From NCBI GenBank assembly GCA_965232515.1, contig CBDDPY010000002.1, positions 7,136,001 to 7,200,000 on the forward strand: a stretch of DNA of 64,000 nucleotides, in the 5' to 3' direction. This DNA is from Alphaproteobacteria bacterium. Lineage in GTDB: Bacteria > Pseudomonadota > Alphaproteobacteria > GCA-2731375. Each line of letters starts with the position of its first letter. Positions within the stretch are counted from its first letter, which is position 1. The position numbers were made by a program, and so were the translations under genes. This document shows positions 1 to 64,000 of the stretch, piece after piece. The notes under the pieces were generated by a model. It was not told the origin of the DNA. It searched no databases and worked only from the letters and a program-made list of their open reading frames with translations.

Positions 1-607
1 GCAGGGCGGCGACGAAGATGATGAACAGGAAAGGCGTCCATTGCCAGACATCCGCGAGGATAAGCAGCAGCCGCGACATCCAGATCGACGAGGGGATCGC
101 GAGGTTCGCATCGATCAACCCGACCTGCATCAGCAAATCCGAGACGACCCGGGCATCGAGAAAGGCAAGCTTGAAGATGAAAGCCACCGCCGAGGGCATG
201 AACAGCATGGGGATCAGGAAGACGATGCGCCAGCCCTGCACCCAGGGATCGCGATAGGCGTGAAACGCCAGGGTCAGCGCGATGGCGCATTGCAACGCCA
301 GCGCAATCGCGCCGATGACCAGTGTGTTCCAGAGCGCCGCCCAGAATTCGCGGTCGTTGAACAGGTCGATGTAGTTCTCAAACCCGACCGGGCGCCAGGG
401 CCCGAACTTGACGTGATAAAAACTCTGGATGACCGCATAGGCGCCCGGATAGAGGGTGATCATCAAGAGATAGAGAACCGCCGGCGCCACCAGCAGATAG
501 GGGAAAAGCGCGCGCATGCGTCTGCTGCGTCGCACCAACGGTCTCGCTGCCGGCGCCGCCGGGGCGACCGCGGTCGCCCCGGCATTCGCCAGGGAGGATT
601 CGCTCAT
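1..607 (-). CDS. Carbohydrate ABC transporter permease (runs off the left edge)
   Basis: Read manually on the minus strand from ATG at 607: ...LFPYLLVAPAVLYLLMITLYP...VGFENYIDLFND...DVWQWTPFLFIIFVAAL. These are MalF/UgpA-type motifs, directly downstream of a sugar-binding protein. Confidence 0.88.
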   Translation of the reverse strand, partial: MSESSLANAGATAVAPAAPAARPLVRRSRRMRALFPYLLVAPAVLYLLMITLYPGAYAVIQSFYHVKFGPWRPVGFENYIDLFNDREFWAALWNTLVIGAIALALQCAIALTLAFHAYRDPWVQGWRIVFLIPMLFMPSAVAFIFKLAFLDARVVSDLLMQVGLIDANLAIPSSIWMSRLLLILADVWQWTPFLFIIFVAAL

Positions 608-643
608 CAAGGAGGCCCCTGACGGACGTGTTGTCCCGACGGA

Positions 644-2197
644 TCAGAACGGCAGCGGCTTGCCTTCGCCAACATACAGGCCCGTCGCCGCGGCGGCGTA
701 TTCCACCGGCGGTTTGCTGCCGTAGAACCCGTTGTCCTCCATGATTTTGCGCACGGCCGCCACGCCGTTGTCCAGCGCTTCCTTGGCCGAGATCTGGCCG
801 ACCACGGCGCGATTGATCTCGTTGCCGATGGCCTGCTCCATGTTGAACATGCCGGGCAGGCGCGGCGCGCACCAGGCGTGGTCCAGGCTGTCGCCCCAGA
901 CCTTGGCGGGCTGGCTGACCTTTTGCAGGTCGGTATTGTTGAGAACCGAGCGGTAGCCCGGCGCGACACCGTTCGCGTTGGCCTCGTTCATCGCCATGAT
1001 CGAAGCGGTGGTCAGGAATGCCAGCATCAGGAATGCGCCCTCGGCGTTCTGCGCCGATGCCGAGACGCATGACGTCGATCCGGCGATGTTCGGCGGCGCG
1101 AAGCGTCCGCCCGCGATCCGGGGCTCGTAGACGGTGACGAAGTCGTCGACGATCTGCGACTGGTCGGGGCGCATTGCCTGGGTGCCCGAGTCCTGCCAGC
1201 TGATATTGGTCGCCAGCTGCCCGCCGAGCCAGGCCGCGCGGTTTTCCGGCCACCCGGCGCCCGCATGCCCTTCATTGGCGTTCTCGACCAGCTTGAGGAT
1301 GATCTCGAGGCCCTGCATGCCGGCGTCGTTGTTGAAGATCGGCTGCCAGTTCTCGTCGAACAGCATCATGCCGGCCTGCGCGGCGATGTGTTCCCACGTG
1401 TAGGTCGACCAAAAGCCGCGCGCGGCCATCAGGCCCACGCCGGCGACGCCGGGCTCGACTTTGTTGAGTTCCTTCGAGACGCGGATCAGCTCGTCGTAAC
1501 TCGGGATCGAGTTCACCTTGTCGACGGCCCCGCCCAGGATCTTTTCCATGTAACCCTTGCGGACATGGACCATCTGGATGTCGCAGTCGAATGGGATACC
1601 GTACATGGTTCCGTTGAAGAAGCCGTAGTTCAGGCGATAGGTGTCATAGAAGTCGTCGAGCGGCAGGCCCCATTTCGCGGCGAAATCTTCGAGCGGGGCG
1701 AGAAAGCCCGGCGCCGCGAAATCGCCCAGCCACGGCGAGAAGAACTGCAGCGCATCGAACGAGGCGTTGCCGGAAATGAATTCCGCCAGCGCCTTGTCAT
1801 AGAAACTGTCGTCCGGGATCGGCACCAGCTCGACCTTGATGCCCGAGAGCTGCTCGAAGGGCACGAGACCTTCGGCGGCCGACTCCTGATCGGCCGCGCC
1901 GATGGCGAAGCGGACGGTCGTTCCGGACAGTTCGGAGCGAACCCGCTCCCAATCCACGGTGCGGATCCAGTCTTTGTTGGGATCCCAAAGCGGGGCGTCG
2001 CTCATGTTGTAGAGCTTGCGATAATCCTCGCGGACGTAGCCGGAAACGGAAATGTTCTCCAGAACGCCGGCGGGATCGGGAAGGTGGCCGTCGGCAAACG
2101 CGGGCAATGACAGCTTGGTTCCGACGGCCCCGACGGTGCCGGCGGCGACGCCCGTTTTAATGAACGACCGGCGAGTTATCGAGTTGCGCTGGATCAT
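644..2197 (-). CDS. Sugar/polyol ABC transporter substrate-binding protein, Tat-exported
   Basis: Twin-arginine signal TRRSFIK; SBP family 1 features (SGIKVELV, MYGIPFDCD, AKEALD); GGGAGG RBS upstream. Confidence 0.88.
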   Translation of the reverse strand: MIQRNSITRRSFIKTGVAAGTVGAVGTKLSLPAFADGHLPDPAGVLENISVSGYVREDYRKLYNMSDAPLWDPNKDWIRTVDWERVRSELSGTTVRFAIGAADQESAAEGLVPFEQLSGIKVELVPIPDDSFYDKALAEFISGNASFDALQFFSPWLGDFAAPGFLAPLEDFAAKWGLPLDDFYDTYRLNYGFFNGTMYGIPFDCDIQMVHVRKGYMEKILGGAVDKVNSIPSYDELIRVSKELNKVEPGVAGVGLMAARGFWSTYTWEHIAAQAGMMLFDENWQPIFNNDAGMQGLEIILKLVENANEGHAGAGWPENRAAWLGGQLATNISWQDSGTQAMRPDQSQIVDDFVTVYEPRIAGGRFAPPNIAGSTSCVSASAQNAEGAFLMLAFLTTASIMAMNEANANGVAPGYRSVLNNTDLQKVSQPAKVWGDSLDHAWCAPRLPGMFNMEQAIGNEINRAVVGQISAKEALDNGVAAVRKIMEDNGFYGSKPPVEYAAAATGLYVGEGKPLPF

Positions 2198-2297
2198 CTT
2201 GGGTTACCTCCCGTAGTGCGTTGGTCTTGGAGGCGTTCCCCGCAGAAAGCGCCGGAGCAAGCCGCCAATGACATTCCCCTGTTAGCCACCATCGAAA

Positions 2298-2461
2298 TTT
2301 AGAACATTTAGTGGATAGTGATAACGTATGTTCAATAGATCTGAGCTGTCAACCCAAAGGAGTAAGCACAAAAGCCTGTATTTTGTGTTGCAATGCAGCA
2401 TTCGCGACCGTTGATATTGGGTATTGAACACAAGAATTGACTATTGAACAAAAGTTCTAAA
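2298..2461. promoter_or_regulatory. AT-rich divergent promoter region with repeated TATTGAACA / TGTTCAATA operator-like elements
   Basis: TATTGAACA at 2422-2430 and 2442-2450, its reverse complement at 2329-2337, and a near-palindrome TTGAACAAAAGTTCTAA at 2444-2460. The SorC-family regulator at 7285 is the candidate binder (inference). Confidence 0.55.
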
Positions 2462-2511
2462 TAGTGCTGCGAAATTTGGTGCTTGCGAACTTTCCGGTTG
2501 GAGCCTGCGAT

Positions 2512-3855
2512 ATGACCAGCAATGTAGCGCCCACAGGGCTGGCCCGAGATCTGAAACGCCGCGCCGACACGGGGCGTCCCATCAGGATCGGCCTCATCGG
2601 CTCCGGCGAAATGGGGACGGACATCGTCGCCCGCACCACGATGATGGATGGGATCGAGGTCGCGGCGATTGCCGATCTCAACGCCGCCGCGGCGCATGGC
2701 GCGGTCGAGATCGCCAGGCAGGAGAAGGGGCATTCGTCCGACGCCGAGACGGCGTCAGCGCTCAATGCCGTGATCGAAAGCGGTCGGACAGCGGTCGCCG
2801 CCGACGCCCATCACATCCTGGAAAGCGGACTGATCGATGTGGTGATCGATGCCACCGGGATGCCCGCCGTCGGCGCCGAGCTTGGCCTGAGCGCCATGGA
2901 GCACGGCAAGCACCTCGTGATGATGAACGTCGAGGCCGATGTCACCATCGGCTCGTATCTCAGGCGACAGGCGGATCGGCTGGGGGTCGTGTACACGCTC
3001 GGCGCCGGCGACGAGCCATCGTCTTGCATGGAGCTGATCGAGTTCGTTTCGGCGATGGGGCACAGTATCGTCGCGGCCGGCAAGGGGAAGAACAACCCGC
3101 TCAACATCGACGCCACGCCGGACGCCTATGTCGAAGAAGCCACCGCGCGCAACATGAGCGCGCGCATGCTGGTTGAGTTCGTCGACGGGTCGAAGACGAT
3201 GGTCGAGATGGCCGCGATCGCCAACGCGACCGGACTGATTCCCGACAAACCGGGCATGCACGGGCCGGCGGCCGGTCCGAAGGAACTAGCCAGCGTTCTC
3301 GTGCCAACCGCCGATGGCGGCGTTCTGAGCGCCCCGGGCCGCGTGGATTTTTCCGTCGGCAGCGGTCTGGCGCCCGGCGTTTTCGTCGTGGCCAAGGCCG
3401 AACACCCGCGGGTTCATGAACGGATGACGGATCTGAAAATGGGCGACGGGCCCTATTTCGCCTTCATCCGGCCCTATCACCTGACGTCGCTGGAAGTGCC
3501 GCTCACCTGTGCCCGTGCGGTGCTGTACGGCAAGGCGGACATGACGCCGCTGGACAGGCCTACCGCCGAGGTTTGCGCGGTCGCGAAGCGGGATCTGACG
3601 CCGGGCGATACGCTCGATCAGATCGGTGAGTATTGCTATCGGGCCTGGATCATGGAGGCCGGCGAGGCCCGGGATGCGCAAGCCATCCCCTGCGGGCTAT
3701 TGGCCGGCTGCACGGTCACCGCGGCCGTCAAGAGAGGCGAGCTGATCACCTACGGCAACGCCAAGGTGCCGGCCGATTCGAGGATCGCGGCCCTGCGGGC
3801 CCGGCAGGATGAACTGCTGTTCGATAAAGCCGCGGATGAGTTGGTGGATGCCTGA
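2512..3855 (+). CDS. Homoserine-dehydrogenase-like NAD(P)-dependent oxidoreductase with C-terminal SAF domain (COG4091-like)
   Basis: Rossmann motif [10 protein letters not shown]; conserved [16 protein letters not shown] and [11 protein letters not shown]; SAF-like C-terminus ([12 protein letters not shown]). Confidence 0.82.
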
Positions 3856-4858
3856 TACCGCGCAGGAAAACGTCCCCTTCGCGATCCGTGAGTATTCCTC
3901 GCAGGACCTTAAATCGGCCCTGCGCAAGATGTACCTGATCCGGAAGTTCGAGGAAGGCGCCGAGGACTGCTACATGCGTGGTCTGATTCACGGCACCATG
4001 CACTTGTCGATCGGGCAAGAAGCAAGCGCGGTCGCGTCCTGCATGCCGCTGAGCGACGACGACATGATCACCTCGACGCATCGCGGCCACGGTCATTGCG
4101 TGGCGAAAGGCGCTGAGCTGGCAAGGATGTTCGCCGAATTCTTCGGCAAGGAAAGCGGCTATTGCCGGGGCCGCGGCGGCTCCATGCACATTGCCGATGT
4201 CGAAAAGGGAAACCTTGGGGCGAACGGGATCGTCGGCGGCGGCATTCCGATCGCAGTCGGTGCCGCCCTTTCCGCCAAACGCCTGCGCACCGGCGCCGTC
4301 ACGGTCTGTTTTTTCGGGGACGGCGCCAACAACGAGGGTGCGTTCCACGAAGCCCTGAACATGGCGTCCGTTTGGAAGCTGCCGGTCGTCTTCGTCTGCG
4401 AAAACAACAAATACGGCATGTCGACATCGACCGAACGGTCCACCGCGGTCGGATCGATCGCCGATCGCGCCAGCGCCTACGCCATTCCGGGGACGTCCGT
4501 CGACGGCAACGATTTCTCGCAGGTCGCCGAGGCCGTCACCGTAGCCGTCCTGCGGGCGCGAGCCGGAGAAGGACCGAGCCTGATCGAGTCCGTGACCTAC
4601 CGGTGGCGCGGTCATTCGAAGTCGGACCGCAACCGGTACCGGACAAAAGAAGAAATCGCGGCTTGGATGGAAAAGGACCCGATCGCACGGTTTGCCAGGA
4701 TGCTGACGGATCACGGCGCCCTGACGCCCGAGGAGGTCGCCCGGCTTGAGGCCGACGCGGATAGCGAGATCGCCGCTGCCATTGAGTTCGCCAAAAACGA
4801 ACCCAGTCCGGATGCGGCGGCCGTGACGGAGGGCGTTTACACCGAGCTGAGCGCATGA
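3848..4858 (+). CDS. TPP-dependent dehydrogenase E1 alpha (acetoin/pyruvate dehydrogenase family)
   Basis: [19 protein letters not shown]-binding GDGA...NN and YRWRGHS motifs. Confidence 0.93.
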
Positions 4859-5871
4859 ATCACATGGCGGATGTCGGTCACGTCGCCCGCGAGATCTCCT
4901 ATGCCGAGGCGCTCCGGGACGCGATGGACGTCGCGCTTGGCGCCGATGAGCGTGTCATCGTGATGGGTGAGGACATCGGCGTTTACGGCGGCGCGTTTCA
5001 GGTGACCGGGAACCTGGTGGACAAATACGGCGAGGAACGTGTCATCGACACGCCGATCTCCGAGCTTGGTGGCGCCGGCGTCGCCGTGGGCGCGGCCATG
5101 ACCGGGCTCCGGCCGATTTTCGAGTTTCAGTTCTCGGACTTCGCCACGCTCGCCATGGAGCAGATCGTCAACCAGGCGGCGAAGATGCGCTACATGCTTG
5201 GTGGCGCCGTCTCGGTGCCCGTCGTCATGCGCTTTCCGGCCGGATCCGGCACCGGCGCGGCGGCCCAGCACAGCCAAAGTCTCGAGGCCTGGTTTGCGCA
5301 TGTGCCCGGCCTGAAGGTGGTTCAACCATCGACGCCCAAGGATGCCAAGGGCCTGCTGCTGGCGGCGCTCGAAGATCCGGATCCGGTCATGATCTTCGAG
5401 CACAAGCTGCTCTACAAAACGAAAGGCCAAGTACCGGAAGGGCATTACACGACGCCGATCGGAAAGGCCGCGGTTCGTCGCCAGGGCGACGATCTGACCA
5501 TCGTTGCCACGTCGATCATGGTGCAGAAGTCGCTGGAGGCCGCCGACGCGATCTTCGCCGAAGGAATCTCGGCCGAGGTGATCGACCTCAGATCGATCCG
5601 CCCGATGGATCGTGAGACCGTTCTCGAAAGCGTACGCAAGACCGGGCGGCTGCTCTGTGTCTACGAGGCGGTGAAGACATTGGGGGTGGGTGCAGAGATC
5701 AGCGCCATGGTTGCCGAAAGCGACGCCTTCGATTTCCTGGACGCGCCGATCGTCCGCTTGGGCGGCGCGGAATGCCCGATCCCCTACAATCCCGACCTGG
5801 AGAAAGCCGCGGTGCCCCAGGTCGCCGGCATTGTCGAGGCGGCACGGGGCTTGGTCTCCGGAAAGATCTGA
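4855..5871 (+). CDS. TPP-dependent dehydrogenase E1 beta
   Basis: [15 protein letters not shown] and AAQHSQ motifs; ATGA overlap with E1 alpha. Confidence 0.93.
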
Positions 5872-5872
5872 G

Positions 5873-7141
5873 ATGCCGACCGAGGTTATCCTCCCAAAGG
5901 TCGACATGGATATGGCGACCGGCGTGATCGCCGCCTGGCATGTCTCGGAAGGCGAGCGGGTCGAGAAGTCCGCGCCGCTTTTTGACATCGAGACCGATAA
6001 GGCGGCGATGGAGGTCGAAAGCCCGGCGACGGGGATATTGGGCCATGTGCGCGCGCAGGCGGGCGCCGAAGTGGCCATCGGCGTCGTCGTCGCCTGGATA
6101 TACGCCGACGGCGAAACGATTGGAGACCGACCGCCAAAAGCGTCGGACGACGCGCACAAGGCGGCCGACCCGGTCGCCGAAACCGTTGGCGAGGCGCCAG
6201 TCTCGCCGCGGCACGCCGAGGCCCCGTGCCGGCCGCTCCGGAAACCGAGGGCGACGCCGCTGGCGCGACGGATCGCTAAGGAGGCTGGCATCGACCTGAG
6301 CACCGTCGAAGGGACGGGACCGCGCGGTCGAGTTGTCAAATCGGATGTCATCGCGGCCATCGAAGCCCGGACGGAAACCCTGCCGGCCAATCGATCCTTG
6401 TCGGCGCCAGAGCCCGCGGCGGCGGCCGCGCCGCGGACCGCAACGGATCGGCCGCACGAGGTCATCGAACTCGACAATATGCGCCGCACGATCGCCGCGC
6501 GCCTGACCCGATCGACGCAGACCGTCCCGCATTTCTACCTGCGGCGGGACATCCGGCTCGACACGCTGTTGGATCTGCGCGCGAGCTTGAACCGTCGGCG
6601 AGCCGACGACGGCCTTAAGATCTCCGTCAATGATTTCCTTATCAAGGCCTGCGCCCGAGCGCTGCAGAAGGTCCCGGAAGCGAATGTCAGCTGGGCCGAC
6701 GATCGCATGCTGCGCTTCATATCGTCCGATATTTCGGTGGCCGTGGCCTTGGAGGACGGACTGTTCACGCCGATCGTGCGCGATGCCGAGAAGAAGACGC
6801 TTTCCGCCATCTCGACGGAAATGAAGGCGCTCGCCGGCCGTGCCCGCGACCGAAAGCTTCAGCCCCATGAATACCAGGGCGGCGCATTCGCGATATCGAA
6901 CCTTGGCATGTTTGGGGTCGAGAGCTTCGACGCGATCATCAATCCACCGCAGTCGTCGATATTGGCCGCGGGCATTGCCACGCAGCGGCCGGTCGTGTCG
7001 AAAGAGGGCCGATTGGATGTCGCCACCGTCATGTCGGTGACGCTGAGCGTGGATCATCGCGCGATTGACGGCGCGTTGGGCGCAAGGTTTCTGGACGCCA
7101 TCGTCGAAGGGTTGGAGGCACCCTGCACGATGCTTGTCTAG
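5873..7141 (+). CDS. Dihydrolipoamide acyltransferase E2
   Basis: Lipoyl domain ETDKAAMEV; subunit-binding domain ATPLARRIA...GTGPRGRV; catalytic DHRAIDGA. Confidence 0.93.
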   Translation: MPTEVILPKVDMDMATGVIAAWHVSEGERVEKSAPLFDIETDKAAMEVESPATGILGHVRAQAGAEVAIGVVVAWIYADGETIGDRPPKASDDAHKAADPVAETVGEAPVSPRHAEAPCRPLRKPRATPLARRIAKEAGIDLSTVEGTGPRGRVVKSDVIAAIEARTETLPANRSLSAPEPAAAAAPRTATDRPHEVIELDNMRRTIAARLTRSTQTVPHFYLRRDIRLDTLLDLRASLNRRRADDGLKISVNDFLIKACARALQKVPEANVSWADDRMLRFISSDISVAVALEDGLFTPIVRDAEKKTLSAISTEMKALAGRARDRKLQPHEYQGGAFAISNLGMFGVESFDAIINPPQSSILAAGIATQRPVVSKEGRLDVATVMSVTLSVDHRAIDGALGARFLDAIVEGLEAPCTMLV

Positions 7142-7284
7142 CGTCGCTGGCAGCGTGCGTGCGTTGTGATAACTTGGTTGCCGGCGGCGTTGCCCGCGAT
7201 TTGAAACATGGAGACCAGTTCAGTTTGGACGATCAGCCGGCAGACCCCAATGAGGCGAACGCTTCACCGGCACGGCCCGTTCGG

Positions 7285-8265
7285 ATGGCTTCGGATCTCA
7301 ACAAGGAGCTTCGAATTCGGGCCGCGTGGATTTACTACATCGAAGGTCACACGCAAAACGAGGTCGCGAATGCGCTTGGCGTAAACCGGGTAACCGTTAC
7401 CCGGCTGCTGTCCGAAGCGCGCAGTCGCGGTGAAGTTTCCATCCGGGTGAGATCCGAGCTCGAGCCGGTGATCTCGTTGGAACGGCGTCTTGAGCGGAAA
7501 TTCGGCCTGAAGCGCGCGGTCGTTTCCCCGTTCATGGATGCCGAAGCCGATCCCATTCGCGCAATCGCGGCCGCCGCCGGCCCCTATATCTCGCGAGTCA
7601 TTGAGCCGAACATGACGATCGGCGTGGGCTGGGGCAGAACGCTGCATGCGACATTGGGTTTCCTGGAAGGACGCCGCGTCAAGAACCTGCGCGTGGTGTC
7701 GTTGCTCGGCGGCATCACGGAGGCGAAGCGGTTCAATCCGGCCGAATGCGCCTGGCAGTTCGCCGAACTGTTTGATGCCGAAGGCTTCCTGGTGCCGGCG
7801 CCGGCGATTGTCGACAGCCCCGAGACCAAACACGCCTTATTGGAGCGTTGCGGTTTGGACCAGGTGTTTCAGATCGCCGAGGCCAGCGATATCGCCATTA
7901 TCAGCTGCGGCGGCATTGGCGACCTGACGACGTCGTACCGCCTCGGTCACTTGACGGAGGCCGAGCGGCAGGCGCTGGAGGATGCCGGCGCTGTTGGCGA
8001 TGTGCTCTATAACTTCGTCGACGAGAATGGTGTGGTGATCGACCATCCGATCAATCGGCGCTGCGTCTCGATGGGCCTCGACCGCCTGCAGCGCGTGTCG
8101 AAACGTATTCTCGTCTCGGGCGGACCCGAGAAGAAGCAGATCATGCAGGCGTCGATCAAATGCCTGAGACCGACGGTGATCATCACCGACGAACAGACGG
8201 CTCACGGTTTGTTGGAAGACGATGCGCCTGCCGGCTCCAACGGCAGCATGGGAAGCTCCGCTTGA
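7285..8265 (+). CDS. SorC/DeoR-family sugar-binding transcriptional regulator
   Basis: N-terminal HTH (AAWIYYIEGHTQNEVA...RVTVTRLL), IGVGWGRTL and GAVGDV. The start may be the upstream TTG at 7225. Confidence 0.88.
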   Translation: MASDLNKELRIRAAWIYYIEGHTQNEVANALGVNRVTVTRLLSEARSRGEVSIRVRSELEPVISLERRLERKFGLKRAVVSPFMDAEADPIRAIAAAAGPYISRVIEPNMTIGVGWGRTLHATLGFLEGRRVKNLRVVSLLGGITEAKRFNPAECAWQFAELFDAEGFLVPAPAIVDSPETKHALLERCGLDQVFQIAEASDIAIISCGGIGDLTTSYRLGHLTEAERQALEDAGAVGDVLYNFVDENGVVIDHPINRRCVSMGLDRLQRVSKRILVSGGPEKKQIMQASIKCLRPTVIITDEQTAHGLLEDDAPAGSNGSMGSSA

Positions 8266-8376
8266 CGGCTCCAGCTTTGCTGATGGCTCATTGACGGCCT
8301 TCGCCGATCGCGATTTTCACGTCCCTCGACCCGAAGGGGATCTCGCCCTTCAAGATCGCGCCGCGTGACCGACAGG

Positions 8377-8820
8377 TCACTCGGCGGCAAGGACCGGGAT
8401 GTCGTCCGGCGCGGCGCGTTCGGCGTGTTTGAGGAGCGATTTTATGGTGATCGACTTCAGGGTTGCCTTGGCCATCTCGTCGATTTCGTCCCGTACGCTG
8501 CGCAAGGCGCCGGCAATGGGCGTCGAATCCCGCTCTTCGATGTCTGGAAAGACCAGTTCCGTTTCCAGCGGCTCGAACAGCTCGATGATGTCCCAGAGGG
8601 TGGTCCGCCTGACATTGCCGGAGAAACGATAGCCCCCGCCCGCGCCGCGCACCGACTGGGCGAGCCCGGCACGTACCAGGGCACGCATGACCTTGGCGAG
8701 ATGATGCGATGAGATGCCGTATTTGTCGGCGATATCCGCGGTCGATAGCTGTCGTTCCGGATCGCTCGCCAACTCCAGGACGGCATAAAGCGCAAACAGG
8801 CTGGATTTCTGAAGCTTCAT
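8377..8820 (-). CDS. badM: Rrf2-family transcriptional repressor, BadM-like
   Basis: MKLQKSSLFALYAVLELA...SVRGAGGGY winged helix; no Fe-S Cys triad; located inside a benzoyl-CoA reductase cluster. Confidence 0.75.
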   Translation of the reverse strand: MKLQKSSLFALYAVLELASDPERQLSTADIADKYGISSHHLAKVMRALVRAGLAQSVRGAGGGYRFSGNVRRTTLWDIIELFEPLETELVFPDIEERDSTPIAGALRSVRDEIDEMAKATLKSITIKSLLKHAERAAPDDIPVLAAE

Positions 8821-8845
8821 CTGGCGTGCCGAATCCTTCACAGCG

Positions 8846-8869
8846 CGGAAATCTGGTACCTGAATACGA
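8846..8869. promoter_or_regulatory. Putative operator copy 1, CGGAAAT-CTG-GTAC-CTG-AATACGA, upstream of badM
   Basis: Perfect right half and GTAC core of the 24-bp palindrome also found at 13084, 20574 and 29217. Confidence 0.6.
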
Positions 8870-8944
8870 TATTTAAGTCGTTCTCGCCATGCGTTCGTCA
8901 AGCGCGCAACCGCTTTGCCATCCACGAGGCAACCGCCGTTGCGG

Positions 8945-9400
8945 TCAGTCGAGCGGCCGTTCCAGCTCGATGAAGGCGCCGGCCGTCAGCCCCTGGCTGC
9001 GGAAAAACGACAGGTTGAGCGTGTCCCGGCGAGAAATCATCGTCCGGACGGTGTCGACGCCAGCCGCCTTGAAGCGACCGCAGATCTCGTCGAACAGTAG
9101 GCTGCCGATCCGCCGCTCCCGGGCGTCCGGCGAGACATTGACGGCGAAGACCCAGCCGCACGGCGGCGAACCGAATTCCCAGGCGCGGACCTCTCCGACG
9201 ATGAAGCCGACGACGGCACGATCGTGCTCGGCGATCAGCACGAACCGGTTCTCGCGGTGCGCTTCGACATAGCGCTGGAAGATATCGGCCCAATAGGCGG
9301 GCTTGGCCAGATCGGTCGCGCGCTCGTCGAGCGCCACGACCGCCGCGAGATCGGAAGCCGTCGCATCGCGGATTATCATTGTGGCAAGGTCAGGCGGCAT
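8945..9400 (-). CDS. GNAT N-acetyltransferase (BadL-like)
   Basis: GNAT fold with VNVSPDARERRIGSLL acetyl-CoA motif; adjacent to the badM-like gene. Confidence 0.8.
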   Translation of the reverse strand: MPPDLATMIIRDATASDLAAVVALDERATDLAKPAYWADIFQRYVEAHRENRFVLIAEHDRAVVGFIVGEVRAWEFGSPPCGWVFAVNVSPDARERRIGSLLFDEICGRFKAAGVDTVRTMISRRDTLNLSFFRSQGLTAGAFIELERPLD

Positions 9401-9481
9401 GAGAGATCAAGGTTGGCCAGCAGCATTGGTCCCGTCCCATCTTACCGCCGCTTCATCCAAATCCATCGGCATTCGTTGCCG

Positions 9482-9877
9482 TCAAACCGGGATGACCGCC
9501 GTCGCTTCCAATTCGATCTTGCCCGGTTCGTCCAGCAGGTCGGCGACGAAGATCATGCTCATGGCCGGGAAATGCTGACCCAGGAGGCGGCGCCAGATCC
9601 GTCCCAGCTCGGGCCGGGCGGCGAGATAGGCCGGCTTGTCGATACAATAGGCCGTCATCCGGCAGATCTGTTCCGGCGAGCCGCCCGCCTCGGCCAGCAC
9701 CGCCAGCACGTTCTTCAGCGCCTGCTCGAACTGCGGCGCCAGTTCCGCGCTCTCGAATTCCTGCGCCGCGTTCCAGCCGACCTGTCCGGCGATAAAGACG
9801 ATACGTCCCGCCGGCACCGCGATCCCATTGCTGTAGCCGACGGGTGCTTTCCAGCCCTCGGGCATCAGGATCGTCAT
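9482..9877 (-). CDS. RidA/YjgF-family protein
   Basis: GYSNG, IAGQVG, FPAMS and KIELEATA motifs. Confidence 0.88.
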   Translation of the reverse strand: MTILMPEGWKAPVGYSNGIAVPAGRIVFIAGQVGWNAAQEFESAELAPQFEQALKNVLAVLAEAGGSPEQICRMTAYCIDKPAYLAARPELGRIWRRLLGQHFPAMSMIFVADLLDEPGKIELEATAVIPV

Positions 9878-9902
9878 GCGCGCATTCCTCCTCGTCTGGC
9901 CG

Positions 9903-10427
9903 TCACTGCGGCACGGATGCGTCCCAATCGTCGCGTGGCACCTCCGTTGTGGCCGGGTACTTGTCGAGCCATGCGTCCATCAGGCGAACGTGCGCGCGTT
10001 CTTCTTCGGCGAAGTCGAACGCCAATTGCTTCAGCGGCCCGCTATCTGCCTCCGCGGCGATCGTTTCGTAGAACTTGAGCGCCCGCTCCTCGTTGTGGCG
10101 GGCGAGGCGTAAGGCCTGACGCGGCGTCAGGAGGTAGTCGATGTCCTCGAGCATCGTGGTTTCGGGGCCTTCGGGGTCCAGCCAGCTGTAGCTCCACGGC
10201 GCCCGATGCGGGATCGAGGTGTCGCCGGACCGGTCGACGATTTGGTTCGCATGGTTCGCCTCGATATCGGCCATCTTGGCGAACAGGTCGGCGACCGTCG
10301 GATTGTTGTGTTCGCGCATCTGGTCGGCCAGTTCGCGGTACCTCTCCGCGGCCTCGCGTTCCATTTCGTAGGCGTGGGCGATCAGATCGTCGACATTGCC
10401 GATATCAGGCGACTGTTGTGTGGTCAT
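9903..10427 (-). CDS. Ferritin-like / rubrerythrin-family di-iron protein
   Basis: Two ExxH motifs (EANH, ERAH) and E..A..Y helices; ATGA overlap with the korB stop. Confidence 0.82.
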   Translation of the reverse strand: MTTQQSPDIGNVDDLIAHAYEMEREAAERYRELADQMREHNNPTVADLFAKMADIEANHANQIVDRSGDTSIPHRAPWSYSWLDPEGPETTMLEDIDYLLTPRQALRLARHNEERALKFYETIAAEADSGPLKQLAFDFAEEERAHVRLMDAWLDKYPATTEVPRDDWDASVPQ

Positions 10428-11257
10428 GGCAGAAAGTCCGCATCGAAGCCGTCGGGCTCGCATACCGGCTCGACGCGCGCCGCGCCGTATGGCGACCGGT
10501 CGCCGCGGAACAGGATGCCGATATTGAAACCGTCATCGGTCAGCACGCGCCGGGCGGCGCGGGCCCGGTCCGCGGTTTCCTGCACCGGCGCTGGGTGAAC
10601 CCGATTGCGCCAGTCGCGCTCCTCCGGCCGGAAGGTAACGCAGGGGCTCAGCACCTCGATCAACGAGAACCCGGGATGATTGATGGCTTCGACGATCAGC
10701 CGTGCCGTGCCGTTGCTGTCGCCCGAGAAACCACGGGCGACGAAGTTGGCGCCCGCGGCGAGCGCGATCACCAGCGGGTGGAACGGGCGCACGCCCGTGC
10801 CGCCCGGCATCATGGCGCTGTCCCACTCGGGATCGGTGGTCGGCGAGGGCTGGCCCTTGGTCATGCCGTAGACCTGGTTGTCCATGACGATGTAGGTGAG
10901 GTCGACGTTGCGCCTGCAGGCATGCAGGAAATGATTGCCGCCGATGGAATAGCCGTCGCCGTCGCCGCCGGCGACGATCACCGTAAGTTCCGGCCGGGCC
11001 AGCTTTACGCCGGTGGCCAGCGGCAGCGCGCGGCCGTGGACGCCGTGAAAGCCGTAGCAGGCGAGATAGGCCGGAATGCGCGACGAGCAGCCGATGCCGG
11101 AAACGACGACGATCTCCTCCGGCGGACGGCCGAGGGTCGCCAGGCCCTTGGTGACCGCGCTCAAGACGGTGAAGTCGCCGCAGCCCGGACACCAGACGGG
11201 CTTGACGTCGGACTTGAATTCGGCGGGCGTCCATTCGCAGGCGGTCGCGACGCTCAT
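10424..11257 (-). CDS. korB: 2-oxoacid (2-oxoglutarate):ferredoxin oxidoreductase beta subunit
   Basis: WCPGCGD, SGIGCS, HGRALP, TPP motif GGDGD, YGMTKGQPSPT and SPCVTF. Confidence 0.9.
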   Translation of the reverse strand: MSVATACEWTPAEFKSDVKPVWCPGCGDFTVLSAVTKGLATLGRPPEEIVVVSGIGCSSRIPAYLACYGFHGVHGRALPLATGVKLARPELTVIVAGGDGDGYSIGGNHFLHACRRNVDLTYIVMDNQVYGMTKGQPSPTTDPEWDSAMMPGGTGVRPFHPLVIALAAGANFVARGFSGDSNGTARLIVEAINHPGFSLIEVLSPCVTFRPEERDWRNRVHPAPVQETADRARAARRVLTDDGFNIGILFRGDRSPYGAARVEPVCEPDGFDADFLP

Positions 11258-12999
11258 TGCAGCCAGGCCTCCAGGTCGCGATGAAGCATGTCGGGGCGGA
11301 TCGGCACCGGGCCCGGCGACGCAAGCGAATCGGCGTCCGGCGTGAGCCCGTAATGCGCTCTGAGATAAGCATGGAGCTGGGCGCCGTGGCTCTGCTCGAC
11401 GACGATCGTACGTTCGACGCCATCGAGCGCGGCGGCCAGCAGGTCGGGTTGGGCGGGCGCCAGCAGCCGCAGCGCAATGACGCGCAGGCGCGTCGCCTGG
11501 GGATCGAGCCGGCGCACGGCGGCCCGGACCGGACCGACGGAGGAGCCCCAGGTGATCACCGCCGCATCGCCGTTGCCGGTGGTTTCCGCCCAATGCTCGC
11601 CGTAGTCGAAGCCGACGACCTTGCGCAGGCGTTTATCGAGTTGCTGGGCATGGTCCGCGGCCGCACTTGACGGCAGGCCGTCGACGGCGTGTTCCAGTCC
11701 GTCGGCCGTGTATTGACCGCCGGCCGTCCCCGGCAGCGCCATCGGCGAGATGCCGGACTCCGTCACGGCATAGCGCTGGTAGCCGCCGTTCAACTTGTCG
11801 GCGATCTCTCTGTCGGTCGGAAACGACGTGCCGGACGGCGCATCGACCGCCGTCAGCGCCTGGCCCAGGGACTGGTCCGACAACACGATTGCCGGCACCT
11901 GCATGGTCTCGGCAAGATGCACCGACCATTGCGCGGTGAAGACGCAGTCGCGGATCGAGACCGGCGCGGTCACGATGTGCGGCGCGTCGCCGTGCAGACC
12001 GTAAACCGCAAGGTTGAGGTCGGTCTGCTCGGACCGCGTCGGAATGCCGGTCGACGGACCGCAGCGCATCACGTCAACCACCACCAGCGGCACCTCGGCG
12101 GCCACCGCCAGACCGATCGACTCGGTCATCAGGGCCAGTCCCGGCCCCGACGTCGCGGTCAGGGCCGGCGTCCCGGCATAGGACGCGCCAATGATCATGT
12201 TGATCGAGGCCAATTCGTCCTCGGCCTGCGCCAGCGACCCGCCAAGCTTCTGGATGCGGGGCGCCATCCACTCGAGAATCTCGGTCGCCGGCGTGATCGG
12301 ATAGGCGGCGACGAACCGCACCCCGCCGCGCAGGGCACCTAGCCCGATCCCCTGATTGCCGCTGATCACCCAGGGGTCGCCCTGGCGCGCGGGCGGACGG
12401 CCGAGTTTCGGCGTCGCCGGCAGGTCCTTGGCCGCCTCGGCGCCAAGCGCAAGCGCACGCAGGCCATTGGCGACGGCATCGGCATCTTTTCCCGCCAACC
12501 GCTGTTCCGCCGCCGTCTCGACGACCGCGGTCGGCAGGCCGATCGCGGCGGCGACGGCGCCGAGCGCGATCACATTTGCGCGCACGCCCTTTTTCTGCTT
12601 GGCGATCGCGGCGAGATCGATCGCCGCCGTCCGGCATCCGGCGGCCGCCAGTGCCGCGGGGACGTCCGCCGTCGGCGCGGGCGAGACGACGAGGCTGTCG
12701 GCGTCGAGCGGGATCTCGCCGGCGAAACGATCGGCGTTGAGCCAGTCGATGGCGACGACCAGGTCGAAGCGGTCGGCCTGCGCGTCGACCGGCGCATTGG
12801 AGATCACAATGAACGCGGCCGCTTCGCCGCCGCGGATCTGCGGGCCGAACGATTTCGTCAGGAGGGCGTAGTAGCCCGCCTTCGCCGCGCCCCGCAGCAG
12901 CAGTTCCGCCGCCGTCATCACGCCGGAACCGCCGCTGCCGAGCAGGGCCACGGCGATACTCTGTAGCGGCTCCTGGGATTTGGCGCGTGTCGCTGGCAT
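11254..12999 (-). CDS. korA: 2-oxoacid (2-oxoglutarate):ferredoxin oxidoreductase alpha subunit (fused gamma-alpha)
   Basis: GSGGSGV, GPQIRGGE, YPITPATE, EDELA, TSGPGL and GPSTGIPT. KGOR is the established ferredoxin-reducing partner of class I BCR in Thauera. Confidence 0.9.
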   Translation of the reverse strand: MPATRAKSQEPLQSIAVALLGSGGSGVMTAAELLLRGAAKAGYYALLTKSFGPQIRGGEAAAFIVISNAPVDAQADRFDLVVAIDWLNADRFAGEIPLDADSLVVSPAPTADVPAALAAAGCRTAAIDLAAIAKQKKGVRANVIALGAVAAAIGLPTAVVETAAEQRLAGKDADAVANGLRALALGAEAAKDLPATPKLGRPPARQGDPWVISGNQGIGLGALRGGVRFVAAYPITPATEILEWMAPRIQKLGGSLAQAEDELASINMIIGASYAGTPALTATSGPGLALMTESIGLAVAAEVPLVVVDVMRCGPSTGIPTRSEQTDLNLAVYGLHGDAPHIVTAPVSIRDCVFTAQWSVHLAETMQVPAIVLSDQSLGQALTAVDAPSGTSFPTDREIADKLNGGYQRYAVTESGISPMALPGTAGGQYTADGLEHAVDGLPSSAAADHAQQLDKRLRKVVGFDYGEHWAETTGNGDAAVITWGSSVGPVRAAVRRLDPQATRLRVIALRLLAPAQPDLLAAALDGVERTIVVEQSHGAQLHAYLRAHYGLTPDADSLASPGPVPIRPDMLHRDLEAWLQ

Positions 13000-13071
13000 C
13001 GAATTCGGGCCCACTCACCGTCGTTCGGTGAACCGACGTTCCGCCGGCTCGTTTCGGGAGATCATCCCCGC

Positions 13072-13107
13072 TTGCATCTAAAATCGTAATTTGGTACTCT
13101 AATACGA
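13072..13107 (+). promoter_or_regulatory. Sigma70-like promoter TTGCAT-N17-TACTCT for dch-bcr, overlapped by operator copy 2 (TCGTAAT-TTG-GTAC-TCT-AATACGA, 13084-13107)
   Basis: Read directly in the AT-rich korA/dch divergent intergenic region. Confidence 0.68.
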
Positions 13108-13257
13108 AATTAAATGAAAAAGGCACTTTCGTCAAGCCTGCGAACATGCCGAACCGAGGCCGGAAGCCGGGGACGAGATGACGCGAATAGCAACGGTAGG
13201 GCCAACAACAGCAGACCGCTCATTGTCGGCGGCGGCGCCTCGTCAAGGCGCGAGCGC

Positions 13258-14028
13258 ATGAGCCGGCCGCCGCTGACGGTCTGGGTCGAGCGCGACGGCG
13301 CGCTTTTGCGGCTGCGGCTGGCGCGGCCCAAGGCAAACATCATCGATGCGGCCATGATCGCGGCCATCGACCAGGCACTGGCGACGTATCTCGACAACGG
13401 CGATCTGCGCGCCGTGCTGATCGACGCGGAGGGGCCGCATTTCAGTTTCGGCGCCAGTGTCGAGGAGCATCTGCCGGCGCAATGCGCCGAGATGCTGGCG
13501 GCATTGCATGGCTTGATCGGCCGGATGGTCGCATCGCCGGTGCCGTTGCTTGTGGCGGTGACGGGGCAATGCCTTGGCGGCGGTCTGGAACTCGCCGCCG
13601 CGGGCCATCTGATTTTCGCCGGGCGCGATGCCATGTTCGGACAACCGGAGATCAGGATCGGCGTTTTCGCGCCGGCCGCTTCCGTGCTGCTGCCCGAGCG
13701 TATCGGCCGCATGCGGGCGGAAGCGCTGTTGTTGTCCGGCGGCAGTATCGATGCGGACACGGCCGAGCGATACGGCCTGGCCATCGGCGTCTCGGACGAT
13801 CCGGCGGCCGCGGCGCTGGAATTCTTCGACCGCGACCTTGCCGGCAAGAGCGCCAGTTCCCTGCGCTTTGCCGTGCGCGCGGCGCGAGAAGCCTTCGCTG
13901 CGGAGGTCCGCACGCGCCTGCAAGCGGTCGAGGCGCTCTACCTCGATGAACTGATGCAAACCCGGGACGCCGTGGAAGGCCTGGACGCGTTCCTGGCCAA
14001 ACGTCCCGCACGCTGGGAGAACTGCTGA
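13258..14028 (+). CDS. dch: Cyclohexa-1,5-diene-1-carbonyl-CoA hydratase
   Basis: Crotonase fold with Dch-typical LLRLRLARPKANIIDAAMI and HFSFGASVEEH; immediately upstream of bcrC. Confidence 0.88.
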   Translation: MSRPPLTVWVERDGALLRLRLARPKANIIDAAMIAAIDQALATYLDNGDLRAVLIDAEGPHFSFGASVEEHLPAQCAEMLAALHGLIGRMVASPVPLLVAVTGQCLGGGLELAAAGHLIFAGRDAMFGQPEIRIGVFAPAASVLLPERIGRMRAEALLLSGGSIDADTAERYGLAIGVSDDPAAAALEFFDRDLAGKSASSLRFAVRAAREAFAAEVRTRLQAVEALYLDELMQTRDAVEGLDAFLAKRPARWENC

Positions 14029-14029
14029 C

Positions 14030-15193
14030 ATGTCGACAGCGGACATCGTCGCGCGCTGTCAGGCGCTCTATGACGACCTCGACTTCACCGCGGTGAAGGA
14101 CTGGAAGGCCGCGGCGCCAGACCGCAAGGTGGTCGGTTACATGCCGGTCTACGTGCCGCGCGAGTTGATCCATGCCGCCGGCATGCTGCCCGTCGGCATC
14201 CTCGGCGGCGGCGACCAGCTCGAAGTGATCCACGGCGACGCGTACTATCAGAGCTACATCTGCCGCATCCCGCGCTCGACCATCGAGCTCGGCGTCACCG
14301 GTCGGCTGGATGTGCTCGACGGCGTGTTGTTCCCCAGCATCTGCGACGTGATCCGCAACCTGTCGGGCATGTGGCAGATGATGTTCAAGGACAAGTATGT
14401 CCGCTATTTCGACGTGCCCCAGAATTACGAGGACACCGTCGGCGGGCGTTTCTACGTGCACGAGCTGGAGATCCTGCGCGACGACCTGGCCGGGCTTGCC
14501 GGCCGCGAGATCACGGATGACGATCTGCGCCGCTCCATCGCGGTCTACAACGCCAACCGCGCGGCGATCCGGAAGCTCTACGACTTCCGCGCGGCGAAGC
14601 CCTGGCTGGCGCCGACCGCGGAGGTCTACCTGCTGGTGCGCGCCGGCATGGTGCTGCCCGTCGAGGAGCATACGCAACTGATCGACGACTATCTGGTCGC
14701 CGCCGCGGAAGAAGACCGGCCGATGCGCGATAATTGCCGGATCGTGCTGAACGGTGTGTTCTGCGAGCAGCCGCCGCTGGGTCTGATCAAGTCGATCGAG
14801 ATGGCCGGGTGCTACATCGTCGACGACGATTTCATGCTGGTGACCCGGTGGTTGCTGGACGAGGTGCCCACCGACGGCGATCCGCTGCGGAACCTGTCGG
14901 ACGGGTTCCTGCATCACTCCGCGTCCACCGCCGCGAAATACGAAGCCCGACGCGAGGACAAGGGGCGCTTCCTGCTCGATTCCGTGCGCAAGAGCGCGGC
15001 GGAGGGCGTGATCTTCGCCGCGCCGAGCTTCTGCGACCCGGCGCTGTTGGAGCGCCCGATGCAGCAGCGTGCGTTGCTGAACGAAGACGTGCCCTACACG
15101 GCGTTCAAATACGCCGAAAACTCCGGCCAGATGCAGCCGATCCGAGAGCAGGCCGGAACCTTCGCCGATTCCATCAAGCTTTGGAGCGCCTGA
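14030..15193 (+). CDS. bcrC: Benzoyl-CoA reductase subunit C (BadD)
   Basis: HGDAYYQSYICRIPRS, FPSICDVIRNLSG, SFCDPALLE and EQAGTFADSIKLW. Confidence 0.93.
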   Translation: MSTADIVARCQALYDDLDFTAVKDWKAAAPDRKVVGYMPVYVPRELIHAAGMLPVGILGGGDQLEVIHGDAYYQSYICRIPRSTIELGVTGRLDVLDGVLFPSICDVIRNLSGMWQMMFKDKYVRYFDVPQNYEDTVGGRFYVHELEILRDDLAGLAGREITDDDLRRSIAVYNANRAAIRKLYDFRAAKPWLAPTAEVYLLVRAGMVLPVEEHTQLIDDYLVAAAEEDRPMRDNCRIVLNGVFCEQPPLGLIKSIEMAGCYIVDDDFMLVTRWLLDEVPTDGDPLRNLSDGFLHHSASTAAKYEARREDKGRFLLDSVRKSAAEGVIFAAPSFCDPALLERPMQQRALLNEDVPYTAFKYAENSGQMQPIREQAGTFADSIKLWSA

Positions 15194-16488
15194 TGCCCAG
15201 CCCCAGCAAAGACCAGCCTGCCGTGCAGAAGGAAGATTCGATGCTGCGGCAGAAGCGCATGATCAACGCCAACTACGCGGCCCTGGCGAGCGCCCATGAG
15301 GACGGCAAGAAAGTCGTCTCGACCTTCGTGCCGGGCAATCTCAATGAGCTGCTGATGTGTTTCGATCTCGTGCGTAACCTGCCCGAGACCAACGCCCTGC
15401 AGAACGGCCTGCGCAAGAAGAGCGGCCGCATGATCATGGAGGCCGAGCGCGGCGGCCATTCCGAAGACGTCTGCACCTATGTGAAGGCCGATATCGGCAT
15501 GATGATGCAGGGCAATGTGGGGCCGACCGGCGAGCCGCTGCCGACGCCCGACCTGCTGCTGCTGTCCTATACCGGCTGCTTCACCTTCATGAAGTGGTTC
15601 GAGCTGGTCCGCGACCAGTACGACTGCGAGACCGCCATGCTGCATGTGCCGTATCAGGGCGACGGCGCGATCACCGACAACATGCGGGACTATGTGGTCA
15701 AGCAGCTCAAAGACGACGTGATCCCGACGCTGGAGCGCGTCAGCGGGGTCAAGTTCGACATCGACCGTCTGCGGCAATACCTCGCCGAGTCGGCGAAGGC
15801 TGAGCAGTATCTGGTCCAGGTGCTGCAGTCGGCCAAGCGCACGCCATCGCCGATCGATGCCTATTTCGGCGGCGTCTATTATATCGGGCCGATCTTTACC
15901 GCCTTCCGCGGCACCGAGGACGCCACCGCCTACTACAAGGTCCTCTGGCAGGAGATCGAGGAGCGTATCGCCCAGGGCAAGGGGCCGATCACGCCCGAAG
16001 GCGAGCTCGACGAGGAGCGATATCGTCTCGTCGTCGAGGGGCCGCCCAACTGGACGAGCTTCCGCGACTTCTGGAAGATGTTCTACGACGAGGGCGCGGT
16101 GGTGGTGGCCAGCACCTACACCAAGGTCGGCGGCGTCTACGACTTCGGCTTCCGGCACGATCCGGCGCGGCCGCTGGAGTCGCTGGCCGATTACTGCCTC
16201 GGTTGCTACACCAATCTCAACCTGCCCACCCGGGTCGACATGCTGTGCCGCTACATCGAGGACTATCAGGCCGACGGCCTGCTGGTGAACTCGATCAAGA
16301 GCTGCAACAGCTTTTCGGCCGGCCAGCTGCTGATGCTGCGCGAGGTCGAGGCGCGCACGGGCAAGCCCGCCGCCTTCATCGAGACCGACCTGGTCGACCC
16401 GAGATACTTCTCCGCCGCCAACGTGAAAAACCGGCTGGAGAGCTATTTCCAGATGATCCAGCAGAAACGCACGCGACCGGCGGCGTGA
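15193..16488 (+). CDS. bcrB: Benzoyl-CoA reductase subunit B (BadE)
   Basis: [34 protein letters not shown] and [12 protein letters not shown]. Confidence 0.93.
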
Positions 16489-16502
16489 GGGGAGGGGCGA
16501 TC

Positions 16503-17816
16503 ATGCGCTGCTTCATCGGCATCGACCTCGGTTCCACCACCACCAAGGCCGTCGTCCTCGACGAGCAACTGGAGGTGCTGGGCCAGGGCATTACCAATTC
16601 ACGCTCGAACTACGACATCGCGGCGGAAGTGGCGAAGCAGGAAGCGCTGGTGAACGCGCGCTTCCACCTGTTCCGCCGTTCGCTGGACGGGATCCCGGCC
16701 CTGTCGCAGCGGCTCGACGAGTTCCTGCTGCAGCTCGAGCTCGATTTCCGCCTGGAGCAGTTTCTGGAGCAGCTCGCCGACCTGCGGGAGACCTGTCTCG
16801 CCAACGCGTCGGCGGAGCGGTTCAAGACACTGGCCGCGCCCCTGCAGGACGTGCTGCGCGAGATATTCGGCCGGCTGATAGAAGAGGCGCCGGAGCTGTT
16901 CCGACCGGGCGTCAAGCGGAAGTCGGATTTCTTTCGAGACATCGCCGGCTCGCGCTATCTCGCCGTCGGCGAGGAGATCGCCAAGACGGCGAAGCTGCCG
17001 TTCGACACGGTGCTCAACGTCTACGACCGCTCGATCATCGACGTCGAGAACCGCGTCTATACCGACGGCGTCAGCGCCAAACTGCTGAAGGCGCTGGACC
17101 GCACCCTTGTCGTCCTGCCCGACCTCAGCGCCGCCGGCACTGCCGTGCGCGCGGCCGTCGAAGATGTGCTGATGCTGGAGCTGGAGGAAGCCTACGTGGT
17201 CGGCACCGGCTACGGCCGCGCCCGCCTGCCGTTCTCCAAGGAACACATCCGTTCGGAAATTCTCTGTCACGGACTCGGTGCCCATGTGATGTATCCGGAC
17301 ACCCGGACCGTGCTCGATATCGGCGGCCAGGACACCAAGGCGATCCAGGTCGATCCCGACGGCATCGTCGAGAACTTCCAGATGAACGACCGCTGCGCCG
17401 CCGGCTGCGGGCGCTATCTCGGCTACATCGCCGACGAGATGAATGTCGGCCTGCACGAGCTCGGGCCGATGGCGATGGGGGCGACGCGCACGGTCCGGAT
17501 CAATTCCACCTGCACCGTGTTCGCCGGCGCCGAATTGCGCGACCGGCTGGCGCTGGGCGAAAAGCGCGAGGACGTCCTGGCCGGCCTGCACCGCGCCATC
17601 ATTCTTCGCGCCATGTCGATCCTGTCGCGCTCCGGCGGCATCCGCGACCAGTTCACCTTCACCGGCGGCGTCGCCAACAACGAGGCCGCCGTGAAAGCTC
17701 TCGACCTGCTGGTGCGGGAAAACTACGGCGACGTCACGATCAATATCGATCCGGCGTCGATCTTCACCGGCGCGCTTGGCGCCGCAACGTTCGCCCATCG
17801 GGCGATGGAGCACTGA
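16503..17816 (+). CDS. bcrA: Benzoyl-CoA reductase subunit A (BadF), ASKHA ATPase
   Basis: [34 protein letters not shown] and NSTCTVFA. Confidence 0.93.
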
Positions 17817-17817
17817 G

Positions 17818-18660
17818 ATGGTGATCACGGCAGGCATCGACATCGGCACCGGCGGCGTCAAGACCGCTCTATTCCGCATCGACGGCGATCAGGTGGAATG
17901 GCTCGACCGACAGTCCGAGCGCATCCGCCGCCGCGATCCGATGGCACTGGCCGAGGCGGCCTACCACCGGATGCTCGAGAACCACGGTCTGACGCATGAC
18001 GACGTCGCCTATGTGGCGACAACGGGCGAAGGCGAGAACGTGCCCTACCGGACCGGCCATTTCTATTCCATGACCACCCATGCGCGGGGCGCGGTCTATC
18101 TCAATCCGGACGCGCGCGCCGTGCTCGATGTCGGTGCGCTGCACGGCCGGGCGATCCGCATCGACGAGCGCGGCAAAGTGCTGTCCTACAAGATGACCAG
18201 TCAGTGCGCTTCCGGCTCCGGCCAGTTCCTGGAGAACATCGCCCGTTACCTCGGTGTCGCATTCGACGAGATCGGCACCCTGTCGCAGCAGGCCGACGAT
18301 CCGGAAAAGGTCAGCGGCATCTGCGCCGTGCTGGCCGAGACCGATGTCATCAACATGGTCTCGCGTGGCATCTCGACGGCCAACATCCTGCGCGGCATCC
18401 ACGAATCCATGGCCGGTCGGCTGGTCAAGCTGCTGAAGTCGATCAAGGTCGGCGACGGCATCGCGCTGATGACCGGCGGTCTCGCCCATGACGAGGGGCT
18501 GCTGGCGGCCATGCGGGACGAGATAGTGGAGCAGAAGCTGGGGATCGGCGTCGACAACAATCCGGATTCGATCTTTGCCGGCGCCATCGGCGCGGCGCTA
18601 TGGGGCGCGTTCCGCCATGAGAAGCTCGCGCAACTGGGGCAACTGGCCGAGGCGTCCTGA
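17818..18660 (+). CDS. bcrD: Benzoyl-CoA reductase subunit D (BadG), ASKHA ATPase
   Basis: GIDIGTG, TTGEGE, MTSQCASGSG and GICAVLAE. Confidence 0.93.
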   Translation: MVITAGIDIGTGGVKTALFRIDGDQVEWLDRQSERIRRRDPMALAEAAYHRMLENHGLTHDDVAYVATTGEGENVPYRTGHFYSMTTHARGAVYLNPDARAVLDVGALHGRAIRIDERGKVLSYKMTSQCASGSGQFLENIARYLGVAFDEIGTLSQQADDPEKVSGICAVLAETDVINMVSRGISTANILRGIHESMAGRLVKLLKSIKVGDGIALMTGGLAHDEGLLAAMRDEIVEQKLGIGVDNNPDSIFAGAIGAALWGAFRHEKLAQLGQLAEAS

Positions 18661-18957
<297 letters not shown>

Positions 18958-18963
18958 ACCGCC

Positions 18964-19506
18964 TTAGGCGACTGTCTTCTCAAACACCAGGCGTTGTGCG
19001 CCACGAAAGCCGCAGCGGTAGAGAAAACCGAGGAGGTCGAGATCGTCCTCGGCGACGTTGGTTTCGACCCGCTCGACCTGCAGGGCCGCCAGGTTGACGA
19101 ACAGCTGTGACAGCAGGGCCTTGCCGATGCCGTGACGCCGGTGGCCCGGGTCGATGCCGATCGTATCGATCACGGCGACCGGCGCCGTGTGGCCATAATC
19201 GCCGAAATCGATCCGCGCCATGACATAGCCGGCCGGCAGGCCGTCGACCTGTGCGACCAGCGACACCCGGATACCGGAATCGTGCAAGGATTCGGCGACC
19301 TTTCGTGCCATGTAGTCCCGGCTGTCGCGGCCGGTGATGTTCCGGTCGATGCGGGCCAGCGCCGGCACGTCGTCCGCGGTCATGGAGCGCACGTCGATCC
19401 GGTCGCGCGAAAGGCTATCGGTGTCGTCCGTGACGGTCCGGCCATAGTCGACCTCCGGCGGTGCGTCCAGATTTGCCGGAATGTGCAGGCGTGACCGTTC
19501 GGTCAT
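18964..19506 (-). CDS. GNAT N-acetyltransferase
   Basis: IDTIGIDPGHRRHGIGKALL motif A. Confidence 0.82.
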   Translation of the reverse strand: MTERSRLHIPANLDAPPEVDYGRTVTDDTDSLSRDRIDVRSMTADDVPALARIDRNITGRDSRDYMARKVAESLHDSGIRVSLVAQVDGLPAGYVMARIDFGDYGHTAPVAVIDTIGIDPGHRRHGIGKALLSQLFVNLAALQVERVETNVAEDDLDLLGFLYRCGFRGAQRLVFEKTVA

Positions 19507-19521
19507 GATCGACCTCCGAAA

Positions 19522-20004
19522 TCAGAAATCCGGCGACGGGCCGACGGCACACCGCAGGACCGTCCGCCGCGCCAGGGAAAAGCCGTCGCGGTCGAGCAGG
19601 CGCAGCAGATCGTGGGCGCGCCAGTCGACCTCGGTTTGCAGGCGCCGAAGCCCACGCTGCTGCATCTCGGCTTCGAGGGCCGTCAGCAGCATTTGCCCGG
19701 CGCCATGGCGTCGTCGCGCCGGATCCACGTCGATGACCTCGAGGACAACGGCGTCGTCGGCGGCGCCATACTCGCCGGACAGCACGCGGGCGAGGATGAA
19801 GCCCGCGAGACCGTCGGCACCATCGACGGCCAGCTGGATATGCGTCGACGGCTCGCGCTTTGCCGCGGCCAGCCGCCGCTCGAAATAGCCGCGGCGCGAC
19901 TGGCCGGTGATCGCCTTGTCGATCGCGATCGCCGGTTCGAGATCGTCAGGCCTCAGCCGGCGAACGGACTCGACGCCGCCGGGTTCCGCTTGCGCATCTG
20001 TCAT
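19522..20004 (-). CDS. GNAT N-acetyltransferase
   Basis: IDVDPARRRHGAGQMLL motif A; paralogous to the neighbouring GNAT. Confidence 0.82.
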   Translation of the reverse strand: MTDAQAEPGGVESVRRLRPDDLEPAIAIDKAITGQSRRGYFERRLAAAKREPSTHIQLAVDGADGLAGFILARVLSGEYGAADDAVVLEVIDVDPARRRHGAGQMLLTALEAEMQQRGLRRLQTEVDWRAHDLLRLLDRDGFSLARRTVLRCAVGPSPDF

Positions 20005-20044
20005 ATGTCGCCTCGCCGTTCCATTCCTTTCCCCGCCATGCCTG

Positions 20045-20545
20045 TCAGGCCTGGGCGTAATCGACCGCGAGCGCGCGGTCGATGTCCTCGTCCAAAAGCT
20101 CGTCGATCAGCGGCACCAGCCCCATTTCCTCTTTCTCGATGTGGTCGGTGAGCTGGGCCGCCAGATCGAGACCGGTCCGGCGGAAACGCGCCCAGGCGGC
20201 CGCATCGAACCCGTCCGAGCGGTGCTTTTTCGCCAGGGCCACCATGTCGCGCGCCAACGGCAGAATGACGTCGTGCTCGTCCTGCAGCATGGCCAGCATG
20301 TCGCCCTGGCCATTCTGCTCGAGCAGCGGGAACAGTTCGGCTTCCTCGAATCGGAAGTGCCTGGGGATCTCGCCGCCGAGAACGGAAATCATTTCGCCCA
20401 GCAGCGCGCGGATCTCGACGTCGTTTAGCGCCGGGGGTGCGTCGGCTGCGTGGGACAGCAGCAGTTTCTCGGCGCGGCCCAGCAGTGTCCGAGCCGCCAT
20501 GTGCTCGTCGTGCAGAATTCGCGCCGTAGCCGATGTGGCATCCAT
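20045..20545 (-). CDS. Hemerythrin (HHE cation-binding) domain protein
   Basis: LHDEH, HFRFEEAELFP, LQDEH and HIEKEEMGLVP di-iron motifs. Confidence 0.85.
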   Translation of the reverse strand: MDATSATARILHDEHMAARTLLGRAEKLLLSHAADAPPALNDVEIRALLGEMISVLGGEIPRHFRFEEAELFPLLEQNGQGDMLAMLQDEHDVILPLARDMVALAKKHRSDGFDAAAWARFRRTGLDLAAQLTDHIEKEEMGLVPLIDELLDEDIDRALAVDYAQA

Positions 20546-20573
20546 GCCTTGTTCCGACTCGTCATGAATAAAT

Positions 20574-20597
20574 ACGTAATTTAGTACGATAATACCA
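20574..20597. promoter_or_regulatory. Putative operator copy 3, ACGTAAT-TTA-GTAC-GAT-AATACCA, upstream of the hemerythrin-GNAT-GNAT genes
   Basis: AT-rich patch matching the 24-bp palindrome; overlaps a candidate minus-strand TTGAAC-N16-TATTAT promoter. Confidence 0.65.
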
Positions 20598-20647
20598 TAA
20601 TTATGTTGTCGTTCAAGCTTCGGCCCCGCATTGAGGCGGCGCCACAA

Positions 20648-21631
20648 TTACCCACGCGCGGTCGCCAGGTCGCGCACCATCCGTTGCGCCAGCGCTGCCG
20701 CGGCTTGTCGACGGTAGTTCGAGGCGATCAAGGTCGTGCGCATCGGGCTCACCTGTTTTTGCACCAGCTTACCGAGGCGCCGTAGCAGGTCGTCGTCGAC
20801 CGGGCCGCCGACGAGGTCTTCGGTGCCCGACAGGACGATCGGGCGGCAACCGGTTCCCGTCAGCGCGACCCGCAGGCTGGCCAGCGCCTCGTCCTTCATG
20901 CGGAGCAGAACCGCGACGCCCGCCAGCGGAAAGTCGATCGCGCCGCGCCCGCCGATCTTTCGGTAGGCGCCGATGGCGCCGGGTATGGGTGGCGGTATGC
21001 GCACGGCGACGACGATTTCGTCGGCGGCCAAATCGAGATGCGCAGCGCCATCGTCGACATAGAGGTCCGCCAGCGGTATCCGCCGTGCGAGATCGCCGCC
21101 GGCAATCTCCACCGCCGCGCCGAGCGCCATCAACGCCGGCGGCATGTCGGCGCTGAAGGCGGCATGACAGCGCTGTCCGGTCGGCGCGACATGGCAGGTC
21201 TCGCCGCGATGCTTGAGACAGTAACCGGCGCTTCGCCGCCACCATTCGCTTTGGTCATAGAAGATACAGCGCGTATCGAGACAGAGATTGCCGCCAACCG
21301 TCGCCGCCGACCGATGCGCCGGCGCGGCAATTGTCATGACCGCCTGGACCAGGATCGGGTGGTCCTGGGCGATGGTCTGGTCGGCCGCGACGTCGGTAAG
21401 CGTCACGGCGCTGCCGATGTGCAGTCCATCGTCATCGTGCCTGATGCAGCGCAGCGGCCCGATCGCCGAAAGGTCGACCAATGTCTCCGGCGTCGTCAGA
21501 CCGCGGCGAATAGCTGGCATCAGTCCCGTGCCGCCGCCGAACGGTCTGGCGTTCCGCCGTTCGCGCAACATGAGGACGGCCTCATCGATCGACGTCGGTT
21601 GCAGCACGGCGAAATCGGGAAGCTGTTCCAT
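20648..21631 (-). CDS. hcrB: 4-hydroxybenzoyl-CoA reductase beta (FAD/4Fe-4S) subunit
   Basis: GGGTGL FAD loop; GGNLCLDTRC...CLK...CH...C 4Fe-4S insert characteristic of HcrB; AIDFPLAGVA. Confidence 0.9.
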   Translation of the reverse strand: MEQLPDFAVLQPTSIDEAVLMLRERRNARPFGGGTGLMPAIRRGLTTPETLVDLSAIGPLRCIRHDDDGLHIGSAVTLTDVAADQTIAQDHPILVQAVMTIAAPAHRSAATVGGNLCLDTRCIFYDQSEWWRRSAGYCLKHRGETCHVAPTGQRCHAAFSADMPPALMALGAAVEIAGGDLARRIPLADLYVDDGAAHLDLAADEIVVAVRIPPPIPGAIGAYRKIGGRGAIDFPLAGVAVLLRMKDEALASLRVALTGTGCRPIVLSGTEDLVGGPVDDDLLRRLGKLVQKQVSPMRTTLIASNYRRQAAAALAQRMVRDLATARG

Positions 21632-21645
21632 TGGTGGTTTCCCGT

Positions 21646-23985
21646 TCAGCCAGCCATCTGACGGCGCTTGCGGTCGAGACGGTCCTTGCGCTGCTGGCGC
21701 GTCCGCTCCTCCATCAGACGGTCGGCACTGATCGGCGTCTGCGTCATCCGTAGACCGACGGCATCGGCGATGGCGTTGGCGATGGCCGGCATCAGCGCCG
21801 CGAGCGAGCCTTCGCCCGCTTCCTTGGCGCCGAACGGGCCGTTCGGGTCCACGCTCTCGACGATCCGTACGTCGACCGGCGGTGAATCGACCGATGTCGG
21901 GATCCGGTAATTGAGCAGGCTGGCATGCAGCGGCCGGCCGTCGTGATAACGCGTCTCCTCGGACAGCGCCTGCGCCAGGCCCATCCATACCGATCCCTGG
22001 ATCTGGCCTTCGACGGAGAGCGGGTTCAGGGCGCGGCCACAGTCGTGCGCGGCCCAGACATGCTCGACCGTCACCGCCGCCGTGTCCGGATCGATGCTGA
22101 CCTCGACGGCGACGGCCGCATAGCTGAAACCCATCGTCGCGCCGACGCCGGCGCCGCGGAACCGCTTGCCGCCATGGCTCTCGGGCGGCGTGGAATAGAT
22201 GCCTTTGACGGTGATGGTGCCGCTGTCTTCCAGGGCCGCGGCCACGACCTGCGCGAAATCAAGGCCCGTGTCCTGGCTGCCGGAGACGCGGAAGGTTTCG
22301 CCGTCGCGGGCGATATCGTCGATCGCGCATTCCAGCTTGCGGGCCGCCGCCGCGTGCAGGGTCTGGCGCAGGTGGCGCGCGGCATCGATCGCCGCGTTGC
22401 AGACCATGAAGGTAACGCGCGACGAATAGGAGCCGTTGTCCTTGGGCGTAACCGCGCTGTCGTTGGCGACGACGCGGATGCGGTCGAGATCGACGTCCAG
22501 CACCTCGGCGGCGCACTGCGCCAGCACCGTGGACGAGCCCTGCCCGATATCGGCCGCCCCCGTCAGCACCGTGATGCCGCCATCGAAGTCGAGCTTCAGA
22601 TTGATCACGGCATGCGGCTCGCCGGTCCAGTGTACCGGCCGGGCGGCGCCGCTGACATAGTGCGAGCAGGCGAGCCCGATGCCGCGGCCGTCCGGCAGGC
22701 CGCCGCGCTTGTCGCGCCAGCCGCTTGCCGCCTCGACCCAGTCCAGGCATTCCGGCAGGCCATAGCTGTTGACCATCAAGTCGTTCGGCGTGAACAGCGG
22801 CGCCTGCAGCAGGTTGGCGCGCCTGACGGCGACCGGATCGAGGTCGAGTTCGTCGGCCATCTCGTCCAGCAGGCTTTCGAAGGCGAACCGGACGTCGACC
22901 GTGCCATGGCCGCGCATGGCCCCGCATGGCGGCGTATTGGTGATCACCCGATAGCCGTCGAATTTGACGTTGGCGATGTCGTAAAGCGCGTGCAGTAGGG
23001 CGCCGGCATAGAGGATCGTCACGATGCCGTAGCCGCCGTAGGCGCCGCCCCGCTGCGTCACCTCGCAGGCCACGGCGGTCATGCGGCCGTCGCGGGTCAG
23101 GCCCAGCTTCAGGTGGATATCGGTTTCCGGCCGGCCGCGGTGGGTGATGAAGGTTTCTTCGCGGGTCGCGATCAGGCGCACCGCGCCGCCGGCCTTTTGC
23201 GCCAGCAGGCCGGCGATGATCTCGATGTTCAGACATTCGGTGCGCGAGCCGAAGCCGCCGCCGACGAAGGGTTTGATCACCCGGATCCGGGCGCTGTCCA
23301 GCTTCAGACAGCGCGCCAGCGTGCGGTGTACGTAGTAGGGGACCTGGCTGACCGACTGCAGCGTGAGGCGGTTCTGCGTCGGATCGAAGACGGCCAGCGC
23401 GGCGTGGGGCTCGATCTGGGCCTGACAGACCTCGGCGCAGTGATAGTGCTTCTCGCGCACGAGGTCGGCCGTATCGAAGCCGCTCTCGACATCGCCGAAG
23501 TGATGGTGCACGTCGCGCTCGATATTGCCGGGCCGGTCGGCGTGCAGCGATACCGCGTCGGCCGCCCGGGCGTCGGCGGCGTCGACGTAGGCCGGCAGCT
23601 CGCGCAATTCGGGCGCGATCAGATCAAGCGCCGCCTGCGCCGTGGCTTCGTCCACCGCCGCCACCGCCGCGATCGGTTCGCCGACATAGCGCACCCGGCC
23701 GCGCGCCAGCGGGTACTCGTTCATGGCGATCGGCAGCACGCCGAAGGTCTGGTCGCAATCGTTGCCGGTGACGATCGCGTAAACGCCCGGCAGCGCCGCG
23801 GCCGCCGACGTGTCGAGGCCGACGATCTCGGCGTGCGCGACGGGGCTGCGCAACACGCGTCCGACCAGCGCCGACCGGGCATCGAGGTCGGCGGTGAAGC
23901 GGGCGTTGCCGGTCACCTTGTCGACGCCGTCGATCAGCGGCGCCCTGGCGCCGACCGGCCGGTTGTCGCGCGCCGTCGCCGTCAT
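21646..23985 (-). CDS. hcrA: 4-hydroxybenzoyl-CoA reductase alpha (Mo-MCD) subunit
   Basis: Xanthine oxidase family motifs [21 protein letters not shown] and [11 protein letters not shown]; HcrA-typical [10 protein letters not shown] and HWTGEPHA. Confidence 0.9.
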
Positions 23986-24452
23986 GCGTCCGCCTCCGCC
24001 GCGGCCAGCACCGACTCGATGATCTTCACATAGCCCGTGCAGCGACAGAGGTTGCCGCTCAACGCCTGTCGTACGGTCGCTTCGTCCGGTTTCGGATCGC
24101 GCCGCAACAAGGCTTCCGCCGCCATGATCATGCCGGGCGTGCAATAGCCGCATTGGGTGCCGAGGTGTTCGTGAAAGGCCCGCTGCAGCCGCGACAGCCG
24201 CCCGCGTTCGGCCTGGCCTTCGATGGTCTCGACCTCGGCGCCGGCAACGGTGCGGGCGAGCGTGATACAGGCCAGCCGCGGCGCGCCGTCCACCAGCACG
24301 GTGCAGGCGCCGCATTCACCGCCGTCGCAGCCGCTCTTGGTGCCGGTGAGGCCCATCGTCTCCCGGAGATAGTCGATCAGCAGCAGGTTGTCGGCGACGG
24401 CGTCTTCCCGGGACCGGCCGTTCAGCGTGAGCCGCAGGATCGACGTCGCCAT
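23982..24452 (-). CDS. hcrC: 4-hydroxybenzoyl-CoA reductase gamma (2x2Fe-2S) subunit
   Basis: [22 protein letters not shown] and NLCRCTGY. Confidence 0.9.
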
Positions 24453-24459
24453 GGCGGCT

Positions 24460-25356
24460 TCAGCTCCAACCCGGGCGGGCCGGCCGCCCGGACGCGCCGG
24501 CGCCACGGACCGGCAGCGCCGGCAACGCGAAACCCTGGTTGAAGGCGGCGCGCGCGACCAGCACGAACTTCAGCCACCAGCCGCCGAGCGCCGCGGCAAG
24601 ACCGGCGGCGACCAACAATGGCTCGGCAAACTCGGCGGCAAGGAAAGCGCCGACCGACAAGGCCAACGGCAGGATCAGGCCAAGCAGCAACATCGGCACG
24701 CGTGCCTGCCGCAACACGGTCTGCGCCAAGGCCGGCGCGCCGTCCGTGGCCAGTTGCGCGATGTAGCGCCGCCACAGCACCTCCCGGAGAGCGCAGAGGA
24801 TCACAAGGACGATGATCCACCGGATACCAGGGGCTCCCGACATTGCAAGCAGGGCCAGCGACAGTCCGGCGCCTTCGGCGAGCCCCGTGGCAACAATCAC
24901 CGGCCGCAGCGCGCGATGCCGCCAGGCCGGGATGCCCTTCGCCGCCGTAAAGATGTTCATCTGGCACAGCAGATAGGCCAGCCCCAGGAGTGCGGCCAGC
25001 CAGGTCGCGGGCGCGACAGCCCACGGCAGCAGCGATGGCAAGGCGTTCAACAGGATCGCCGCGGCGGCCGCCGCGGTCAGCACCACGCCGATATCGGCCT
25101 CGCGCGTCATCCACGAGGTTTGCGGATGGAAGAACACGTTGAAGGCCCGCCACGGCCGGCCGATCTCGAACCAGACGGCAAGCAACCCGAGTCCGATCAG
25201 GCCGATCGCAATCGTCTGGCTTTGCCAGATCCAGAGAGGTTCCCGCAGCGCGATCGCCGTCGCGATCAGAAGGCCGGCGCCGCTGCCGCCGCCGATGAAG
25301 TTGGCGGCCGCGCGGGCGTCCCAGTTGGTCTGATGCCGCGGCGTCACGCCGGTCAT
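24460..25356 (-). CDS. padD: DmsC-like membrane anchor, phenylacetyl-CoA:acceptor oxidoreductase subunit
   Basis: Multi-TM protein; QTNWDARAAANFIGGGSG and EIGRPWRAFNVFFHPQTSWMTRE match the PadD type. Confidence 0.72.
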   Translation of the reverse strand: MTGVTPRHQTNWDARAAANFIGGGSGAGLLIATAIALREPLWIWQSQTIAIGLIGLGLLAVWFEIGRPWRAFNVFFHPQTSWMTREADIGVVLTAAAAAAILLNALPSLLPWAVAPATWLAALLGLAYLLCQMNIFTAAKGIPAWRHRALRPVIVATGLAEGAGLSLALLAMSGAPGIRWIIVLVILCALREVLWRRYIAQLATDGAPALAQTVLRQARVPMLLLGLILPLALSVGAFLAAEFAEPLLVAAGLAAALGGWWLKFVLVARAAFNQGFALPALPVRGAGASGRPARPGWS

Positions 25357-26000
25357 GTCGTTTCCCAGATGTAGTGAATGCCGGGCTCGGTACCAAGCTC
25401 TTCGTGCATGCGGAAATGCCGTGTCTCCGCCAGCAATCGGGAGACGTTGCTCTCCGGATCGTCCCGGTCGCCGAAGTGGAGCGCGTTGGCGATGCAGGAA
25501 TTCACGCAAGCCGGCGTCGCCTCCGGATCGACGCCCGGGGTCAGGCCCTGCGCTTCGCCCGCGTCCACCCGATCGACGCAGAACGTGCATTTCGTCGCCA
25601 CCTTGAGACGCCTCTCGTCGAACCGCGCGGCCTCCGCCGGACTTGGTTCATCGCCATACGCAAAGGTCGGTTTGTGCGTAATGTGCCGCGCTTGGTAGGG
25701 GCAGGCGACGGCGCAATAGCCGCAGCCGATGCAGAGGTCGTAGTCGATCGTCACCATGCCGTCGTCGCGCTGGCCCGTCGCGGTTGTCGGGCAGACATGC
25801 TTGCAGGGCGGATCGCCGCAATGCATGCAGCCGACGGGCACGAAGGCGCGCGCCACATCCGGATAGTCACCGATCTCCATGTCCAGAACCTGCCGCCATT
25901 GCACGCCCGGCGGCGTGGCGTTGGCGTGCCGGCAGGCGGCCGTGCAGGTCTGGCAGCCGACACAGCGGCGCAGGTCGACGACCATGACGTAGCGGGTCAT
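25353..26000 (-). CDS. padC: Four-cluster 4Fe-4S subunit (DmsB-like), phenylacetyl-CoA:acceptor oxidoreductase small subunit
   Basis: CVGCQTC, CMHCGDPPC...CP, CIGCGYC...CPY and KCTFC...PACVNSC. Confidence 0.75.
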   Translation of the reverse strand: MTRYVMVVDLRRCVGCQTCTAACRHANATPPGVQWRQVLDMEIGDYPDVARAFVPVGCMHCGDPPCKHVCPTTATGQRDDGMVTIDYDLCIGCGYCAVACPYQARHITHKPTFAYGDEPSPAEAARFDERRLKVATKCTFCVDRVDAGEAQGLTPGVDPEATPACVNSCIANALHFGDRDDPESNVSRLLAETRHFRMHEELGTEPGIHYIWETT

Positions 26001-28720
26001 GCCGCCGCCGCCAGCCAGCGGACGTCGACCCGGACGAGGTCGGCCGACGAACCGGTGGCATCGGTGAGCGCCAGCGACATCGGCGTGATGGTGTTCATGC
26101 TGGGCGTTTCCAGATCCTTGGCGAATGGCGTCGCCCAGTGATCGAACTGTCCGATCATCAACAGCGTGTCCGGTCGGATGCCCTGGCGCAGGATCGCCCG
26201 GCCTTTTGTGGCGCGCAGGCTGGACCGCACTTCGATCAGATCGCCCTCGTCGATGCCGAGCACGGCCGCGCGTGCGGCGTTCATGACCACGCCGCGGTGG
26301 CCTTTCACGTTGCGCGCGACCTCGTCCATGATCGGCAGCCCGGCATTGGCGCCCCAGGCATATTGCATGCTGCGTGACGTCAGCAGCCAGAACGGGAAGT
26401 GGCCGGGATCGGCGCCGGTGTCGACCAACGCCTGTTCCCAAAGGCCGCCGAAGTCCTTCGCCACCGGCAGGGCCTGGTATTCCGTCAGCTGCTGCGCCCA
26501 CCAGGCGATGCCATGCTCGTGCAGCCGGTTGCCGAGCTCGCGGCCGATCCGGAACAGTTGTTCCTGATACGGCATCTCGAAGCGGATGCCCTTGCGCCGG
26601 ATCTCCGGAAACAGATACCAGCTGAGCCGCGAGATCGGCTTGGTCCGATGGCCGTGCCGTCTGAACCAGTCGAGCCCGTCCTGCGCCTGGCCGGCGGTCA
26701 GCTCGGCGCTCGCCGCCCGGCAGACGGCGTCCCAGATCTCCGGCGCGGTCGGGGCCTCCGCGACGTCGAGGGAGACGTCATAGCCCTCGCCGCTGAGCGG
26801 GACGCCGGCGGCGCCGCGATTGATCGCCTTGTTGTATTTCTCCAATAGGCCGGTGCGCCTGGCCAGTTCGGTTGCGATGTCGGTGAAGTCGCGGGTATCG
26901 CCGGCCGGTTCGACCACGGCCTGCCGCAACGCGAAGCCCTCGTGATCCCAGAACTGCTCGACGAACTTGGTGTTGCCGATGCGGATCAGTTGATCGCTTT
27001 CCAGGTCCGTGCGTTCGGGCAGCAGCAGATCCGCCATGTAGTTGGTCTCGTCGGCGGTGTAGGCGAAGGCCACGACGAAGGGGAACTCGGCGACGCGCCG
27101 CACCACCTCGGGCGTATCCCAGAACGAAATGGCCGGATTGGTGCGGTAGACGAACCAGATCTCGGGCAGCGTCACGGGCGGCCAGTTCTCGGGCGTCTCC
27201 TTGGCGAACATCCAGGCGAGATGCGTCGGTCCGAGCGCCGTGCTCCACGGCGAGTGCGCCGAGAGCGGCACCAGCCGGTCATGCGCGTTGCGGACGTTCG
27301 GCCGCGCCTGCCACTGGTCGCGGTCGGTCGGGTTCATCGGATAGGCCATGAAGCCGTCGGGGCCGGCGTTGACGCTGGCTTGGCGCGAGCTCGCGGGCCG
27401 GTTGAGACGCACCGTCGTGCCCAGCGTGCCGCCCGGCACTTCCAGGCCGCCGATCAGGCAGGCAAGCAGGGTTCGCGCCCAGCAGCATTCGTAGCCGCCC
27501 CAGCCGTTGGTCACGGTCTTGCCCAGGCTGATGGCCACCGGCCGGAAGGGCAGCGTCTCGCCGTCGACGTCGACGGTGGCGCCGACCTGCGCATGTTCGA
27601 GATAGTCTCCCGCAATACGGCGCAGGGTGCCCCGCTCAATGTCGCAGATCTCCTCGGCCCATTCCGGGGTGTTCGGCGCCACATGCGCAACCAGCTTGCT
27701 GAAGCTCGTCTCGGCCGTGCCCGCGTCATGTCGCCAGATTTCATCGTCGGCGCCAACCTCGATGCCGGAGACGGCGAACGTGCCTTCCAGCGCCGGATCG
27801 GTGTCGGCGGTATCGAACGGCACGGCCGTTTGTCGCTTCTGGTCCCAGATCAACGGTTTGCGGCTTTCGGCGTCGCGCATGAAGTAGCCGTTTGGGCCGA
27901 CCAGGTAGGGCGCGCCGGTATGATCCCGGAGGAAGGTCAGGTCGAGGGCGTCGCGCGGCTTCTCGTGCAGCAGTACATGGATGATCGCGAACAGGAACGC
28001 CGGGTCCGTCTTCGGCTTGATCGGGATCCATTCGGCCGAGCAGGCGCCGGTGATCGACAGGTGCGGCTCGATCTGTACGCGTTTCATCCCGCGGGCCCGG
28101 GATTCGGCATGCCGCCAGACACCGGCGACGCCGCCGGACGCCTCGGTGTTGGCGCCGAACGACAGGACATAATCGCAGTTCGGCGTATCGGGACAGACGG
28201 TGAAGGCCCGGTGCCAGAACTCGCCGTAGAGATGTTCGGAGTGATAGCACTTCACGCCCTGGCCGCTGCCAAAGCTGAAGTCGATCGGACCCCAGGCGGC
28301 GAGAAACGCCGGGAAGGTGCCCATGTAATAGGTCGGCGTCCCGCCGCCGCCGAAGCTCGCCGCGACCCGCGGATAGCCGTTGTCGTCGCGCAGGCCGCGG
28401 GCGCGGATGTCGTTCAGCTTCGCCGCGATCATGTCCAGGGCCTCGTCCCAACTGACCGGAACGAAACCGGGGTCGTGCTCCTTGCCCTTGTTCGGATTGG
28501 TCCGCTTCATGGGCTGGCGGAGGCGGTTCGGATTGTAGGTCTTCTCGATCAGGCCGTAGGCCTTGACGCAGACCTTGCCAGCGCCCGGATGCACATCGGC
28601 GGCGGCGAAGTTCGGCTCGATGCCCGTCGCGACGCCGTCAACCACGTTGACGTTCAGCAAATCGGGCCCGGCCACACACTGGTAGCAGTAGACAGGAACC
28701 TTGTGACCGGGGTTCGCCAT
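25997..28720 (-). CDS. padB: Mo-bisPGD oxidoreductase large subunit, phenylacetyl-CoA:acceptor oxidoreductase-like
   Basis: YCYQCVAGPD...VCVKAYG, PMKRTNPNKG..DPGFVPVSWDEALD and GVKCYHSEH; no Tat signal; followed by DmsB/C-like genes. Confidence 0.72.
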   Translation of the reverse strand: MANPGHKVPVYCYQCVAGPDLLNVNVVDGVATGIEPNFAAADVHPGAGKVCVKAYGLIEKTYNPNRLRQPMKRTNPNKGKEHDPGFVPVSWDEALDMIAAKLNDIRARGLRDDNGYPRVAASFGGGGTPTYYMGTFPAFLAAWGPIDFSFGSGQGVKCYHSEHLYGEFWHRAFTVCPDTPNCDYVLSFGANTEASGGVAGVWRHAESRARGMKRVQIEPHLSITGACSAEWIPIKPKTDPAFLFAIIHVLLHEKPRDALDLTFLRDHTGAPYLVGPNGYFMRDAESRKPLIWDQKRQTAVPFDTADTDPALEGTFAVSGIEVGADDEIWRHDAGTAETSFSKLVAHVAPNTPEWAEEICDIERGTLRRIAGDYLEHAQVGATVDVDGETLPFRPVAISLGKTVTNGWGGYECCWARTLLACLIGGLEVPGGTLGTTVRLNRPASSRQASVNAGPDGFMAYPMNPTDRDQWQARPNVRNAHDRLVPLSAHSPWSTALGPTHLAWMFAKETPENWPPVTLPEIWFVYRTNPAISFWDTPEVVRRVAEFPFVVAFAYTADETNYMADLLLPERTDLESDQLIRIGNTKFVEQFWDHEGFALRQAVVEPAGDTRDFTDIATELARRTGLLEKYNKAINRGAAGVPLSGEGYDVSLDVAEAPTAPEIWDAVCRAASAELTAGQAQDGLDWFRRHGHRTKPISRLSWYLFPEIRRKGIRFEMPYQEQLFRIGRELGNRLHEHGIAWWAQQLTEYQALPVAKDFGGLWEQALVDTGADPGHFPFWLLTSRSMQYAWGANAGLPIMDEVARNVKGHRGVVMNAARAAVLGIDEGDLIEVRSSLRATKGRAILRQGIRPDTLLMIGQFDHWATPFAKDLETPSMNTITPMSLALTDATGSSADLVRVDVRWLAAAA

Positions 28721-28728
28721 GATCCGGC

Positions 28729-29136
28729 CTACGTCGAGTTCGCCTTCGCCACCTTGGCCGCGACGCGTTCCTTCAGCTTGTCGACCATGACCATGAAGCG
28801 GCCATGCCGTCCCTTGCAGATCTCCTCCATGGCGTCGCGGGCAACCACGTCGAAGACGATCTGCCGGCCGTCGACCTTGGCGACGGTCGCGGTGATCTCG
28901 ACCGGCATGCCCAGCGGCGTCGCGCCGGAATGGCTGATCTCGATGCCGACGCCGACCGAGTTCTCGCCCGGCTCCGCATGCTCGAGCAGAAAATTCAGGC
29001 AGGTTTCCTCGATATCGCGGACCAGCTCCGGCGTCGCGTAGACGCGCAAGTCATCACCGAGAAAGTCGATGGTCCGCGGCTTGTCGATGGTGATCGACCG
29101 GGTGGTGCCGATGCCGGGCTGCAACGAGGACTTCAT
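28729..29136 (-). CDS. FlK-like hotdog thioesterase
   Basis: VYATPELV..IE, SVG...H...TPLG and GRHGRF; GGGAGGG RBS. Confidence 0.82.
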   Translation of the reverse strand: MKSSLQPGIGTTRSITIDKPRTIDFLGDDLRVYATPELVRDIEETCLNFLLEHAEPGENSVGVGIEISHSGATPLGMPVEITATVAKVDGRQIVFDVVARDAMEEICKGRHGRFMVMVDKLKERVAAKVAKANST

Positions 29137-29216
29137 GGCGGGACCCTCCCATTCGTCGAAGCAGCCCCGGACAAACATGACAGGCACACCGTCCCAGGGC
29201 CTGTTTTCAGTAATAA

Positions 29217-29253
29217 TCGTATTACAGTACTTAAATACGAATTTAAACGTCAA
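29217..29253 (-). promoter_or_regulatory. Putative operator copy 4, TCGTATT-ACA-GTAC-TTA-AATACGA (29217-29240), overlapping a TTGACG-N18-TACTGT promoter for thioesterase-pad-hcr
   Basis: Best copy of the palindrome, with perfect 7-bp arms around the GTAC core. Confidence 0.7.
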
Positions 29254-29365
29254 TGCAAATGTTGATCTCGCGCAGGTGCGCGTCCGTTACGCTCGCTCGG
29301 TCCCACGCCTGTCGGATCGGGCGCCCGTGTGCGAGGCCGACCTTGATGGGTTTGAGAAAGGCGCG

Positions 29366-29497
29366 TTAGTCGAGGCGGACGGACTGGTTCGGCGATTGGT
29401 TGGCGCCGGCGGTCGACTGGCGAAACTGATCCAGCGTCATCCAGGCAGCGAGGCTGATCACGACGATGGCGACGATGCTTACCAGGAAAGCTTTCAC
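29366..29497 (-). CDS. Small 43-aa membrane/secreted protein (not in the ORF track)
   Basis: GTG start with GGAGGGG RBS; MKAFLVSIVAIVVISLAAWMTLDQFRQSTAGANQSPNQSVRLD; last gene of the fdh run. Confidence 0.65.
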   Translation of the reverse strand: MKAFLVSIVAIVVISLAAWMTLDQFRQSTAGANQSPNQSVRLD

Positions 29498-29559
29498 GTT
29501 CGTCCCCTCCAGATGAGACCGCCAAGGTTATGCCATCTGCGGCAACAGGTGAACCGACA

Positions 29560-30906
29560 CTAGTTCGGCGGTTGCGTGACGCGTTCGAGGTAGCGGATCA
29601 GATCGGCCCGATCCTGCGCATTCGGAATCTTCTGCAGCGGCATTTTGGATCCGGGCGTCAGTGCGTCAGGCCCGATCTCGAACAGCCGGCTTATCGTTTG
29701 CGCGTTCCACACGATGCGGCTCCGCTTGAGAGCTGCGGAGTAGGGGTAGCCGACGGCGCTCCCGGCGCGCCGTCCAAACAGACGATAGAGCGTCGGGCCG
29801 GCCTTGTTCTCGTCATCGGCCGAAACGCTGTGACAGGCAGCGCACTTCCGAAACAACCGGGCGCCGGGATCGCCGGCAACGTCAAGCGCGGCGCGGCGAC
29901 GGTCGGTATTGCCGGTCGAGGCGCCGAGTTCCCGACCCGTTTCGACGGCCCATATCCTGACCACGCCATCCGCTCCGGCGGACAGCAGACGGGTTCCATC
30001 GGGCGAGAACGACAACGACCAGACCGGGCCCTCATGGCCGAAGAGCGCGCGCAGGATCTGCCGGCCGTCGATGCGCCAAAGCAGTATCGTGCCGTTCACG
30101 TCGCCGGACGCCATCCGGGTCCCATCGGCGGAGACGGCGATGGCCAGCACCGGACTGTCATGGCCGAGCAGCAAGCTGTTTTCGCGGCCATCGGCGAGGT
30201 TCCACAGACGTACGGTCTCGTCGCTGGAGGCGGATGCCAGCCAATCGCCGCCGGGGTCCAGCGCAATCGCGTTGACGGCGTAGTCATGGCCGCGCAAGAC
30301 ATCCAGTCGATTGCCGTCGCTGATCCGCCAAACCTGAATGACGCCGTCATAGCCGCCCGTGAGCAGCTGCGCGCCGCCGTTCAGAAAGGCCACGCAATTG
30401 ATGTTGGTGTCCGGCGCGCGCAACACTATCGTCTGCCGACGCGTCGCCAAATCCCAGACGCGTGCGGTCCCGTCCCATCCGCCCGACGCGGCAAGGCGCC
30501 CATCCGGTGATATGGCGACGCTGGCGACCTTACCGGCATGTCCATTGAGCCTGGCTACCAGACGTCGCTGGGACAGATCCCAGAGACCGACGGTGCCGTC
30601 GTCGCTCGCCGAGACGACGCGGGTCCCGTCCGGCGTGATGGCGACGGCATTGACGGCGGCGTCGTGTCCGACCAGCCGGGCCAGCGAACGCTGTTCGTCC
30701 AGGTCCCAGACGATAAGGCTGTAGTCGAAGCTGGCGGAGACCGCTTGACGACCGTCCGGCGACACGGTGACGGCCTTGACGGCGCCGCCATGTCCCGCCA
30801 ATTCAGCCCGTGCCGGTGACGAGGCCGCCCAGACCAGGAACGCGGCGATGACGATTCCGGCGCGGCCGGCCATGGTTGCCATCGCAGGCTGTCGCCGGGG
30901 TTTCAT
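29560..30906 (-). CDS. WD40 beta-propeller / cytochrome c fusion, periplasmic
   Basis: Signal peptide, about 7 GH...WD repeats, and a C-terminal c2-like domain with CAACH and PGSKM. Confidence 0.88.
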   Translation of the reverse strand: MKPRRQPAMATMAGRAGIVIAAFLVWAASSPARAELAGHGGAVKAVTVSPDGRQAVSASFDYSLIVWDLDEQRSLARLVGHDAAVNAVAITPDGTRVVSASDDGTVGLWDLSQRRLVARLNGHAGKVASVAISPDGRLAASGGWDGTARVWDLATRRQTIVLRAPDTNINCVAFLNGGAQLLTGGYDGVIQVWRISDGNRLDVLRGHDYAVNAIALDPGGDWLASASSDETVRLWNLADGRENSLLLGHDSPVLAIAVSADGTRMASGDVNGTILLWRIDGRQILRALFGHEGPVWSLSFSPDGTRLLSAGADGVVRIWAVETGRELGASTGNTDRRRAALDVAGDPGARLFRKCAACHSVSADDENKAGPTLYRLFGRRAGSAVGYPYSAALKRSRIVWNAQTISRLFEIGPDALTPGSKMPLQKIPNAQDRADLIRYLERVTQPPN

Positions 30907-30948
30907 GAGACTCAGTCGACGCGCATGCGGGCCAACGACCTCGCCTCC

Positions 30949-32037
30949 TTAGTCGTCCGCGCCGGCGGCGTCGCGCCGAGCCGTCGTGGCCCACAGGCTG
31001 TGGTGTTCTTTCGCCCAGTTCACATCGACCTGCCCGGAACCCATGGCGCCGAACGCGCCCTCCATACCGATGGTGGCGATGTAGATGTGGGCCAAGATCA
31101 GCACGATCAGCGCCAGGCCCATGACGGCGTGCCAGATCTGCGAAAGCTGCATCTCCTGCAGCGCCGTCAATTGGGTCGGCAGATCGAAACCGATCAGATT
31201 GAGCAGTTCGAACGTGCCGCCAAAGAGCGCGAACTGGAACGGAAACATGAGCGCCAGTCCGGACAGACTGATCGACGCGCCGCCCAGCAGGACCAGCCAG
31301 AACACGATCTTCTGGCCGGCGTTGAAGCGCTTCGCCGGCGGATGATTGTTCTTGCCGAACATGCCGCCCCCCTTTGCGAGCCAGGTCAGGTCGGTTCTGT
31401 TGGGCATGTTGTCGCGAATCCACAGCACCAGGATCAGCACGAGGCCAAGCATGAACGCAAAGGCGACGTAGTTGTGGGCATATTTCCCGGCCAGCGTTAC
31501 GGCGGAAAAGAACTCCGCGCCCAGTATCGGCATCAGGACATAGCGGCCGTACAACAGATTCAGACCCGTCAGTCCCAGGACAATGAACGAACCGGCAACC
31601 AGCCAATGGGCGAACCGCTCGAATGCATTGAAGCGCTCTATCGTCCGACCGCTGGCGCCGGCGTCGATCTTGATCCGGCCGCGCAGGGCGAAGAACAGGC
31701 CAAGCAGCACGAGCGTCGCCAGCATCGACCAGCCGCCATAAAGCGTCAGCGGACCGTTCCGCACCGACCGCCAGTTGTCGCCCTCGGATTGAATCATCAC
31801 GCCCGACTGCTTGTCGGGAATCGACACGTTGCCGCGTTCACCCCGGCGGATCGCCCGCCACATTTCAGAATCGCTTGTATCGCCCAGCGTATTTGGGGGA
31901 CCGACACCGCCGACCTGGGCATGTGCAGGCCCAATGGGCGGCGAGATCGGCAATAGCGTTGTAATCGCGAACCCGATCAGAACGATAAACAGTGCATAGG
32001 CTATCGGCCTGCCGCATCGACCCCTGAAGAATTGCAT
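30949..32037 (-). CDS. fdnI: Formate dehydrogenase gamma subunit (cytochrome b)
   Basis: ERFAHW, YAHNY, FNAGQKIVFW, AHIYIAT and WAKEHH. Confidence 0.9.
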   Translation of the reverse strand: MQFFRGRCGRPIAYALFIVLIGFAITTLLPISPPIGPAHAQVGGVGPPNTLGDTSDSEMWRAIRRGERGNVSIPDKQSGVMIQSEGDNWRSVRNGPLTLYGGWSMLATLVLLGLFFALRGRIKIDAGASGRTIERFNAFERFAHWLVAGSFIVLGLTGLNLLYGRYVLMPILGAEFFSAVTLAGKYAHNYVAFAFMLGLVLILVLWIRDNMPNRTDLTWLAKGGGMFGKNNHPPAKRFNAGQKIVFWLVLLGGASISLSGLALMFPFQFALFGGTFELLNLIGFDLPTQLTALQEMQLSQIWHAVMGLALIVLILAHIYIATIGMEGAFGAMGSGQVDVNWAKEHHSLWATTARRDAAGADD

Positions 32038-32053
32038 GGCGCCCTCAATGAAC

Positions 32054-32260
32054 TTATTCAGCCCGTTGTTTGTTGGCGCGATGTCGCAAGGTCTCGACCT
32101 GTTGCTGCGTCAGACCCTGATCCGGCGCGCCCTGGTAGATGCCCTTTTCGTAGCGTAGCGGTCGGTCCTGTTCTTCCTCTCGACAGCCGGGTAGTAACAG
32201 AACCAGCAGCCCGAGACCGCTCAACGCAAGGGCCGCGCCCGATCGACGTTTAAGCGGCAT
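32054..32260 (-). CDS. Small FDH-associated lipoprotein
   Basis: Lipobox LPGC followed by REEEQDRPLRYEKGIYQG; lies between the FDH beta and gamma genes. Confidence 0.7.
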   Translation of the reverse strand: MPLKRRSGAALALSGLGLLVLLLPGCREEEQDRPLRYEKGIYQGAPDQGLTQQQVETLRHRANKQRAE

Positions 32261-32328
32261 GCGACGGCCTATGCCGGGGAAGCGTCGTCGGTGCAAATGC
32301 TGACATCTATCCCTTCGGATATGCGGCG

Positions 32329-32356
32329 GGAGGGGGCGGCCATATCTCCCCCTCCG
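32329..32356 (-). terminator. GC-rich stem-loop downstream of FDH beta
   Basis: GGAGGGGG...CCCCCTCC inverted repeat in the intergenic space. With no clear U-tract it may be a stabilising hairpin. Confidence 0.4.
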
Positions 32357-32377
32357 CTACGGTATCGCCTGCGCGGT

Positions 32378-32974
32378 TCAGGTGCCCTTTTTCAGCTGGT
32401 AGGCCGTTCCCCAGCCCCAGGCGCCGGAGCCGAATCCCCTTGCCACCACCCGCTCGCGATAGATGTCCGATATTGCGTCGCCGTCACCGCCAAGCAGGGC
32501 CTTGGTCGCGCACATCTCGGCGCATAGCGGCAGCTTGCCCTCGGCCAATCGATTGCGACCGTACTTCTGGAACTCTGCGCTGCTGTTGTCGTCCTCCGGA
32601 CCGCCGGCGCAGAACGTGCATTTGTCCATCTTGCCGCGACTGCCGAAGTTGCCGGCCTGGGGATATTGCGGCGCGCCGAACGGGCAGGCGTAGAAGCAAT
32701 AGCCGCAGCCGATACACAGGTCCTTGGAGTGCAGCACCACGCCTTCATCGGTCTGGTAGAAGCAATCGACCGGGCAGACAGCCATGCAGGGGGCATCCGA
32801 GCAATGCATGCAGGCGACCGAGATCGAACGTTCGCCGGGAACGCCGTCACGGATGGTGACGACGCGGCGGCGGTTGATGCCCCAGGGCACTTCGTGCTCG
32901 TTCTTGCACGCCGTGACGCAGGCATTGCACTCGATGCAACGCTCGGCGTCGCAGAGGAATTTCATTCGCGCCAT
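32378..32974 (-). CDS. fdh3B: Formate dehydrogenase beta (Fe-S) subunit, FDH3 type
   Basis: MARMKFLCDAERCIECNAC; four 4Fe-4S motifs; GAWGWGTAY C-terminus. Confidence 0.92.
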   Translation of the reverse strand: MARMKFLCDAERCIECNACVTACKNEHEVPWGINRRRVVTIRDGVPGERSISVACMHCSDAPCMAVCPVDCFYQTDEGVVLHSKDLCIGCGYCFYACPFGAPQYPQAGNFGSRGKMDKCTFCAGGPEDDNSSAEFQKYGRNRLAEGKLPLCAEMCATKALLGGDGDAISDIYRERVVARGFGSGAWGWGTAYQLKKGT

Positions 32975-32986
32975 GACTGCGGCTCC

Positions 32987-35854
32987 TTATGCTCTCTCGA
33001 TCCGGCACAGCGTCGTCTTGGTCTCCTGCATGTTGGTGACCGAGTCGTAGCCGTAGGTCTGTGCCGTGTTTGACGATTCACCGAGGACGAACGGATCCGC
33101 GCCTGACGGATATTTGGCCCGCAGATCCTCGCCCTGGAAATGGCCGCCGAAGTGAAACGGCATGAAGGCGACGCCACGACCGACGCGTTCGGTGACCATC
33201 GCCATGACCTTGACCTTGCCGCCCTCCGGACCGGTCAGCCAGACCATCTGGCCATCCCGGATGTTCAGGCTGTTGGCGTCGAACGGATTGATCTCGACGA
33301 ACATGTCCTGTTGCAGTTCGGCCAGCCATGGATTCGACCGGGATTCCTCGCCGCCGCCTTCGTACTCGACAAGCCGCCCCGAGGTCAGAATGATGGGGAA
33401 GTCCTGCGAGAAATCCTGCCGCTGAATCGACTCGTAGAGCGTCGGCAGGCGGTACATCTTGCGGTCCGCATAGGTCGGATAGTCGGCCACCAGATCGCGG
33501 CGTGGAGTGTATAGCGGCTCGCGATGCAGCGGGACCGGATCGGGGAAATTCCAGACCACGCAGCGCGCCTTGGCGTTGCCGAACGGCGCACAGCCGTGCT
33601 TGATCGCGACGCGCTGGATGCCGCCGGAAAGGTCGGTCTTCCAGTTGGTCTTCTCGCCGGCGATCGCTTCGATCGTCTCGCGCTCCTGCGGCGTCAGATC
33701 CGCATCCCAGCCGAGCTTCTTCAGCATCGCCATGGTGAATTCCGGATAGCCGTCCTTCAGCTCCGAGTCGACGGAATACGAGCCCTCCGCCAGAAGATTG
33801 TCGCCGTCGCGCTCGACGCCGAACCGGGCCCGGAACGTTAGTCCGCCTTCGGCAACCGGTTTCGACGGGTCGTAGAGGATCGGCGTGCCCGGATGCTTCA
33901 TCTCCGGCGTGCCCCAGGAAGGCCACGGCATGCCGTAATACTCGCCGTCGGCAGGCCCGCCGACGGCCTGCAAGGTTGTCTTGTTGAACGTGTGCTGGTT
34001 GGCCATATGCAGGCGCAGCCGCTCGGGCGACTGGCCGGTATAGCCGATCGTCCACATACCGCGATTGAACTCGCGCGTGATGTCCTCGACCAGCGGCTCG
34101 TTCCCGTTTACCTCGATGTGCTTGAACATCTCGTCGGCAAAGCCAAACTTCACGGCCAGCCGGTACATGATTTCGTGATCGGTCAGCGACTCGAACACCG
34201 GCTCGATCACCTTCTCGCGCCACTGCAGCGACCGGTTCGACGCCGTCACCGAACCATAGGTCTCGAACTGCGTCGCCGCCGGCAACAGGTAGCAGCCGTC
34301 CTGGCGGTCGTGCAGAACCGCTGTCACCGTTGGATACGGATCGACCACGACCAGCAGGTCCAGCTTCTCCATGGCTTGCTTCATTTCCGGCCCGCGCGTC
34401 TGCGAGTTCGGCGCGTGGCCCCAGAACACCATGGCCCGGAGATTGTCCGGCTGATCCATGTTCTCCTTGGCCTCGAGCACGCCGTCGACCCAGCGCGAGA
34501 CCGGAATGCCGCTGCTCTCCATCAGCTTCTTCGACTGGAAGCGGCCCAGCAGGTAGTCGTAGTCGACATCCCAGACACGGGCCCAATGCTTCCACGAACC
34601 CGTCTTCAGGCCGTAGTAGCCGGGCAGGGTGTGCGACAGCACGCCCAGGTCCGTGGCGCCCTGCACGTTGTCATGGCCGCGGAAGATGTTGGTGCCGCCC
34701 CCGGCCTTGCCCATGTTGCCGAGAGCCAGCTGCAGAATGCAGTAGGCCCGGGTGTTGTTGTTGCCGTTCGTGTGCTGGGTGCCGCCCATGCACCAGATCA
34801 CCGTGCCGGGCCGATTGTTCACCATCAGACGGGCGACGCGCTTGAGCTGCGATCCCGGTACGCCGGTGACGCGCTCGACCTCCTCGGGGGCCCACTTCTT
34901 CACTTCCTGCTTGATCTGCTCCATGCCCCAGACGCGCTGCCGGATGAACTCCTTGTCCTCCCAGCCGTTCTCGAAGATGTGCCAGAGCAGGCCCCAGATC
35001 AGCGCGACGTCGGTGCCCGGCCGGAAACGCACGAATTCATCGGCATGCGCCGCGGTGCGTGTGAAGCGCGGGTCCAACACGATCAACGGCGCGTTGTTCT
35101 GTTCCTTCGCCCGCAGCAGATGCAGCAGCGACACCGGGTGCGCCTCGGCCGGATTGCCGCCGATCAGGAAGATCGCCCGGCTGTTGTGGATGTCGTTGTA
35201 GCTGTTCGTCATCGCACCGTAGCCCCAGGTGTTCGCGACACCCGCGACCGTGGTGGAGTGGCAAATCCGCGCCTGATGGTCGCCGTTATTGCTGCCCCAG
35301 AAGGCGTAGAACTTGCGGAACAGATAGGCCTGCTCGTTGGAATGTTTCGCCGAGCCGAGCCAGTAGACCGAATCCGACCCGGACTGCTCGCGGATCTGCA
35401 GCATCTTGTCGCCGATCTCGTCGATGGCTTGGTCCCAGCTCAGCCGCTTCCATTTGCCGCCTTCGAGTTTCATCGGATACTTCAAGCGCCGTTCGCCATG
35501 CGCGTGCTCGCGCACGGCCGCGCCCTTGGCGCAGTGCGCGCCCAGATTGAAGGGGCTGTCGAAGCCGGGCTCCTGCCCGATCCAGACGCCATCCCGGACT
35601 TCGGCAATCACCGAGCAGCCGACCGAACAGTGCGTGCAGATCGACATGATCTCCTTTACATCGCCGGTCTCCGTCTGCGCCTCGGCCGGCTTGACCATGC
35701 CGGACGTCAGCGTTGACGCCGCCGCGATGCCGCCGGCCGCCAGGCCGGAGCGCCGGAGAAATGTCCGTCGATCGATCGCGCCGCCGGTGAGTCCGACAAC
35801 TGTCGACGCCAATCGGGGGCCTCGCGCAACCCCGTTGGTCCTCTTCCTCAGCAT
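32987..35854 (-). CDS. fdnG: Formate dehydrogenase alpha subunit (Mo/W-bisPGD, Tat-exported, Cys ligand)
   Basis: DRRTFLR Tat motif, CTHCSVGC, HCAKG, HQARICH and RGHDNVQG. Confidence 0.93.
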   Translation of the reverse strand: MLRKRTNGVARGPRLASTVVGLTGGAIDRRTFLRRSGLAAGGIAAASTLTSGMVKPAEAQTETGDVKEIMSICTHCSVGCSVIAEVRDGVWIGQEPGFDSPFNLGAHCAKGAAVREHAHGERRLKYPMKLEGGKWKRLSWDQAIDEIGDKMLQIREQSGSDSVYWLGSAKHSNEQAYLFRKFYAFWGSNNGDHQARICHSTTVAGVANTWGYGAMTNSYNDIHNSRAIFLIGGNPAEAHPVSLLHLLRAKEQNNAPLIVLDPRFTRTAAHADEFVRFRPGTDVALIWGLLWHIFENGWEDKEFIRQRVWGMEQIKQEVKKWAPEEVERVTGVPGSQLKRVARLMVNNRPGTVIWCMGGTQHTNGNNNTRAYCILQLALGNMGKAGGGTNIFRGHDNVQGATDLGVLSHTLPGYYGLKTGSWKHWARVWDVDYDYLLGRFQSKKLMESSGIPVSRWVDGVLEAKENMDQPDNLRAMVFWGHAPNSQTRGPEMKQAMEKLDLLVVVDPYPTVTAVLHDRQDGCYLLPAATQFETYGSVTASNRSLQWREKVIEPVFESLTDHEIMYRLAVKFGFADEMFKHIEVNGNEPLVEDITREFNRGMWTIGYTGQSPERLRLHMANQHTFNKTTLQAVGGPADGEYYGMPWPSWGTPEMKHPGTPILYDPSKPVAEGGLTFRARFGVERDGDNLLAEGSYSVDSELKDGYPEFTMAMLKKLGWDADLTPQERETIEAIAGEKTNWKTDLSGGIQRVAIKHGCAPFGNAKARCVVWNFPDPVPLHREPLYTPRRDLVADYPTYADRKMYRLPTLYESIQRQDFSQDFPIILTSGRLVEYEGGGEESRSNPWLAELQQDMFVEINPFDANSLNIRDGQMVWLTGPEGGKVKVMAMVTERVGRGVAFMPFHFGGHFQGEDLRAKYPSGADPFVLGESSNTAQTYGYDSVTNMQETKTTLCRIERA

Positions 35855-35908
35855 GTCACTGCTCCTTGGTGCGATATTCCGTCAGCTTCGCCCGAACAGG
35901 TACGCCGG

Positions 35909-36109
35909 TCAGAACTTCGACAGGGCATAGACCTTCTTTACATGCGGTGTTTCGCGGTAGCCGGCGCTGCCCGGACGCTTCTCTCCGGATTCGGCCGTTT
36001 CGGCCGGCCTGGGCGAGACCGCGGCCGCGACACCCGCCACGCTGCCGGCGCCGGCCAGCTTCAGGAAGTCACGGCGGGCCGCCGGTGTTGCTCGCTTTTT
36101 CTCAGTCAT
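35909..36109 (-). CDS. Small twin-arginine-signal protein (FDH-region Tat target)
   Basis: ARRDFLKLAG...GYRETPHVKKVY; AGGAAGG RBS. Confidence 0.78.
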   Translation of the reverse strand: MTEKKRATPAARRDFLKLAGAGSVAGVAAAVSPRPAETAESGEKRPGSAGYRETPHVKKVYALSKF

Positions 36110-36179
36110 CGTGCCTACCTTCCTCGTCTTTCGATTACCGTGACGCGTACCGGCTACAGGCACCGGGTATGCCTTCAAT

Positions 36180-36785
36180 TCAGTCCGTCATACGAAAGGC
36201 GGTCCCTTCGATAGCCATCAGCAACCGGCCCATCGTGCCCACGGGGCGGTAGAAGGCGGCGCTTTGCGCGGCTTCCAGATCGCTGAAGAACTGTTCGGCC
36301 CAGGGCTCGATATGTCGGCCGAAGAAAAGGCGCTGGGTCGCCAAATCGGCGGGTTCGCCGAAAGCGCCAAGAATTAGTCCGCCCATGATCTCGCACAGGC
36401 AAGCGATGTGATCCTCGGGCTCCTTGACGTCGTCGGTTCGTTCTATCCCAAGGCCGGCCATGTCTTCGCGCAGCCGCGCCAGCGGCTTTTCGTGCAGGAA
36501 TCCGGTCAGATAGAACGAGCCGAAGGGAACCAGCTCGCCCCGGCCAAGACCGATGAACAGGTCCTGATATTCATTCGCCGCCGGTTCGGGCGCCGTCGCC
36601 GCCGCGGCCCGGGCCAGTTCGGTCAGCGCCTGGCCGAACGCGGTATCGTCTCCGTCGAGTGCGGCCGTCAACTCCAACACCGCCGCCGATGGCGGTGACT
36701 TCAGTAGACGTGACAGGAAGCGATAGTAATGGGCGCGAAGGACGTCTTCCTCCGCGATGCCCCGGTCCAATCGATGGCTGTCCAT
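36180..36785 (-). CDS. TorD/DmsD-family molybdoenzyme chaperone
   Basis: EYQDLFIG, PFGSFYLTG, EPEDHIA and HIEPW. Confidence 0.9.
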   Translation of the reverse strand: MDSHRLDRGIAEEDVLRAHYYRFLSRLLKSPPSAAVLELTAALDGDDTAFGQALTELARAAAATAPEPAANEYQDLFIGLGRGELVPFGSFYLTGFLHEKPLARLREDMAGLGIERTDDVKEPEDHIACLCEIMGGLILGAFGEPADLATQRLFFGRHIEPWAEQFFSDLEAAQSAAFYRPVGTMGRLLMAIEGTAFRMTD

Positions 36786-36963
36786 CGAGGCCGCCACCTT
36801 GCACCCTCCCGAATCAAAGGCATCGGCTATGTGTATCGTCAGCCTGTTCCGGCATTTGCTGCCATGTTAACGAAACCGTATTACGGAACTGTGTGTTGCG
36901 TCCATGCAATCTTGCACTAGCCGGTGCACATCACCGTGAAGAACGAACTGCGCCACCGATCTG

Positions 36964-37635
36964 TCACGCCGTTTCGTCCGGCGACCCGCGTCGGCCGTCC
37001 GTCTTCGCCCGGTCTGTCGCCCGAGCCGGTCGCTCGGCACCGGGCGTTGCGTCGTCTGCCGGGTCCGTTGGCGTCTGCTCGGCAACGACGGTTTTTGCCG
37101 GCCCGGCGGCCTCGCCATCGGTTTGCGCGTCCGTTTCCGACTCCTCGGCATCCGCCAACAGACCTTTGCCGACACGATACGCCGTCTTGATGCCGTCGAC
37201 GGCCAGCGCCAGATCGGTGAAGTCGTCGTCGTAGTCGTTCAAGCCGTCGAGGTTGGCCAACGTCGGATCGAGCCGCCAGAGCTTCCGCAGCGCCTTTTGC
37301 CGAAGATCTTCCGGCACGCCGTGTTGGAGGAAGGCGGAGAAATCCGAATCCGCTGTCAAACTATCGATGTCCGGCAGGTCCGGGACGGTGTCCGGCGCCT
37401 CGGCGCGCCCGGAATCGACGGTCGCCGGCCGGTCCGAGTTTCGCTGGTCGGCCGCCGCGTATGCTTCGGATTTGCCGGTGGATGCGCCGTCGACGGCACG
37501 ACCGCCATTTTCGCGGAGCGGTTCGCGCCGTGCCGTCCGACCGTCGCGCTCCGCGGCTTTGCGTGTCGACCAGCGACGCAGAAAGTCGTCCGCTTGGTCC
37601 AAGGTCCTAGCCTTTCCGTCCGCGCCCCCGGTCAT
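36964..37635 (-). CDS. DUF3306-family protein
   Basis: FLRRWSTRK...LPDIDSL...DFSAFL..GVPEDLRQKALRKLW...DGLNDYDDDFT. Confidence 0.8.
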   Translation of the reverse strand: MTGGADGKARTLDQADDFLRRWSTRKAAERDGRTARREPLRENGGRAVDGASTGKSEAYAAADQRNSDRPATVDSGRAEAPDTVPDLPDIDSLTADSDFSAFLQHGVPEDLRQKALRKLWRLDPTLANLDGLNDYDDDFTDLALAVDGIKTAYRVGKGLLADAEESETDAQTDGEAAGPAKTVVAEQTPTDPADDATPGAERPARATDRAKTDGRRGSPDETA

Positions 37636-38137
37636 CGGGCGACCGTCCGAAAGCGACTTCGTCGGGATCATACCGCTTCCGCTTTCGCTTGTGGAAGGGT
37701 TCATCCACATGGTGCCGGTCGATGAAATCCTGGACCCAGGCAACGACCCCCTCGGGCATTGGCACGCCTTCCACCACATCCTCGCCGCTGTCGAGGTAGT
37801 CCTGTGCTTCATAGGGTGACGCCGTGACCAGAAACGGCTCGACCTCCCGGGGACTGGCGGCGTCTTCGATGCTCCGCAGAACGACGTAGACGACCGGCAC
37901 GGCGTTCGAAAGATTGGTGCGGTAGGCCTCGGTCTCCTTGCGATGCAACGCGAGCGGCAGCGTCGCGGCATGGAACCGGCGCCAGTTCGCCTCTTGCGCC
38001 AGCAGCTTCCATTCGTCGGTCGCGCCGGCGCCGGGGATGACGGCGACCGGAGTCCAGACGCCCTGCTGCCACGGATTGTCGATCTCGCGCCATTCGACGA
38101 CCACGCCAAGCGGCATCGTCTGCACGCGGTCCGTCAC
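37607..38137 (-). CDS. DUF3305-family protein
   Basis: NPWQ...W, LHRKETEAYRTNL, VTASPYEA and FHKRKR. Confidence 0.82.
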   Translation of the reverse strand: MTDRVQTMPLGVVVEWREIDNPWQQGVWTPVAVIPGAGATDEWKLLAQEANWRRFHAATLPLALHRKETEAYRTNLSNAVPVVYVVLRSIEDAASPREVEPFLVTASPYEAQDYLDSGEDVVEGVPMPEGVVAWVQDFIDRHHVDEPFHKRKRKRYDPDEVAFGRSPDDRGRGRKG

Positions 38138-38266
38138 ATCTGCCCCTTCCAGGTGCTTGCGCTCGCGAATTTCCCTCGAGCCTGTGAGAAAGAATGCAAA
38201 TATGTCAACATCGTCGGTTACGCCGCCTCGAGTAGCGTCACTCGCTCAGGACGCTCGCGAAGGACG

Positions 38267-40351
38267 ATGGCTATGCGACTGAAGGGAAAGAACGTTCTGC
38301 TCTGCAATTGCGAGCGGACGATGCCATTGGATGCGAAAGCCGTCGCGGATGCCTGTGGCGCGACGGCGTCGGCGAATGCAAATAGCCAACTATGTCGGGC
38401 GGAATTGGAGAAATTTCGCACGGCCGCGCGGACCGGTGAGGAACTGGTTGTCGCCTGCACGCAGGAAGCGCCGTTGTTCCGGCAGATCCTCGAAGAGGAC
38501 GGCGTTGCGTCGCCGGCGACATTCGTCAACATCCGCGAACGCGCCGGATGGTCGGCCGAGGCCGCGGCGACAACGGCAAAGATCGCGGCGCTGCTGGCCG
38601 AGGCGACGCTTGACGTGCCGCCGGCGCCGACCGTTACGCTCAAATCCGATGGTGTTTGCCTGGTCTATGGCCGAGACGAGATGGCGGTTGACGCGGCGCG
38701 CCAGCTTGCCGGCCGGCTGGATGTCACGCTGCTGTTGACCGGAGCGGCCGAGATCTCGCCGCCTGCTGTCACAGAGGTGCCGGTCTTTCGTGGCACCATC
38801 GTTTCGGCACGGGGGCATTTCGGCGCCTTCGAGATCGTCGTCAACGACTATGCGCCGAGCAGCGTTTCCTCGCGCGATGCGCTGAGGTTCGAAGCGCCGC
38901 GCGACGGGGCCGGATCGCGTTGCGACTTGATCCTGGATTTGACCGGAGATCCGCCGCTGTTTCCGGCCCACCACAAGCGCGATGGCTACATCCGACCCGA
39001 TCCCGGCAATCCGGCGGCCGTACAACGCGCGTTGTTCGATCTCAGCGATCTGGTCGGCGAGTTCGAGAAGCCGCGCTATGTCGACTTTCAGGCCGATCTT
39101 TGCGCGCATTCCCGCAGCCGCATCGTCGGCTGCACGCGTTGCCTCGATGTCTGCCCGGCGTCGGCGATCGCACCCGATGGCGATACGGTCGCCATCGATC
39201 CCCACCTCTGCGGTGGCTGCGGCGGCTGCAACAGCGTCTGTCCGACCGGGGCGGCGGATTACCGAATGCCGCCGAACGCCACCCTGCTGGAACGCGTGGG
39301 CATGCTGCTCTCGACATTTTTGGCGGCAGGCGGCGGGTCACCGGCATTGCTGTTGCACGACAGCGGTTGGGGTCAGGAGATGATCGATCTGATGGCGCGG
39401 CATGGACGTGGGCTGCCGGCCGACGTGTTGCCGTTCGCCGTTAACGAGGTGACGCAGGTCGGTTTCGATTTTCTGGTCGGCGCGCTGGCGAAGGGCGCGA
39501 CCCAGGTTGTGATCCTGGCGCCGCCGACGCGGCGGGAGGAGTTGTCGGGCCTGGCCGGTCAGGTGACGATGGCCGACATCACGATGACCGGTCTCGGCTA
39601 TGGTGACGGTCGCATCAACCTGGTGATCGAATCCGATCCCGAAGCGGTTGAACGACAATTGTATGCGCTGCCCGAATTCGACAGCCACGAAGCCAGCGGC
39701 TTTCTACCGCTCGGCGGCAAGCGGACGCTGATCCGTCTGGCGCTGGATCATCTTCACCACACGGCGCCTCAGCCGACCAACTTCGTCTTTCTACCACCGG
39801 AGGCCCCGTTCGGCGGAGTGAAGGTCGATGTCGACGGCTGCACGCTTTGCCTGGCCTGCGTCGGCGCCTGTCCGACTGGCGCGTTGCGTGACAACCCGGA
39901 ACAACCGCAGCTCCGCTTCCAAGAGGACGCCTGCATTCAGTGCGGTCTGTGCAAGAACACGTGCCCGGAGAAAGTGATCTCGCTCGAGCCGCGCCTGAAC
40001 TTCACGGCCGAGGTACGCCAGGCCCTGATCGTCAAAGAGGAAGAGCCCTTCAACTGCGTCCGCTGCGGCAAACCCTTTGGCACTCGCGGGTCGATCGAGC
40101 GGATTGTCGAGCAACTGGCCAACAAGCACGCGATGTTTCGGGATCCGGCCGCGGTGGACCGGCTGAAGATGTGTCAGGACTGCCGTGTCATCGCCCAGTT
40201 CGAGCAGCAGGACGACCCGTTCGCCGGCGGCGACCGTCCGCCGCCGCGGACCACCGACGACTACCTGCGCGAACGCGCCGAGATCGAGGCGGCGCGGGCG
40301 CAACATCGAACCGGTCGCGCATCGACCGAAGAAGACGAACCTGATGAGTGA
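38267..40351 (+). CDS. Polyferredoxin 4Fe-4S protein (FDH-associated, HdrA-like N-terminus)
   Basis: CNC...LCR...VACTQE...VNIRE; four CxxCxxC..CP motifs; C-terminal CxxC...CxxC. Confidence 0.82.
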   Translation: MAMRLKGKNVLLCNCERTMPLDAKAVADACGATASANANSQLCRAELEKFRTAARTGEELVVACTQEAPLFRQILEEDGVASPATFVNIRERAGWSAEAAATTAKIAALLAEATLDVPPAPTVTLKSDGVCLVYGRDEMAVDAARQLAGRLDVTLLLTGAAEISPPAVTEVPVFRGTIVSARGHFGAFEIVVNDYAPSSVSSRDALRFEAPRDGAGSRCDLILDLTGDPPLFPAHHKRDGYIRPDPGNPAAVQRALFDLSDLVGEFEKPRYVDFQADLCAHSRSRIVGCTRCLDVCPASAIAPDGDTVAIDPHLCGGCGGCNSVCPTGAADYRMPPNATLLERVGMLLSTFLAAGGGSPALLLHDSGWGQEMIDLMARHGRGLPADVLPFAVNEVTQVGFDFLVGALAKGATQVVILAPPTRREELSGLAGQVTMADITMTGLGYGDGRINLVIESDPEAVERQLYALPEFDSHEASGFLPLGGKRTLIRLALDHLHHTAPQPTNFVFLPPEAPFGGVKVDVDGCTLCLACVGACPTGALRDNPEQPQLRFQEDACIQCGLCKNTCPEKVISLEPRLNFTAEVRQALIVKEEEPFNCVRCGKPFGTRGSIERIVEQLANKHAMFRDPAAVDRLKMCQDCRVIAQFEQQDDPFAGGDRPPPRTTDDYLRERAEIEAARAQHRTGRASTEEDEPDE

Positions 40352-40400
40352 GCCGGTTCTCCATTGCGTTCCCGCGCCGGATACCGGCGTTCAGTGACCG

Positions 40401-40607
40401 TTATTCCAGCGCGACCTCGCCGTCGATCGTGACGGAAAGACCCACCGGCTCGATATTCAGCGTGACCGTCGCCTTGAGGCTCTCCGAGCCGGAAAGCTGA
40501 CCGTCCGCGACGGCTTTGCGGATCGCCATCTCGATCTCGCGCTGCGAGGTCACGCCGACTTTCTTCAGAAACTTTCTGACGCTCATATTGAAGGTGTCTT
40601 CGTTCAT
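40401..40607 (-). CDS. DUF6494-family small protein
   Basis: MNEDTFNMSVRKFLKKVGVTSQREIE signature. Confidence 0.75.
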   Translation of the reverse strand: MNEDTFNMSVRKFLKKVGVTSQREIEMAIRKAVADGQLSGSESLKATVTLNIEPVGLSVTIDGEVALE

Positions 40608-40630
40608 CGTCTGGTTTCCCTTGCAAGAAT

Positions 40631-41653
40631 TCATGCCGCACGAACGAGCGGCAAATTGAGCAACAGGTTTTGCGGTTTCAGTCGGACCGTGTCGTGGGCC
40701 GACATGGCAAGTCCCAGATAGACCGGTCGTCCGGCAATCGAGGGCAACATTACGCTGATGTCGCGGAATTCGAGCCGGAACAGCGCCAACAGGCGCGCCA
40801 GTTCGTCCTCGTCCACATCCCGGCCCTGATAAAGGCTGTTGAGGATCGCGCTCGCTTCGGCGTCAAGTCCGACATGCCAGACCCAATGCTCGTCCCGAAT
40901 CGAGGCCAGCGGCTGAACGCGCACCTCGAGATCGAGGAAATGCCCGATCCAAGCCTCCAGCACCCGGCACAGCGCATCGAGGCCCCGACGTGCGAAGGAC
41001 AGGTCGAGCAGGGTGTCGAACTTGTCGCTGCGCTGCCAGTAGATCGCGCTGTTCTCGTCGCTGAGGACGTCCAGTTCGACGCTGCGGGTTGGCGTCTGTG
41101 TCTGCACCAGAAGTTTGCCGAGCCCGCCCAGGCCGCCGGTTGTCGCGTAGAACTCGACCGTTTCCTCGTCGGCGAGCAGGATGGCGCCGTCCTGGAGGCT
41201 GACTTTTTGCGTCCGGAACAACAGCTCGGCCGCCCGCAGCCGCAGCGGGTCCGCGCAATCGTCCAGCACGTGGCGCAGCACGACATGCGTCAGCTGGTCG
41301 ACAAACAGCGGCGGCACATCGACCGGTCCGTCGGCAAACAGGCTGAGATAGCAGTCCTCGACACAGCCGTGCTCGGCCAACCGATCGCGAAACCGCAGCA
41401 CATGGCGATAGTTCTCGCGCGCGTCGGGATCGGCGATATCCGTCAGCATCTGTTCGGGCACGGGCCACAACGGATCGTCCAACAGCGTTTCGTGCAGCCG
41501 CCGTTCGTTGTCGCAGGACTCCGCGACCGGCTGCAGCTCCGGCCGGACGAAAAAGGCGCGCAGAAACTCCGGCGTCACGCGCAAGCGGCCGGCATCGTCC
41601 GACGTCAACAGATGAAAGCCCGACGAACGCCAGAAATCCGGCCTATCCGTCAT
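40631..41653 (-). CDS. DUF6352-family protein
   Basis: DFWRSSGFHLL...PEL.PV.ESC...WVWHVGLD...LKPQNLLLNLP. Confidence 0.72.
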   Translation of the reverse strand: MTDRPDFWRSSGFHLLTSDDAGRLRVTPEFLRAFFVRPELQPVAESCDNERRLHETLLDDPLWPVPEQMLTDIADPDARENYRHVLRFRDRLAEHGCVEDCYLSLFADGPVDVPPLFVDQLTHVVLRHVLDDCADPLRLRAAELLFRTQKVSLQDGAILLADEETVEFYATTGGLGGLGKLLVQTQTPTRSVELDVLSDENSAIYWQRSDKFDTLLDLSFARRGLDALCRVLEAWIGHFLDLEVRVQPLASIRDEHWVWHVGLDAEASAILNSLYQGRDVDEDELARLLALFRLEFRDISVMLPSIAGRPVYLGLAMSAHDTVRLKPQNLLLNLPLVRAA

Positions 41654-42122
41654 CGTCGACGATCTCCCAGATCTTCGCGTGCACCGGCTCCGGTCGTTGT
41701 TCGATGGCCCGAAACTGCTCGACGATTCCCTGCCCTTCGAAGCGGCGGTTGACGCATAGCACCGTATTGACGGCGTGTTCGCAGAGACTGCTGGCGAATT
41801 CCGCCTCCGCGCGGGCGGCGGTCTCCGCAGCGGCCAGGTCGGGTGCGCCGTAGTGCGACATCAAGTGTTGCGTCAGTGCGACGACGACCTGGTCATAAAC
41901 CCAGTCGCCGATTTCGGCCACCGCGACGAATGTGGACCAGCCGAAGCTCGCGGTGCCGAGAAAGCCGTTGGCGAATGCCTGACGCGCTTTGCCGGCGAGC
42001 CCGGCCGGATCGGCATCCGCGAAGACGAAAGCGCCCGACACTGCCCACTCGTCGGGTGCCGCTGCGTGTTCGAACGCATGGGAGTCCGAGGCATCGAAAC
42101 GTATCGTCCGCGGAAACCGCAT
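41643..42122 (-). CDS. DUF6505-family protein
   Basis: RTIRFDASD..F..AA..EWAVSGAF...RQAFANGFLG..SFGWST. Confidence 0.72.
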   Translation of the reverse strand: MRFPRTIRFDASDSHAFEHAAAPDEWAVSGAFVFADADPAGLAGKARQAFANGFLGTASFGWSTFVAVAEIGDWVYDQVVVALTQHLMSHYGAPDLAAAETAARAEAEFASSLCEHAVNTVLCVNRRFEGQGIVEQFRAIEQRPEPVHAKIWEIVDDDG

Positions 42123-42163
42123 TTTCTTCTCCGGCGCCGGCGGTTCGGTCGGCAGAGGTGAGA

Positions 42164-42946
42164 TTAGCAGATTACGTCCCGCCGCCGCGCCCGATCCGCC
42201 GCCTGCAAGGCGGCGGGCAGATTCACGGTCAGGGGGCCGGCGGCTGTCTGCAGGACAAGGTTGCCGTCGTTGTCGATATCGGTCGGCTTTCCGACATATG
42301 GACCGCTGTCGGCGGCGATTTCGACATCGTCTTCGTCTTCGCCGAAGCCGCTGGCGCGGGACAGCCAGGCGCGCCGCACCGGCGCCAGTCCTTCGTCCTG
42401 CCACCGGTTGATCCAATGCAGGAAGTGTCGGCTGAAGCTTTCCAAGAACGCCGGAACGCCAACGTCGCCGCAGCCTTCGTCATGCAATGTCGTGCGCATC
42501 GGATTTCGTCCCGGTGATCCATCGCTCGGGTCGTTGCCAACCTGCATGCTGACGCCGACCGCCAGCCAGTCCGGCACCGCTTTGAGATCGTTGGATTGAT
42601 CTGTCGCCAGCCGGATCGCGCCGGCGGCCGCGCCGTTGACGTCGATCCGGTCGGGCCAACCGAATGTGACCGCCACGCCGGGTGGGACCAGCGCGCCGAG
42701 AGCGTCGCCCACGCCCAGCGCCGCCAGGTAGAGGCTGAGATAGGCTGTTTCCAGAGGCTGCTCCGGCGCCAGGATCACGGCGCACTCGGCGGTCATTGGA
42801 TCCGGTGACCAGACAAAGGCGCCGGCATGTTCACCCGTCAGCGCCAGCCTGCGGGCCTCGTCCAAGGCGGATATGTCGCCGGCAGCGCGCACGAGCCGGT
42901 AGAGCGGCGGCAGGCTCAATGTTGCAGAACGAAAATCCGCGGTCAT
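42164..42946 (-). CDS. Biotin/lipoate-protein-ligase-like protein (FDH-cluster type)
   Basis: LPPLY, AVILAPE, FGWPDRIDVNGA, PDWLAVG and TTLHDEG; canonical KWPND is altered. Confidence 0.72.
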   Translation of the reverse strand: MTADFRSATLSLPPLYRLVRAAGDISALDEARRLALTGEHAGAFVWSPDPMTAECAVILAPEQPLETAYLSLYLAALGVGDALGALVPPGVAVTFGWPDRIDVNGAAAGAIRLATDQSNDLKAVPDWLAVGVSMQVGNDPSDGSPGRNPMRTTLHDEGCGDVGVPAFLESFSRHFLHWINRWQDEGLAPVRRAWLSRASGFGEDEDDVEIAADSGPYVGKPTDIDNDGNLVLQTAAGPLTVNLPAALQAADRARRRDVIC

Positions 42947-43262
42947 CGTCCGTGCGTGTTCCCGACGGCAAGAAGCGAGATCGGTACACTGCCCATGGCG
43001 CGAAGATGGACGCCACCGCGATAGCCATACCATGTGATGCCGCGGCGGCCAAAATGGGTATGTCGAAATGTCATGGCTCGACCGGCAAGCCGACGCCGCA
43101 ATGCCGAAGACGTTGTTGCGGGCTGGCCGGCATCGCGACGCCGCGACCCCTGTCGCCGCGCCAGAATGCGGGTCTGTCGAGAGATGTGTGCCGGCGGGGC
43201 CATCTTCGAGCGCATGGGCCGGAAAAATGAAGTAAATTGCCGCAAAAATGAGGTGGTGGAAG

Positions 43263-43976
43263 ATGACCCGGCCCGACATCCGCGGCGATGCCGCACGCGC
43301 CTTTGCCGTTCTGCGGGACGGTGGCGTCGCCATTCTGCCGATGAGCGTCGGTTATTCCGCCATCGGCGGCTCGGCGGCGGCGTTGAAGCGGATCTTCGAT
43401 ACCAAGCAGCGGGCCGACTCCAAGCTCAATGCCATGCTGGGCGATATGGAGTTGCATCGCGAGCTGCATGTGCTGGAGCCGAAGGGCTGGGATGTCGCCC
43501 GCGCCATTGTCGAAGACTACGACCTGCCGCTCGGCGCCATCGCGCCAGCGCGCATGGATCATCCTATTCTGCGCAACATGGAATCCGAGGCGTTGCATCG
43601 CTCGAGCCACGGCGGCACGGTGCTGATGCTGCTGAACGCCGGGCCGTTTCACGGCGAGATCTGCCGGCTGAGCCGCGAGGCGCAGCATCCGTTGTTCGGA
43701 TCGTCGGCCAATCTGTCACTGTCGGGCACCAAGTTCCGGGTTGAGGACATCGAGCCGGAAATCCTGGCCATCGCCGATATCGTGATCGACCACGGACTGC
43801 GCACCTATCATCTCTACCAGGGCTCGTCGACGCTGCTGAACCTGGAGACCTTCGAGGTCGTGCGCTATGGCGCCTGCTTCGAGCTGATCGCCGATGTGCT
43901 GGCGCGCCGTTTCGATGTGCAGCTGCCGCCGCCGCCGGAAGGGCATCTGCTGAATCTGATTGGCCACCGGCTCTGA
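43263..43976 (+). CDS. YrdC/TsaC/Sua5-family protein, atypical (copy 1)
   Basis: GGVAILP, K-x-R (TKQR), GSSANLSG and SSTLL. Confidence 0.75.
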   Translation: MTRPDIRGDAARAFAVLRDGGVAILPMSVGYSAIGGSAAALKRIFDTKQRADSKLNAMLGDMELHRELHVLEPKGWDVARAIVEDYDLPLGAIAPARMDHPILRNMESEALHRSSHGGTVLMLLNAGPFHGEICRLSREAQHPLFGSSANLSLSGTKFRVEDIEPEILAIADIVIDHGLRTYHLYQGSSTLLNLETFEVVRYGACFELIADVLARRFDVQLPPPPEGHLLNLIGHRL

Positions 43977-44025
43977 CCGGCGGCTGCCCATCATCACCCA
44001 ACACACCGGATTGGAGGGGGGACCC

Positions 44026-44727
44026 ATGTTCGAAGGGCGCGATATCGAGGGCGACGCGAAGGCTATCCTCGACACGTTGGCGGGAGGCGGCGTCGCCGTC
44101 TTTCCGGTCACCGTCGGTTATGCCGTCGTCGGCCACAGCGCCGATGCGGTGGCGCGGATCTACGCGGCGAAGGAGCGCAGCTTCGCCAAGCCCTGCGGCT
44201 GGTTCAGCGATTGGACGCTGTTCAACGACATCATCGAGGTCGACCAGCGGGCCCGCGACGTGGTGGCGTCGATCACGCAAAAGCATAACCTGCCGTTTTC
44301 CATCGTGGCGCCGTTCCGCGCCGACCATGCCTTCGTCAACGCCGTGCCCGAGTTCGTGCTGAAGAGCGCCAGCCTGCAGGGCACCATGGACATGCTGTTG
44401 AACGCCGGCGCGCTGCACGATGCGGTGGCGAAAGGCGCGCAGGAGCGCGGCATGCCGGTCGTCGGCTCGTCCGCCAACCGCTCGCTGACCGGCAGCAAAT
44501 ACCGGCTGGAGGACGTCGAGGCGCAGGTCCGCGAAGCGGCCGATCTGTGCATCGACTACGGCCTCAGCACCTATCACAACGATCGGGGGCTGGGCAGCAC
44601 CATCGTCGACCTGGTCAGCTACAAGACCTTCCGCATCGGCTGCGTCTACGACGACATCTGCCGCATTCTGTTGGACGAGTTCGACATCGACCTGAAGGCC
44701 ATCGGCACGGACAAGATCCCGGCCTGA
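44026..44727 (+). CDS. YrdC/TsaC/Sua5-family protein, atypical (copy 2)
   Basis: GGVAVFP, AKER, GSSANRS and GSTIVD; GGAGG RBS. Confidence 0.75.
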   Translation: MFEGRDIEGDAKAILDTLAGGGVAVFPVTVGYAVVGHSADAVARIYAAKERSFAKPCGWFSDWTLFNDIIEVDQRARDVVASITQKHNLPFSIVAPFRADHAFVNAVPEFVLKSASLQGTMDMLLNAGALHDAVAKGAQERGMPVVGSSANRSLTGSKYRLEDVEAQVREAADLCIDYGLSTYHNDRGLGSTIVDLVSYKTFRIGCVYDDICRILLDEFDIDLKAIGTDKIPA

Positions 44728-44755
44728 GCAGGTTTCCGGCGCCAGCCGTCGCGCG

Positions 44756-45646
44756 TCATCCCGTCTTTGGTCTCAGGCGATGTGGGTACTCGGACGCCGT
44801 GATGTCAGGACGGAGCGCGACAGCCGGCTCGCCTGTGCGTCGGTAAATCGCCAGATGGGCCGAGACGGTATCGAAGCCGGAGCAATCCGCCGGCAGGCGT
44901 TCGTGCTTGCCAAGCACGAGAAGACCGTCTGCCGCCGTTCGCGCGGCGAGGTTGGCGGCGAACCGTCGTTGCCGGTTGGCGTCGAAGTAGGTGAAGGCCA
45001 GGTTGCGGCAGAGCACGAGGTCAAAGGGACCGGCCGGTAGCTCCTGGCAGACGTCCTGTAGCCTGAACGCGACATGCTTCCGGATTTCGGACCGAAGGCA
45101 GAAAAGCCCGTCGCTGACGTCGAAGGCGGCGCGCCACGCCGGGGGCATATCCTTCAGGCTGCCGGCGTCGTAGCAGCCGCGCGCGGCCCGAGCCAGGCTC
45201 GCCTCGTCCGCGTCGATCGCCAGGATGTCGGGTGTTAGCCCCGGAAAACAGGGCGCCAGGTCGAAGCGCCAGGCGAGCGCGAGCGAATAGGGCTCCTCGC
45301 CGCCGCAGCAACCCAGGCTCAGGCATCGGAGGCGCATCTCGCCGGTCTGCGTCAGCCGCGTGCACATCGCCGGCAGAAGTTGGTCTTTCAGATGATCGAA
45401 GACACCCCGGTCGCGATAGAACCGGCTGATGGTGACGCGGCAGAGGCCGTCCAGCACCCGCCACTCGCCGCTGTCTTGCTCGAGACGCGTCCGATAAGCG
45501 TCGAGATCGCCGACGCCGAGCGCCGCGATGCGTCGGCGCAGCCGCTTGCAGACTTGTCCGCGCACCTTGCGATAGCCCGCCCAGCGCAGGCCCAGGCGCG
45601 GCAGCGCCCATTGCAGAAAGGCCGTGCAGGCGACCATCGACGGCAT
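44756..45646 (-). CDS. Orphan CheR-family SAM methyltransferase
   Basis: ISRFYRD, LGCCGGEEPYS, FDLVLCRNL and LGKHE. The start could be 45676. Confidence 0.82.
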   Translation of the reverse strand: MPSMVACTAFLQWALPRLGLRWAGYRKVRGQVCKRLRRRIAALGVGDLDAYRTRLEQDSGEWRVLDGLCRVTISRFYRDRGVFDHLKDQLLPAMCTRLTQTGEMRLRCLSLGCCGGEEPYSLALAWRFDLAPCFPGLTPDILAIDADEASLARAARGCYDAGSLKDMPPAWRAAFDVSDGLFCLRSEIRKHVAFRLQDVCQELPAGPFDLVLCRNLAFTYFDANRQRRFAANLAARTAADGLLVLGKHERLPADCSGFDTVSAHLAIYRRTGEPAVALRPDITASEYPHRLRPKTG

Positions 45647-45663
45647 AGGCGTTTCGGGATGTC

Positions 45664-48063
45664 CTACTGTCGGCACCGCGAACGGCTTTCCGGGTTGAGA
45701 TCGAGATCGACAATCAGCGGCAAGTGATCGGAGGCGAGGCGGGCGAGGCCGGTCCTCGGGACCTGAACGTTCCGCACCGTGATTCCAGGGCCGGTCAGGA
45801 CATGATCGATCCGTGCCGTGGGGTAGGGGCCGAACCAGGTCTTGGCCGGCCGCTGTCCGGGCAGCGATTGTTGCGCATCCCTCAGCTCGGTCGTGAGCCG
45901 GCGCAGGACCGGCGAACGCGGACCGGCGTTCAGATCGCCCAGCAGAACCGTCGGGCCGCGGCAGTCCGGATGTCCGAGCCAGTCGACGCCGAGCAGTGCC
46001 CGCGCCTGGGCCAGCCGTTCGCGGCGGCGGAGGCCGAGATGCGTGTTAATCACCTGCAACTCCACGTCGCCGAGGTCGATGCCGGCCCAGATTGCGCCGC
46101 GCGGTTCGTGCCGCGGCCAATGTCCGCGTCCGGGCAACGGTCCAGACTTGATCTGCCGCATCGGCAGTCGGCTGAGGATAGCGTTGCCGTACCGCTCCTC
46201 CTCGAGGTGGATGGTCGGGTGAAAGTGATAGGCCATTTCGAGATGCCGGGCGATCAGGCGCGCCTGGTCAACGCCGCCGGTGCGCGGCCGGCCGACGTCC
46301 AGCTCCTGCAACGCCACGATATCTGGTTCGTACCGGGCGATAACGCGCGCAATCCGATCCGTCGACGACCTGCCGTCCATCCCGATGCAGCTATGGACGT
46401 TATAGGTCATGATCCGCAGGCCGTCTCGTACCGGCCGGCGCATGAGCGACTTGACCGGCGTACGGCCGAGGCGTTCCAGCGCCGCCGCCCGCAAGTCCCC
46501 AGGGCGCAGATATGGCTTGCGGTGGTTTGCCGAGATCACGTCGGCGGGTAGCAGCGCGAAAGCGCGCGTCTCGTCAACGCCCGGTCCGCCATGCGCCCCG
46601 TTCTCGAGTGGAAAGGTCAGGCTTCGGCCATTGGGTCGCCAGCCAGAGATCACAAAATCGCCGGCATCCGCGTGGTGGCACAGCTTCACCATGTCGATGG
46701 CGACGTCCTCGAGGAACGGGTGGTCGTCCCCGAAGACGGCGCCGGCATCGCGCGGCAGGTGAAACCGTCCGGCCGGTGTCCAGGCCAGCGCGGCGCCGTC
46801 GGTATTCGCGGCGAGCACCAGCGGAATGTCGGCCGTCGAGACCATGGCGGCCGCCAGACGGTCGCGTTCTTTCGCTTCAAGCTGATGCGGCAGGTAGACC
46901 AGACCGAGCGGGCCGAGCGCGGTTACCGTGAGCTCGGTTGGCGGGGCTTGCGCTTGATCCGCACCATAGACCGGCAAGACACGCTGAATGCGCCGGCCAC
47001 CGAGGTGGCGCACGCGTTGGGTTTCGATGCCAAGCATGTCCGTCGGTGGTGAGCTCGCTGGCAGATCGGCGATCAGGTCGGCGATCGCGGCGCCGACGCT
47101 GCGCCCGTGCCGTCTGGCATAGGACTCAGTGTCCGCCTGACCGTGATCGGCATAGATCCACAGCTCATAGTCACGCTCGTGAGACCTGGCGGACGCCCGC
47201 CAGATGCGGGCGACCGCGTCGTCGATGCCCTTCAGCGACCAATGCGCGAAGAACGATCCGGGGCCGCGACGATGGGCCTGTTCGTCATAGCCAAGGAAGT
47301 TGAGATGGATGACCGGCAGGCCGCGGGCGATGTCCAGCTTGGCGCCGATCGTGACCAGCTCGCGCAGCAGGATGCAGATCGCGACCCGGGTCGGCACGAA
47401 CGTCAGTTCCTTGAGAATGTCGCGCCCCTCGATCAGACCGCGGAAGAAGTCGACGATGGCCAGAATCAGTTCAAGCGCCAAAAGGATACTCGTGCGCAGC
47501 AGGCTGTAAGCGTTGGTGATCAGCAGAAACGCGAGTGCCGCGGGGTTTGCGCCGCGAAGAATGGCGCCCCATCCAAGCGCCGCCGGACAGAAGTGCGGTT
47601 CGTCGGCGCCGCCGGTATAGACATTGAGATAGGCACTGCCCGCCTGAAGGAGCGGCGTGCCGCGTTTCTGGAGTTCGTGCTCGATGCGCGCCGCCGGTTG
47701 TGGTTCGAACATGCGGACGACCTCGCCGGACGCGCCGTCGCGGAAACTGAACGCGGGCACGGCAGTCTCGACCCCGTAGAACAGCTCGGCCTGAACGGCG
47801 GGCGTGGTCGACGGCAGGCCGGAATAGAGCGTGTGCAGCCGGTAATCTTCACGCCCGAGCAGGCGCTTGAGGAACGGCATCTTGCCGGCCGCGAGCGCGC
47901 GTTCGAGCTGCGCGCGCGAGAGGCCGTCGACCTGCACCATGATCAATCCCTGCGCCGTCGGAGCGTCGCTGGTCCGCGGCAACCGGAACAGGCGGACCAG
48001 CCACTCGCTGCGGTTCAGCAGCCGGCGCACGGCGTGCACGATCGCCGCGGCGCGGACGATCAT
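45664..48063 (-). CDS. Fusion of an alkaline-phosphatase-like domain and an endonuclease/exonuclease/phosphatase (EEP) domain
   Basis: N-terminal QVDGL, PSTTP, YDEQAH, ADHGQ and GAHGG; C-terminal MTYNVH, LQELD, NTHL, GDLN, IDHV and SDHLP; internal hydrophobic segment. Confidence 0.8.
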   Translation of the reverse strand: MIVRAAAIVHAVRRLLNRSEWLVRLFRLPRTSDAPTAQGLIMVQVDGLSRAQLERALAAGKMPFLKRLLGREDYRLHTLYSGLPSTTPAVQAELFYGVETAVPAFSFRDGASGEVVRMFEPQPAARIEHELQKRGTPLLQAGSAYLNVYTGGADEPHFCPAALGWGAILRGANPAALAFLLITNAYSLLRTSILLALELILAIVDFFRGLIEGRDILKELTFVPTRVAICILLRELVTIGAKLDIARGLPVIHLNFLGYDEQAHRRGPGSFFAHWSLKGIDDAVARIWRASARSHERDYELWIYADHGQADTESYARRHGRSVGAAIADLIADLPASSPPTDMLGIETQRVRHLGGRRIQRVLPVYGADQAQAPPTELTVTALGPLGLVYLPHQLEAKERDRLAAAMVSTADIPLVLAANTDGAALAWTPAGRFHLPRDAGAVFGDDHPFLEDVAIDMVKLCHHADAGDFVISGWRPNGRSLTFPLENGAHGGPGVDETRAFALLPADVISANHRKPYLRPGDLRAAALERLGRTPVKSLMRRPVRDGLRIMTYNVHSCIGMDGRSSTDRIARVIARYEPDIVALQELDVGRPRTGGVDQARLIARHLEMAYHFHPTIHLEEERYGNAILSRLPMRQIKSGPLPGRGHWPRHEPRGAIWAGIDLGDVELQVINTHLGLRRRERLAQARALLGVDWLGHPDCRGPTVLLGDLNAGPRSPVLRRLTTELRDAQQSLPGQRPAKTWFGPYPTARIDHVLTGPGITVRNVQVPRTGLARLASDHLPLIVDLDLNPESRSRCRQ

Positions 48064-49349
48064 TCTGCGCCGTCGTCGCCCTGCGCGCTCTGCACCAGGG
48101 CGGTGCCGGCCGCGTCCGCCAGCCCGGCCAGGACGTTCCATTCGGCCTCGATCAGACGCAGCGCCGCCTTCCAGGTGTCATAGGGTTCGTCATCTCGGGC
48201 CGGCTGCGTGCCGAGCAGACGCCGATAGATCGACAGGATTTTCTCCGCCGAGCGACCGATCGAAAAATTGTCCGCGGTCGTCCGGGCTGCTGCCGTCAGA
48301 CGACATCGCCGTGCCGGTGCGGCGCGTTCGATCTCGGCGATCGCCGAAGCGAAATCCGCGGCATCGGCGTCGGGCAGCAGGCGTCCATTGACGCCGTCGT
48401 CCACCACCTCGCGCGCACCCGGCGCCTCAAGCGCCACCACCGGCACGCCGGCCGCCATGGCCTCGGTCAGCACCATGCCCTGCGTTTCGGAAGTGGAGGC
48501 AAAGGCAAAGACGTCGATGGCGTTGTAGGCGTCCGCCAGGGCCGGATAGCCGAGCGACCCAAGGCAATGGAGACGCGCGCCGTGTCCAGCGCCGTCGAGG
48601 GCGCGGCGGATATCGGGTTCGGCGTCACCGCTGCCGACGACGAGGAAGTGCGCGTTTGGGCATTGGTCGAGAAAGCGGGCGACGGCTTCTGCCAGAAAGA
48701 GCAGGTTCTTCTCGGCCGCCAAACGCCCCACATGCCCGACAACGAAGGCGTCTTGGGGGATGCGATTTGTCTTGCGGCAGGTCTTACCATCGCCGTTGCT
48801 GAGGCGTTCGGTCGAGACGCCGGTCGACACCACGTCGATCGGCGCCGTCACGCCACGCTCGCGCAGAACGGCCTCGGTGCTCTCGCTGGGCGCGATGACC
48901 TGCGCGCACAGGTTAGCGTAGTTCGTTGCCAGATCGATAACGAACCGCTTCAGGATCGGGGAGTCGCCCGGCACATAGTGCGTGTAGTGCTCGTACATCG
49001 TGTGGTGGGTGAAGACCAGCGGCCGCGCGTGGGTGGCGGCGACGCGGATCGCCATCGTCCCGAGCAGGAATGGATGATGCGAATGCACGATATCGGGATC
49101 GAATTCGTCGAGCGCCGTGTGCAGCAGGGCGGAGATCGGCAGCACGACGGAGAAGTCGCTGCCATTGAAATTCTGAATGGCCGGGATGCGGACCACGTCG
49201 ATCTCGTCCGCCGGCATGTCCTCGAATTCCGGCGCGACCACCAGAACGCGATGGCCGCGCGCGCGGTACTCGGCGGTAAATGCCTCGACGGATCGCGCGA
49301 CGCCGCCGCGATGCGGCGTGAACGTATTCGTCATCATCAGGATATTCAT
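48060..49349 (-). CDS. GT4 glycosyltransferase (monoglycosyl-DAG synthase-like)
   Basis: MMTNTF.P..GGV, HSHHPF, HVGRLAAEKN and ETQGMVLTEAMAAG. Confidence 0.9.
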   Translation of the reverse strand: MNILMMTNTFTPHRGGVARSVEAFTAEYRARGHRVLVVAPEFEDMPADEIDVVRIPAIQNFNGSDFSVVLPISALLHTALDEFDPDIVHSHHPFLLGTMAIRVAATHARPLVFTHHTMYEHYTHYVPGDSPILKRFVIDLATNYANLCAQVIAPSESTEAVLRERGVTAPIDVVSTGVSTERLSNGDGKTCRKTNRIPQDAFVVGHVGRLAAEKNLLFLAEAVARFLDQCPNAHFLVVGSGDAEPDIRRALDGAGHGARLHCLGSLGYPALADAYNAIDVFAFASTSETQGMVLTEAMAAGVPVVALEAPGAREVVDDGVNGRLLPDADAADFASAIAEIERAAPARRCRLTAAARTTADNFSIGRSAEKILSIYRRLLGTQPARDDEPYDTWKAALRLIEAEWNVLAGLADAAGTALVQSAQGDDGAE

Positions 49350-51595
49350 GACGCCGCCGCCGACACCAGCTCGACCGAGTTCCGATCGCAGGCCGCGACG
49401 ACGGATTCCTGACCCGGCAGTCGCACCTCGATCGGCGGCGGCGCGTCATGCCAGTCCGCCTGCCAGGAAACGACAGCCTTACCCTGGACCATCCCGATCT
49501 CGATTGTGACCGGTCCGAAGGCGGTCGGCGCCGGCCCGAAGCTTATCGTCTGCCCGTCGACGAGCCAATCGGGCGCAACGCCTGCCGCCAGCACCAGTCG
49601 GTCCCCTTCCTCCCGGACGAAGCAGTTGCGCACCATCAGCAGCCATTCGGCGGCCGCCCAGACATGCTGGCCGTCGCCCATGCAGCCGCCGCCGGTGGCC
49701 GGATGGATGGCTTCGGGCCATTGCCCGGTCGGCGATGCCAGGTTGATGACTGTCGCCAGCATGTCGACGAAGCGCGGATCGCCGGCCCGCAGCAGCACCT
49801 GCGCCAGATGCAGCGTGAGATAGGGATTGATGCCGGAATGCACCATGTCCTGGAAGAGACCGCCGTCGACAAGGCAGTTTTCGAGCAGGAACTCGGCCGT
49901 GGTCAGCAGGCGCGGATCGTCGGGGTCGCAGAGCTGCAATGGATACCCCATCACCAGCGATCCGATGGCGCCGGAATCGAGACGGCGGTAGGGCGAAGCC
50001 GGCATCGCCGCCGTGCCGAGGCGCTTGGCGGCCCGGTCAAGGCTGGCGTCGACGTCACGACGGAACGCCTCTGCCTGATCGAGCAGTCGAGCCGCCTCGT
50101 CATCGTCGCCGATTTTTCGGAGGAGGTCTGCCGCGGCGTTGAGGCCGGCGATGCCCCAGAAATCATCCCAGTAATAGTAGTCGTTCGGTCCGAGATGCTC
50201 GGCGCTGAAGCCGGCCGGCAGCAACCCCGCGTGCGGGGCGTCAACCTCGCGGCTCAGGCGCTTGCGGCAGATCCATCGCGCACCCCTTCGGATGGGTTTC
50301 CGCCAATCCGTTTTCGGGGCCCGGCCCGTTAGCGCGCAGAAGCGCTGCATCGTCCAGAGCGCTTCGCCGTTCGAATCCCATTCTCCGTCCTGCGAATGAA
50401 AATAGCCGCCCGCGGTCTGCCGGCCCGGGAAGCGGTCGATGGCGCGCTCGGCCCGATCGTTCAGGCCAACCGCGAGCAGAGCGTGGACAAGGAAGGCCGC
50501 GTCGCGGAACCAGAACCGTTTGTAGGTGTAGGGCCCGGGATAGACGTCGCCGGGCGCGTGCAGAACGAGCGTTCGCACGGCCGCATCATAAAGGTACTGC
50601 ACACGGCGGTCGCCGATCGAGAGGCGGCAGGTTGGCGCCAGAACGGCCGGCCAGCCGTTCGTCTTCGCCGTCGTCGCCGTTCGGTCCATCGTCAGCGGCA
50701 CCTTGGCGGTGATCTGGTGCGGATGCTCGTCGTCGACCCGGAATAAGGCCGCGGCGGTAACCATGCCGATATCGCAAACCCCGTCCTGCTGCTCGTCCAG
50801 GTCCCGCAGGTGGATATAAACGTCGCCCGCGCGATAGTCCGAGACGTGATGACTGTCGACCGGCCGGTCAAACGCCACGGTGCCGCCGTCCTCGATCTGC
50901 CAGATCTGCCGGTCGTCCGACAGTGAGACGCGATGAACCAGGCCGATGCCTTCGGGGTTGTAGGGACGCAGGCTGACGACCAGCCAGCCTGGGCCGGCAA
51001 CCTTCGCGTGGAGCTGCAGCCGGCATGTCGGTACGCCGTTTTCGAGTTGAACGTCGGCGCGGGTGCGCAAGCTGCCGGCATCGCCGGCGACGTCGGTCTG
51101 CACCGCCAGCCCGTCATCGAAGTCCAGTTGCTGGTAGGCCTCCTCGACCCGGGAAGGCAACACGAGCCGGCCATCGTCGGTCATCAGCCAGGCATCGAGC
51201 GACCACTGGTCGTAGTGCGGCGTGACCAGGCCGCGCGGATCGACAATCGGCAGCTCGGGACAGTCCGGCCAGCCGATCGCCGTCCAGTTGCGATGCGTCA
51301 GGTTGATGTGCGTGATCGAGAAGGAGCGCGGGACAAAGGCCGGGTCCCCCGGATCGAACTGGCGCTCGACCCAGTAGGGCCAGACCCAGTCGAGATTGTG
51401 CTGAATCACGCGGGCGTTGATCAGGCCGCGCGCATGCAGCACGGCGCCGGCCCGCAGCAGCTCAACCGGCTCGGTCACCTCCGACGGCTGGGCGAACCGA
51501 TTGAGCCGGGCGAGCAGCGCGATCGGATCCAGGAACCCGTGCGTGCGCGCGGTCCGGCGGACAACGAAACGCCAGGGCAACCATTTCCACCAAAT
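49346..51595 (-). CDS. Six-hairpin (alpha/alpha)6 glycosidase-like protein (GH15/GH65-like)
   Basis: YKRFWFRDAAF, DGEWDSNG, SAEHLG..DYYYWDDFW and GQWPEAIH...GDGQH.W. The start is either TTG 51580 or ATT 51595. Confidence 0.7.
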   Translation of the reverse strand: MWWKWLPWRFVVRRTARTHGFLDPIALLARLNRFAQPSEVTEPVELLRAGAVLHARGLINARVIQHNLDWVWPYWVERQFDPGDPAFVPRSFSITHINLTHRNWTAIGWPDCPELPIVDPRGLVTPHYDQWSLDAWLMTDDGRLVLPSRVEEAYQQLDFDDGLAVQTDVAGDAGSLRTRADVQLENGVPTCRLQLHAKVAGPGWLVVSLRPYNPEGIGLVHRVSLSDDRQIWQIEDGGTVAFDRPVDSHHVSDYRAGDVYIHLRDLDEQQDGVCDIGMVTAAALFRVDDEHPHQITAKVPLTMDRTATTAKTNGWPAVLAPTCRLSIGDRRVQYLYDAAVRTLVLHAPGDVYPGPYTYKRFWFRDAAFLVHALLAVGLNDRAERAIDRFPGRQTAGGYFHSQDGEWDSNGEALWTMQRFCALTGRAPKTDWRKPIRRGARWICRKRLSREVDAPHAGLLPAGFSAEHLGPNDYYYWDDFWGIAGLNAAADLLRKIGDDDEAARLLDQAEAFRRDVDASLDRAAKRLGTAAMPASPYRRLDSGAIGSLVMGYPLQLCDPDDPRLLTTAEFLLENCLVDGGLFQDMVHSGINPYLTLHLAQVLLRAGDPRFVDMLATVINLASPTGQWPEAIHPATGGGCMGDGQHVWAAAEWLLMVRNCFVREEGDRLVLAAGVAPDWLVDGQTISFGPAPTAFGPVTIEIGMVQGKAVVSWQADWHDAPPPIEVRLPGQESVVAACDRNSVELVSAAAS

Positions 51596-51714
51596 AACAG
51601 CCTACCTCCCGATCATGTTTGAGATCGTGCCGTTGAGGTCACATTAGCGACGTCAACCGGATTCCGCCCGATCCTCTCGGCCAATCAGCTTCGCCAGCCC
51701 GAAGCACAGCATCG

Positions 51715-51728
51715 TTGACGCAAGTCAA
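51715..51728. promoter_or_regulatory. Fnr/FixK-like box TTGAC-GCAA-GTCAA upstream of the glycosidase operon
   Basis: Perfect TTGAC-N4-GTCAA palindrome in intergenic DNA. Confidence 0.7.
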
Positions 51729-51868
51729 TCGGACGCGATGCCGCCCCGCGAATTACGTTTTGGCGACCGGGCTCACGGCGGTGGATGGCGCATCATGGTG
51801 TCCTTTTCCGGAAACCGTTGGGATGGAACTGCTTCGACGTCACAAGAAGGCGCTCGAGGGAGAACCAA

Positions 51869-52612
51869 CTAGTCGTTCTGTGCACCCTCGGCGGCGTCGT
51901 TCAGGGCGTCTTGATCCAGAACGGTGATCAGCCGTGGCTTCGGAACTTCGACAATGCCCTCGTCGACAAGCTGGGCGAGGGCGCGACCGACGGTTTCGAG
52001 CCGCAAACCGAGATAGTCGGCGATTTCGGCGCGGCCAAGCGGCAGAACGATGGACGTGGACCGGTCGCCGGCTTGCTGTTGTCGGAACTGAAGCATCAGC
52101 AGAAGCGATGCGACCCGTTGCGTCGCGCTCAAACGCCCGAGCAGCAGGACATGGTCGCGTGCCGCGGCGAGTTCGTGGGATGCAAATTGCAGGAGCCGAT
52201 GCTCGATTTCGGGAAAGTCGGCGCAATGGTCCCGGAGCTCAAGCCGCGAGAACCGGCACAGTGCAACCTTTCCCACGGGCTCGGCCGAATAGTTGTATGT
52301 ACCGTCGGTGGCCAGGCCGAGAAAATCCCCGGCGAACAGCAGACCGGTTATCTGCCGTCGCCCGTCCCGCAGCAGTTTCGACAAGATGACGACGCCGTCG
52401 GTGATCACATAGACGAATTCGGCCTTGTCCGCTTCGAGGAAGATGTGTCTTGGCGCATTGATCTCGATGCGTTGAACAATCGCGTCGAGCCGATACAAAT
52501 CTTCAATTCTGTGCGCCGCGCAGATGGTCCTGCCGCGAACCGGGCAGGTGTGACAGATCGTGGAATGCGCCACCCCGGTTTGACCGCGCACGACAGGCCG
52601 TTCGTCTGCCAT
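51869..52612 (-). CDS. Crp/Fnr-family O2-sensing regulator (FnrL/AadR-like)
   Basis: N-terminal C-x2-C-x7-C (CHTCPVRGRTIC) plus internal Cys (ALCRF); DGRRQITG, AGDFLG and the HTH EIADYLGLRLETVGR; AGGAGG RBS. Confidence 0.88.
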   Translation of the reverse strand: MADERPVVRGQTGVAHSTICHTCPVRGRTICAAHRIEDLYRLDAIVQRIEINAPRHIFLEADKAEFVYVITDGVVILSKLLRDGRRQITGLLFAGDFLGLATDGTYNYSAEPVGKVALCRFSRLELRDHCADFPEIEHRLLQFASHELAAARDHVLLLGRLSATQRVASLLLMLQFRQQQAGDRSTSIVLPLGRAEIADYLGLRLETVGRALAQLVDEGIVEVPKPRLITVLDQDALNDAAEGAQND

Positions 52613-52756
52613 ACGCGATCCCTCCTCCTTGCATGACATTTGTGGATAGCCGGACTCAGACTGGCGCTCCCGACGTGGCCGCAGCTGCATTCCCGGTCGA
52701 GACATTGCCTGACGTCACAGCTCTACGCATTTTCGGCTTAGCCGCGACGAAAGATC

Positions 52757-52820
52757 TTGAGGTACGTCAACGCGGAAGCGGAACGTTGTCGATGTCTCGA
52801 CAAAGCTTGATGCGCGTCAA
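52757..52820. promoter_or_regulatory. Two Fnr-like boxes (TTGAG-GTAC-GTCAA, 52757-52770; TTGAT-GCGC-GTCAA, 52807-52820) flanking the palindrome TTGTCGA-N4-TCGACAA (52786-52803)
   Basis: Read directly in the fnr/ppsA divergent region. Confidence 0.7.
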
Positions 52821-52892
52821 CGACAACGGGGCGGGTCGCGCGTTGTGTTGCCACGCACCGCAATGCATCACCGAGACGTTTCCCGCCGCCCC

Positions 52893-55292
52893 ATGTTCAC
52901 TTCGTCGAACCAACAGTTTGTCGTGCCGTTGTCCGACGTCGGCGCCGATATGGTCGCCCAGGTCGGCGGCAAGAATGCGTCGCTTGGAGAGATGATCTCC
53001 GCGCTTGCCGGGACCGGCGTTTCGGTGCCGGCAGGATTTGCCACCACCGCCGCGACCTATTGGGCGTTTCTCCAGGCGAACGACCTAACGGACCGGATCG
53101 CCGCAAAGCTGGCGGATCTCAAGCAGCGGCAGGCCCGGCTGGAAACGGTTGGGCGGGCGGTTCGTGGGATGATCCTGCGCGCCGAGATCCCAATGCCGAT
53201 CGCGCAAGCCATCGTGCAGGCCTATCGGGATCTCGCTGCAGGTTATGGTCGAAAGACGCTGGACGTTGCGGTTCGCAGCAGCGCAACGGCGGAAGACCTG
53301 CCGGAAGCAAGCTTCGCGGGACAGCAGGAGTCGTTCCTCAACATTCGCGGCGAGGCGGCGCTGATCGACGCCTGTCGGCGCTGTTTCGCCTCGCTGTTCA
53401 CCGACCGGGCGATCGCCTATCGCGAGACGCACGGCTTCGACCATATGTCGGTCGCGCTGTCGATCGGCGTGCAGAAGATGGTGCGGTCCGACAAGGCGGG
53501 CGCCGGCGTCATGTTCTCGATCGATACCGAGACCGGCTTTCCATCCGCGGTGCTGATCAACGCGGCCTGGGGCCTGGGCGAGACGGTCGTTCAGGGCGCG
53601 GTCGATCCCGACGAATACATGGTCTTCAAACCGCTGCTGACCGACGAACGTCTGGCGCCGATCATCGAGAAGAGCCTCGGCGCCAAGGACGCCAAGCTGG
53701 TCTACGGGCGCGGGAAACAGCAGGCGACGCGGCTGACGGCGACGTCGAAGGGTGAACGCCGATCCTTTGTGCTCGACGATGGTGAGATCCTGCAGCTGGC
53801 GCGCTGGGCCGTCGCCATCGAGGCGCATTACGGCCGGCCGATGGATATCGAATGGGCGAAGGACGGCGAGACCGGCGCGTTGTTCATCGTGCAGGCGCGC
53901 CCGGAGACCGTGCAGGCGCGCCGCGAGGCGGGCCACCTGAAGAGCTATGCGCTGCGCCGAAAGGGGAAGCGGTTGCTGATCGGCCTCAGCATCGGCGACG
54001 CCGTCGCCACGGGTCCCGTGTGCAAGCTGCGCAGTCCCGCCGAGATCGGGAAGTTCCAGGACCATGCGATCCTGGTGACCGGGACGACCGATCCGGACTG
54101 GGTGCCGATCATGAAGCGGGCCGCAGCGATCGTGACCGACCATGGTGGCCGAACCTCGCATGCCGCCATTGTCTGCCGCGAGCTTGGCCTGCCGGGCATT
54201 GTCGGCGCCGGCGACGCCACGCGGGTACTGCGTAACGGCCAGGCGGTGACCGTGTCGTGCGCCGAGGGCGAGCAGGGTTTCGTCTATGACGGCGTCGCCG
54301 AGATACGTGTCTCGGAGACCGCCATCGCCGATATTCCGGCGACCCGCACCAAGGTCATGCTGAATATGGCCAACCCGGCCGCGGCCGCGCGTTGGTGGCG
54401 ACTGCCGGCCGACGGCGTCGGCCTCGCCCGCATGGAATTCATCATCAACAACCACATCAAGATCCATCCCATGGCGCTGGCGCACTGGGATGCGCTGCGC
54501 GACCGGGCGGCGAGGGCCCAGATCGCCAAACTCACCGACGGCTTTGACGACAAGGCAGCCTATTTCGTCGACCGGCTGGCGAGCGGCATCGCCCAGATCG
54601 CGGCGCCGCATTGTCCGAACCCGGTGATCGTGCGGATGAGCGATTTCAAGACCAACGAGTACGCCAAGTTGATCGGCGGCGCCGGTTTCGAGCCGCGGGA
54701 GGAAAACCCCATGCTCGGATGGCGCGGCGCCAGCCGATACTACAGCCCGGGCTATCGCGACGGTTTCGCGCTCGAATGCCAGGCGATCCGCAAGGTGCGC
54801 GAGGTCATGGGCCTGACAAACGTGGTCGTCATGATCCCATTCTGCCGCACGCTGGGCGAGGCCGACCGCGTGCTTGAGGTGATGGCGGACCAGGGCCTGC
54901 GCCGCGGCGACAACGGCCTCGAGGTCTATGTCATGTGCGAGATTCCGTCGAACGTAATCCTGGCCGACGCCTTCGCCGAACGTTTCGACGGCTTCTCCAT
55001 CGGCAGCAACGACCTGACGCAGCTGACCTTGGGCGTCGACCGGGACTCGGAGGCGTTGTCCGACCTGTTCGACGAGTCGAACGCGGCGGTGACCACACTG
55101 ATCGAAAACGTGATCGCGGCGGCGCACCGGCACGACTGCAAGGTCGGCCTCTGCGGTCAGGCGCCCAGCAACCGGCCCGCATTCGCGGCGTTCCTGGTGT
55201 CGGCGGGGATCGACTCGATTTCGGTCACGCCCGACAGCTTCATGGCCGTGAAGCAGCATGTCGCGGCGGCCGAAGCCGACCTTTCGGCCTGA
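52893..55292 (+). CDS. ppsA: Phosphoenolpyruvate synthase
   Basis: VGGKNASLGEM, AVRSSATAEDLP.ASFAGQQ, phospho-His GGRTSHAAIV, NPMLGWRG and FSIGSNDLTQ. Confidence 0.95.
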   Translation: MFTSSNQQFVVPLSDVGADMVAQVGGKNASLGEMISALAGTGVSVPAGFATTAATYWAFLQANDLTDRIAAKLADLKQRQARLETVGRAVRGMILRAEIPMPIAQAIVQAYRDLAAGYGRKTLDVAVRSSATAEDLPEASFAGQQESFLNIRGEAALIDACRRCFASLFTDRAIAYRETHGFDHMSVALSIGVQKMVRSDKAGAGVMFSIDTETGFPSAVLINAAWGLGETVVQGAVDPDEYMVFKPLLTDERLAPIIEKSLGAKDAKLVYGRGKQQATRLTATSKGERRSFVLDDGEILQLARWAVAIEAHYGRPMDIEWAKDGETGALFIVQARPETVQARREAGHLKSYALRRKGKRLLIGLSIGDAVATGPVCKLRSPAEIGKFQDHAILVTGTTDPDWVPIMKRAAAIVTDHGGRTSHAAIVCRELGLPGIVGAGDATRVLRNGQAVTVSCAEGEQGFVYDGVAEIRVSETAIADIPATRTKVMLNMANPAAAARWWRLPADGVGLARMEFIINNHIKIHPMALAHWDALRDRAARAQIAKLTDGFDDKAAYFVDRLASGIAQIAAPHCPNPVIVRMSDFKTNEYAKLIGGAGFEPREENPMLGWRGASRYYSPGYRDGFALECQAIRKVREVMGLTNVVVMIPFCRTLGEADRVLEVMADQGLRRGDNGLEVYVMCEIPSNVILADAFAERFDGFSIGSNDLTQLTLGVDRDSEALSDLFDESNAAVTTLIENVIAAAHRHDCKVGLCGQAPSNRPAFAAFLVSAGIDSISVTPDSFMAVKQHVAAAEADLSA

Positions 55293-55341
55293 TCACGATT
55301 GGCGCTTGCCGGCGCGCACGGTCGGCTTTCGGTGTTCAACG

Positions 55342-55355
55342 TTGAGTTACGTCAA
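55342..55355. promoter_or_regulatory. Fnr-like box TTGAG-TTAC-GTCAA upstream of hsp20
   Basis: Intergenic TTGA-N6-TCAA palindrome. Confidence 0.62.
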
Positions 55356-55442
55356 AAAGCAGCCGCGCGATTGGCGTTATTACGGTGAGGACTTGGGCGA
55401 CAAAGAGTGACCGAGCAAAGCACGACGCCGATGGAGGGATCT

Positions 55443-55997
55443 ATGGCGAAGCAGCCCGTAAAGACAGCAACCAGATCAGAGTCAATGTCCGCTAAGGCCG
55501 CACCGCCGGCAACTTCGGAATCCGCCGGCGACCGGATCGTTGGCCTGCGCCGGGAGATGGACCGGCTGTTCGACAATTTCCTGGGCGGATTTCCAGCCTC
55601 GCCGTTTGCACGGCCGGGCGCCGGGCTCGAGCCGTTTACGCCGCTGGGCCGTTTCTTCGGCGCGACGACGCCGGCCGTCGACCTGGTCGAGAAGGAAAAG
55701 GCGTTCCAACTGTCGGCCGAGCTGCCGGGCATGGACGAGGGGGACATCGACGTGACGCTCTCGAACGACATGCTGACGATCAAGGGCGAGAAGAAGGAAG
55801 AACACGAGGAGAAGGAGGAAGGCCGCTATCTGTCAGAGCGGCGCTACGGTTCGTTCGAGCGCGCCTTCCGAATGCCCGATGGCGTCGACCGGGACAAGAT
55901 CGATGCGCAGTTCGATAAGGGCATTCTGACGCTGACTCTGCCAAAGACGAAGGAGGCTCAGAAACGCAGCCGCAAGATCGCCGTGAAGGCCAAATAG
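55443..55997 (+). CDS. Hsp20/alpha-crystallin small heat shock protein
   Basis: AELPGM, LTIKGEK, ERRYGSFER and GILTLTLPK. Confidence 0.92.
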   Translation: MAKQPVKTATRSESMSAKAAPPATSESAGDRIVGLRREMDRLFDNFLGGFPASPFARPGAGLEPFTPLGRFFGATTPAVDLVEKEKAFQLSAELPGMDEGDIDVTLSNDMLTIKGEKKEEHEEKEEGRYLSERRYGSFERAFRMPDGVDRDKIDAQFDKGILTLTLPKTKEAQKRSRKIAVKAK

Positions 55998-56059
55998 GCC
56001 GGCCGCGCCGCCGCATCTTTCCGGTACCGACGCCGGCCGGATGGCGCCGGGGTTTCGGC

Positions 56060-56956
56060 TTGTTGCTGTGCTGGGCGGCGTCGGCCTGCGTGGCGGCCGG
56101 CGTCGCCGAGCCGCGGTGGGACGTACCGGATCTGATCGGCGAGGCGGCGCAGCACGTCACCAGCGAAGACGATACGCTGATCGATCTCGCACGGCGCTTT
56201 GGCGTCGGCTTCGTCGAGCTGGTGGCGGCGAACCCGGGCGTCGATCCCTGGCTGCCCGGCGAGGGGACCCGCCTCGAGCTGCCGACACGCCACGTGTTGC
56301 CATCGGCGCCGCGCGAGGGCCTGGTGATTAACCTCGCCGAGCAGCGCCTCTATTTCTTTCCGCCGACGACGGCGGCCGTCCAGACATACCCGATCAGCAG
56401 CGGCGGGCGAGGCTGCGAAACGCCGCTTGGGCTGACCCACATCGCCCGCAAACGGTCCGATCCGTCCTGGACCCCGCCGGAGTCGATCCGGCGGGAGCGG
56501 CCGGAGCTGCCGGCGGTCGTGCCGCCCGGACCGGACAACCCGCTGGGCAAGTTCGCCCTTGACCTGGGCTGGTCCGGCTACGTCATTCACGGCACCAACA
56601 GGCCGTTTGGCATCGGGCGGCGGGTCAGCCATGGCTGCATCCGTATGTATCCGGAAGACGTCGGGCGTTTGTTTCCGCAGGTCGCCGTCGGCACACCGGT
56701 GCGGATCGTCGACCAGACGGTCAAGCTGGGCTGGTACGCCGGCGACCTTTATCTCGAGGTGCACCCCAGCCAATGGCAAATTGACGAACTGGAGGCGACC
56801 GGGCGGCTCACGGACCGTGCCCCGCCGCCCTTGTCGGGATGGATTCGGGCAACGGCCGGCGCCGAAGCGGCGCGTCTCGACTGGACGTTGATAAACGCGG
56901 TGGCCGCCGAACGCCGCGGCCTGCCCACGCGGATCACGAGGCCGCGGCCGGACTGA
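56060..56956 (+). CDS. L,D-transpeptidase, ErfK/YbiS/YcfS type (LysM-like, YkuD and C-terminal domains)
   Basis: ANPGVDPWLP, VINLAEQRLY, GPDNPLG, catalytic IHGT...SHGCIRM and LYLEVH. The start is uncertain. Confidence 0.9.
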   Translation: MLLCWAASACVAAGVAEPRWDVPDLIGEAAQHVTSEDDTLIDLARRFGVGFVELVAANPGVDPWLPGEGTRLELPTRHVLPSAPREGLVINLAEQRLYFFPPTTAAVQTYPISSGGRGCETPLGLTHIARKRSDPSWTPPESIRRERPELPAVVPPGPDNPLGKFALDLGWSGYVIHGTNRPFGIGRRVSHGCIRMYPEDVGRLFPQVAVGTPVRIVDQTVKLGWYAGDLYLEVHPSQWQIDELEATGRLTDRAPPPLSGWIRATAGAEAARLDWTLINAVAAERRGLPTRITRPRPD

Positions 56957-57003
56957 GCGGTTTGCCGGCCGCCGTCACCTCGTGAGGGCTTCGGGGTCGG
57001 TGG

Positions 57004-57291
57004 CTACTTGCGAAGCGATTGTTGGTAGACGCGATCGGCTTTTTCCGCCGCGGCGGCCGCATCTGCGGCGGCCTGTTTTGCCGCCAACTCGGCGGCGTCC
57101 GCCCGTCGCTCGGCTTCGCTGGCCGTGCCGGCGGCCGATGCCGCGCGTTGTTCCGCCGCTGCCGCGCTGGATTGCGCGCCGGACACGGCGGCGCGGAGTT
57201 CATTGATTTCTTCCTGCGTCGCACAGCCCGCCAATAGCAACGCCGCGCCCGCCAGCATCGGCAGAAGCAACCGTCGTCCTGATTTCTGCAT
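57004..57291 (-). CDS. Lpp/OprI-like alanine-zipper lipoprotein
   Basis: Lipobox LAGC, Ala-rich coiled coil and C-terminal ...QQSLRK; GAGGAGG RBS. Confidence 0.8.
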   Translation of the reverse strand: MQKSGRRLLLPMLAGAALLLAGCATQEEINELRAAVSGAQSSAAAAEQRAASAAGTASEAERRADAAELAAKQAAADAAAAAEKADRVYQQSLRK

Positions 57292-57402
57292 CACGCCCTC
57301 CTCGATTAGCGAATTCGATAAGTGCGTGCGTCTGACAGCGCTGCGATGCCGGTCGACGCACGTCATGGCCGTCAGATGTCGCGTAGATCAAGGTTTGCTG
57401 AA

Positions 57403-57416
57403 ATGACCTAGGTCAA
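57403..57416. promoter_or_regulatory. Fnr-like box ATGAC-CTAG-GTCAA between the lipoprotein and rpoH
   Basis: One mismatch to TTGAC-N4-GTCAA; intergenic. Confidence 0.5.
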
Positions 57417-57520
57417 CCGCGACTGACGACGGGCGTCGGTCAGATCGATGCACGGCCGCAATCGATGAACGAGACGATCTTGTCGTCGCAAAACCAACGA
57501 CTTCGGATCGTTTGGCTGGC

Positions 57521-57548
57521 CTTGAAATGTTCGGATTTCGTTCTAAAT
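57521..57548 (+). promoter_or_regulatory. Candidate RpoH-type promoter CTTGAA-N16-CTAAAT upstream of rpoH
   Basis: Resembles the alphaproteobacterial sigma32 consensus CTTGAA-N15/17-CCTATAT. Confidence 0.45.
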
Positions 57549-57724
57549 AGTATACCAACCAGGATGCCGTTTTCGGTATCTACGTTGACAGGCTGCCCGC
57601 CTGCGACCGCATTCCAATGACAGTGAATCGACGGACGGCCGGGCGGCTTTTTCCGAGAAAATACAAGCCGTTAGGCGTTGATGCGCGGACATCGAGCCGT
57701 GCAGACAGGTTGCGAGGTGCAGGC

Positions 57725-58558
57725 ATGACTTCGACGTTGACCCATCATCTGAACGACGCGCGTCGATACGCGCTGCTGAGCGCCGAGGAAGAGCAGGAAC
57801 TGGCGCGGCGCTGGCAGGAGGGCGCCGATGAAGCAGCGCTCGAGCGTCTGATCGGCAGCCATCTGCGTCTGGTGATCAAGATCGCCAAGGGTTTTCAGGG
57901 CTATGGCGTGCCGTTGGAAGATCTGATCGCCGAGGGCAAGGTCGGTCTCATGCAGGCGGCGCACAAGTTCGAGCCGGCGCGCCAGTTCCGCTTCTCGACC
58001 TACGCCATGTGGTGGATCCGGGCGGCGCTGCTGGAACACGTGATGCGCGCCTCGTCGCTGGTGCGTCTCGGCACGACGGCGGCGCAGAAGAAGCTGTTCT
58101 TCAACCTGCGGCGATTGAAGGCCGCCAATGACGAGTTCGGCTACGGCGACCTGCCGCCGGAGACCGTGTCGGCCATCGCCCAGGAATTGGATGTGTCCGA
58201 GGACGAGGTCGTCGAGATGAACCGGCGCCTGAGCGCCGTCGACCGTTCGCTGAATGCGCCCGTCGGCGAAGGTGATGGCGAAGGCCTCGACTTCCTGGTC
58301 GACGAGACGGAGGATCCGGAGGCCGTGTTGCTGGCCGAGGACGAGACGGCCAGACGGCGCCGGCGGTTGCATGACGCCCTGCAAACCTTGAAGCCGCGGG
58401 AGCGGGAGATCGTCACCGAGCGTCGTCTGAAAGAGGATCGGCCGACCCTGCAGATATTGAGCGAGCGTTACGGCGTCTCGCGAGAGCGCATCCGCCAGAT
58501 CGAGACCAACGCCGTTCAGAAGTTGAGCAAGACATTGCTGGCGCAGGACGCCGCCTGA
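57725..58558 (+). CDS. rpoH: RNA polymerase sigma-32 factor
   Basis: SHLRLV, RFSTYAMWWIRA, RpoH box QKKLFFNLR and GVSRERIRQIE. Confidence 0.9.
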   Translation: MTSTLTHHLNDARRYALLSAEEEQELARRWQEGADEAALERLIGSHLRLVIKIAKGFQGYGVPLEDLIAEGKVGLMQAAHKFEPARQFRFSTYAMWWIRAALLEHVMRASSLVRLGTTAAQKKLFFNLRRLKAANDEFGYGDLPPETVSAIAQELDVSEDEVVEMNRRLSAVDRSLNAPVGEGDGEGLDFLVDETEDPEAVLLAEDETARRRRRLHDALQTLKPREREIVTERRLKEDRPTLQILSERYGVSRERIRQIETNAVQKLSKTLLAQDAA

Positions 58559-58567
58559 TCCTGATTG

Positions 58568-58581
58568 TTGACATTCATCAA
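58568..58581. promoter_or_regulatory. Fnr-like box TTGAC-ATTC-ATCAA upstream of the acyl-CoA ligase
   Basis: 9/10 match to TTGAT-N4-ATCAA. Confidence 0.7.
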
Positions 58582-58624
58582 TGCCGTGCGTGTCGATGCG
58601 CACATCATCCTGGCATGACCCATA

Positions 58625-60547
58625 ATGCATCGATGGGGTGCCGGCGTGCGCACGGTCGCCAGTCTCGCAGTCCGAAACGACCGCGCCCCCGATCTTGACG
58701 GCAGGTCTGGCGAGCCGCAGAAGGCGTCGCTCGCGCCCCATGTCATCGGCTGCGCGCAAGCCGAGACGTTGCCGACGCTCTTCGCGTTGCGTGTCGCGCG
58801 AACGCCGGATGCTGTGGCTTACATCGACTACGATGCCGCCGCCGGTGGCTGGCGCCGGCATAGCTGGCGGTCAATGTCGGCGCGGGTGGCGCGGTGGCGT
58901 CAGGGGTTTCTGCGGGAAGGACTGCAGCCGGGGGATCGGGTTGCCGTAGCGTTGCCGAACGGCATCGACTGGGTCTGCTTCGATCTGGCGGCGTTATCGC
59001 TTGGCCTGGTCGTCGTGCCGCTCTACCTGTCGGACTCGCCCGGCAACATGGCCTATATCCTCGCCGATTCCGGCGCCACGCTGTTGCTGATGGATTCGCA
59101 GGCGACATGGTGTGCGCTGACCCCGCATCGCGATGGGTTTCCCGATCTCGGGCGCGTGCTGTGCGCCGCCGGGCCGGTCACACCCACCGCGGAGGCGGGA
59201 TTGCTGCGAAGCCTGGCCGACTGGCTGCCGGACGAAGGTGCGGCAAGCAACGGGCCCGAGATCGGCGCTGACGACCTCGCGACAATTGTCTACACGTCGG
59301 GCACAACCGGCCGGCCCAAGGGGGTGATGCTGTCGCATCGCAATCTGCTGTGGGACGCCGAGGCCGTGGCCCGAAACGTTACGCCGTCGCCTGACGACAT
59401 CTTCCTCTCCTTTCTGCCGCTCACCCATTGCTTCGAGCGCACGCTCGGCTACTACCTGCCGATGATGGCGGGATCGTCCGTCGCCTATGCCCGGTCGATC
59501 GAGACGTTGGTTGAGGATCTGGGCGCGGTCCGACCGACGGTGATGCTGTCCGTCCCTCGCGTCTATGAACGTGCGTTCGCGGCGATCCAAGAGCGCATCG
59601 CCAGCAGCCGGTGGCAGCGCATGTTGCTGGACCGGGCGATTGCGGCCGGATGGCGGCGGTTCGAAGTGAGTCGCGGTCGCGCCGACCCGGCATCGTGGCG
59701 ACAGCGTCTGGAATGGTGGTTGCTGCGTCGTCTGGTCGCCGATCGGATTCTGAACCGGTTCGGTGGCCGGCTTCGCGTCGCCGTCAGCGGCGGCGCACCC
59801 TTGCCCGAACGGGTGGCGCGGTTCTTCCTGGCCCTGGGCCTGCCGGTCGTCGAGGGCTATGGCCTGACCGAGGCGGCGCCGTCCGTTACCGGCAACAGTC
59901 TGGACGATAACGTCCCCGGCTCGGTGGGCCCGCCGCTGCCGGGCATCGAGGTGCGGCTGGGGCCGGATGACGAATTGCTGGTAAAGGCGCCGAGCGTCAT
60001 GCTGGGCTATTGGCGACGGCCGGAGGATACCCGCGCCGCGATTGATCGGGACGGTTGGCTGCATACAGGCGATACGGCCGAGATCCGGGAGGGGCGGGTC
60101 TACATTCGCGGCCGCCGGAAGGACATTTTGGTGATGTCGACCGGGGAGAAGGCGGCGCCCGGCGACCTGGAAGCGGCGATCCAGCTCGATCCGCTGTTCG
60201 ACCAGGTCATCGTCGTCGGTGAAGGGCGGCCGTATCTCGCCGCGATTGCCGTGTTGAACCGGACGCAGTGGCGCAGACTTGCCGCCGACCACGGGTTGAC
60301 GCCGGACGACCCGGCGGCGCTGTCGAAACCGGCGGTGGTCAATGTCGCCGTGGCGCGCATGGCGGCCGTGCTGACATCGTTTCCGTCTCACGCGCAAATC
60401 CGTGCGATCAGGCTTTTGCGCGACCCGTGGACGATCGGCGACGGACTGCTGACTCCGACCATGAAAGTGAAGCGCGCACAGGTCGAGGCGCGGCATGCCG
60501 CCGATATCGAGGCTTTGTATGCCGGCCACGAAACGCCGGTTTGTTGA
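58625..60547 (+). CDS. fadD: Long-chain fatty acyl-CoA synthetase
   Basis: YTSGTTGRPKG, FLPLTHCFER, GYGLTE, WLHTGD and LTPTMKVKR. The start is uncertain. Confidence 0.88.
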   Translation: MHRWGAGVRTVASLAVRNDRAPDLDGRSGEPQKASLAPHVIGCAQAETLPTLFALRVARTPDAVAYIDYDAAAGGWRRHSWRSMSARVARWRQGFLREGLQPGDRVAVALPNGIDWVCFDLAALSLGLVVVPLYLSDSPGNMAYILADSGATLLLMDSQATWCALTPHRDGFPDLGRVLCAAGPVTPTAEAGLLRSLADWLPDEGAASNGPEIGADDLATIVYTSGTTGRPKGVMLSHRNLLWDAEAVARNVTPSPDDIFLSFLPLTHCFERTLGYYLPMMAGSSVAYARSIETLVEDLGAVRPTVMLSVPRVYERAFAAIQERIASSRWQRMLLDRAIAAGWRRFEVSRGRADPASWRQRLEWWLLRRLVADRILNRFGGRLRVAVSGGAPLPERVARFFLALGLPVVEGYGLTEAAPSVTGNSLDDNVPGSVGPPLPGIEVRLGPDDELLVKAPSVMLGYWRRPEDTRAAIDRDGWLHTGDTAEIREGRVYIRGRRKDILVMSTGEKAAPGDLEAAIQLDPLFDQVIVVGEGRPYLAAIAVLNRTQWRRLAADHGLTPDDPAALSKPAVVNVAVARMAAVLTSFPSHAQIRAIRLLRDPWTIGDGLLTPTMKVKRAQVEARHAADIEALYAGHETPVC

Positions 60548-60557
60548 TGGAGGTCAA
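60544..60557. promoter_or_regulatory. Fnr-like box TTGAT-GGAG-GTCAA upstream of the DUF2267 gene
   Basis: 9/10 match; overlaps the fadD stop codon. Confidence 0.62.
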
Positions 60558-60625
60558 GTTCGTCGGCGTCGGGGTGACTATGCTGGACGAACGACAACGC
60601 CGCGAAGCCGACAGGACGGGAACGC

Positions 60626-61066
60626 TTGCGACAACCAGGCAACAGCGGAGAGCGGGAGATCTTTGGCGCCGCCATGACAGACGCGGCGGACTGGGTCGAC
60701 GATCTGCTGGACCGGTTGGACTGGCGGCACAGGGAAACGGCCTTGCTGGCGCTGCGCGCGACCTTGCAGACGTTGCGCGACCACTTGCCCGTCGACGAGG
60801 CCGTGAATCTTGGCGGTGAACTGCCGCTGGTTTTGCGCGGTCTCTACTACGACGGCTGGCATCCGGCGACCAAACCGCTGGCGTTGCCGGACCGGCAGAC
60901 GTTCCTCGAGCGGGTCCATGCCGGCATGCACCGCGATCCGGGCATCGATGCGGAACAGGTCGTGCGCGGTGTCTTCGCCCTGCTGTCCGAGCGGATCAGC
61001 GATGTCGAAATTCAGGGCGTAAAGGTCGTTCTGCCGGAGACGCTGCGGGGGCTTTGGCCCGACTGA
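60626..61066 (+). CDS. DUF2267-family protein
   Basis: ALRATLQTLRDHL...LPLVLRGLYYDGW...LRGLWP. Confidence 0.8.
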   Translation: MRQPGNSGEREIFGAAMTDAADWVDDLLDRLDWRHRETALLALRATLQTLRDHLPVDEAVNLGGELPLVLRGLYYDGWHPATKPLALPDRQTFLERVHAGMHRDPGIDAEQVVRGVFALLSERISDVEIQGVKVVLPETLRGLWPD

Positions 61067-61081
61067 AACAGCGAAACCCCG

Positions 61082-61095
61082 TTGACGTGGGTCAA
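61082..61095. promoter_or_regulatory. Fnr-like box TTGAC-GTGG-GTCAA upstream of nfeD
   Basis: Perfect TTGAC-N4-GTCAA. The ORF-track start at 61082 is probably too far upstream. Confidence 0.68.
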
Positions 61096-62551
61096 CGCGC
61101 GATGCCGTCGGCCGCGCAGAAGATCGCATGTGCCTATTTGCTGTCGTCAACGACCGCCAACCGAGCGCCCATTCGGACGCGCTCGGCGCTTCGCGACGTC
61201 CGTCGGCTGGCTGCCCGGTGCTCTGTTGCTGACCGGCCTGTTGATCTTGGGGCTGGGCGCACCGCTCGGCGCGCAGAATGACCGGACGGCCGTACTGCTC
61301 GATCTGAAGGGACCAATCGGACCGGCACTGAGCGATTATGTCCGGCGTGGCTTGGCGAAGGCGCAGGACCGCAACGCGACCGTCGTGGTGCTGCGTATCG
61401 ATACGCCCGGCGGGCTCGACGCCTCGATGCGCGAGATCGTCCAGGACATTCTGGCATCGCCGATACCGATCGTGGGCTACGTGACGCCGAGCGGCGCGCG
61501 TGCCGCCAGCGCCGGTACCTACATCCTCTACGCCACGCATATCGCCGCCATGGCGCCGGGCACCAATCTGGGCGCGGCGACGCCGGTCCAGATCGGGGCG
61601 CCGCGCAGCCCGTTTCCATTGCCGCGCGGCGGCGACGAGGAAACCGAGCGCGACGATGCGGAAAAGCCGCCTGCCATGGAAGAGAAGGCGATCAGCGACG
61701 CCATCGCCTACATCCGCAGTCTGGCTCAACTTCGGGGCCGCAATGTCGAGTGGGCAGAGCGCGCCGTACGCGAGGCCGCCAGCCTGTCGGCGGCGGACGC
61801 GCTGGAGATGGGCGTGATCGACCTGGTGGCGGAAAGCCTCGGCGTGCTGTTCGAGCGTTTGAATGGTCGGACCGTGGCGCTCGCCGACGGCGACCGGACA
61901 CTCGAGACGGTGCCGATCACGATTCACGCCATCGAGCCGGACTGGCGCACCGAGCTGCTGGCCGTCATCACCAATCCGAACGTCGCGCTGCTGCTGATGT
62001 TGCTCGGCTTCTACGGCATCGTGCTCGAATTCTACAACCCCGGCATGATCTTTCCGGGCGTGATCGGCGCCATCAGTCTGCTGCTGGCGCTCTATGCGCT
62101 GCAGGTCCTGCCCGTCAACTACGTGGGCCTGGCGCTGATGCTGCTCGGCCTCGGGCTGATGCTGGCCGAAGTCTTCTATCCGGGCTTCGGCGCGCTCGGG
62201 CTGGGGGGCGTCGCCGCCTTCGTCATCGGCTCGATTATGCTGCTGGAGACCGACGTGCCGGGCTTCGGCGTGTCCCGGCTGCTGATCGGCAGCATCGCCG
62301 GCATCAGCGCCGGCGGGTTCCTGCTGTTGCTGATGTTCCTGATGCGATCGCGACGCCGCGTGCCGGTGACGGGCATGGAGGAGATGATCGGCAGCGGCGG
62401 CGAAGTGATCGACTGGACCGGCGACATGGGACACGTGCGGGTGCACGGCGAAGTCTGGCGCGCGTCGGCGGACGAAACCCTGGCGCCGGGCGCGCCGGTG
62501 CGGGTCGAGCGGATCGACGGCCTGACGCTGGTCGTCCGGCCTGCCGCCTAA
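61082..62551 (+). CDS. nfeD: NfeD long-form membrane serine protease (true start probably further downstream)
   Basis: [25 protein letters not shown], a TM bundle and a C-terminal OB fold (HGEVWRA). Confidence 0.88.
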
Positions 62552-62568
62552 CGGAAGGACACGAAGCC

Positions 62569-63351
62569 ATGGCCTGGGTTATCAACGATTTGCTGATCGT
62601 GATTGTCGTTCTGCTGCCGCTTCTGTTGTTGCTCTATTCGCTCAAAATTTTGCGCGAGTACGAGCGCGGCGTTGTGTTCCTGCTCGGCCGGTTCTGGAAG
62701 GTGAAGGGCCCGGGCCTGGTGATCATCGTGCCGGTGATCCAGCAGATGGTCCGCGTCGATCTGCGCACGCGCGTGCACGACGTGCCGGAGCAGGATGTGA
62801 TCTCGCGCGACAACGTCTCGGTGAAGGTCAATGCGGTGGTCTATTTCCGGGTGCTGGATGCGCAGAAATCGATCCTGCAGGTCGAGGACTTCATGGCCGC
62901 GACCAGTCAGCTTGCCCAGACCACGCTGAGGTCGGTGTTGGGGCAGCACGATCTCGACGAAATGCTGGCCGAGCGCGAGCGGTTGAACAAGGATATCCAA
63001 CGCATCCTCGACGAACAGACGGACGCCTGGGGCATTAAGGTCTCGAACGTCGAGCTGAAGCATGTCGACCTGGACGAGAGCATGATCCGGGCCATCGCCA
63101 AGCAGGCCGAGGCCGAGCGGGTCCGCCGCGCCAAGGTGATCGACGCCGCGGGCGAGGCGCAGGCGGCCGAGAAGTTCCTGGAAGCGGCGGAAATTCTGTC
63201 GGCTCGGCCGCAGGCGCTGCAGCTGCGCTACTTGACGACGCTGCACGCCATTGCCGGCGACCGAAGCTCGACCGTCGTCTTTCCGTTCCCGATGGAGCTG
63301 ATGCAGGCCTTCGGATCGTTCCGGCCCGTCGCGGCGGCCGGCGATGACTGA
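62569..63351 (+). CDS. SPFH/stomatin (slipin) family protein
   Basis: [34 protein letters not shown] and ALQLRYL; the classic nfeD-slipin pair. Confidence 0.92.
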
Positions 63352-63367
63352 CGGGGGTCGGTAGTTC

Positions 63368-64000
63368 CTAGGAGCGCGCGGGTTTCGGTGTCAGGAAGGC
63401 GACCACGACAGTGGCGACGATGGCGCCGAGGACCAGCAGCACGACCGTCGATAGGTCGTCCAGCAGTGACGGCGCCAGCAGCAGGACCAGCCCCAGACCC
63501 GCCATCATCAGGCCCGACAACAGCTTCAGGATGCGGCCCTCGCGTTCGCTCAGCTTGCGCGCGCCCAGGGTGACGACAAAGGCGATCACGATCATCAGCA
63601 TCGGCAAGACGTAGATCAGGTTGTAGAGGCCGAGATAGCCGTAGTAGCCGCCTGTCGACAAATCGCGCAGCGTGACAATGCGCGTGAACACCAAGGGGAA
63701 GCCGGCCGTGCACAGGAGCTCGTAGCTGTTCGCGGCGATCGCCAGCGTAACCGTGCCGAGAAGCATCGCCGGCAGCGTCGACGCGCCGACCAGGCCGCGC
63801 ATCCGGCGGAAGAGCCCCGGCTTCGCCGCGCTTGGGATCGACAGCGAAGGACCGGTGGAGAACCAGAAGAAGTCCTTGATGTTGAGGCTCGCAAGGACCA
63901 GCGCGATAAGACCGGCCGCCACCGTCACCAGACGCATGCCACCGATTACCTGGAACAGGTTGAGCCAGGCGGCCATGAAGGCGAAATAGATCAGGCCCGA
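63368..64000 (-). CDS. Membrane protein of the thioredoxin/glutaredoxin-fused DsbD/CcdA-like family (partial, runs off the right edge)
   Basis: Multi-TM; FMAAWLN, NIKDFF, YELLCTAGFP and GRILKLLSG. Confidence 0.65.
   Translation of the reverse strand, partial: SGLIYFAFMAAWLNLFQVIGGMRLVTVAAGLIALVLASLNIKDFFWFSTGPSLSIPSAAKPGLFRRMRGLVGASTLPAMLLGTVTLAIAANSYELLCTAGFPLVFTRIVTLRDLSTGGYYGYLGLYNLIYVLPMLMIVIAFVVTLGARKLSEREGRILKLLSGLMMAGLGLVLLLAPSLLDDLSTVVLLVLGAIVATVVVAFLTPKPARS

Follow-up and report, generated by a model that had tools for sequence, protein, structure and literature searches.

The first three genes of the operon described here encode a glycoside hydrolase-like protein (GH), a GT4 glycosyltransferase and a fusion of two phosphoesterase domains. 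They are a widespread, experimentally uncharacterised cassette, present here as a copy under a predicted low-oxygen switch. The operon was acquired horizontally, and its fourth gene, encoding a CheR-type methyltransferase, looks like a lineage-specific add-on. We propose, with confidence somewhat short of an even chance, that the cassette makes and turns over a glycosylated membrane lipid and that its expression in this organism would be induced by anoxia.

The operon lies at 7.181–7.188 Mb of the genome, in the window of 64,000 nucleotides (the whole stretch of DNA that was analysed), and all four of its open reading frames are on the minus strand. Its features, in window positions, are the following:

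44756..45676, minus strand, orphan CheR-type SAM methyltransferase, 306 aa, GTG start
45664..48063, minus strand, NPP-EEP double phosphoesterase fusion, 799 aa counted from the ATG in the overlap (a longer 825-aa ORF begins further upstream)
45688..46431, minus strand, EEP phosphodiesterase/phosphatase domain, residues 545–792
46444..47973, minus strand, NPP-type (alkaline-phosphatase superfamily) phosphodiesterase domain, residues 31–540
47323..47544, minus strand, insertion in the NPP domain forming a hydrophobic/amphipathic helical hairpin, residues 174–247
48060..49349, minus strand, GT4 glycosyltransferase, 429 aa
49346..51580, minus strand, GH15-like six-hairpin protein, 744 aa, TTG start
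51715..51728, palindromic, FNR/FixK-type box TTGAC-N4-GTCAA, perfect match
51869..52705, minus strand, FnrL-like Crp/Fnr transcription regulator, Pfam cNMP_binding and HTH_Crp_2
52757..52820, palindromic, a further pair of TTGA-N6-TCAA boxes, between the divergent genes fnrL and ppsA

ATGA overlaps join the GH to the GT4 gene (49346–49349) and the GT4 to the fusion gene (48060–48063), with the sequences ...TCATGAATATCC... and ...GAATGATCGTC..., and the GTG start of the CheR gene overlaps the stop of the fusion by 13 nt. The earlier note's account of a tightly coupled four-gene operon with CheR directly after the fusion is therefore borne out, as are its domain calls for the four proteins, by Pfam and the predicted folds. 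The same gene arrangement is seen in a related strain, 95–99% identical, in three RNA libraries from a separate study, which speaks for the lipid reading. Contigs from these libraries span the fusion/CheR junction and link the 5′ end of the GH gene, across the box, to fnrL; they are of low depth and cover the convergent neighbour gene too, with DNA carry-over possible and a single transcript not provable from them.

Conservation of the cassette was assessed in 80 related loci, which represent at least 8 phyla. Of 74 loci, 59 have the GT4 gene after the GH gene; the fusion lies downstream in 33 of 64, and a gene for a DedA/VTT membrane protein (Pfam VTT_dom; spacing to the GH start −3 to 65 nt) precedes the GH gene in 35 of 67. 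Among the 55 loci with sufficient flanking sequence at both ends, 13 carry all partners, 11 GT4 and fusion, 16 GT4 only, 14 DedA only (Marinobacter) and 1 none. Elsewhere, GH and GT4 form the conserved core, with DedA upstream and the fusion downstream as frequent partners. Gene-neighbourhood conservation, the check that the earlier note proposed, thus upheld GT4 and fusion and failed for CheR, which follows the fusion in none of the 64 cassette loci long enough to reveal it. Boxes of the FNR type stand before the GH gene in just 2 of 70 other cassette loci, and these counts do not support the idea of four genes forming one conserved system. The proteobacterial loci L029 and L075 each have two such boxes upstream of the GH gene. 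Our search of the literature, Pfam, NCBIfam and PADLOC returned no published description of the cassette, in keeping with the statement that no described pathway has the four-gene composition. Since the GH is absent from 40 relatives, and no CheR of any kind occurs in 18 same-family genomes, the operon is of horizontal origin.

Predicted control of the operon by an FNR-type regulator, as claimed earlier, is well backed in silico. The perfect box previously noted upstream (minus strand, TTGACTTGCGTCAA) is indeed at 51715–51728, centred 141 nt upstream of the GH TTG start codon, and the next gene directly upstream, also on the minus strand, encodes a regulator of the Crp/Fnr type that is closest to FnrL (NCBIfam FnrL 167 bits, FixK 139 bits). 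Its probable true start is Met32 at 52612, and the sequence reads Cys51-x2-Cys54-x7-Cys62 plus Cys150. The exact TTGAC-N4-GTCAA pattern occurs 9 times in 7.39 Mb, against 5 for a control pattern, and 4 of the 9 sites fall within 18 kb of the operon. The window contains 7 sites of the looser TTGA-N6-TCAA pattern, every one of them within the 9.4 kb from 51715 to 61095; the number expected for the full window is 0.35, and none of 100 shuffles reached 7. The operon box is therefore more than chance. Such boxes also precede ppsA, hsp20 and other stress genes, and this, together with the N-terminal C-x2-C-x7-C motif, resembles the FnrL/FnrN/FixK low-oxygen regulons of alphaproteobacteria, although the regulator falls short of the 300-bit equivalog cutoff for FnrL. 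We know of no glycosidase/GT4 operon among the targets of those regulons. Because the operon sits behind an FnrL-type [4Fe-4S] sensor and a box, in an island of FNR boxes, its expression should start once oxygen is depleted.

The family of the GH is large (912 clusters at E<=1e-30) and carries no annotation, with no Pfam match (PF00723 is absent at E<=0.01) and no PDB sequence match, profile search included. Its structure model (pLDDT 84.2, pTM 0.85) comprises a conserved N-terminal region of ~95 aa, modelled with low confidence, followed by a beta-sandwich, the (alpha/alpha)6 barrel at ~320–655 and a C-terminal beta-sandwich, and supports the six-hairpin glycosidase assignment. A structural check of family and catalytic acids, suggested earlier, places the modelled fold closest to the GH15 alpha-glucoside hydrolases: VIA-align gives Z 32.2 to dextran dextrinase (9ju0), 31 to 5z3a-e (19% identity; a 371-aa ‘Glycosidase’ which we take to be the Kribbella isomaltose glucohydrolase) and 30.7 to glucoamylase (1lf6), with the mycobacterial hydrolase MmpH (7qsj) below these at 27.4 over 315 residues. 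The motifs YKRFWFRDA, SAEH (with E461) and WPE (with E623) align with GH15, E461 and E623 at invariant Glu positions, making these two residues the candidate acid and base. The GH thus shares with GH15 the beta-sandwich, the (alpha/alpha)6 barrel, the RD motif and two acidic residues, but is only 12–19% identical to its members (1lf6, glucodextranase 1ug9, 9ju0, 5z3a-e) and adds the N-terminal region and the C-terminal beta-sandwich. The genome encodes a separate bona fide GH15 elsewhere.

Pfam confirms the GT4 assignment (Glyco_transf_4 120 bits, Glycos_transf_1 108 bits). The protein has the EX7E motif (E288/E296), R209/K214 and a C-terminal tail conserved to ~residue 406, and its catalytic set is invariant in 56 orthologues, which is in line with the lipid reading. 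A lipid acceptor is favoured by the presence of Mgs (123 bits against a cutoff of 400) and GlcN-PG synthase (100 bits against 480), each full-length with alignment 1–379, among its three best NCBIfam matches. The same argument is weakened because these scores lie far below the cutoffs and because MshA, which uses a soluble acceptor, scores nearly as high (second, 109 bits, also below cutoff) and is the best PDB match (3c4q, 1.3e-16).

The fusion (Pfam PF01663 30.3 bits, PF03372 100 bits, PF23226 38.6 bits; model pLDDT 82.9) has 2787 homologues annotated merely as ‘EEP family protein’. Comparison of 24 homologues agreed with the earlier description of an ~800-aa AlkP-EEP fusion retaining metal-binding motifs in both domains, since the catalytic residues are invariant: D46, T87, D260, H264, D306, H307 and H491 in the NPP domain, and N555, E587, H675, D710, N712, D753, D779 and H780 in the EEP domain. 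The NPP domain aligns with Xac NPP (2gsn, 7n1s; Z 25.9) and with ENPP5, ENPP6 and ENPP7 (Z 25.3–25.7); that ENPP6 and ENPP7 are lipid phosphodiesterases, and that nucleophile and metal ligands are kept, both favour the lipid reading. The hydrophobic segment reported before proved to be the hairpin, with modelled helices at 174–183, 185–211 and 216–247 and a Kyte-Doolittle maximum of 2.2 at residue 193. Across the 24 homologues, mean hydropathy is 1.56 for helix 185–211 and 0.86 for helix 216–247, with on average 4 and 8.5 charged residues, respectively; with that much charge the hairpin is not a classical membrane span, which counts against the lipid reading. The EEP domain aligns with 4ruw (Z 29.7, 30% identity), the mannosyl-6-phosphatase Bt3783 (4c1r, Z 26.3) and, in favour of the lipid reading, neutral sphingomyelinase (8j2f, Z 24.8). 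It passes the Cwh43/PGAP2IP subgroup model PF23226 (cutoff 27), in a match that spans just profile positions 7–139 of 239, and the general EEP model scores much higher; this subgroup includes bacterial sugar-phosphodiester hydrolases (PMC10704324).

On the lipid reading, the cassette would act on a glycosylated lipid from the cytoplasmic side of the inner membrane. With a nucleotide sugar as the probable donor, the GT4 would attach a hexose, probably in alpha linkage, to diacylglycerol or a phospholipid head group. The fusion, held at the membrane by its hairpin, would cut phospho-head groups off phospholipids and thereby supply the acceptor, or would edit phospho-substituents. The GH15-like enzyme would take the sugar off again, setting the glycolipid level or recycling it, and the FnrL-type sensor would turn the cassette on through the box when oxygen is gone. 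The lipid acceptor and the direction and order of these reactions are what we infer.

Several observations support this scheme. DedA/VTT proteins are linked to lipid flipping, and the lipid reading is favoured by their coupling to the GH and by the conserved GH/GT4/fusion/DedA linkage across phyla. It also fits that a sequence scan found neither signal peptides nor transmembrane segments in the GH, GT4 and CheR proteins, and that a GH15-like fold beside a retaining GT4 making an alpha-glycoside means that the GH could cut the GT4 product. Other observations run against it. The link of the GH to GH15 is weak at the profile level (hhalign to GH15, E 8.9e-4, probability 23%), and the GH15 enzymes characterised so far use soluble alpha-glucosides as substrates. 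The fusion is dispensable, as it is missing from 31 of 64 loci and was absent throughout the five genomes searched (three Marinobacter, which have the GH without GT4, and Methylobacter and Chromatocurvus, which have both). Marinobacter has no orthologous GT4 (best identity 33%, 5 genomes), and this genome has no cassette-type DedA, its best paralogues being 33–36% identical and elsewhere. The co-expression of maker and breaker from one operon is not self-explanatory. Finally, E. coli-type Pho boxes show no enrichment upstream, their best matches in 67 loci being distributed as in shuffles, which lends no support to an analogy with phosphate starvation.

Among the closest known systems is PlcP-Agt, in which a phosphoesterase able to free diacylglycerol and a GT4-type lipid glycosyltransferase, encoded in one operon, work on the cytoplasmic side of the membrane. 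This phospholipid-to-glycolipid remodelling is reported from Sinorhizobium, Agrobacterium, SAR11, Phaeobacter and Pseudomonas aeruginosa (PMC4796936, PMC8231724, PMC8528852). The pairing of a phosphoesterase able to free diacylglycerol with a GT4 is what we propose here, but PlcP is a metallophosphoesterase rather than an NPP-EEP fusion, PlcP-Agt has neither glycoside hydrolase nor DedA, it is under phosphate-starvation control where the present operon has an FNR box, and the cassette described here can do without its phosphoesterase. Similarly, gpgSDF of P. aeruginosa (PMC12713373) is a GlcN-phosphatidylglycerol operon of three genes, for a cytoplasmic GT4 that adds a sugar to the head group of a membrane lipid, a deacetylase and a YbhN/AglD2-type putative flippase. 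Its logic of make, edit and flip parallels GT4, GH/phosphoesterase and DedA, whereas its editing enzyme and flippase are of other types, it has no GH or phosphodiesterase, and the GT4 here falls far short of the GpgS model (100 bits against 480). Clostridioides difficile reportedly has a comparable three-gene glycolipid operon, hexSDF (PMC10128005), to which the same parallel applies. In eukaryotic GPI anchoring, the GT4 PIG-A, the NPP-type ethanolamine-phosphate transferases PIG-N/O/G (carrying PF01663) and Cwh43/PGAP2IP with its EEP domain bring the same three superfamilies to one glycolipid; those enzymes, however, are polytopic proteins of the ER, working in its lumen and membrane, and the operon has no deacetylase or mannosyltransferases. 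The match of the EEP domain to the PGAP2IP model extends this likeness to the bacterial GlcNAc-6-phosphodiester hydrolases (PMC10704324).

We also entertained the possibility of a soluble glycoside cycle, the alternative raised in the earlier note, in which the GT4 would act on a phosphorylated small acceptor, in the manner of MshA, sucrose-phosphate synthase or glucosyl-3-phosphoglycerate synthase, one of the phosphoesterase domains would take off the phosphate and leave a cytoplasmic alpha-glycoside serving as stress solute or reserve, and the GH would degrade it once the need has passed. Compatible-solute systems typically combine synthase, phosphatase and hydrolase, and GH15 includes trehalases and glucoamylases acting on soluble sugars; the MshA matches of the GT4, the sugar-6-phosphatase Bt3783 among the EEP neighbours and the lack of signal peptides in the three enzymes agree with this cycle. 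We regard it as less likely than the lipid reading, though still a serious rival: the coupling of a DedA membrane protein to the GH and the hydrophobic hairpin are at odds with it, the phosphatase step would be absent from the roughly half of loci or genomes without the fusion, two different phosphoesterase domains exceed the need of one dephosphorylation, and the known glucosylglycerol hydrolase GghA is of another fold family, GHL5 (PMC5002435). The context evidence leans to the lipid over the soluble version.

Less likely again is a two-tier editing scheme, in which the NPP domain, as a transferase resembling the eukaryotic GPI ethanolamine-phosphate transferases, would move a phospho-alcohol from a phospholipid to the sugar added by the GT4, and the EEP domain and GH would remove the group and the sugar, respectively. 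Such adder/remover pairing would explain the GT and GH and the two phosphoesterase domains together; the PF01663-type fold keeps its Thr nucleophile, and the EEP domain passes the PGAP2IP/Cwh43 model, characterised bacterial enzymes of that cluster cleaving phosphocholine or phosphoethanolamine from C6 of GlcNAc (PMC10704324). The partial extent of the PF23226 match tells against it, however, and sequence cannot separate transferase from hydrolase activity. We give least weight, as decidedly improbable, to a cytoplasmic self-priming saccharide system in which the GH would cut a polymer into primers for elongation by the GT4 and modification by the methyltransferase. This would explain GH and GT co-expression and recalls the mycobacterial methylmannose-polysaccharide cluster of MmpH, the GT4 ManT and methyltransferases, with MmpH among the GH fold matches. 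Yet GH15 neighbours outscore MmpH, DedA and the NPP-EEP fusion are left without a role, and the methyltransferase is a CheR-type carboxyl methyltransferase that the other loci lack after the fusion.

The CheR-like protein matches Pfam CheR (118 bits; CheR_N 19.3 bits, below cutoff) and PDB CheR structures (1e-18). It is a true orphan: the sole che cluster (CheW, CheR, CheB) is at C2:5.8438–5.8477 Mb, 1.3 Mb from the operon at 7.18 Mb, and the seven MCP genes are at 1.016–1.035 Mb and 4.778 Mb, in agreement with the earlier observation of no MCP or CheB nearby. We consider it very doubtful that CheR takes part in the cassette chemistry by methylating one of the three proteins or a product carboxyl, for example of a uronic-acid lipid. 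The overlap of its start with the fusion stop, the RNA-library contigs across that junction, the distance from the che genes, and its place in a separate CheR subgroup, which has metagenomic relatives of 47–66% identity and a conserved N-terminal motif particular to it, at just 30–31% identity to the che-cluster CheR of the same genome, would fit such a role; against it stand the absence of CheR after the fusion in the other loci, the seven MCPs as possible ordinary targets, and the finding that none of 52 metagenomic relatives (up to 66% identical, many on short contigs) adjoins GH, GT4 or fusion genes. We therefore place CheR outside the core of the cassette chemistry; most likely it would be an additional methyltransferase for receptors, made under anoxia, or one with another target. 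In locus L114, the gene for a 61%-identical relative has a divergent homocysteine S-methyltransferase gene upstream instead.

Four ORFs called in the window lie in tandem on the minus strand, directly downstream of a gene for an FnrL-like regulator on the same strand.

Genes of the operon and the adjoining regulator (window coordinates)
51869-52705, minus strand: FnrL-like regulator gene, directly upstream of the operon; cNMP-binding and Crp-type HTH domains (Pfam)
49346-51580, minus strand: glycoside hydrolase (GH)-like protein, 744 aa, TTG start; its orthologues likewise open with M-P-W-R-F
48060-49349, minus strand: GT4 glycosyltransferase, 429 aa, ATG start
45664-48063, minus strand: NPP-EEP fusion, 799 aa, its start ATG lying within the ATGA overlap
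44756-45676, minus strand: CheR-like protein, 306 aa, GTG start

Both ATGA overlaps claimed in the earlier note are real, the gene junctions reading TCATGAATATCC and GAATGATCGTC, and the stop of the fusion is overlapped by the CheR start over 13 nt. A convergent YrdC/Sua5-like gene at 43960-44727 bounds the operon end. Three RNA-seq libraries from one study yielded contigs whose 95–99% identity to the region shows that they derive from a related strain; they cover 28 of 30 bins of the region in the best library. Contigs 45396-45984 and 45555-45749 bridge the fusion/CheR junction, and contig 51336-51982 bridges the 5' end of the GH gene, the upstream FNR-type box and the 3' end of fnrL. The contigs are of low depth and cover the convergent neighbour too; they neither establish a single transcript nor rule out carried-over DNA. 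They do show that a second strain has the four genes in the same order, and are compatible with transcription of the operon.

We analysed the recurrence of this arrangement by scanning a single genome from each species, which returned 604 GH relatives among 640 candidate stretches and from which the best 80 loci were kept (46–65% identity); neighbours were counted by tblastn, using only loci with enough flanking DNA. The best 80 loci belong to Thermodesulfobacteriota, Gamma-, Alpha- and Betaproteobacteria, Nitrospinota and Nitrospirales, with further representatives in Verrucomicrobiota, Planctomycetota, Omnitrophota and one Thermoanaerobaculia MAG. The four-gene system proposed in the earlier note recurs in part: GT4 lies directly downstream of GH at 59 of 74 loci and the fusion lies downstream at 33 of 64, while CheR follows the fusion at none of 64. 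A DedA/VTT-domain gene stands directly upstream of GH on the same strand at 35 of 67 loci, with a gap to the GH start of −3 to 65 nt where measured. Among the 55 loci whose flanks are long enough on either side, 13 carry DedA, GT4 and fusion, 11 GT4 and fusion, 16 GT4 only, 14 DedA only and one none of these; the DedA-only loci are all from Marinobacter, and five Marinobacter genomes contain no GT4 above 33% identity. In five genomes without the fusion at the locus, none was found at another place, and no neighbour gene other than GT4, DedA and the fusion recurs at the cassette loci. On these neighbour counts, the conserved system is GH(+GT4)(+DedA)(+fusion). The copy in the window comprises GH, GT4 and fusion without DedA, and the best DedA paralogues of the genome, 33–36% identical, are located elsewhere. 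In a Chromatiales MAG, the cassette is complete but rearranged, its DedA-like gene (L022:11579-12286) lying between GT4 and the fusion rather than ahead of GH.

The GH gives no Pfam match at E≤0.01, scores 19.4 and 16.3 bits against NCBIfam GH15 models with cutoffs of 820 and 742, and finds no PDB sequence match by single sequence or profile, the best hit of the profile search being a chance match (E 1.9). Its sequence does not place it in GH15 or Glyco_hydro_15 (PF00723). The protein nonetheless has numerous relatives: a word-indexed search recovered at least 4941 proteins at E≤1e-5 among 8000 candidates scored, and an exhaustive search with a 34-sequence profile retrieved 912, 2352 and 3790 clusters (50% identity) at E≤1e-30, 1e-10 and 1e-3, respectively. 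The 120 relatives listed carry no Pfam domain, and those with names are called 'hypothetical protein', apart from one 'Discoidin domain protein'. In the ESM Atlas, the nearest clusters are all 'hypothetical protein', and a minority of members of remoter clusters bear MGH1-like, rhamnosidase or GH65-C labels, which are a lead only.

The AlphaFold model of the GH (pLDDT 84.2, pTM 0.85) consists of a beta-sandwich at residues ~100–300, an (alpha/alpha)6 barrel at ~320–655 and a C-terminal beta-sandwich, bearing out the six-hairpin fold that the earlier note had called; a beta-sandwich N-domain followed by such a barrel is the GH15 architecture. The GH15 fold ranks first among its fold matches (Foldseek, VIA-align), best at Z 30–32. 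By VIA-align, the closest structures are dextran dextrinase 9ju0 (Z 32.2, 531 aligned, rmsd 4.0), the 371-aa 'Glycosidase' 5z3a-e (Z 31, ~310 aligned, rmsd 2.6–2.9, 19% identity), glucoamylase 1lf6 (Z 30.7, 524 aligned) and glucodextranase 1ug9 (Z 30.4), followed by weaker matches to GH65, GH78, GH125, GH94, GH116 and MmpH. We also compared profiles (hhalign) of the GH and of ten bona fide GH15 proteins from the genome and its relatives. The match is weak (E 8.9e-4, probability 23%); it pairs YKRFWFRDA of the GH with NWDYRFCWLRDA of GH15, and sets E461 (SAEH) and E623 (QWPEA), both invariant in the GH family alignment, opposite the invariant GH15 residues E397 ('GLWE' motif) and E559 ('LLSED'), which we take to be the catalytic acid/base pair. 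We read the GH as a distant GH15-like enzyme, outside GH15 by sequence, that probably acts on an alpha-glycoside. Its identification with the glucosylglycerol hydrolase GghA/Slr1670 was rejected, GghA being classed in the unrelated family GHL5 (PMC5002435).

The N-terminal ~95 residues of the GH are modelled with low confidence, yet are among the most conserved of the family; over 25 positions, among them those of DWVWPYW, are invariant. The region occurs also in Marinobacter, which lacks GT4 and fusion, and a GH–GT4 contact is therefore not the best explanation for its conservation. One GH orthologue, from a gammaproteobacterial MAG (L058:8001-10193), has five in-frame stops in the tblastn range beside an intact GT4, possibly a pseudogene or an assembly error. 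In Novispirillum sp. DQ9 (L080:6564-10220), the GH lies in an open frame of 1218 aa, ~480 aa longer at the N-terminus, which could be a fusion or merely an open frame in GC-rich DNA.

The GT4 protein contains both GT-B domains, with Pfam scores of 120 bits for Glyco_transf_4 and 108 bits for Glycos_transf_1 (cutoffs 28.5 and 26.4), and carries the EX7E motif of its class; the E288/E296 pair, G15/G16, R209 and K214 show no variation across 56 orthologues. It aligns over its full length with Mgs, the alpha-monoglucosyldiacylglycerol synthase (NF049988), at 123.4 bits against an equivalog cutoff of 400, and with the GlcNAc-phosphatidylglycerol synthase GpgS/GlcN-PG synthase (NF053787) at 100 bits against a cutoff of 480; the match to MshA is partial (109 bits) and far below cutoff. 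Its best solved relatives are MshA, the HepE-like Alr3699 and PimA. These similarities suggest a slight lean to lipid acceptors. The closest GT4 relatives in Marinobacter genomes (L090–L093), 32–33% identical, lie away from GH in open frames of 784–826 aa that join GT4 to another part.

The fusion combines two phosphoesterase domains (model pLDDT 82.9). Residues 31–540 match PF01663 (30.3 bits against a cutoff of 23) and adopt the NPP fold, with Xac NPP at Z 25.9 (328 aligned, 18–19% identity) and ENPP5, ENPP6, ENPP7 and ENPP4 at Z 25.2–25.7. Invariant in 24 homologues are D46, T87, D260, H264, D306, H307 and H491, presumably the NPP metal ligands and Thr nucleophile; family model, fold, candidate nucleophile and two-metal ligands all point to the NPP family, the residue equivalences being drawn from NPP motifs. 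In the model, this part is interrupted by an insertion of three helices (174–183, 185–211 and 216–247), of which the second and third have mean Kyte–Doolittle values of 1.56 and 0.86 and both carry charges, a composition that would suit membrane dipping better than spanning. Residues 545–792 form an EEP domain (PF03372, 100 bits) in which the catalytic Asn/Glu/Asp/His set of the superfamily is entirely invariant (N555, E587, D710, N712, D779 and H780). Its closest folds are 4ruw (Z 29.7, 30% identity) and the mannosyl-6-phosphatase Bt3783 (Z 26.3), with TDP2 and nocturnin at ~Z 25 and neutral sphingomyelinase at Z 24.8. It also passes the Cwh43/PGAP2IP model PF23226 (38.6 bits against 27), yet covers only positions 7–139 of the 239 in that profile. 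Bacterial enzymes of the Cwh43/PGAP2IP cluster cut phosphocholine or phosphoethanolamine off C6 of GlcNAc, according to a 2023 JBC article (PMC10704324). We found 2787 homologues of the whole fusion, whose sole name is 'endonuclease/exonuclease/phosphatase family protein'.

The CheR-like protein matches the SAM-binding domain PF01739 almost completely (118.3 bits against 27, positions 3–191 of 195) and aligns with solved CheRs over residues 26–260, with PDB matches at 1.4e-18. Its score for CheR_N is 19.3 bits against a cutoff of 27, that for the equivalog PRK10611 is 57 against 435, and it is 30–31% identical to CheR of the single che cluster of the genome. That cluster and the MCPs lie at least 1.3 Mb away, in agreement with the earlier description of an orphan CheR. 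Proteins of its subgroup share a distinctive, conserved N-terminal stretch, FLQWALPR.GLRW.GFRKVRRQVCKR, along with the motif GCCGGEEPY. No cassette gene lies beside any of 52 metagenomic relatives (34–66% identity; many contigs short). Among these, the one with 61% identity (L114) has 1.6 kb of upstream DNA with a divergent homocysteine S-methyltransferase, and the one with 48% identity (L115) has unrelated neighbours over 9 kb on each side. The CheR-like protein is thus an orphan and stands outside the conserved system. Elsewhere on the genome's own contig (G000:C2:1016012-1034849), six large MCP genes with frames of 940–1089 aa form a tandem array within 19 kb, remote from the sole che cluster at 5.84 Mb.

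Upstream of the operon, a pattern search places TTGACTTGCGTCAA at 51728-51715 on the minus strand, the TTGAC-N4-GTCAA box of the earlier note. The exact pattern occurs nine times in the 7.39-Mb genome, compared with five for a control pattern, and an 18-kb stretch around the locus contains four of the nine. The looser TTGA-N6-TCAA is present seven times in the window, exclusively from 51715 to 61095, against 0.35 expected for the whole window, and none of 100 shuffles reaches seven; the box is thus part of a cluster beyond chance. Three further TTGA-N6-TCAA boxes lie just past the window (G000:C2:7200791, 7205322 and 7205436). The other boxes precede fnrL/ppsA (two), hsp20, an AMP-binding acyl-CoA-synthetase-like gene, a DUF2267 gene and an NfeD/SPFH pair, and between the boxes of this island lie a YkuD L,D-transpeptidase gene and one for an RpoH-like sigma factor. 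The island looks like a low-oxygen stress regulon packed in one region.

The adjoining regulator is closest to FnrL (167 bits, under the 300-bit equivalog cutoff). Its cysteines are C51-x2-C54-x7-C62 and C150, and we take the C-x2-C-x7-C spacing to be of the FnrN/FnrL type. Crp/Fnr domains, an N-terminal cysteine cluster with a central cysteine, and a TTGA-N6-TCAA operator, the features by which FNR/FnrL is recognized, are all present in the sequence of the locus. Box enrichment and the adjacent FnrL-like regulator make expression of the operon under low oxygen a well-founded prediction. No −10 element was found upstream of the operon, a sigma-70 promoter scan giving 0 sites against 1.1 expected, and terminator-like hairpins are as many as by chance (5 against 5.5 expected), neither count being informative. 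No FnrL-like gene was found near the cassette in the 80 loci. Two proteobacterial MAGs (L029 and L075) each have two TTGA-N6-TCAA boxes 83–200 nt upstream of GH, with no Crp/Fnr gene near the cassette, which suggests that the cassette was recruited independently to FNR-type control. Phosphate starvation was considered as another signal and rejected: upstream of the cassette at 67 loci, E. coli-type Pho boxes were no better than in shuffled sequence, a result tied to the E. coli consensus, from which those of other phyla may differ.

It is quite possible, if a little short of probable, that the cassette builds a glycosylated membrane lipid, possibly decorates it, flips it and trims it; a soluble-glycoside cycle is the less likely rival. 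GT4 would place the sugar on the lipid and the coupled GH, of matching anomeric logic, would trim it; the DedA membrane protein would flip the product, and the double phosphodiesterase with its hydrophobic insertion would possibly decorate it. We entertain this reading because of the GT/GH coupling, the DedA family, and the fold neighbours of the fusion (lipid phosphodiesterases and sugar-phosphate esterases) together with its hydrophobic insertion. The DedA family is implicated in lipid translocation. A role in defence was discarded, as PADLOC models gave no match for GH, GT4 or fusion and CheR scored only 17 bits to mad2. The literature searched, subscription journals excepted, yielded no described pathway with this cassette; PlcP-Agt and gpgSDF/hexSDF come closest, and each differs from it in every enzyme but the GT4 class.

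A more elaborate scheme, which we regard as improbable, is that the cassette performs reversible, two-tier editing of the head group of a bacterial membrane glycolipid and was captured in this genome by the FNR regulon, the membrane surface being remodelled as cells become anoxic and a carboxyl methyltransferase recruited. On the lipid, GT4 would add and the GH15-like enzyme remove the sugar; on the sugar, the NPP domain, as a transferase, would add and the Cwh43-like EEP domain remove a phospho-alcohol, with DedA flipping the product. If true, prokaryotes would have an equivalent of GPI-type glycolipid editing, and the GH would be the founder of a new glycoside-hydrolase family acting on lipids. 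The GH family is very large and has no Pfam model, no sequence-detectable solved relative and no functional name, and it is tightly coupled to GT4 over at least eight phyla, including many anaerobes from sediments. Identifying the GH substrate would probably define a new glycoside-hydrolase family; it would also bring to light an unrecognised membrane or cytoplasmic glycoconjugate and explain what a common DedA subgroup and some 2800 fusion proteins labelled 'EEP family' do. The copy in the window offers a practical handle: its genome is assembled in four contigs, and the operon is apparently under FNR control, so that it should respond to shifts between oxic and anoxic conditions by turning on and off. 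The missing DedA and the added CheR are natural variants on which tests can be built.

The GH was found in none of the 40 relatives searched (one congener, 23 further members of the family and 16 of the class), and no CheR of any kind was found in 18 same-family genomes. The operon is horizontally acquired, and so, probably, is more of the FNR island. The window contributes FnrL/FNR-box control within a low-oxygen stress island, the loss of DedA, the added orphan CheR, clear horizontal acquisition and the negative Pho-box test. Comparison with three relatives gave no clean insertion site and no limits for the acquired segment: the tandem YrdC-like pair is all they have in common with this region, and fnrL, ppsA and the remainder show no synteny. 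The pair itself is conserved in relatives (62–79% identity) in differing surroundings. In the window, these YrdC/Sua5-like paralogues (43272-43925 and 43960-44727, plus strand) are 37% identical to each other. An overlapping string of genes for DUF6352, DUF6505 and a biotin/lipoate-ligase-family protein (BPL_LplA_LipB_2) occupies 40631-43333 on the minus strand.
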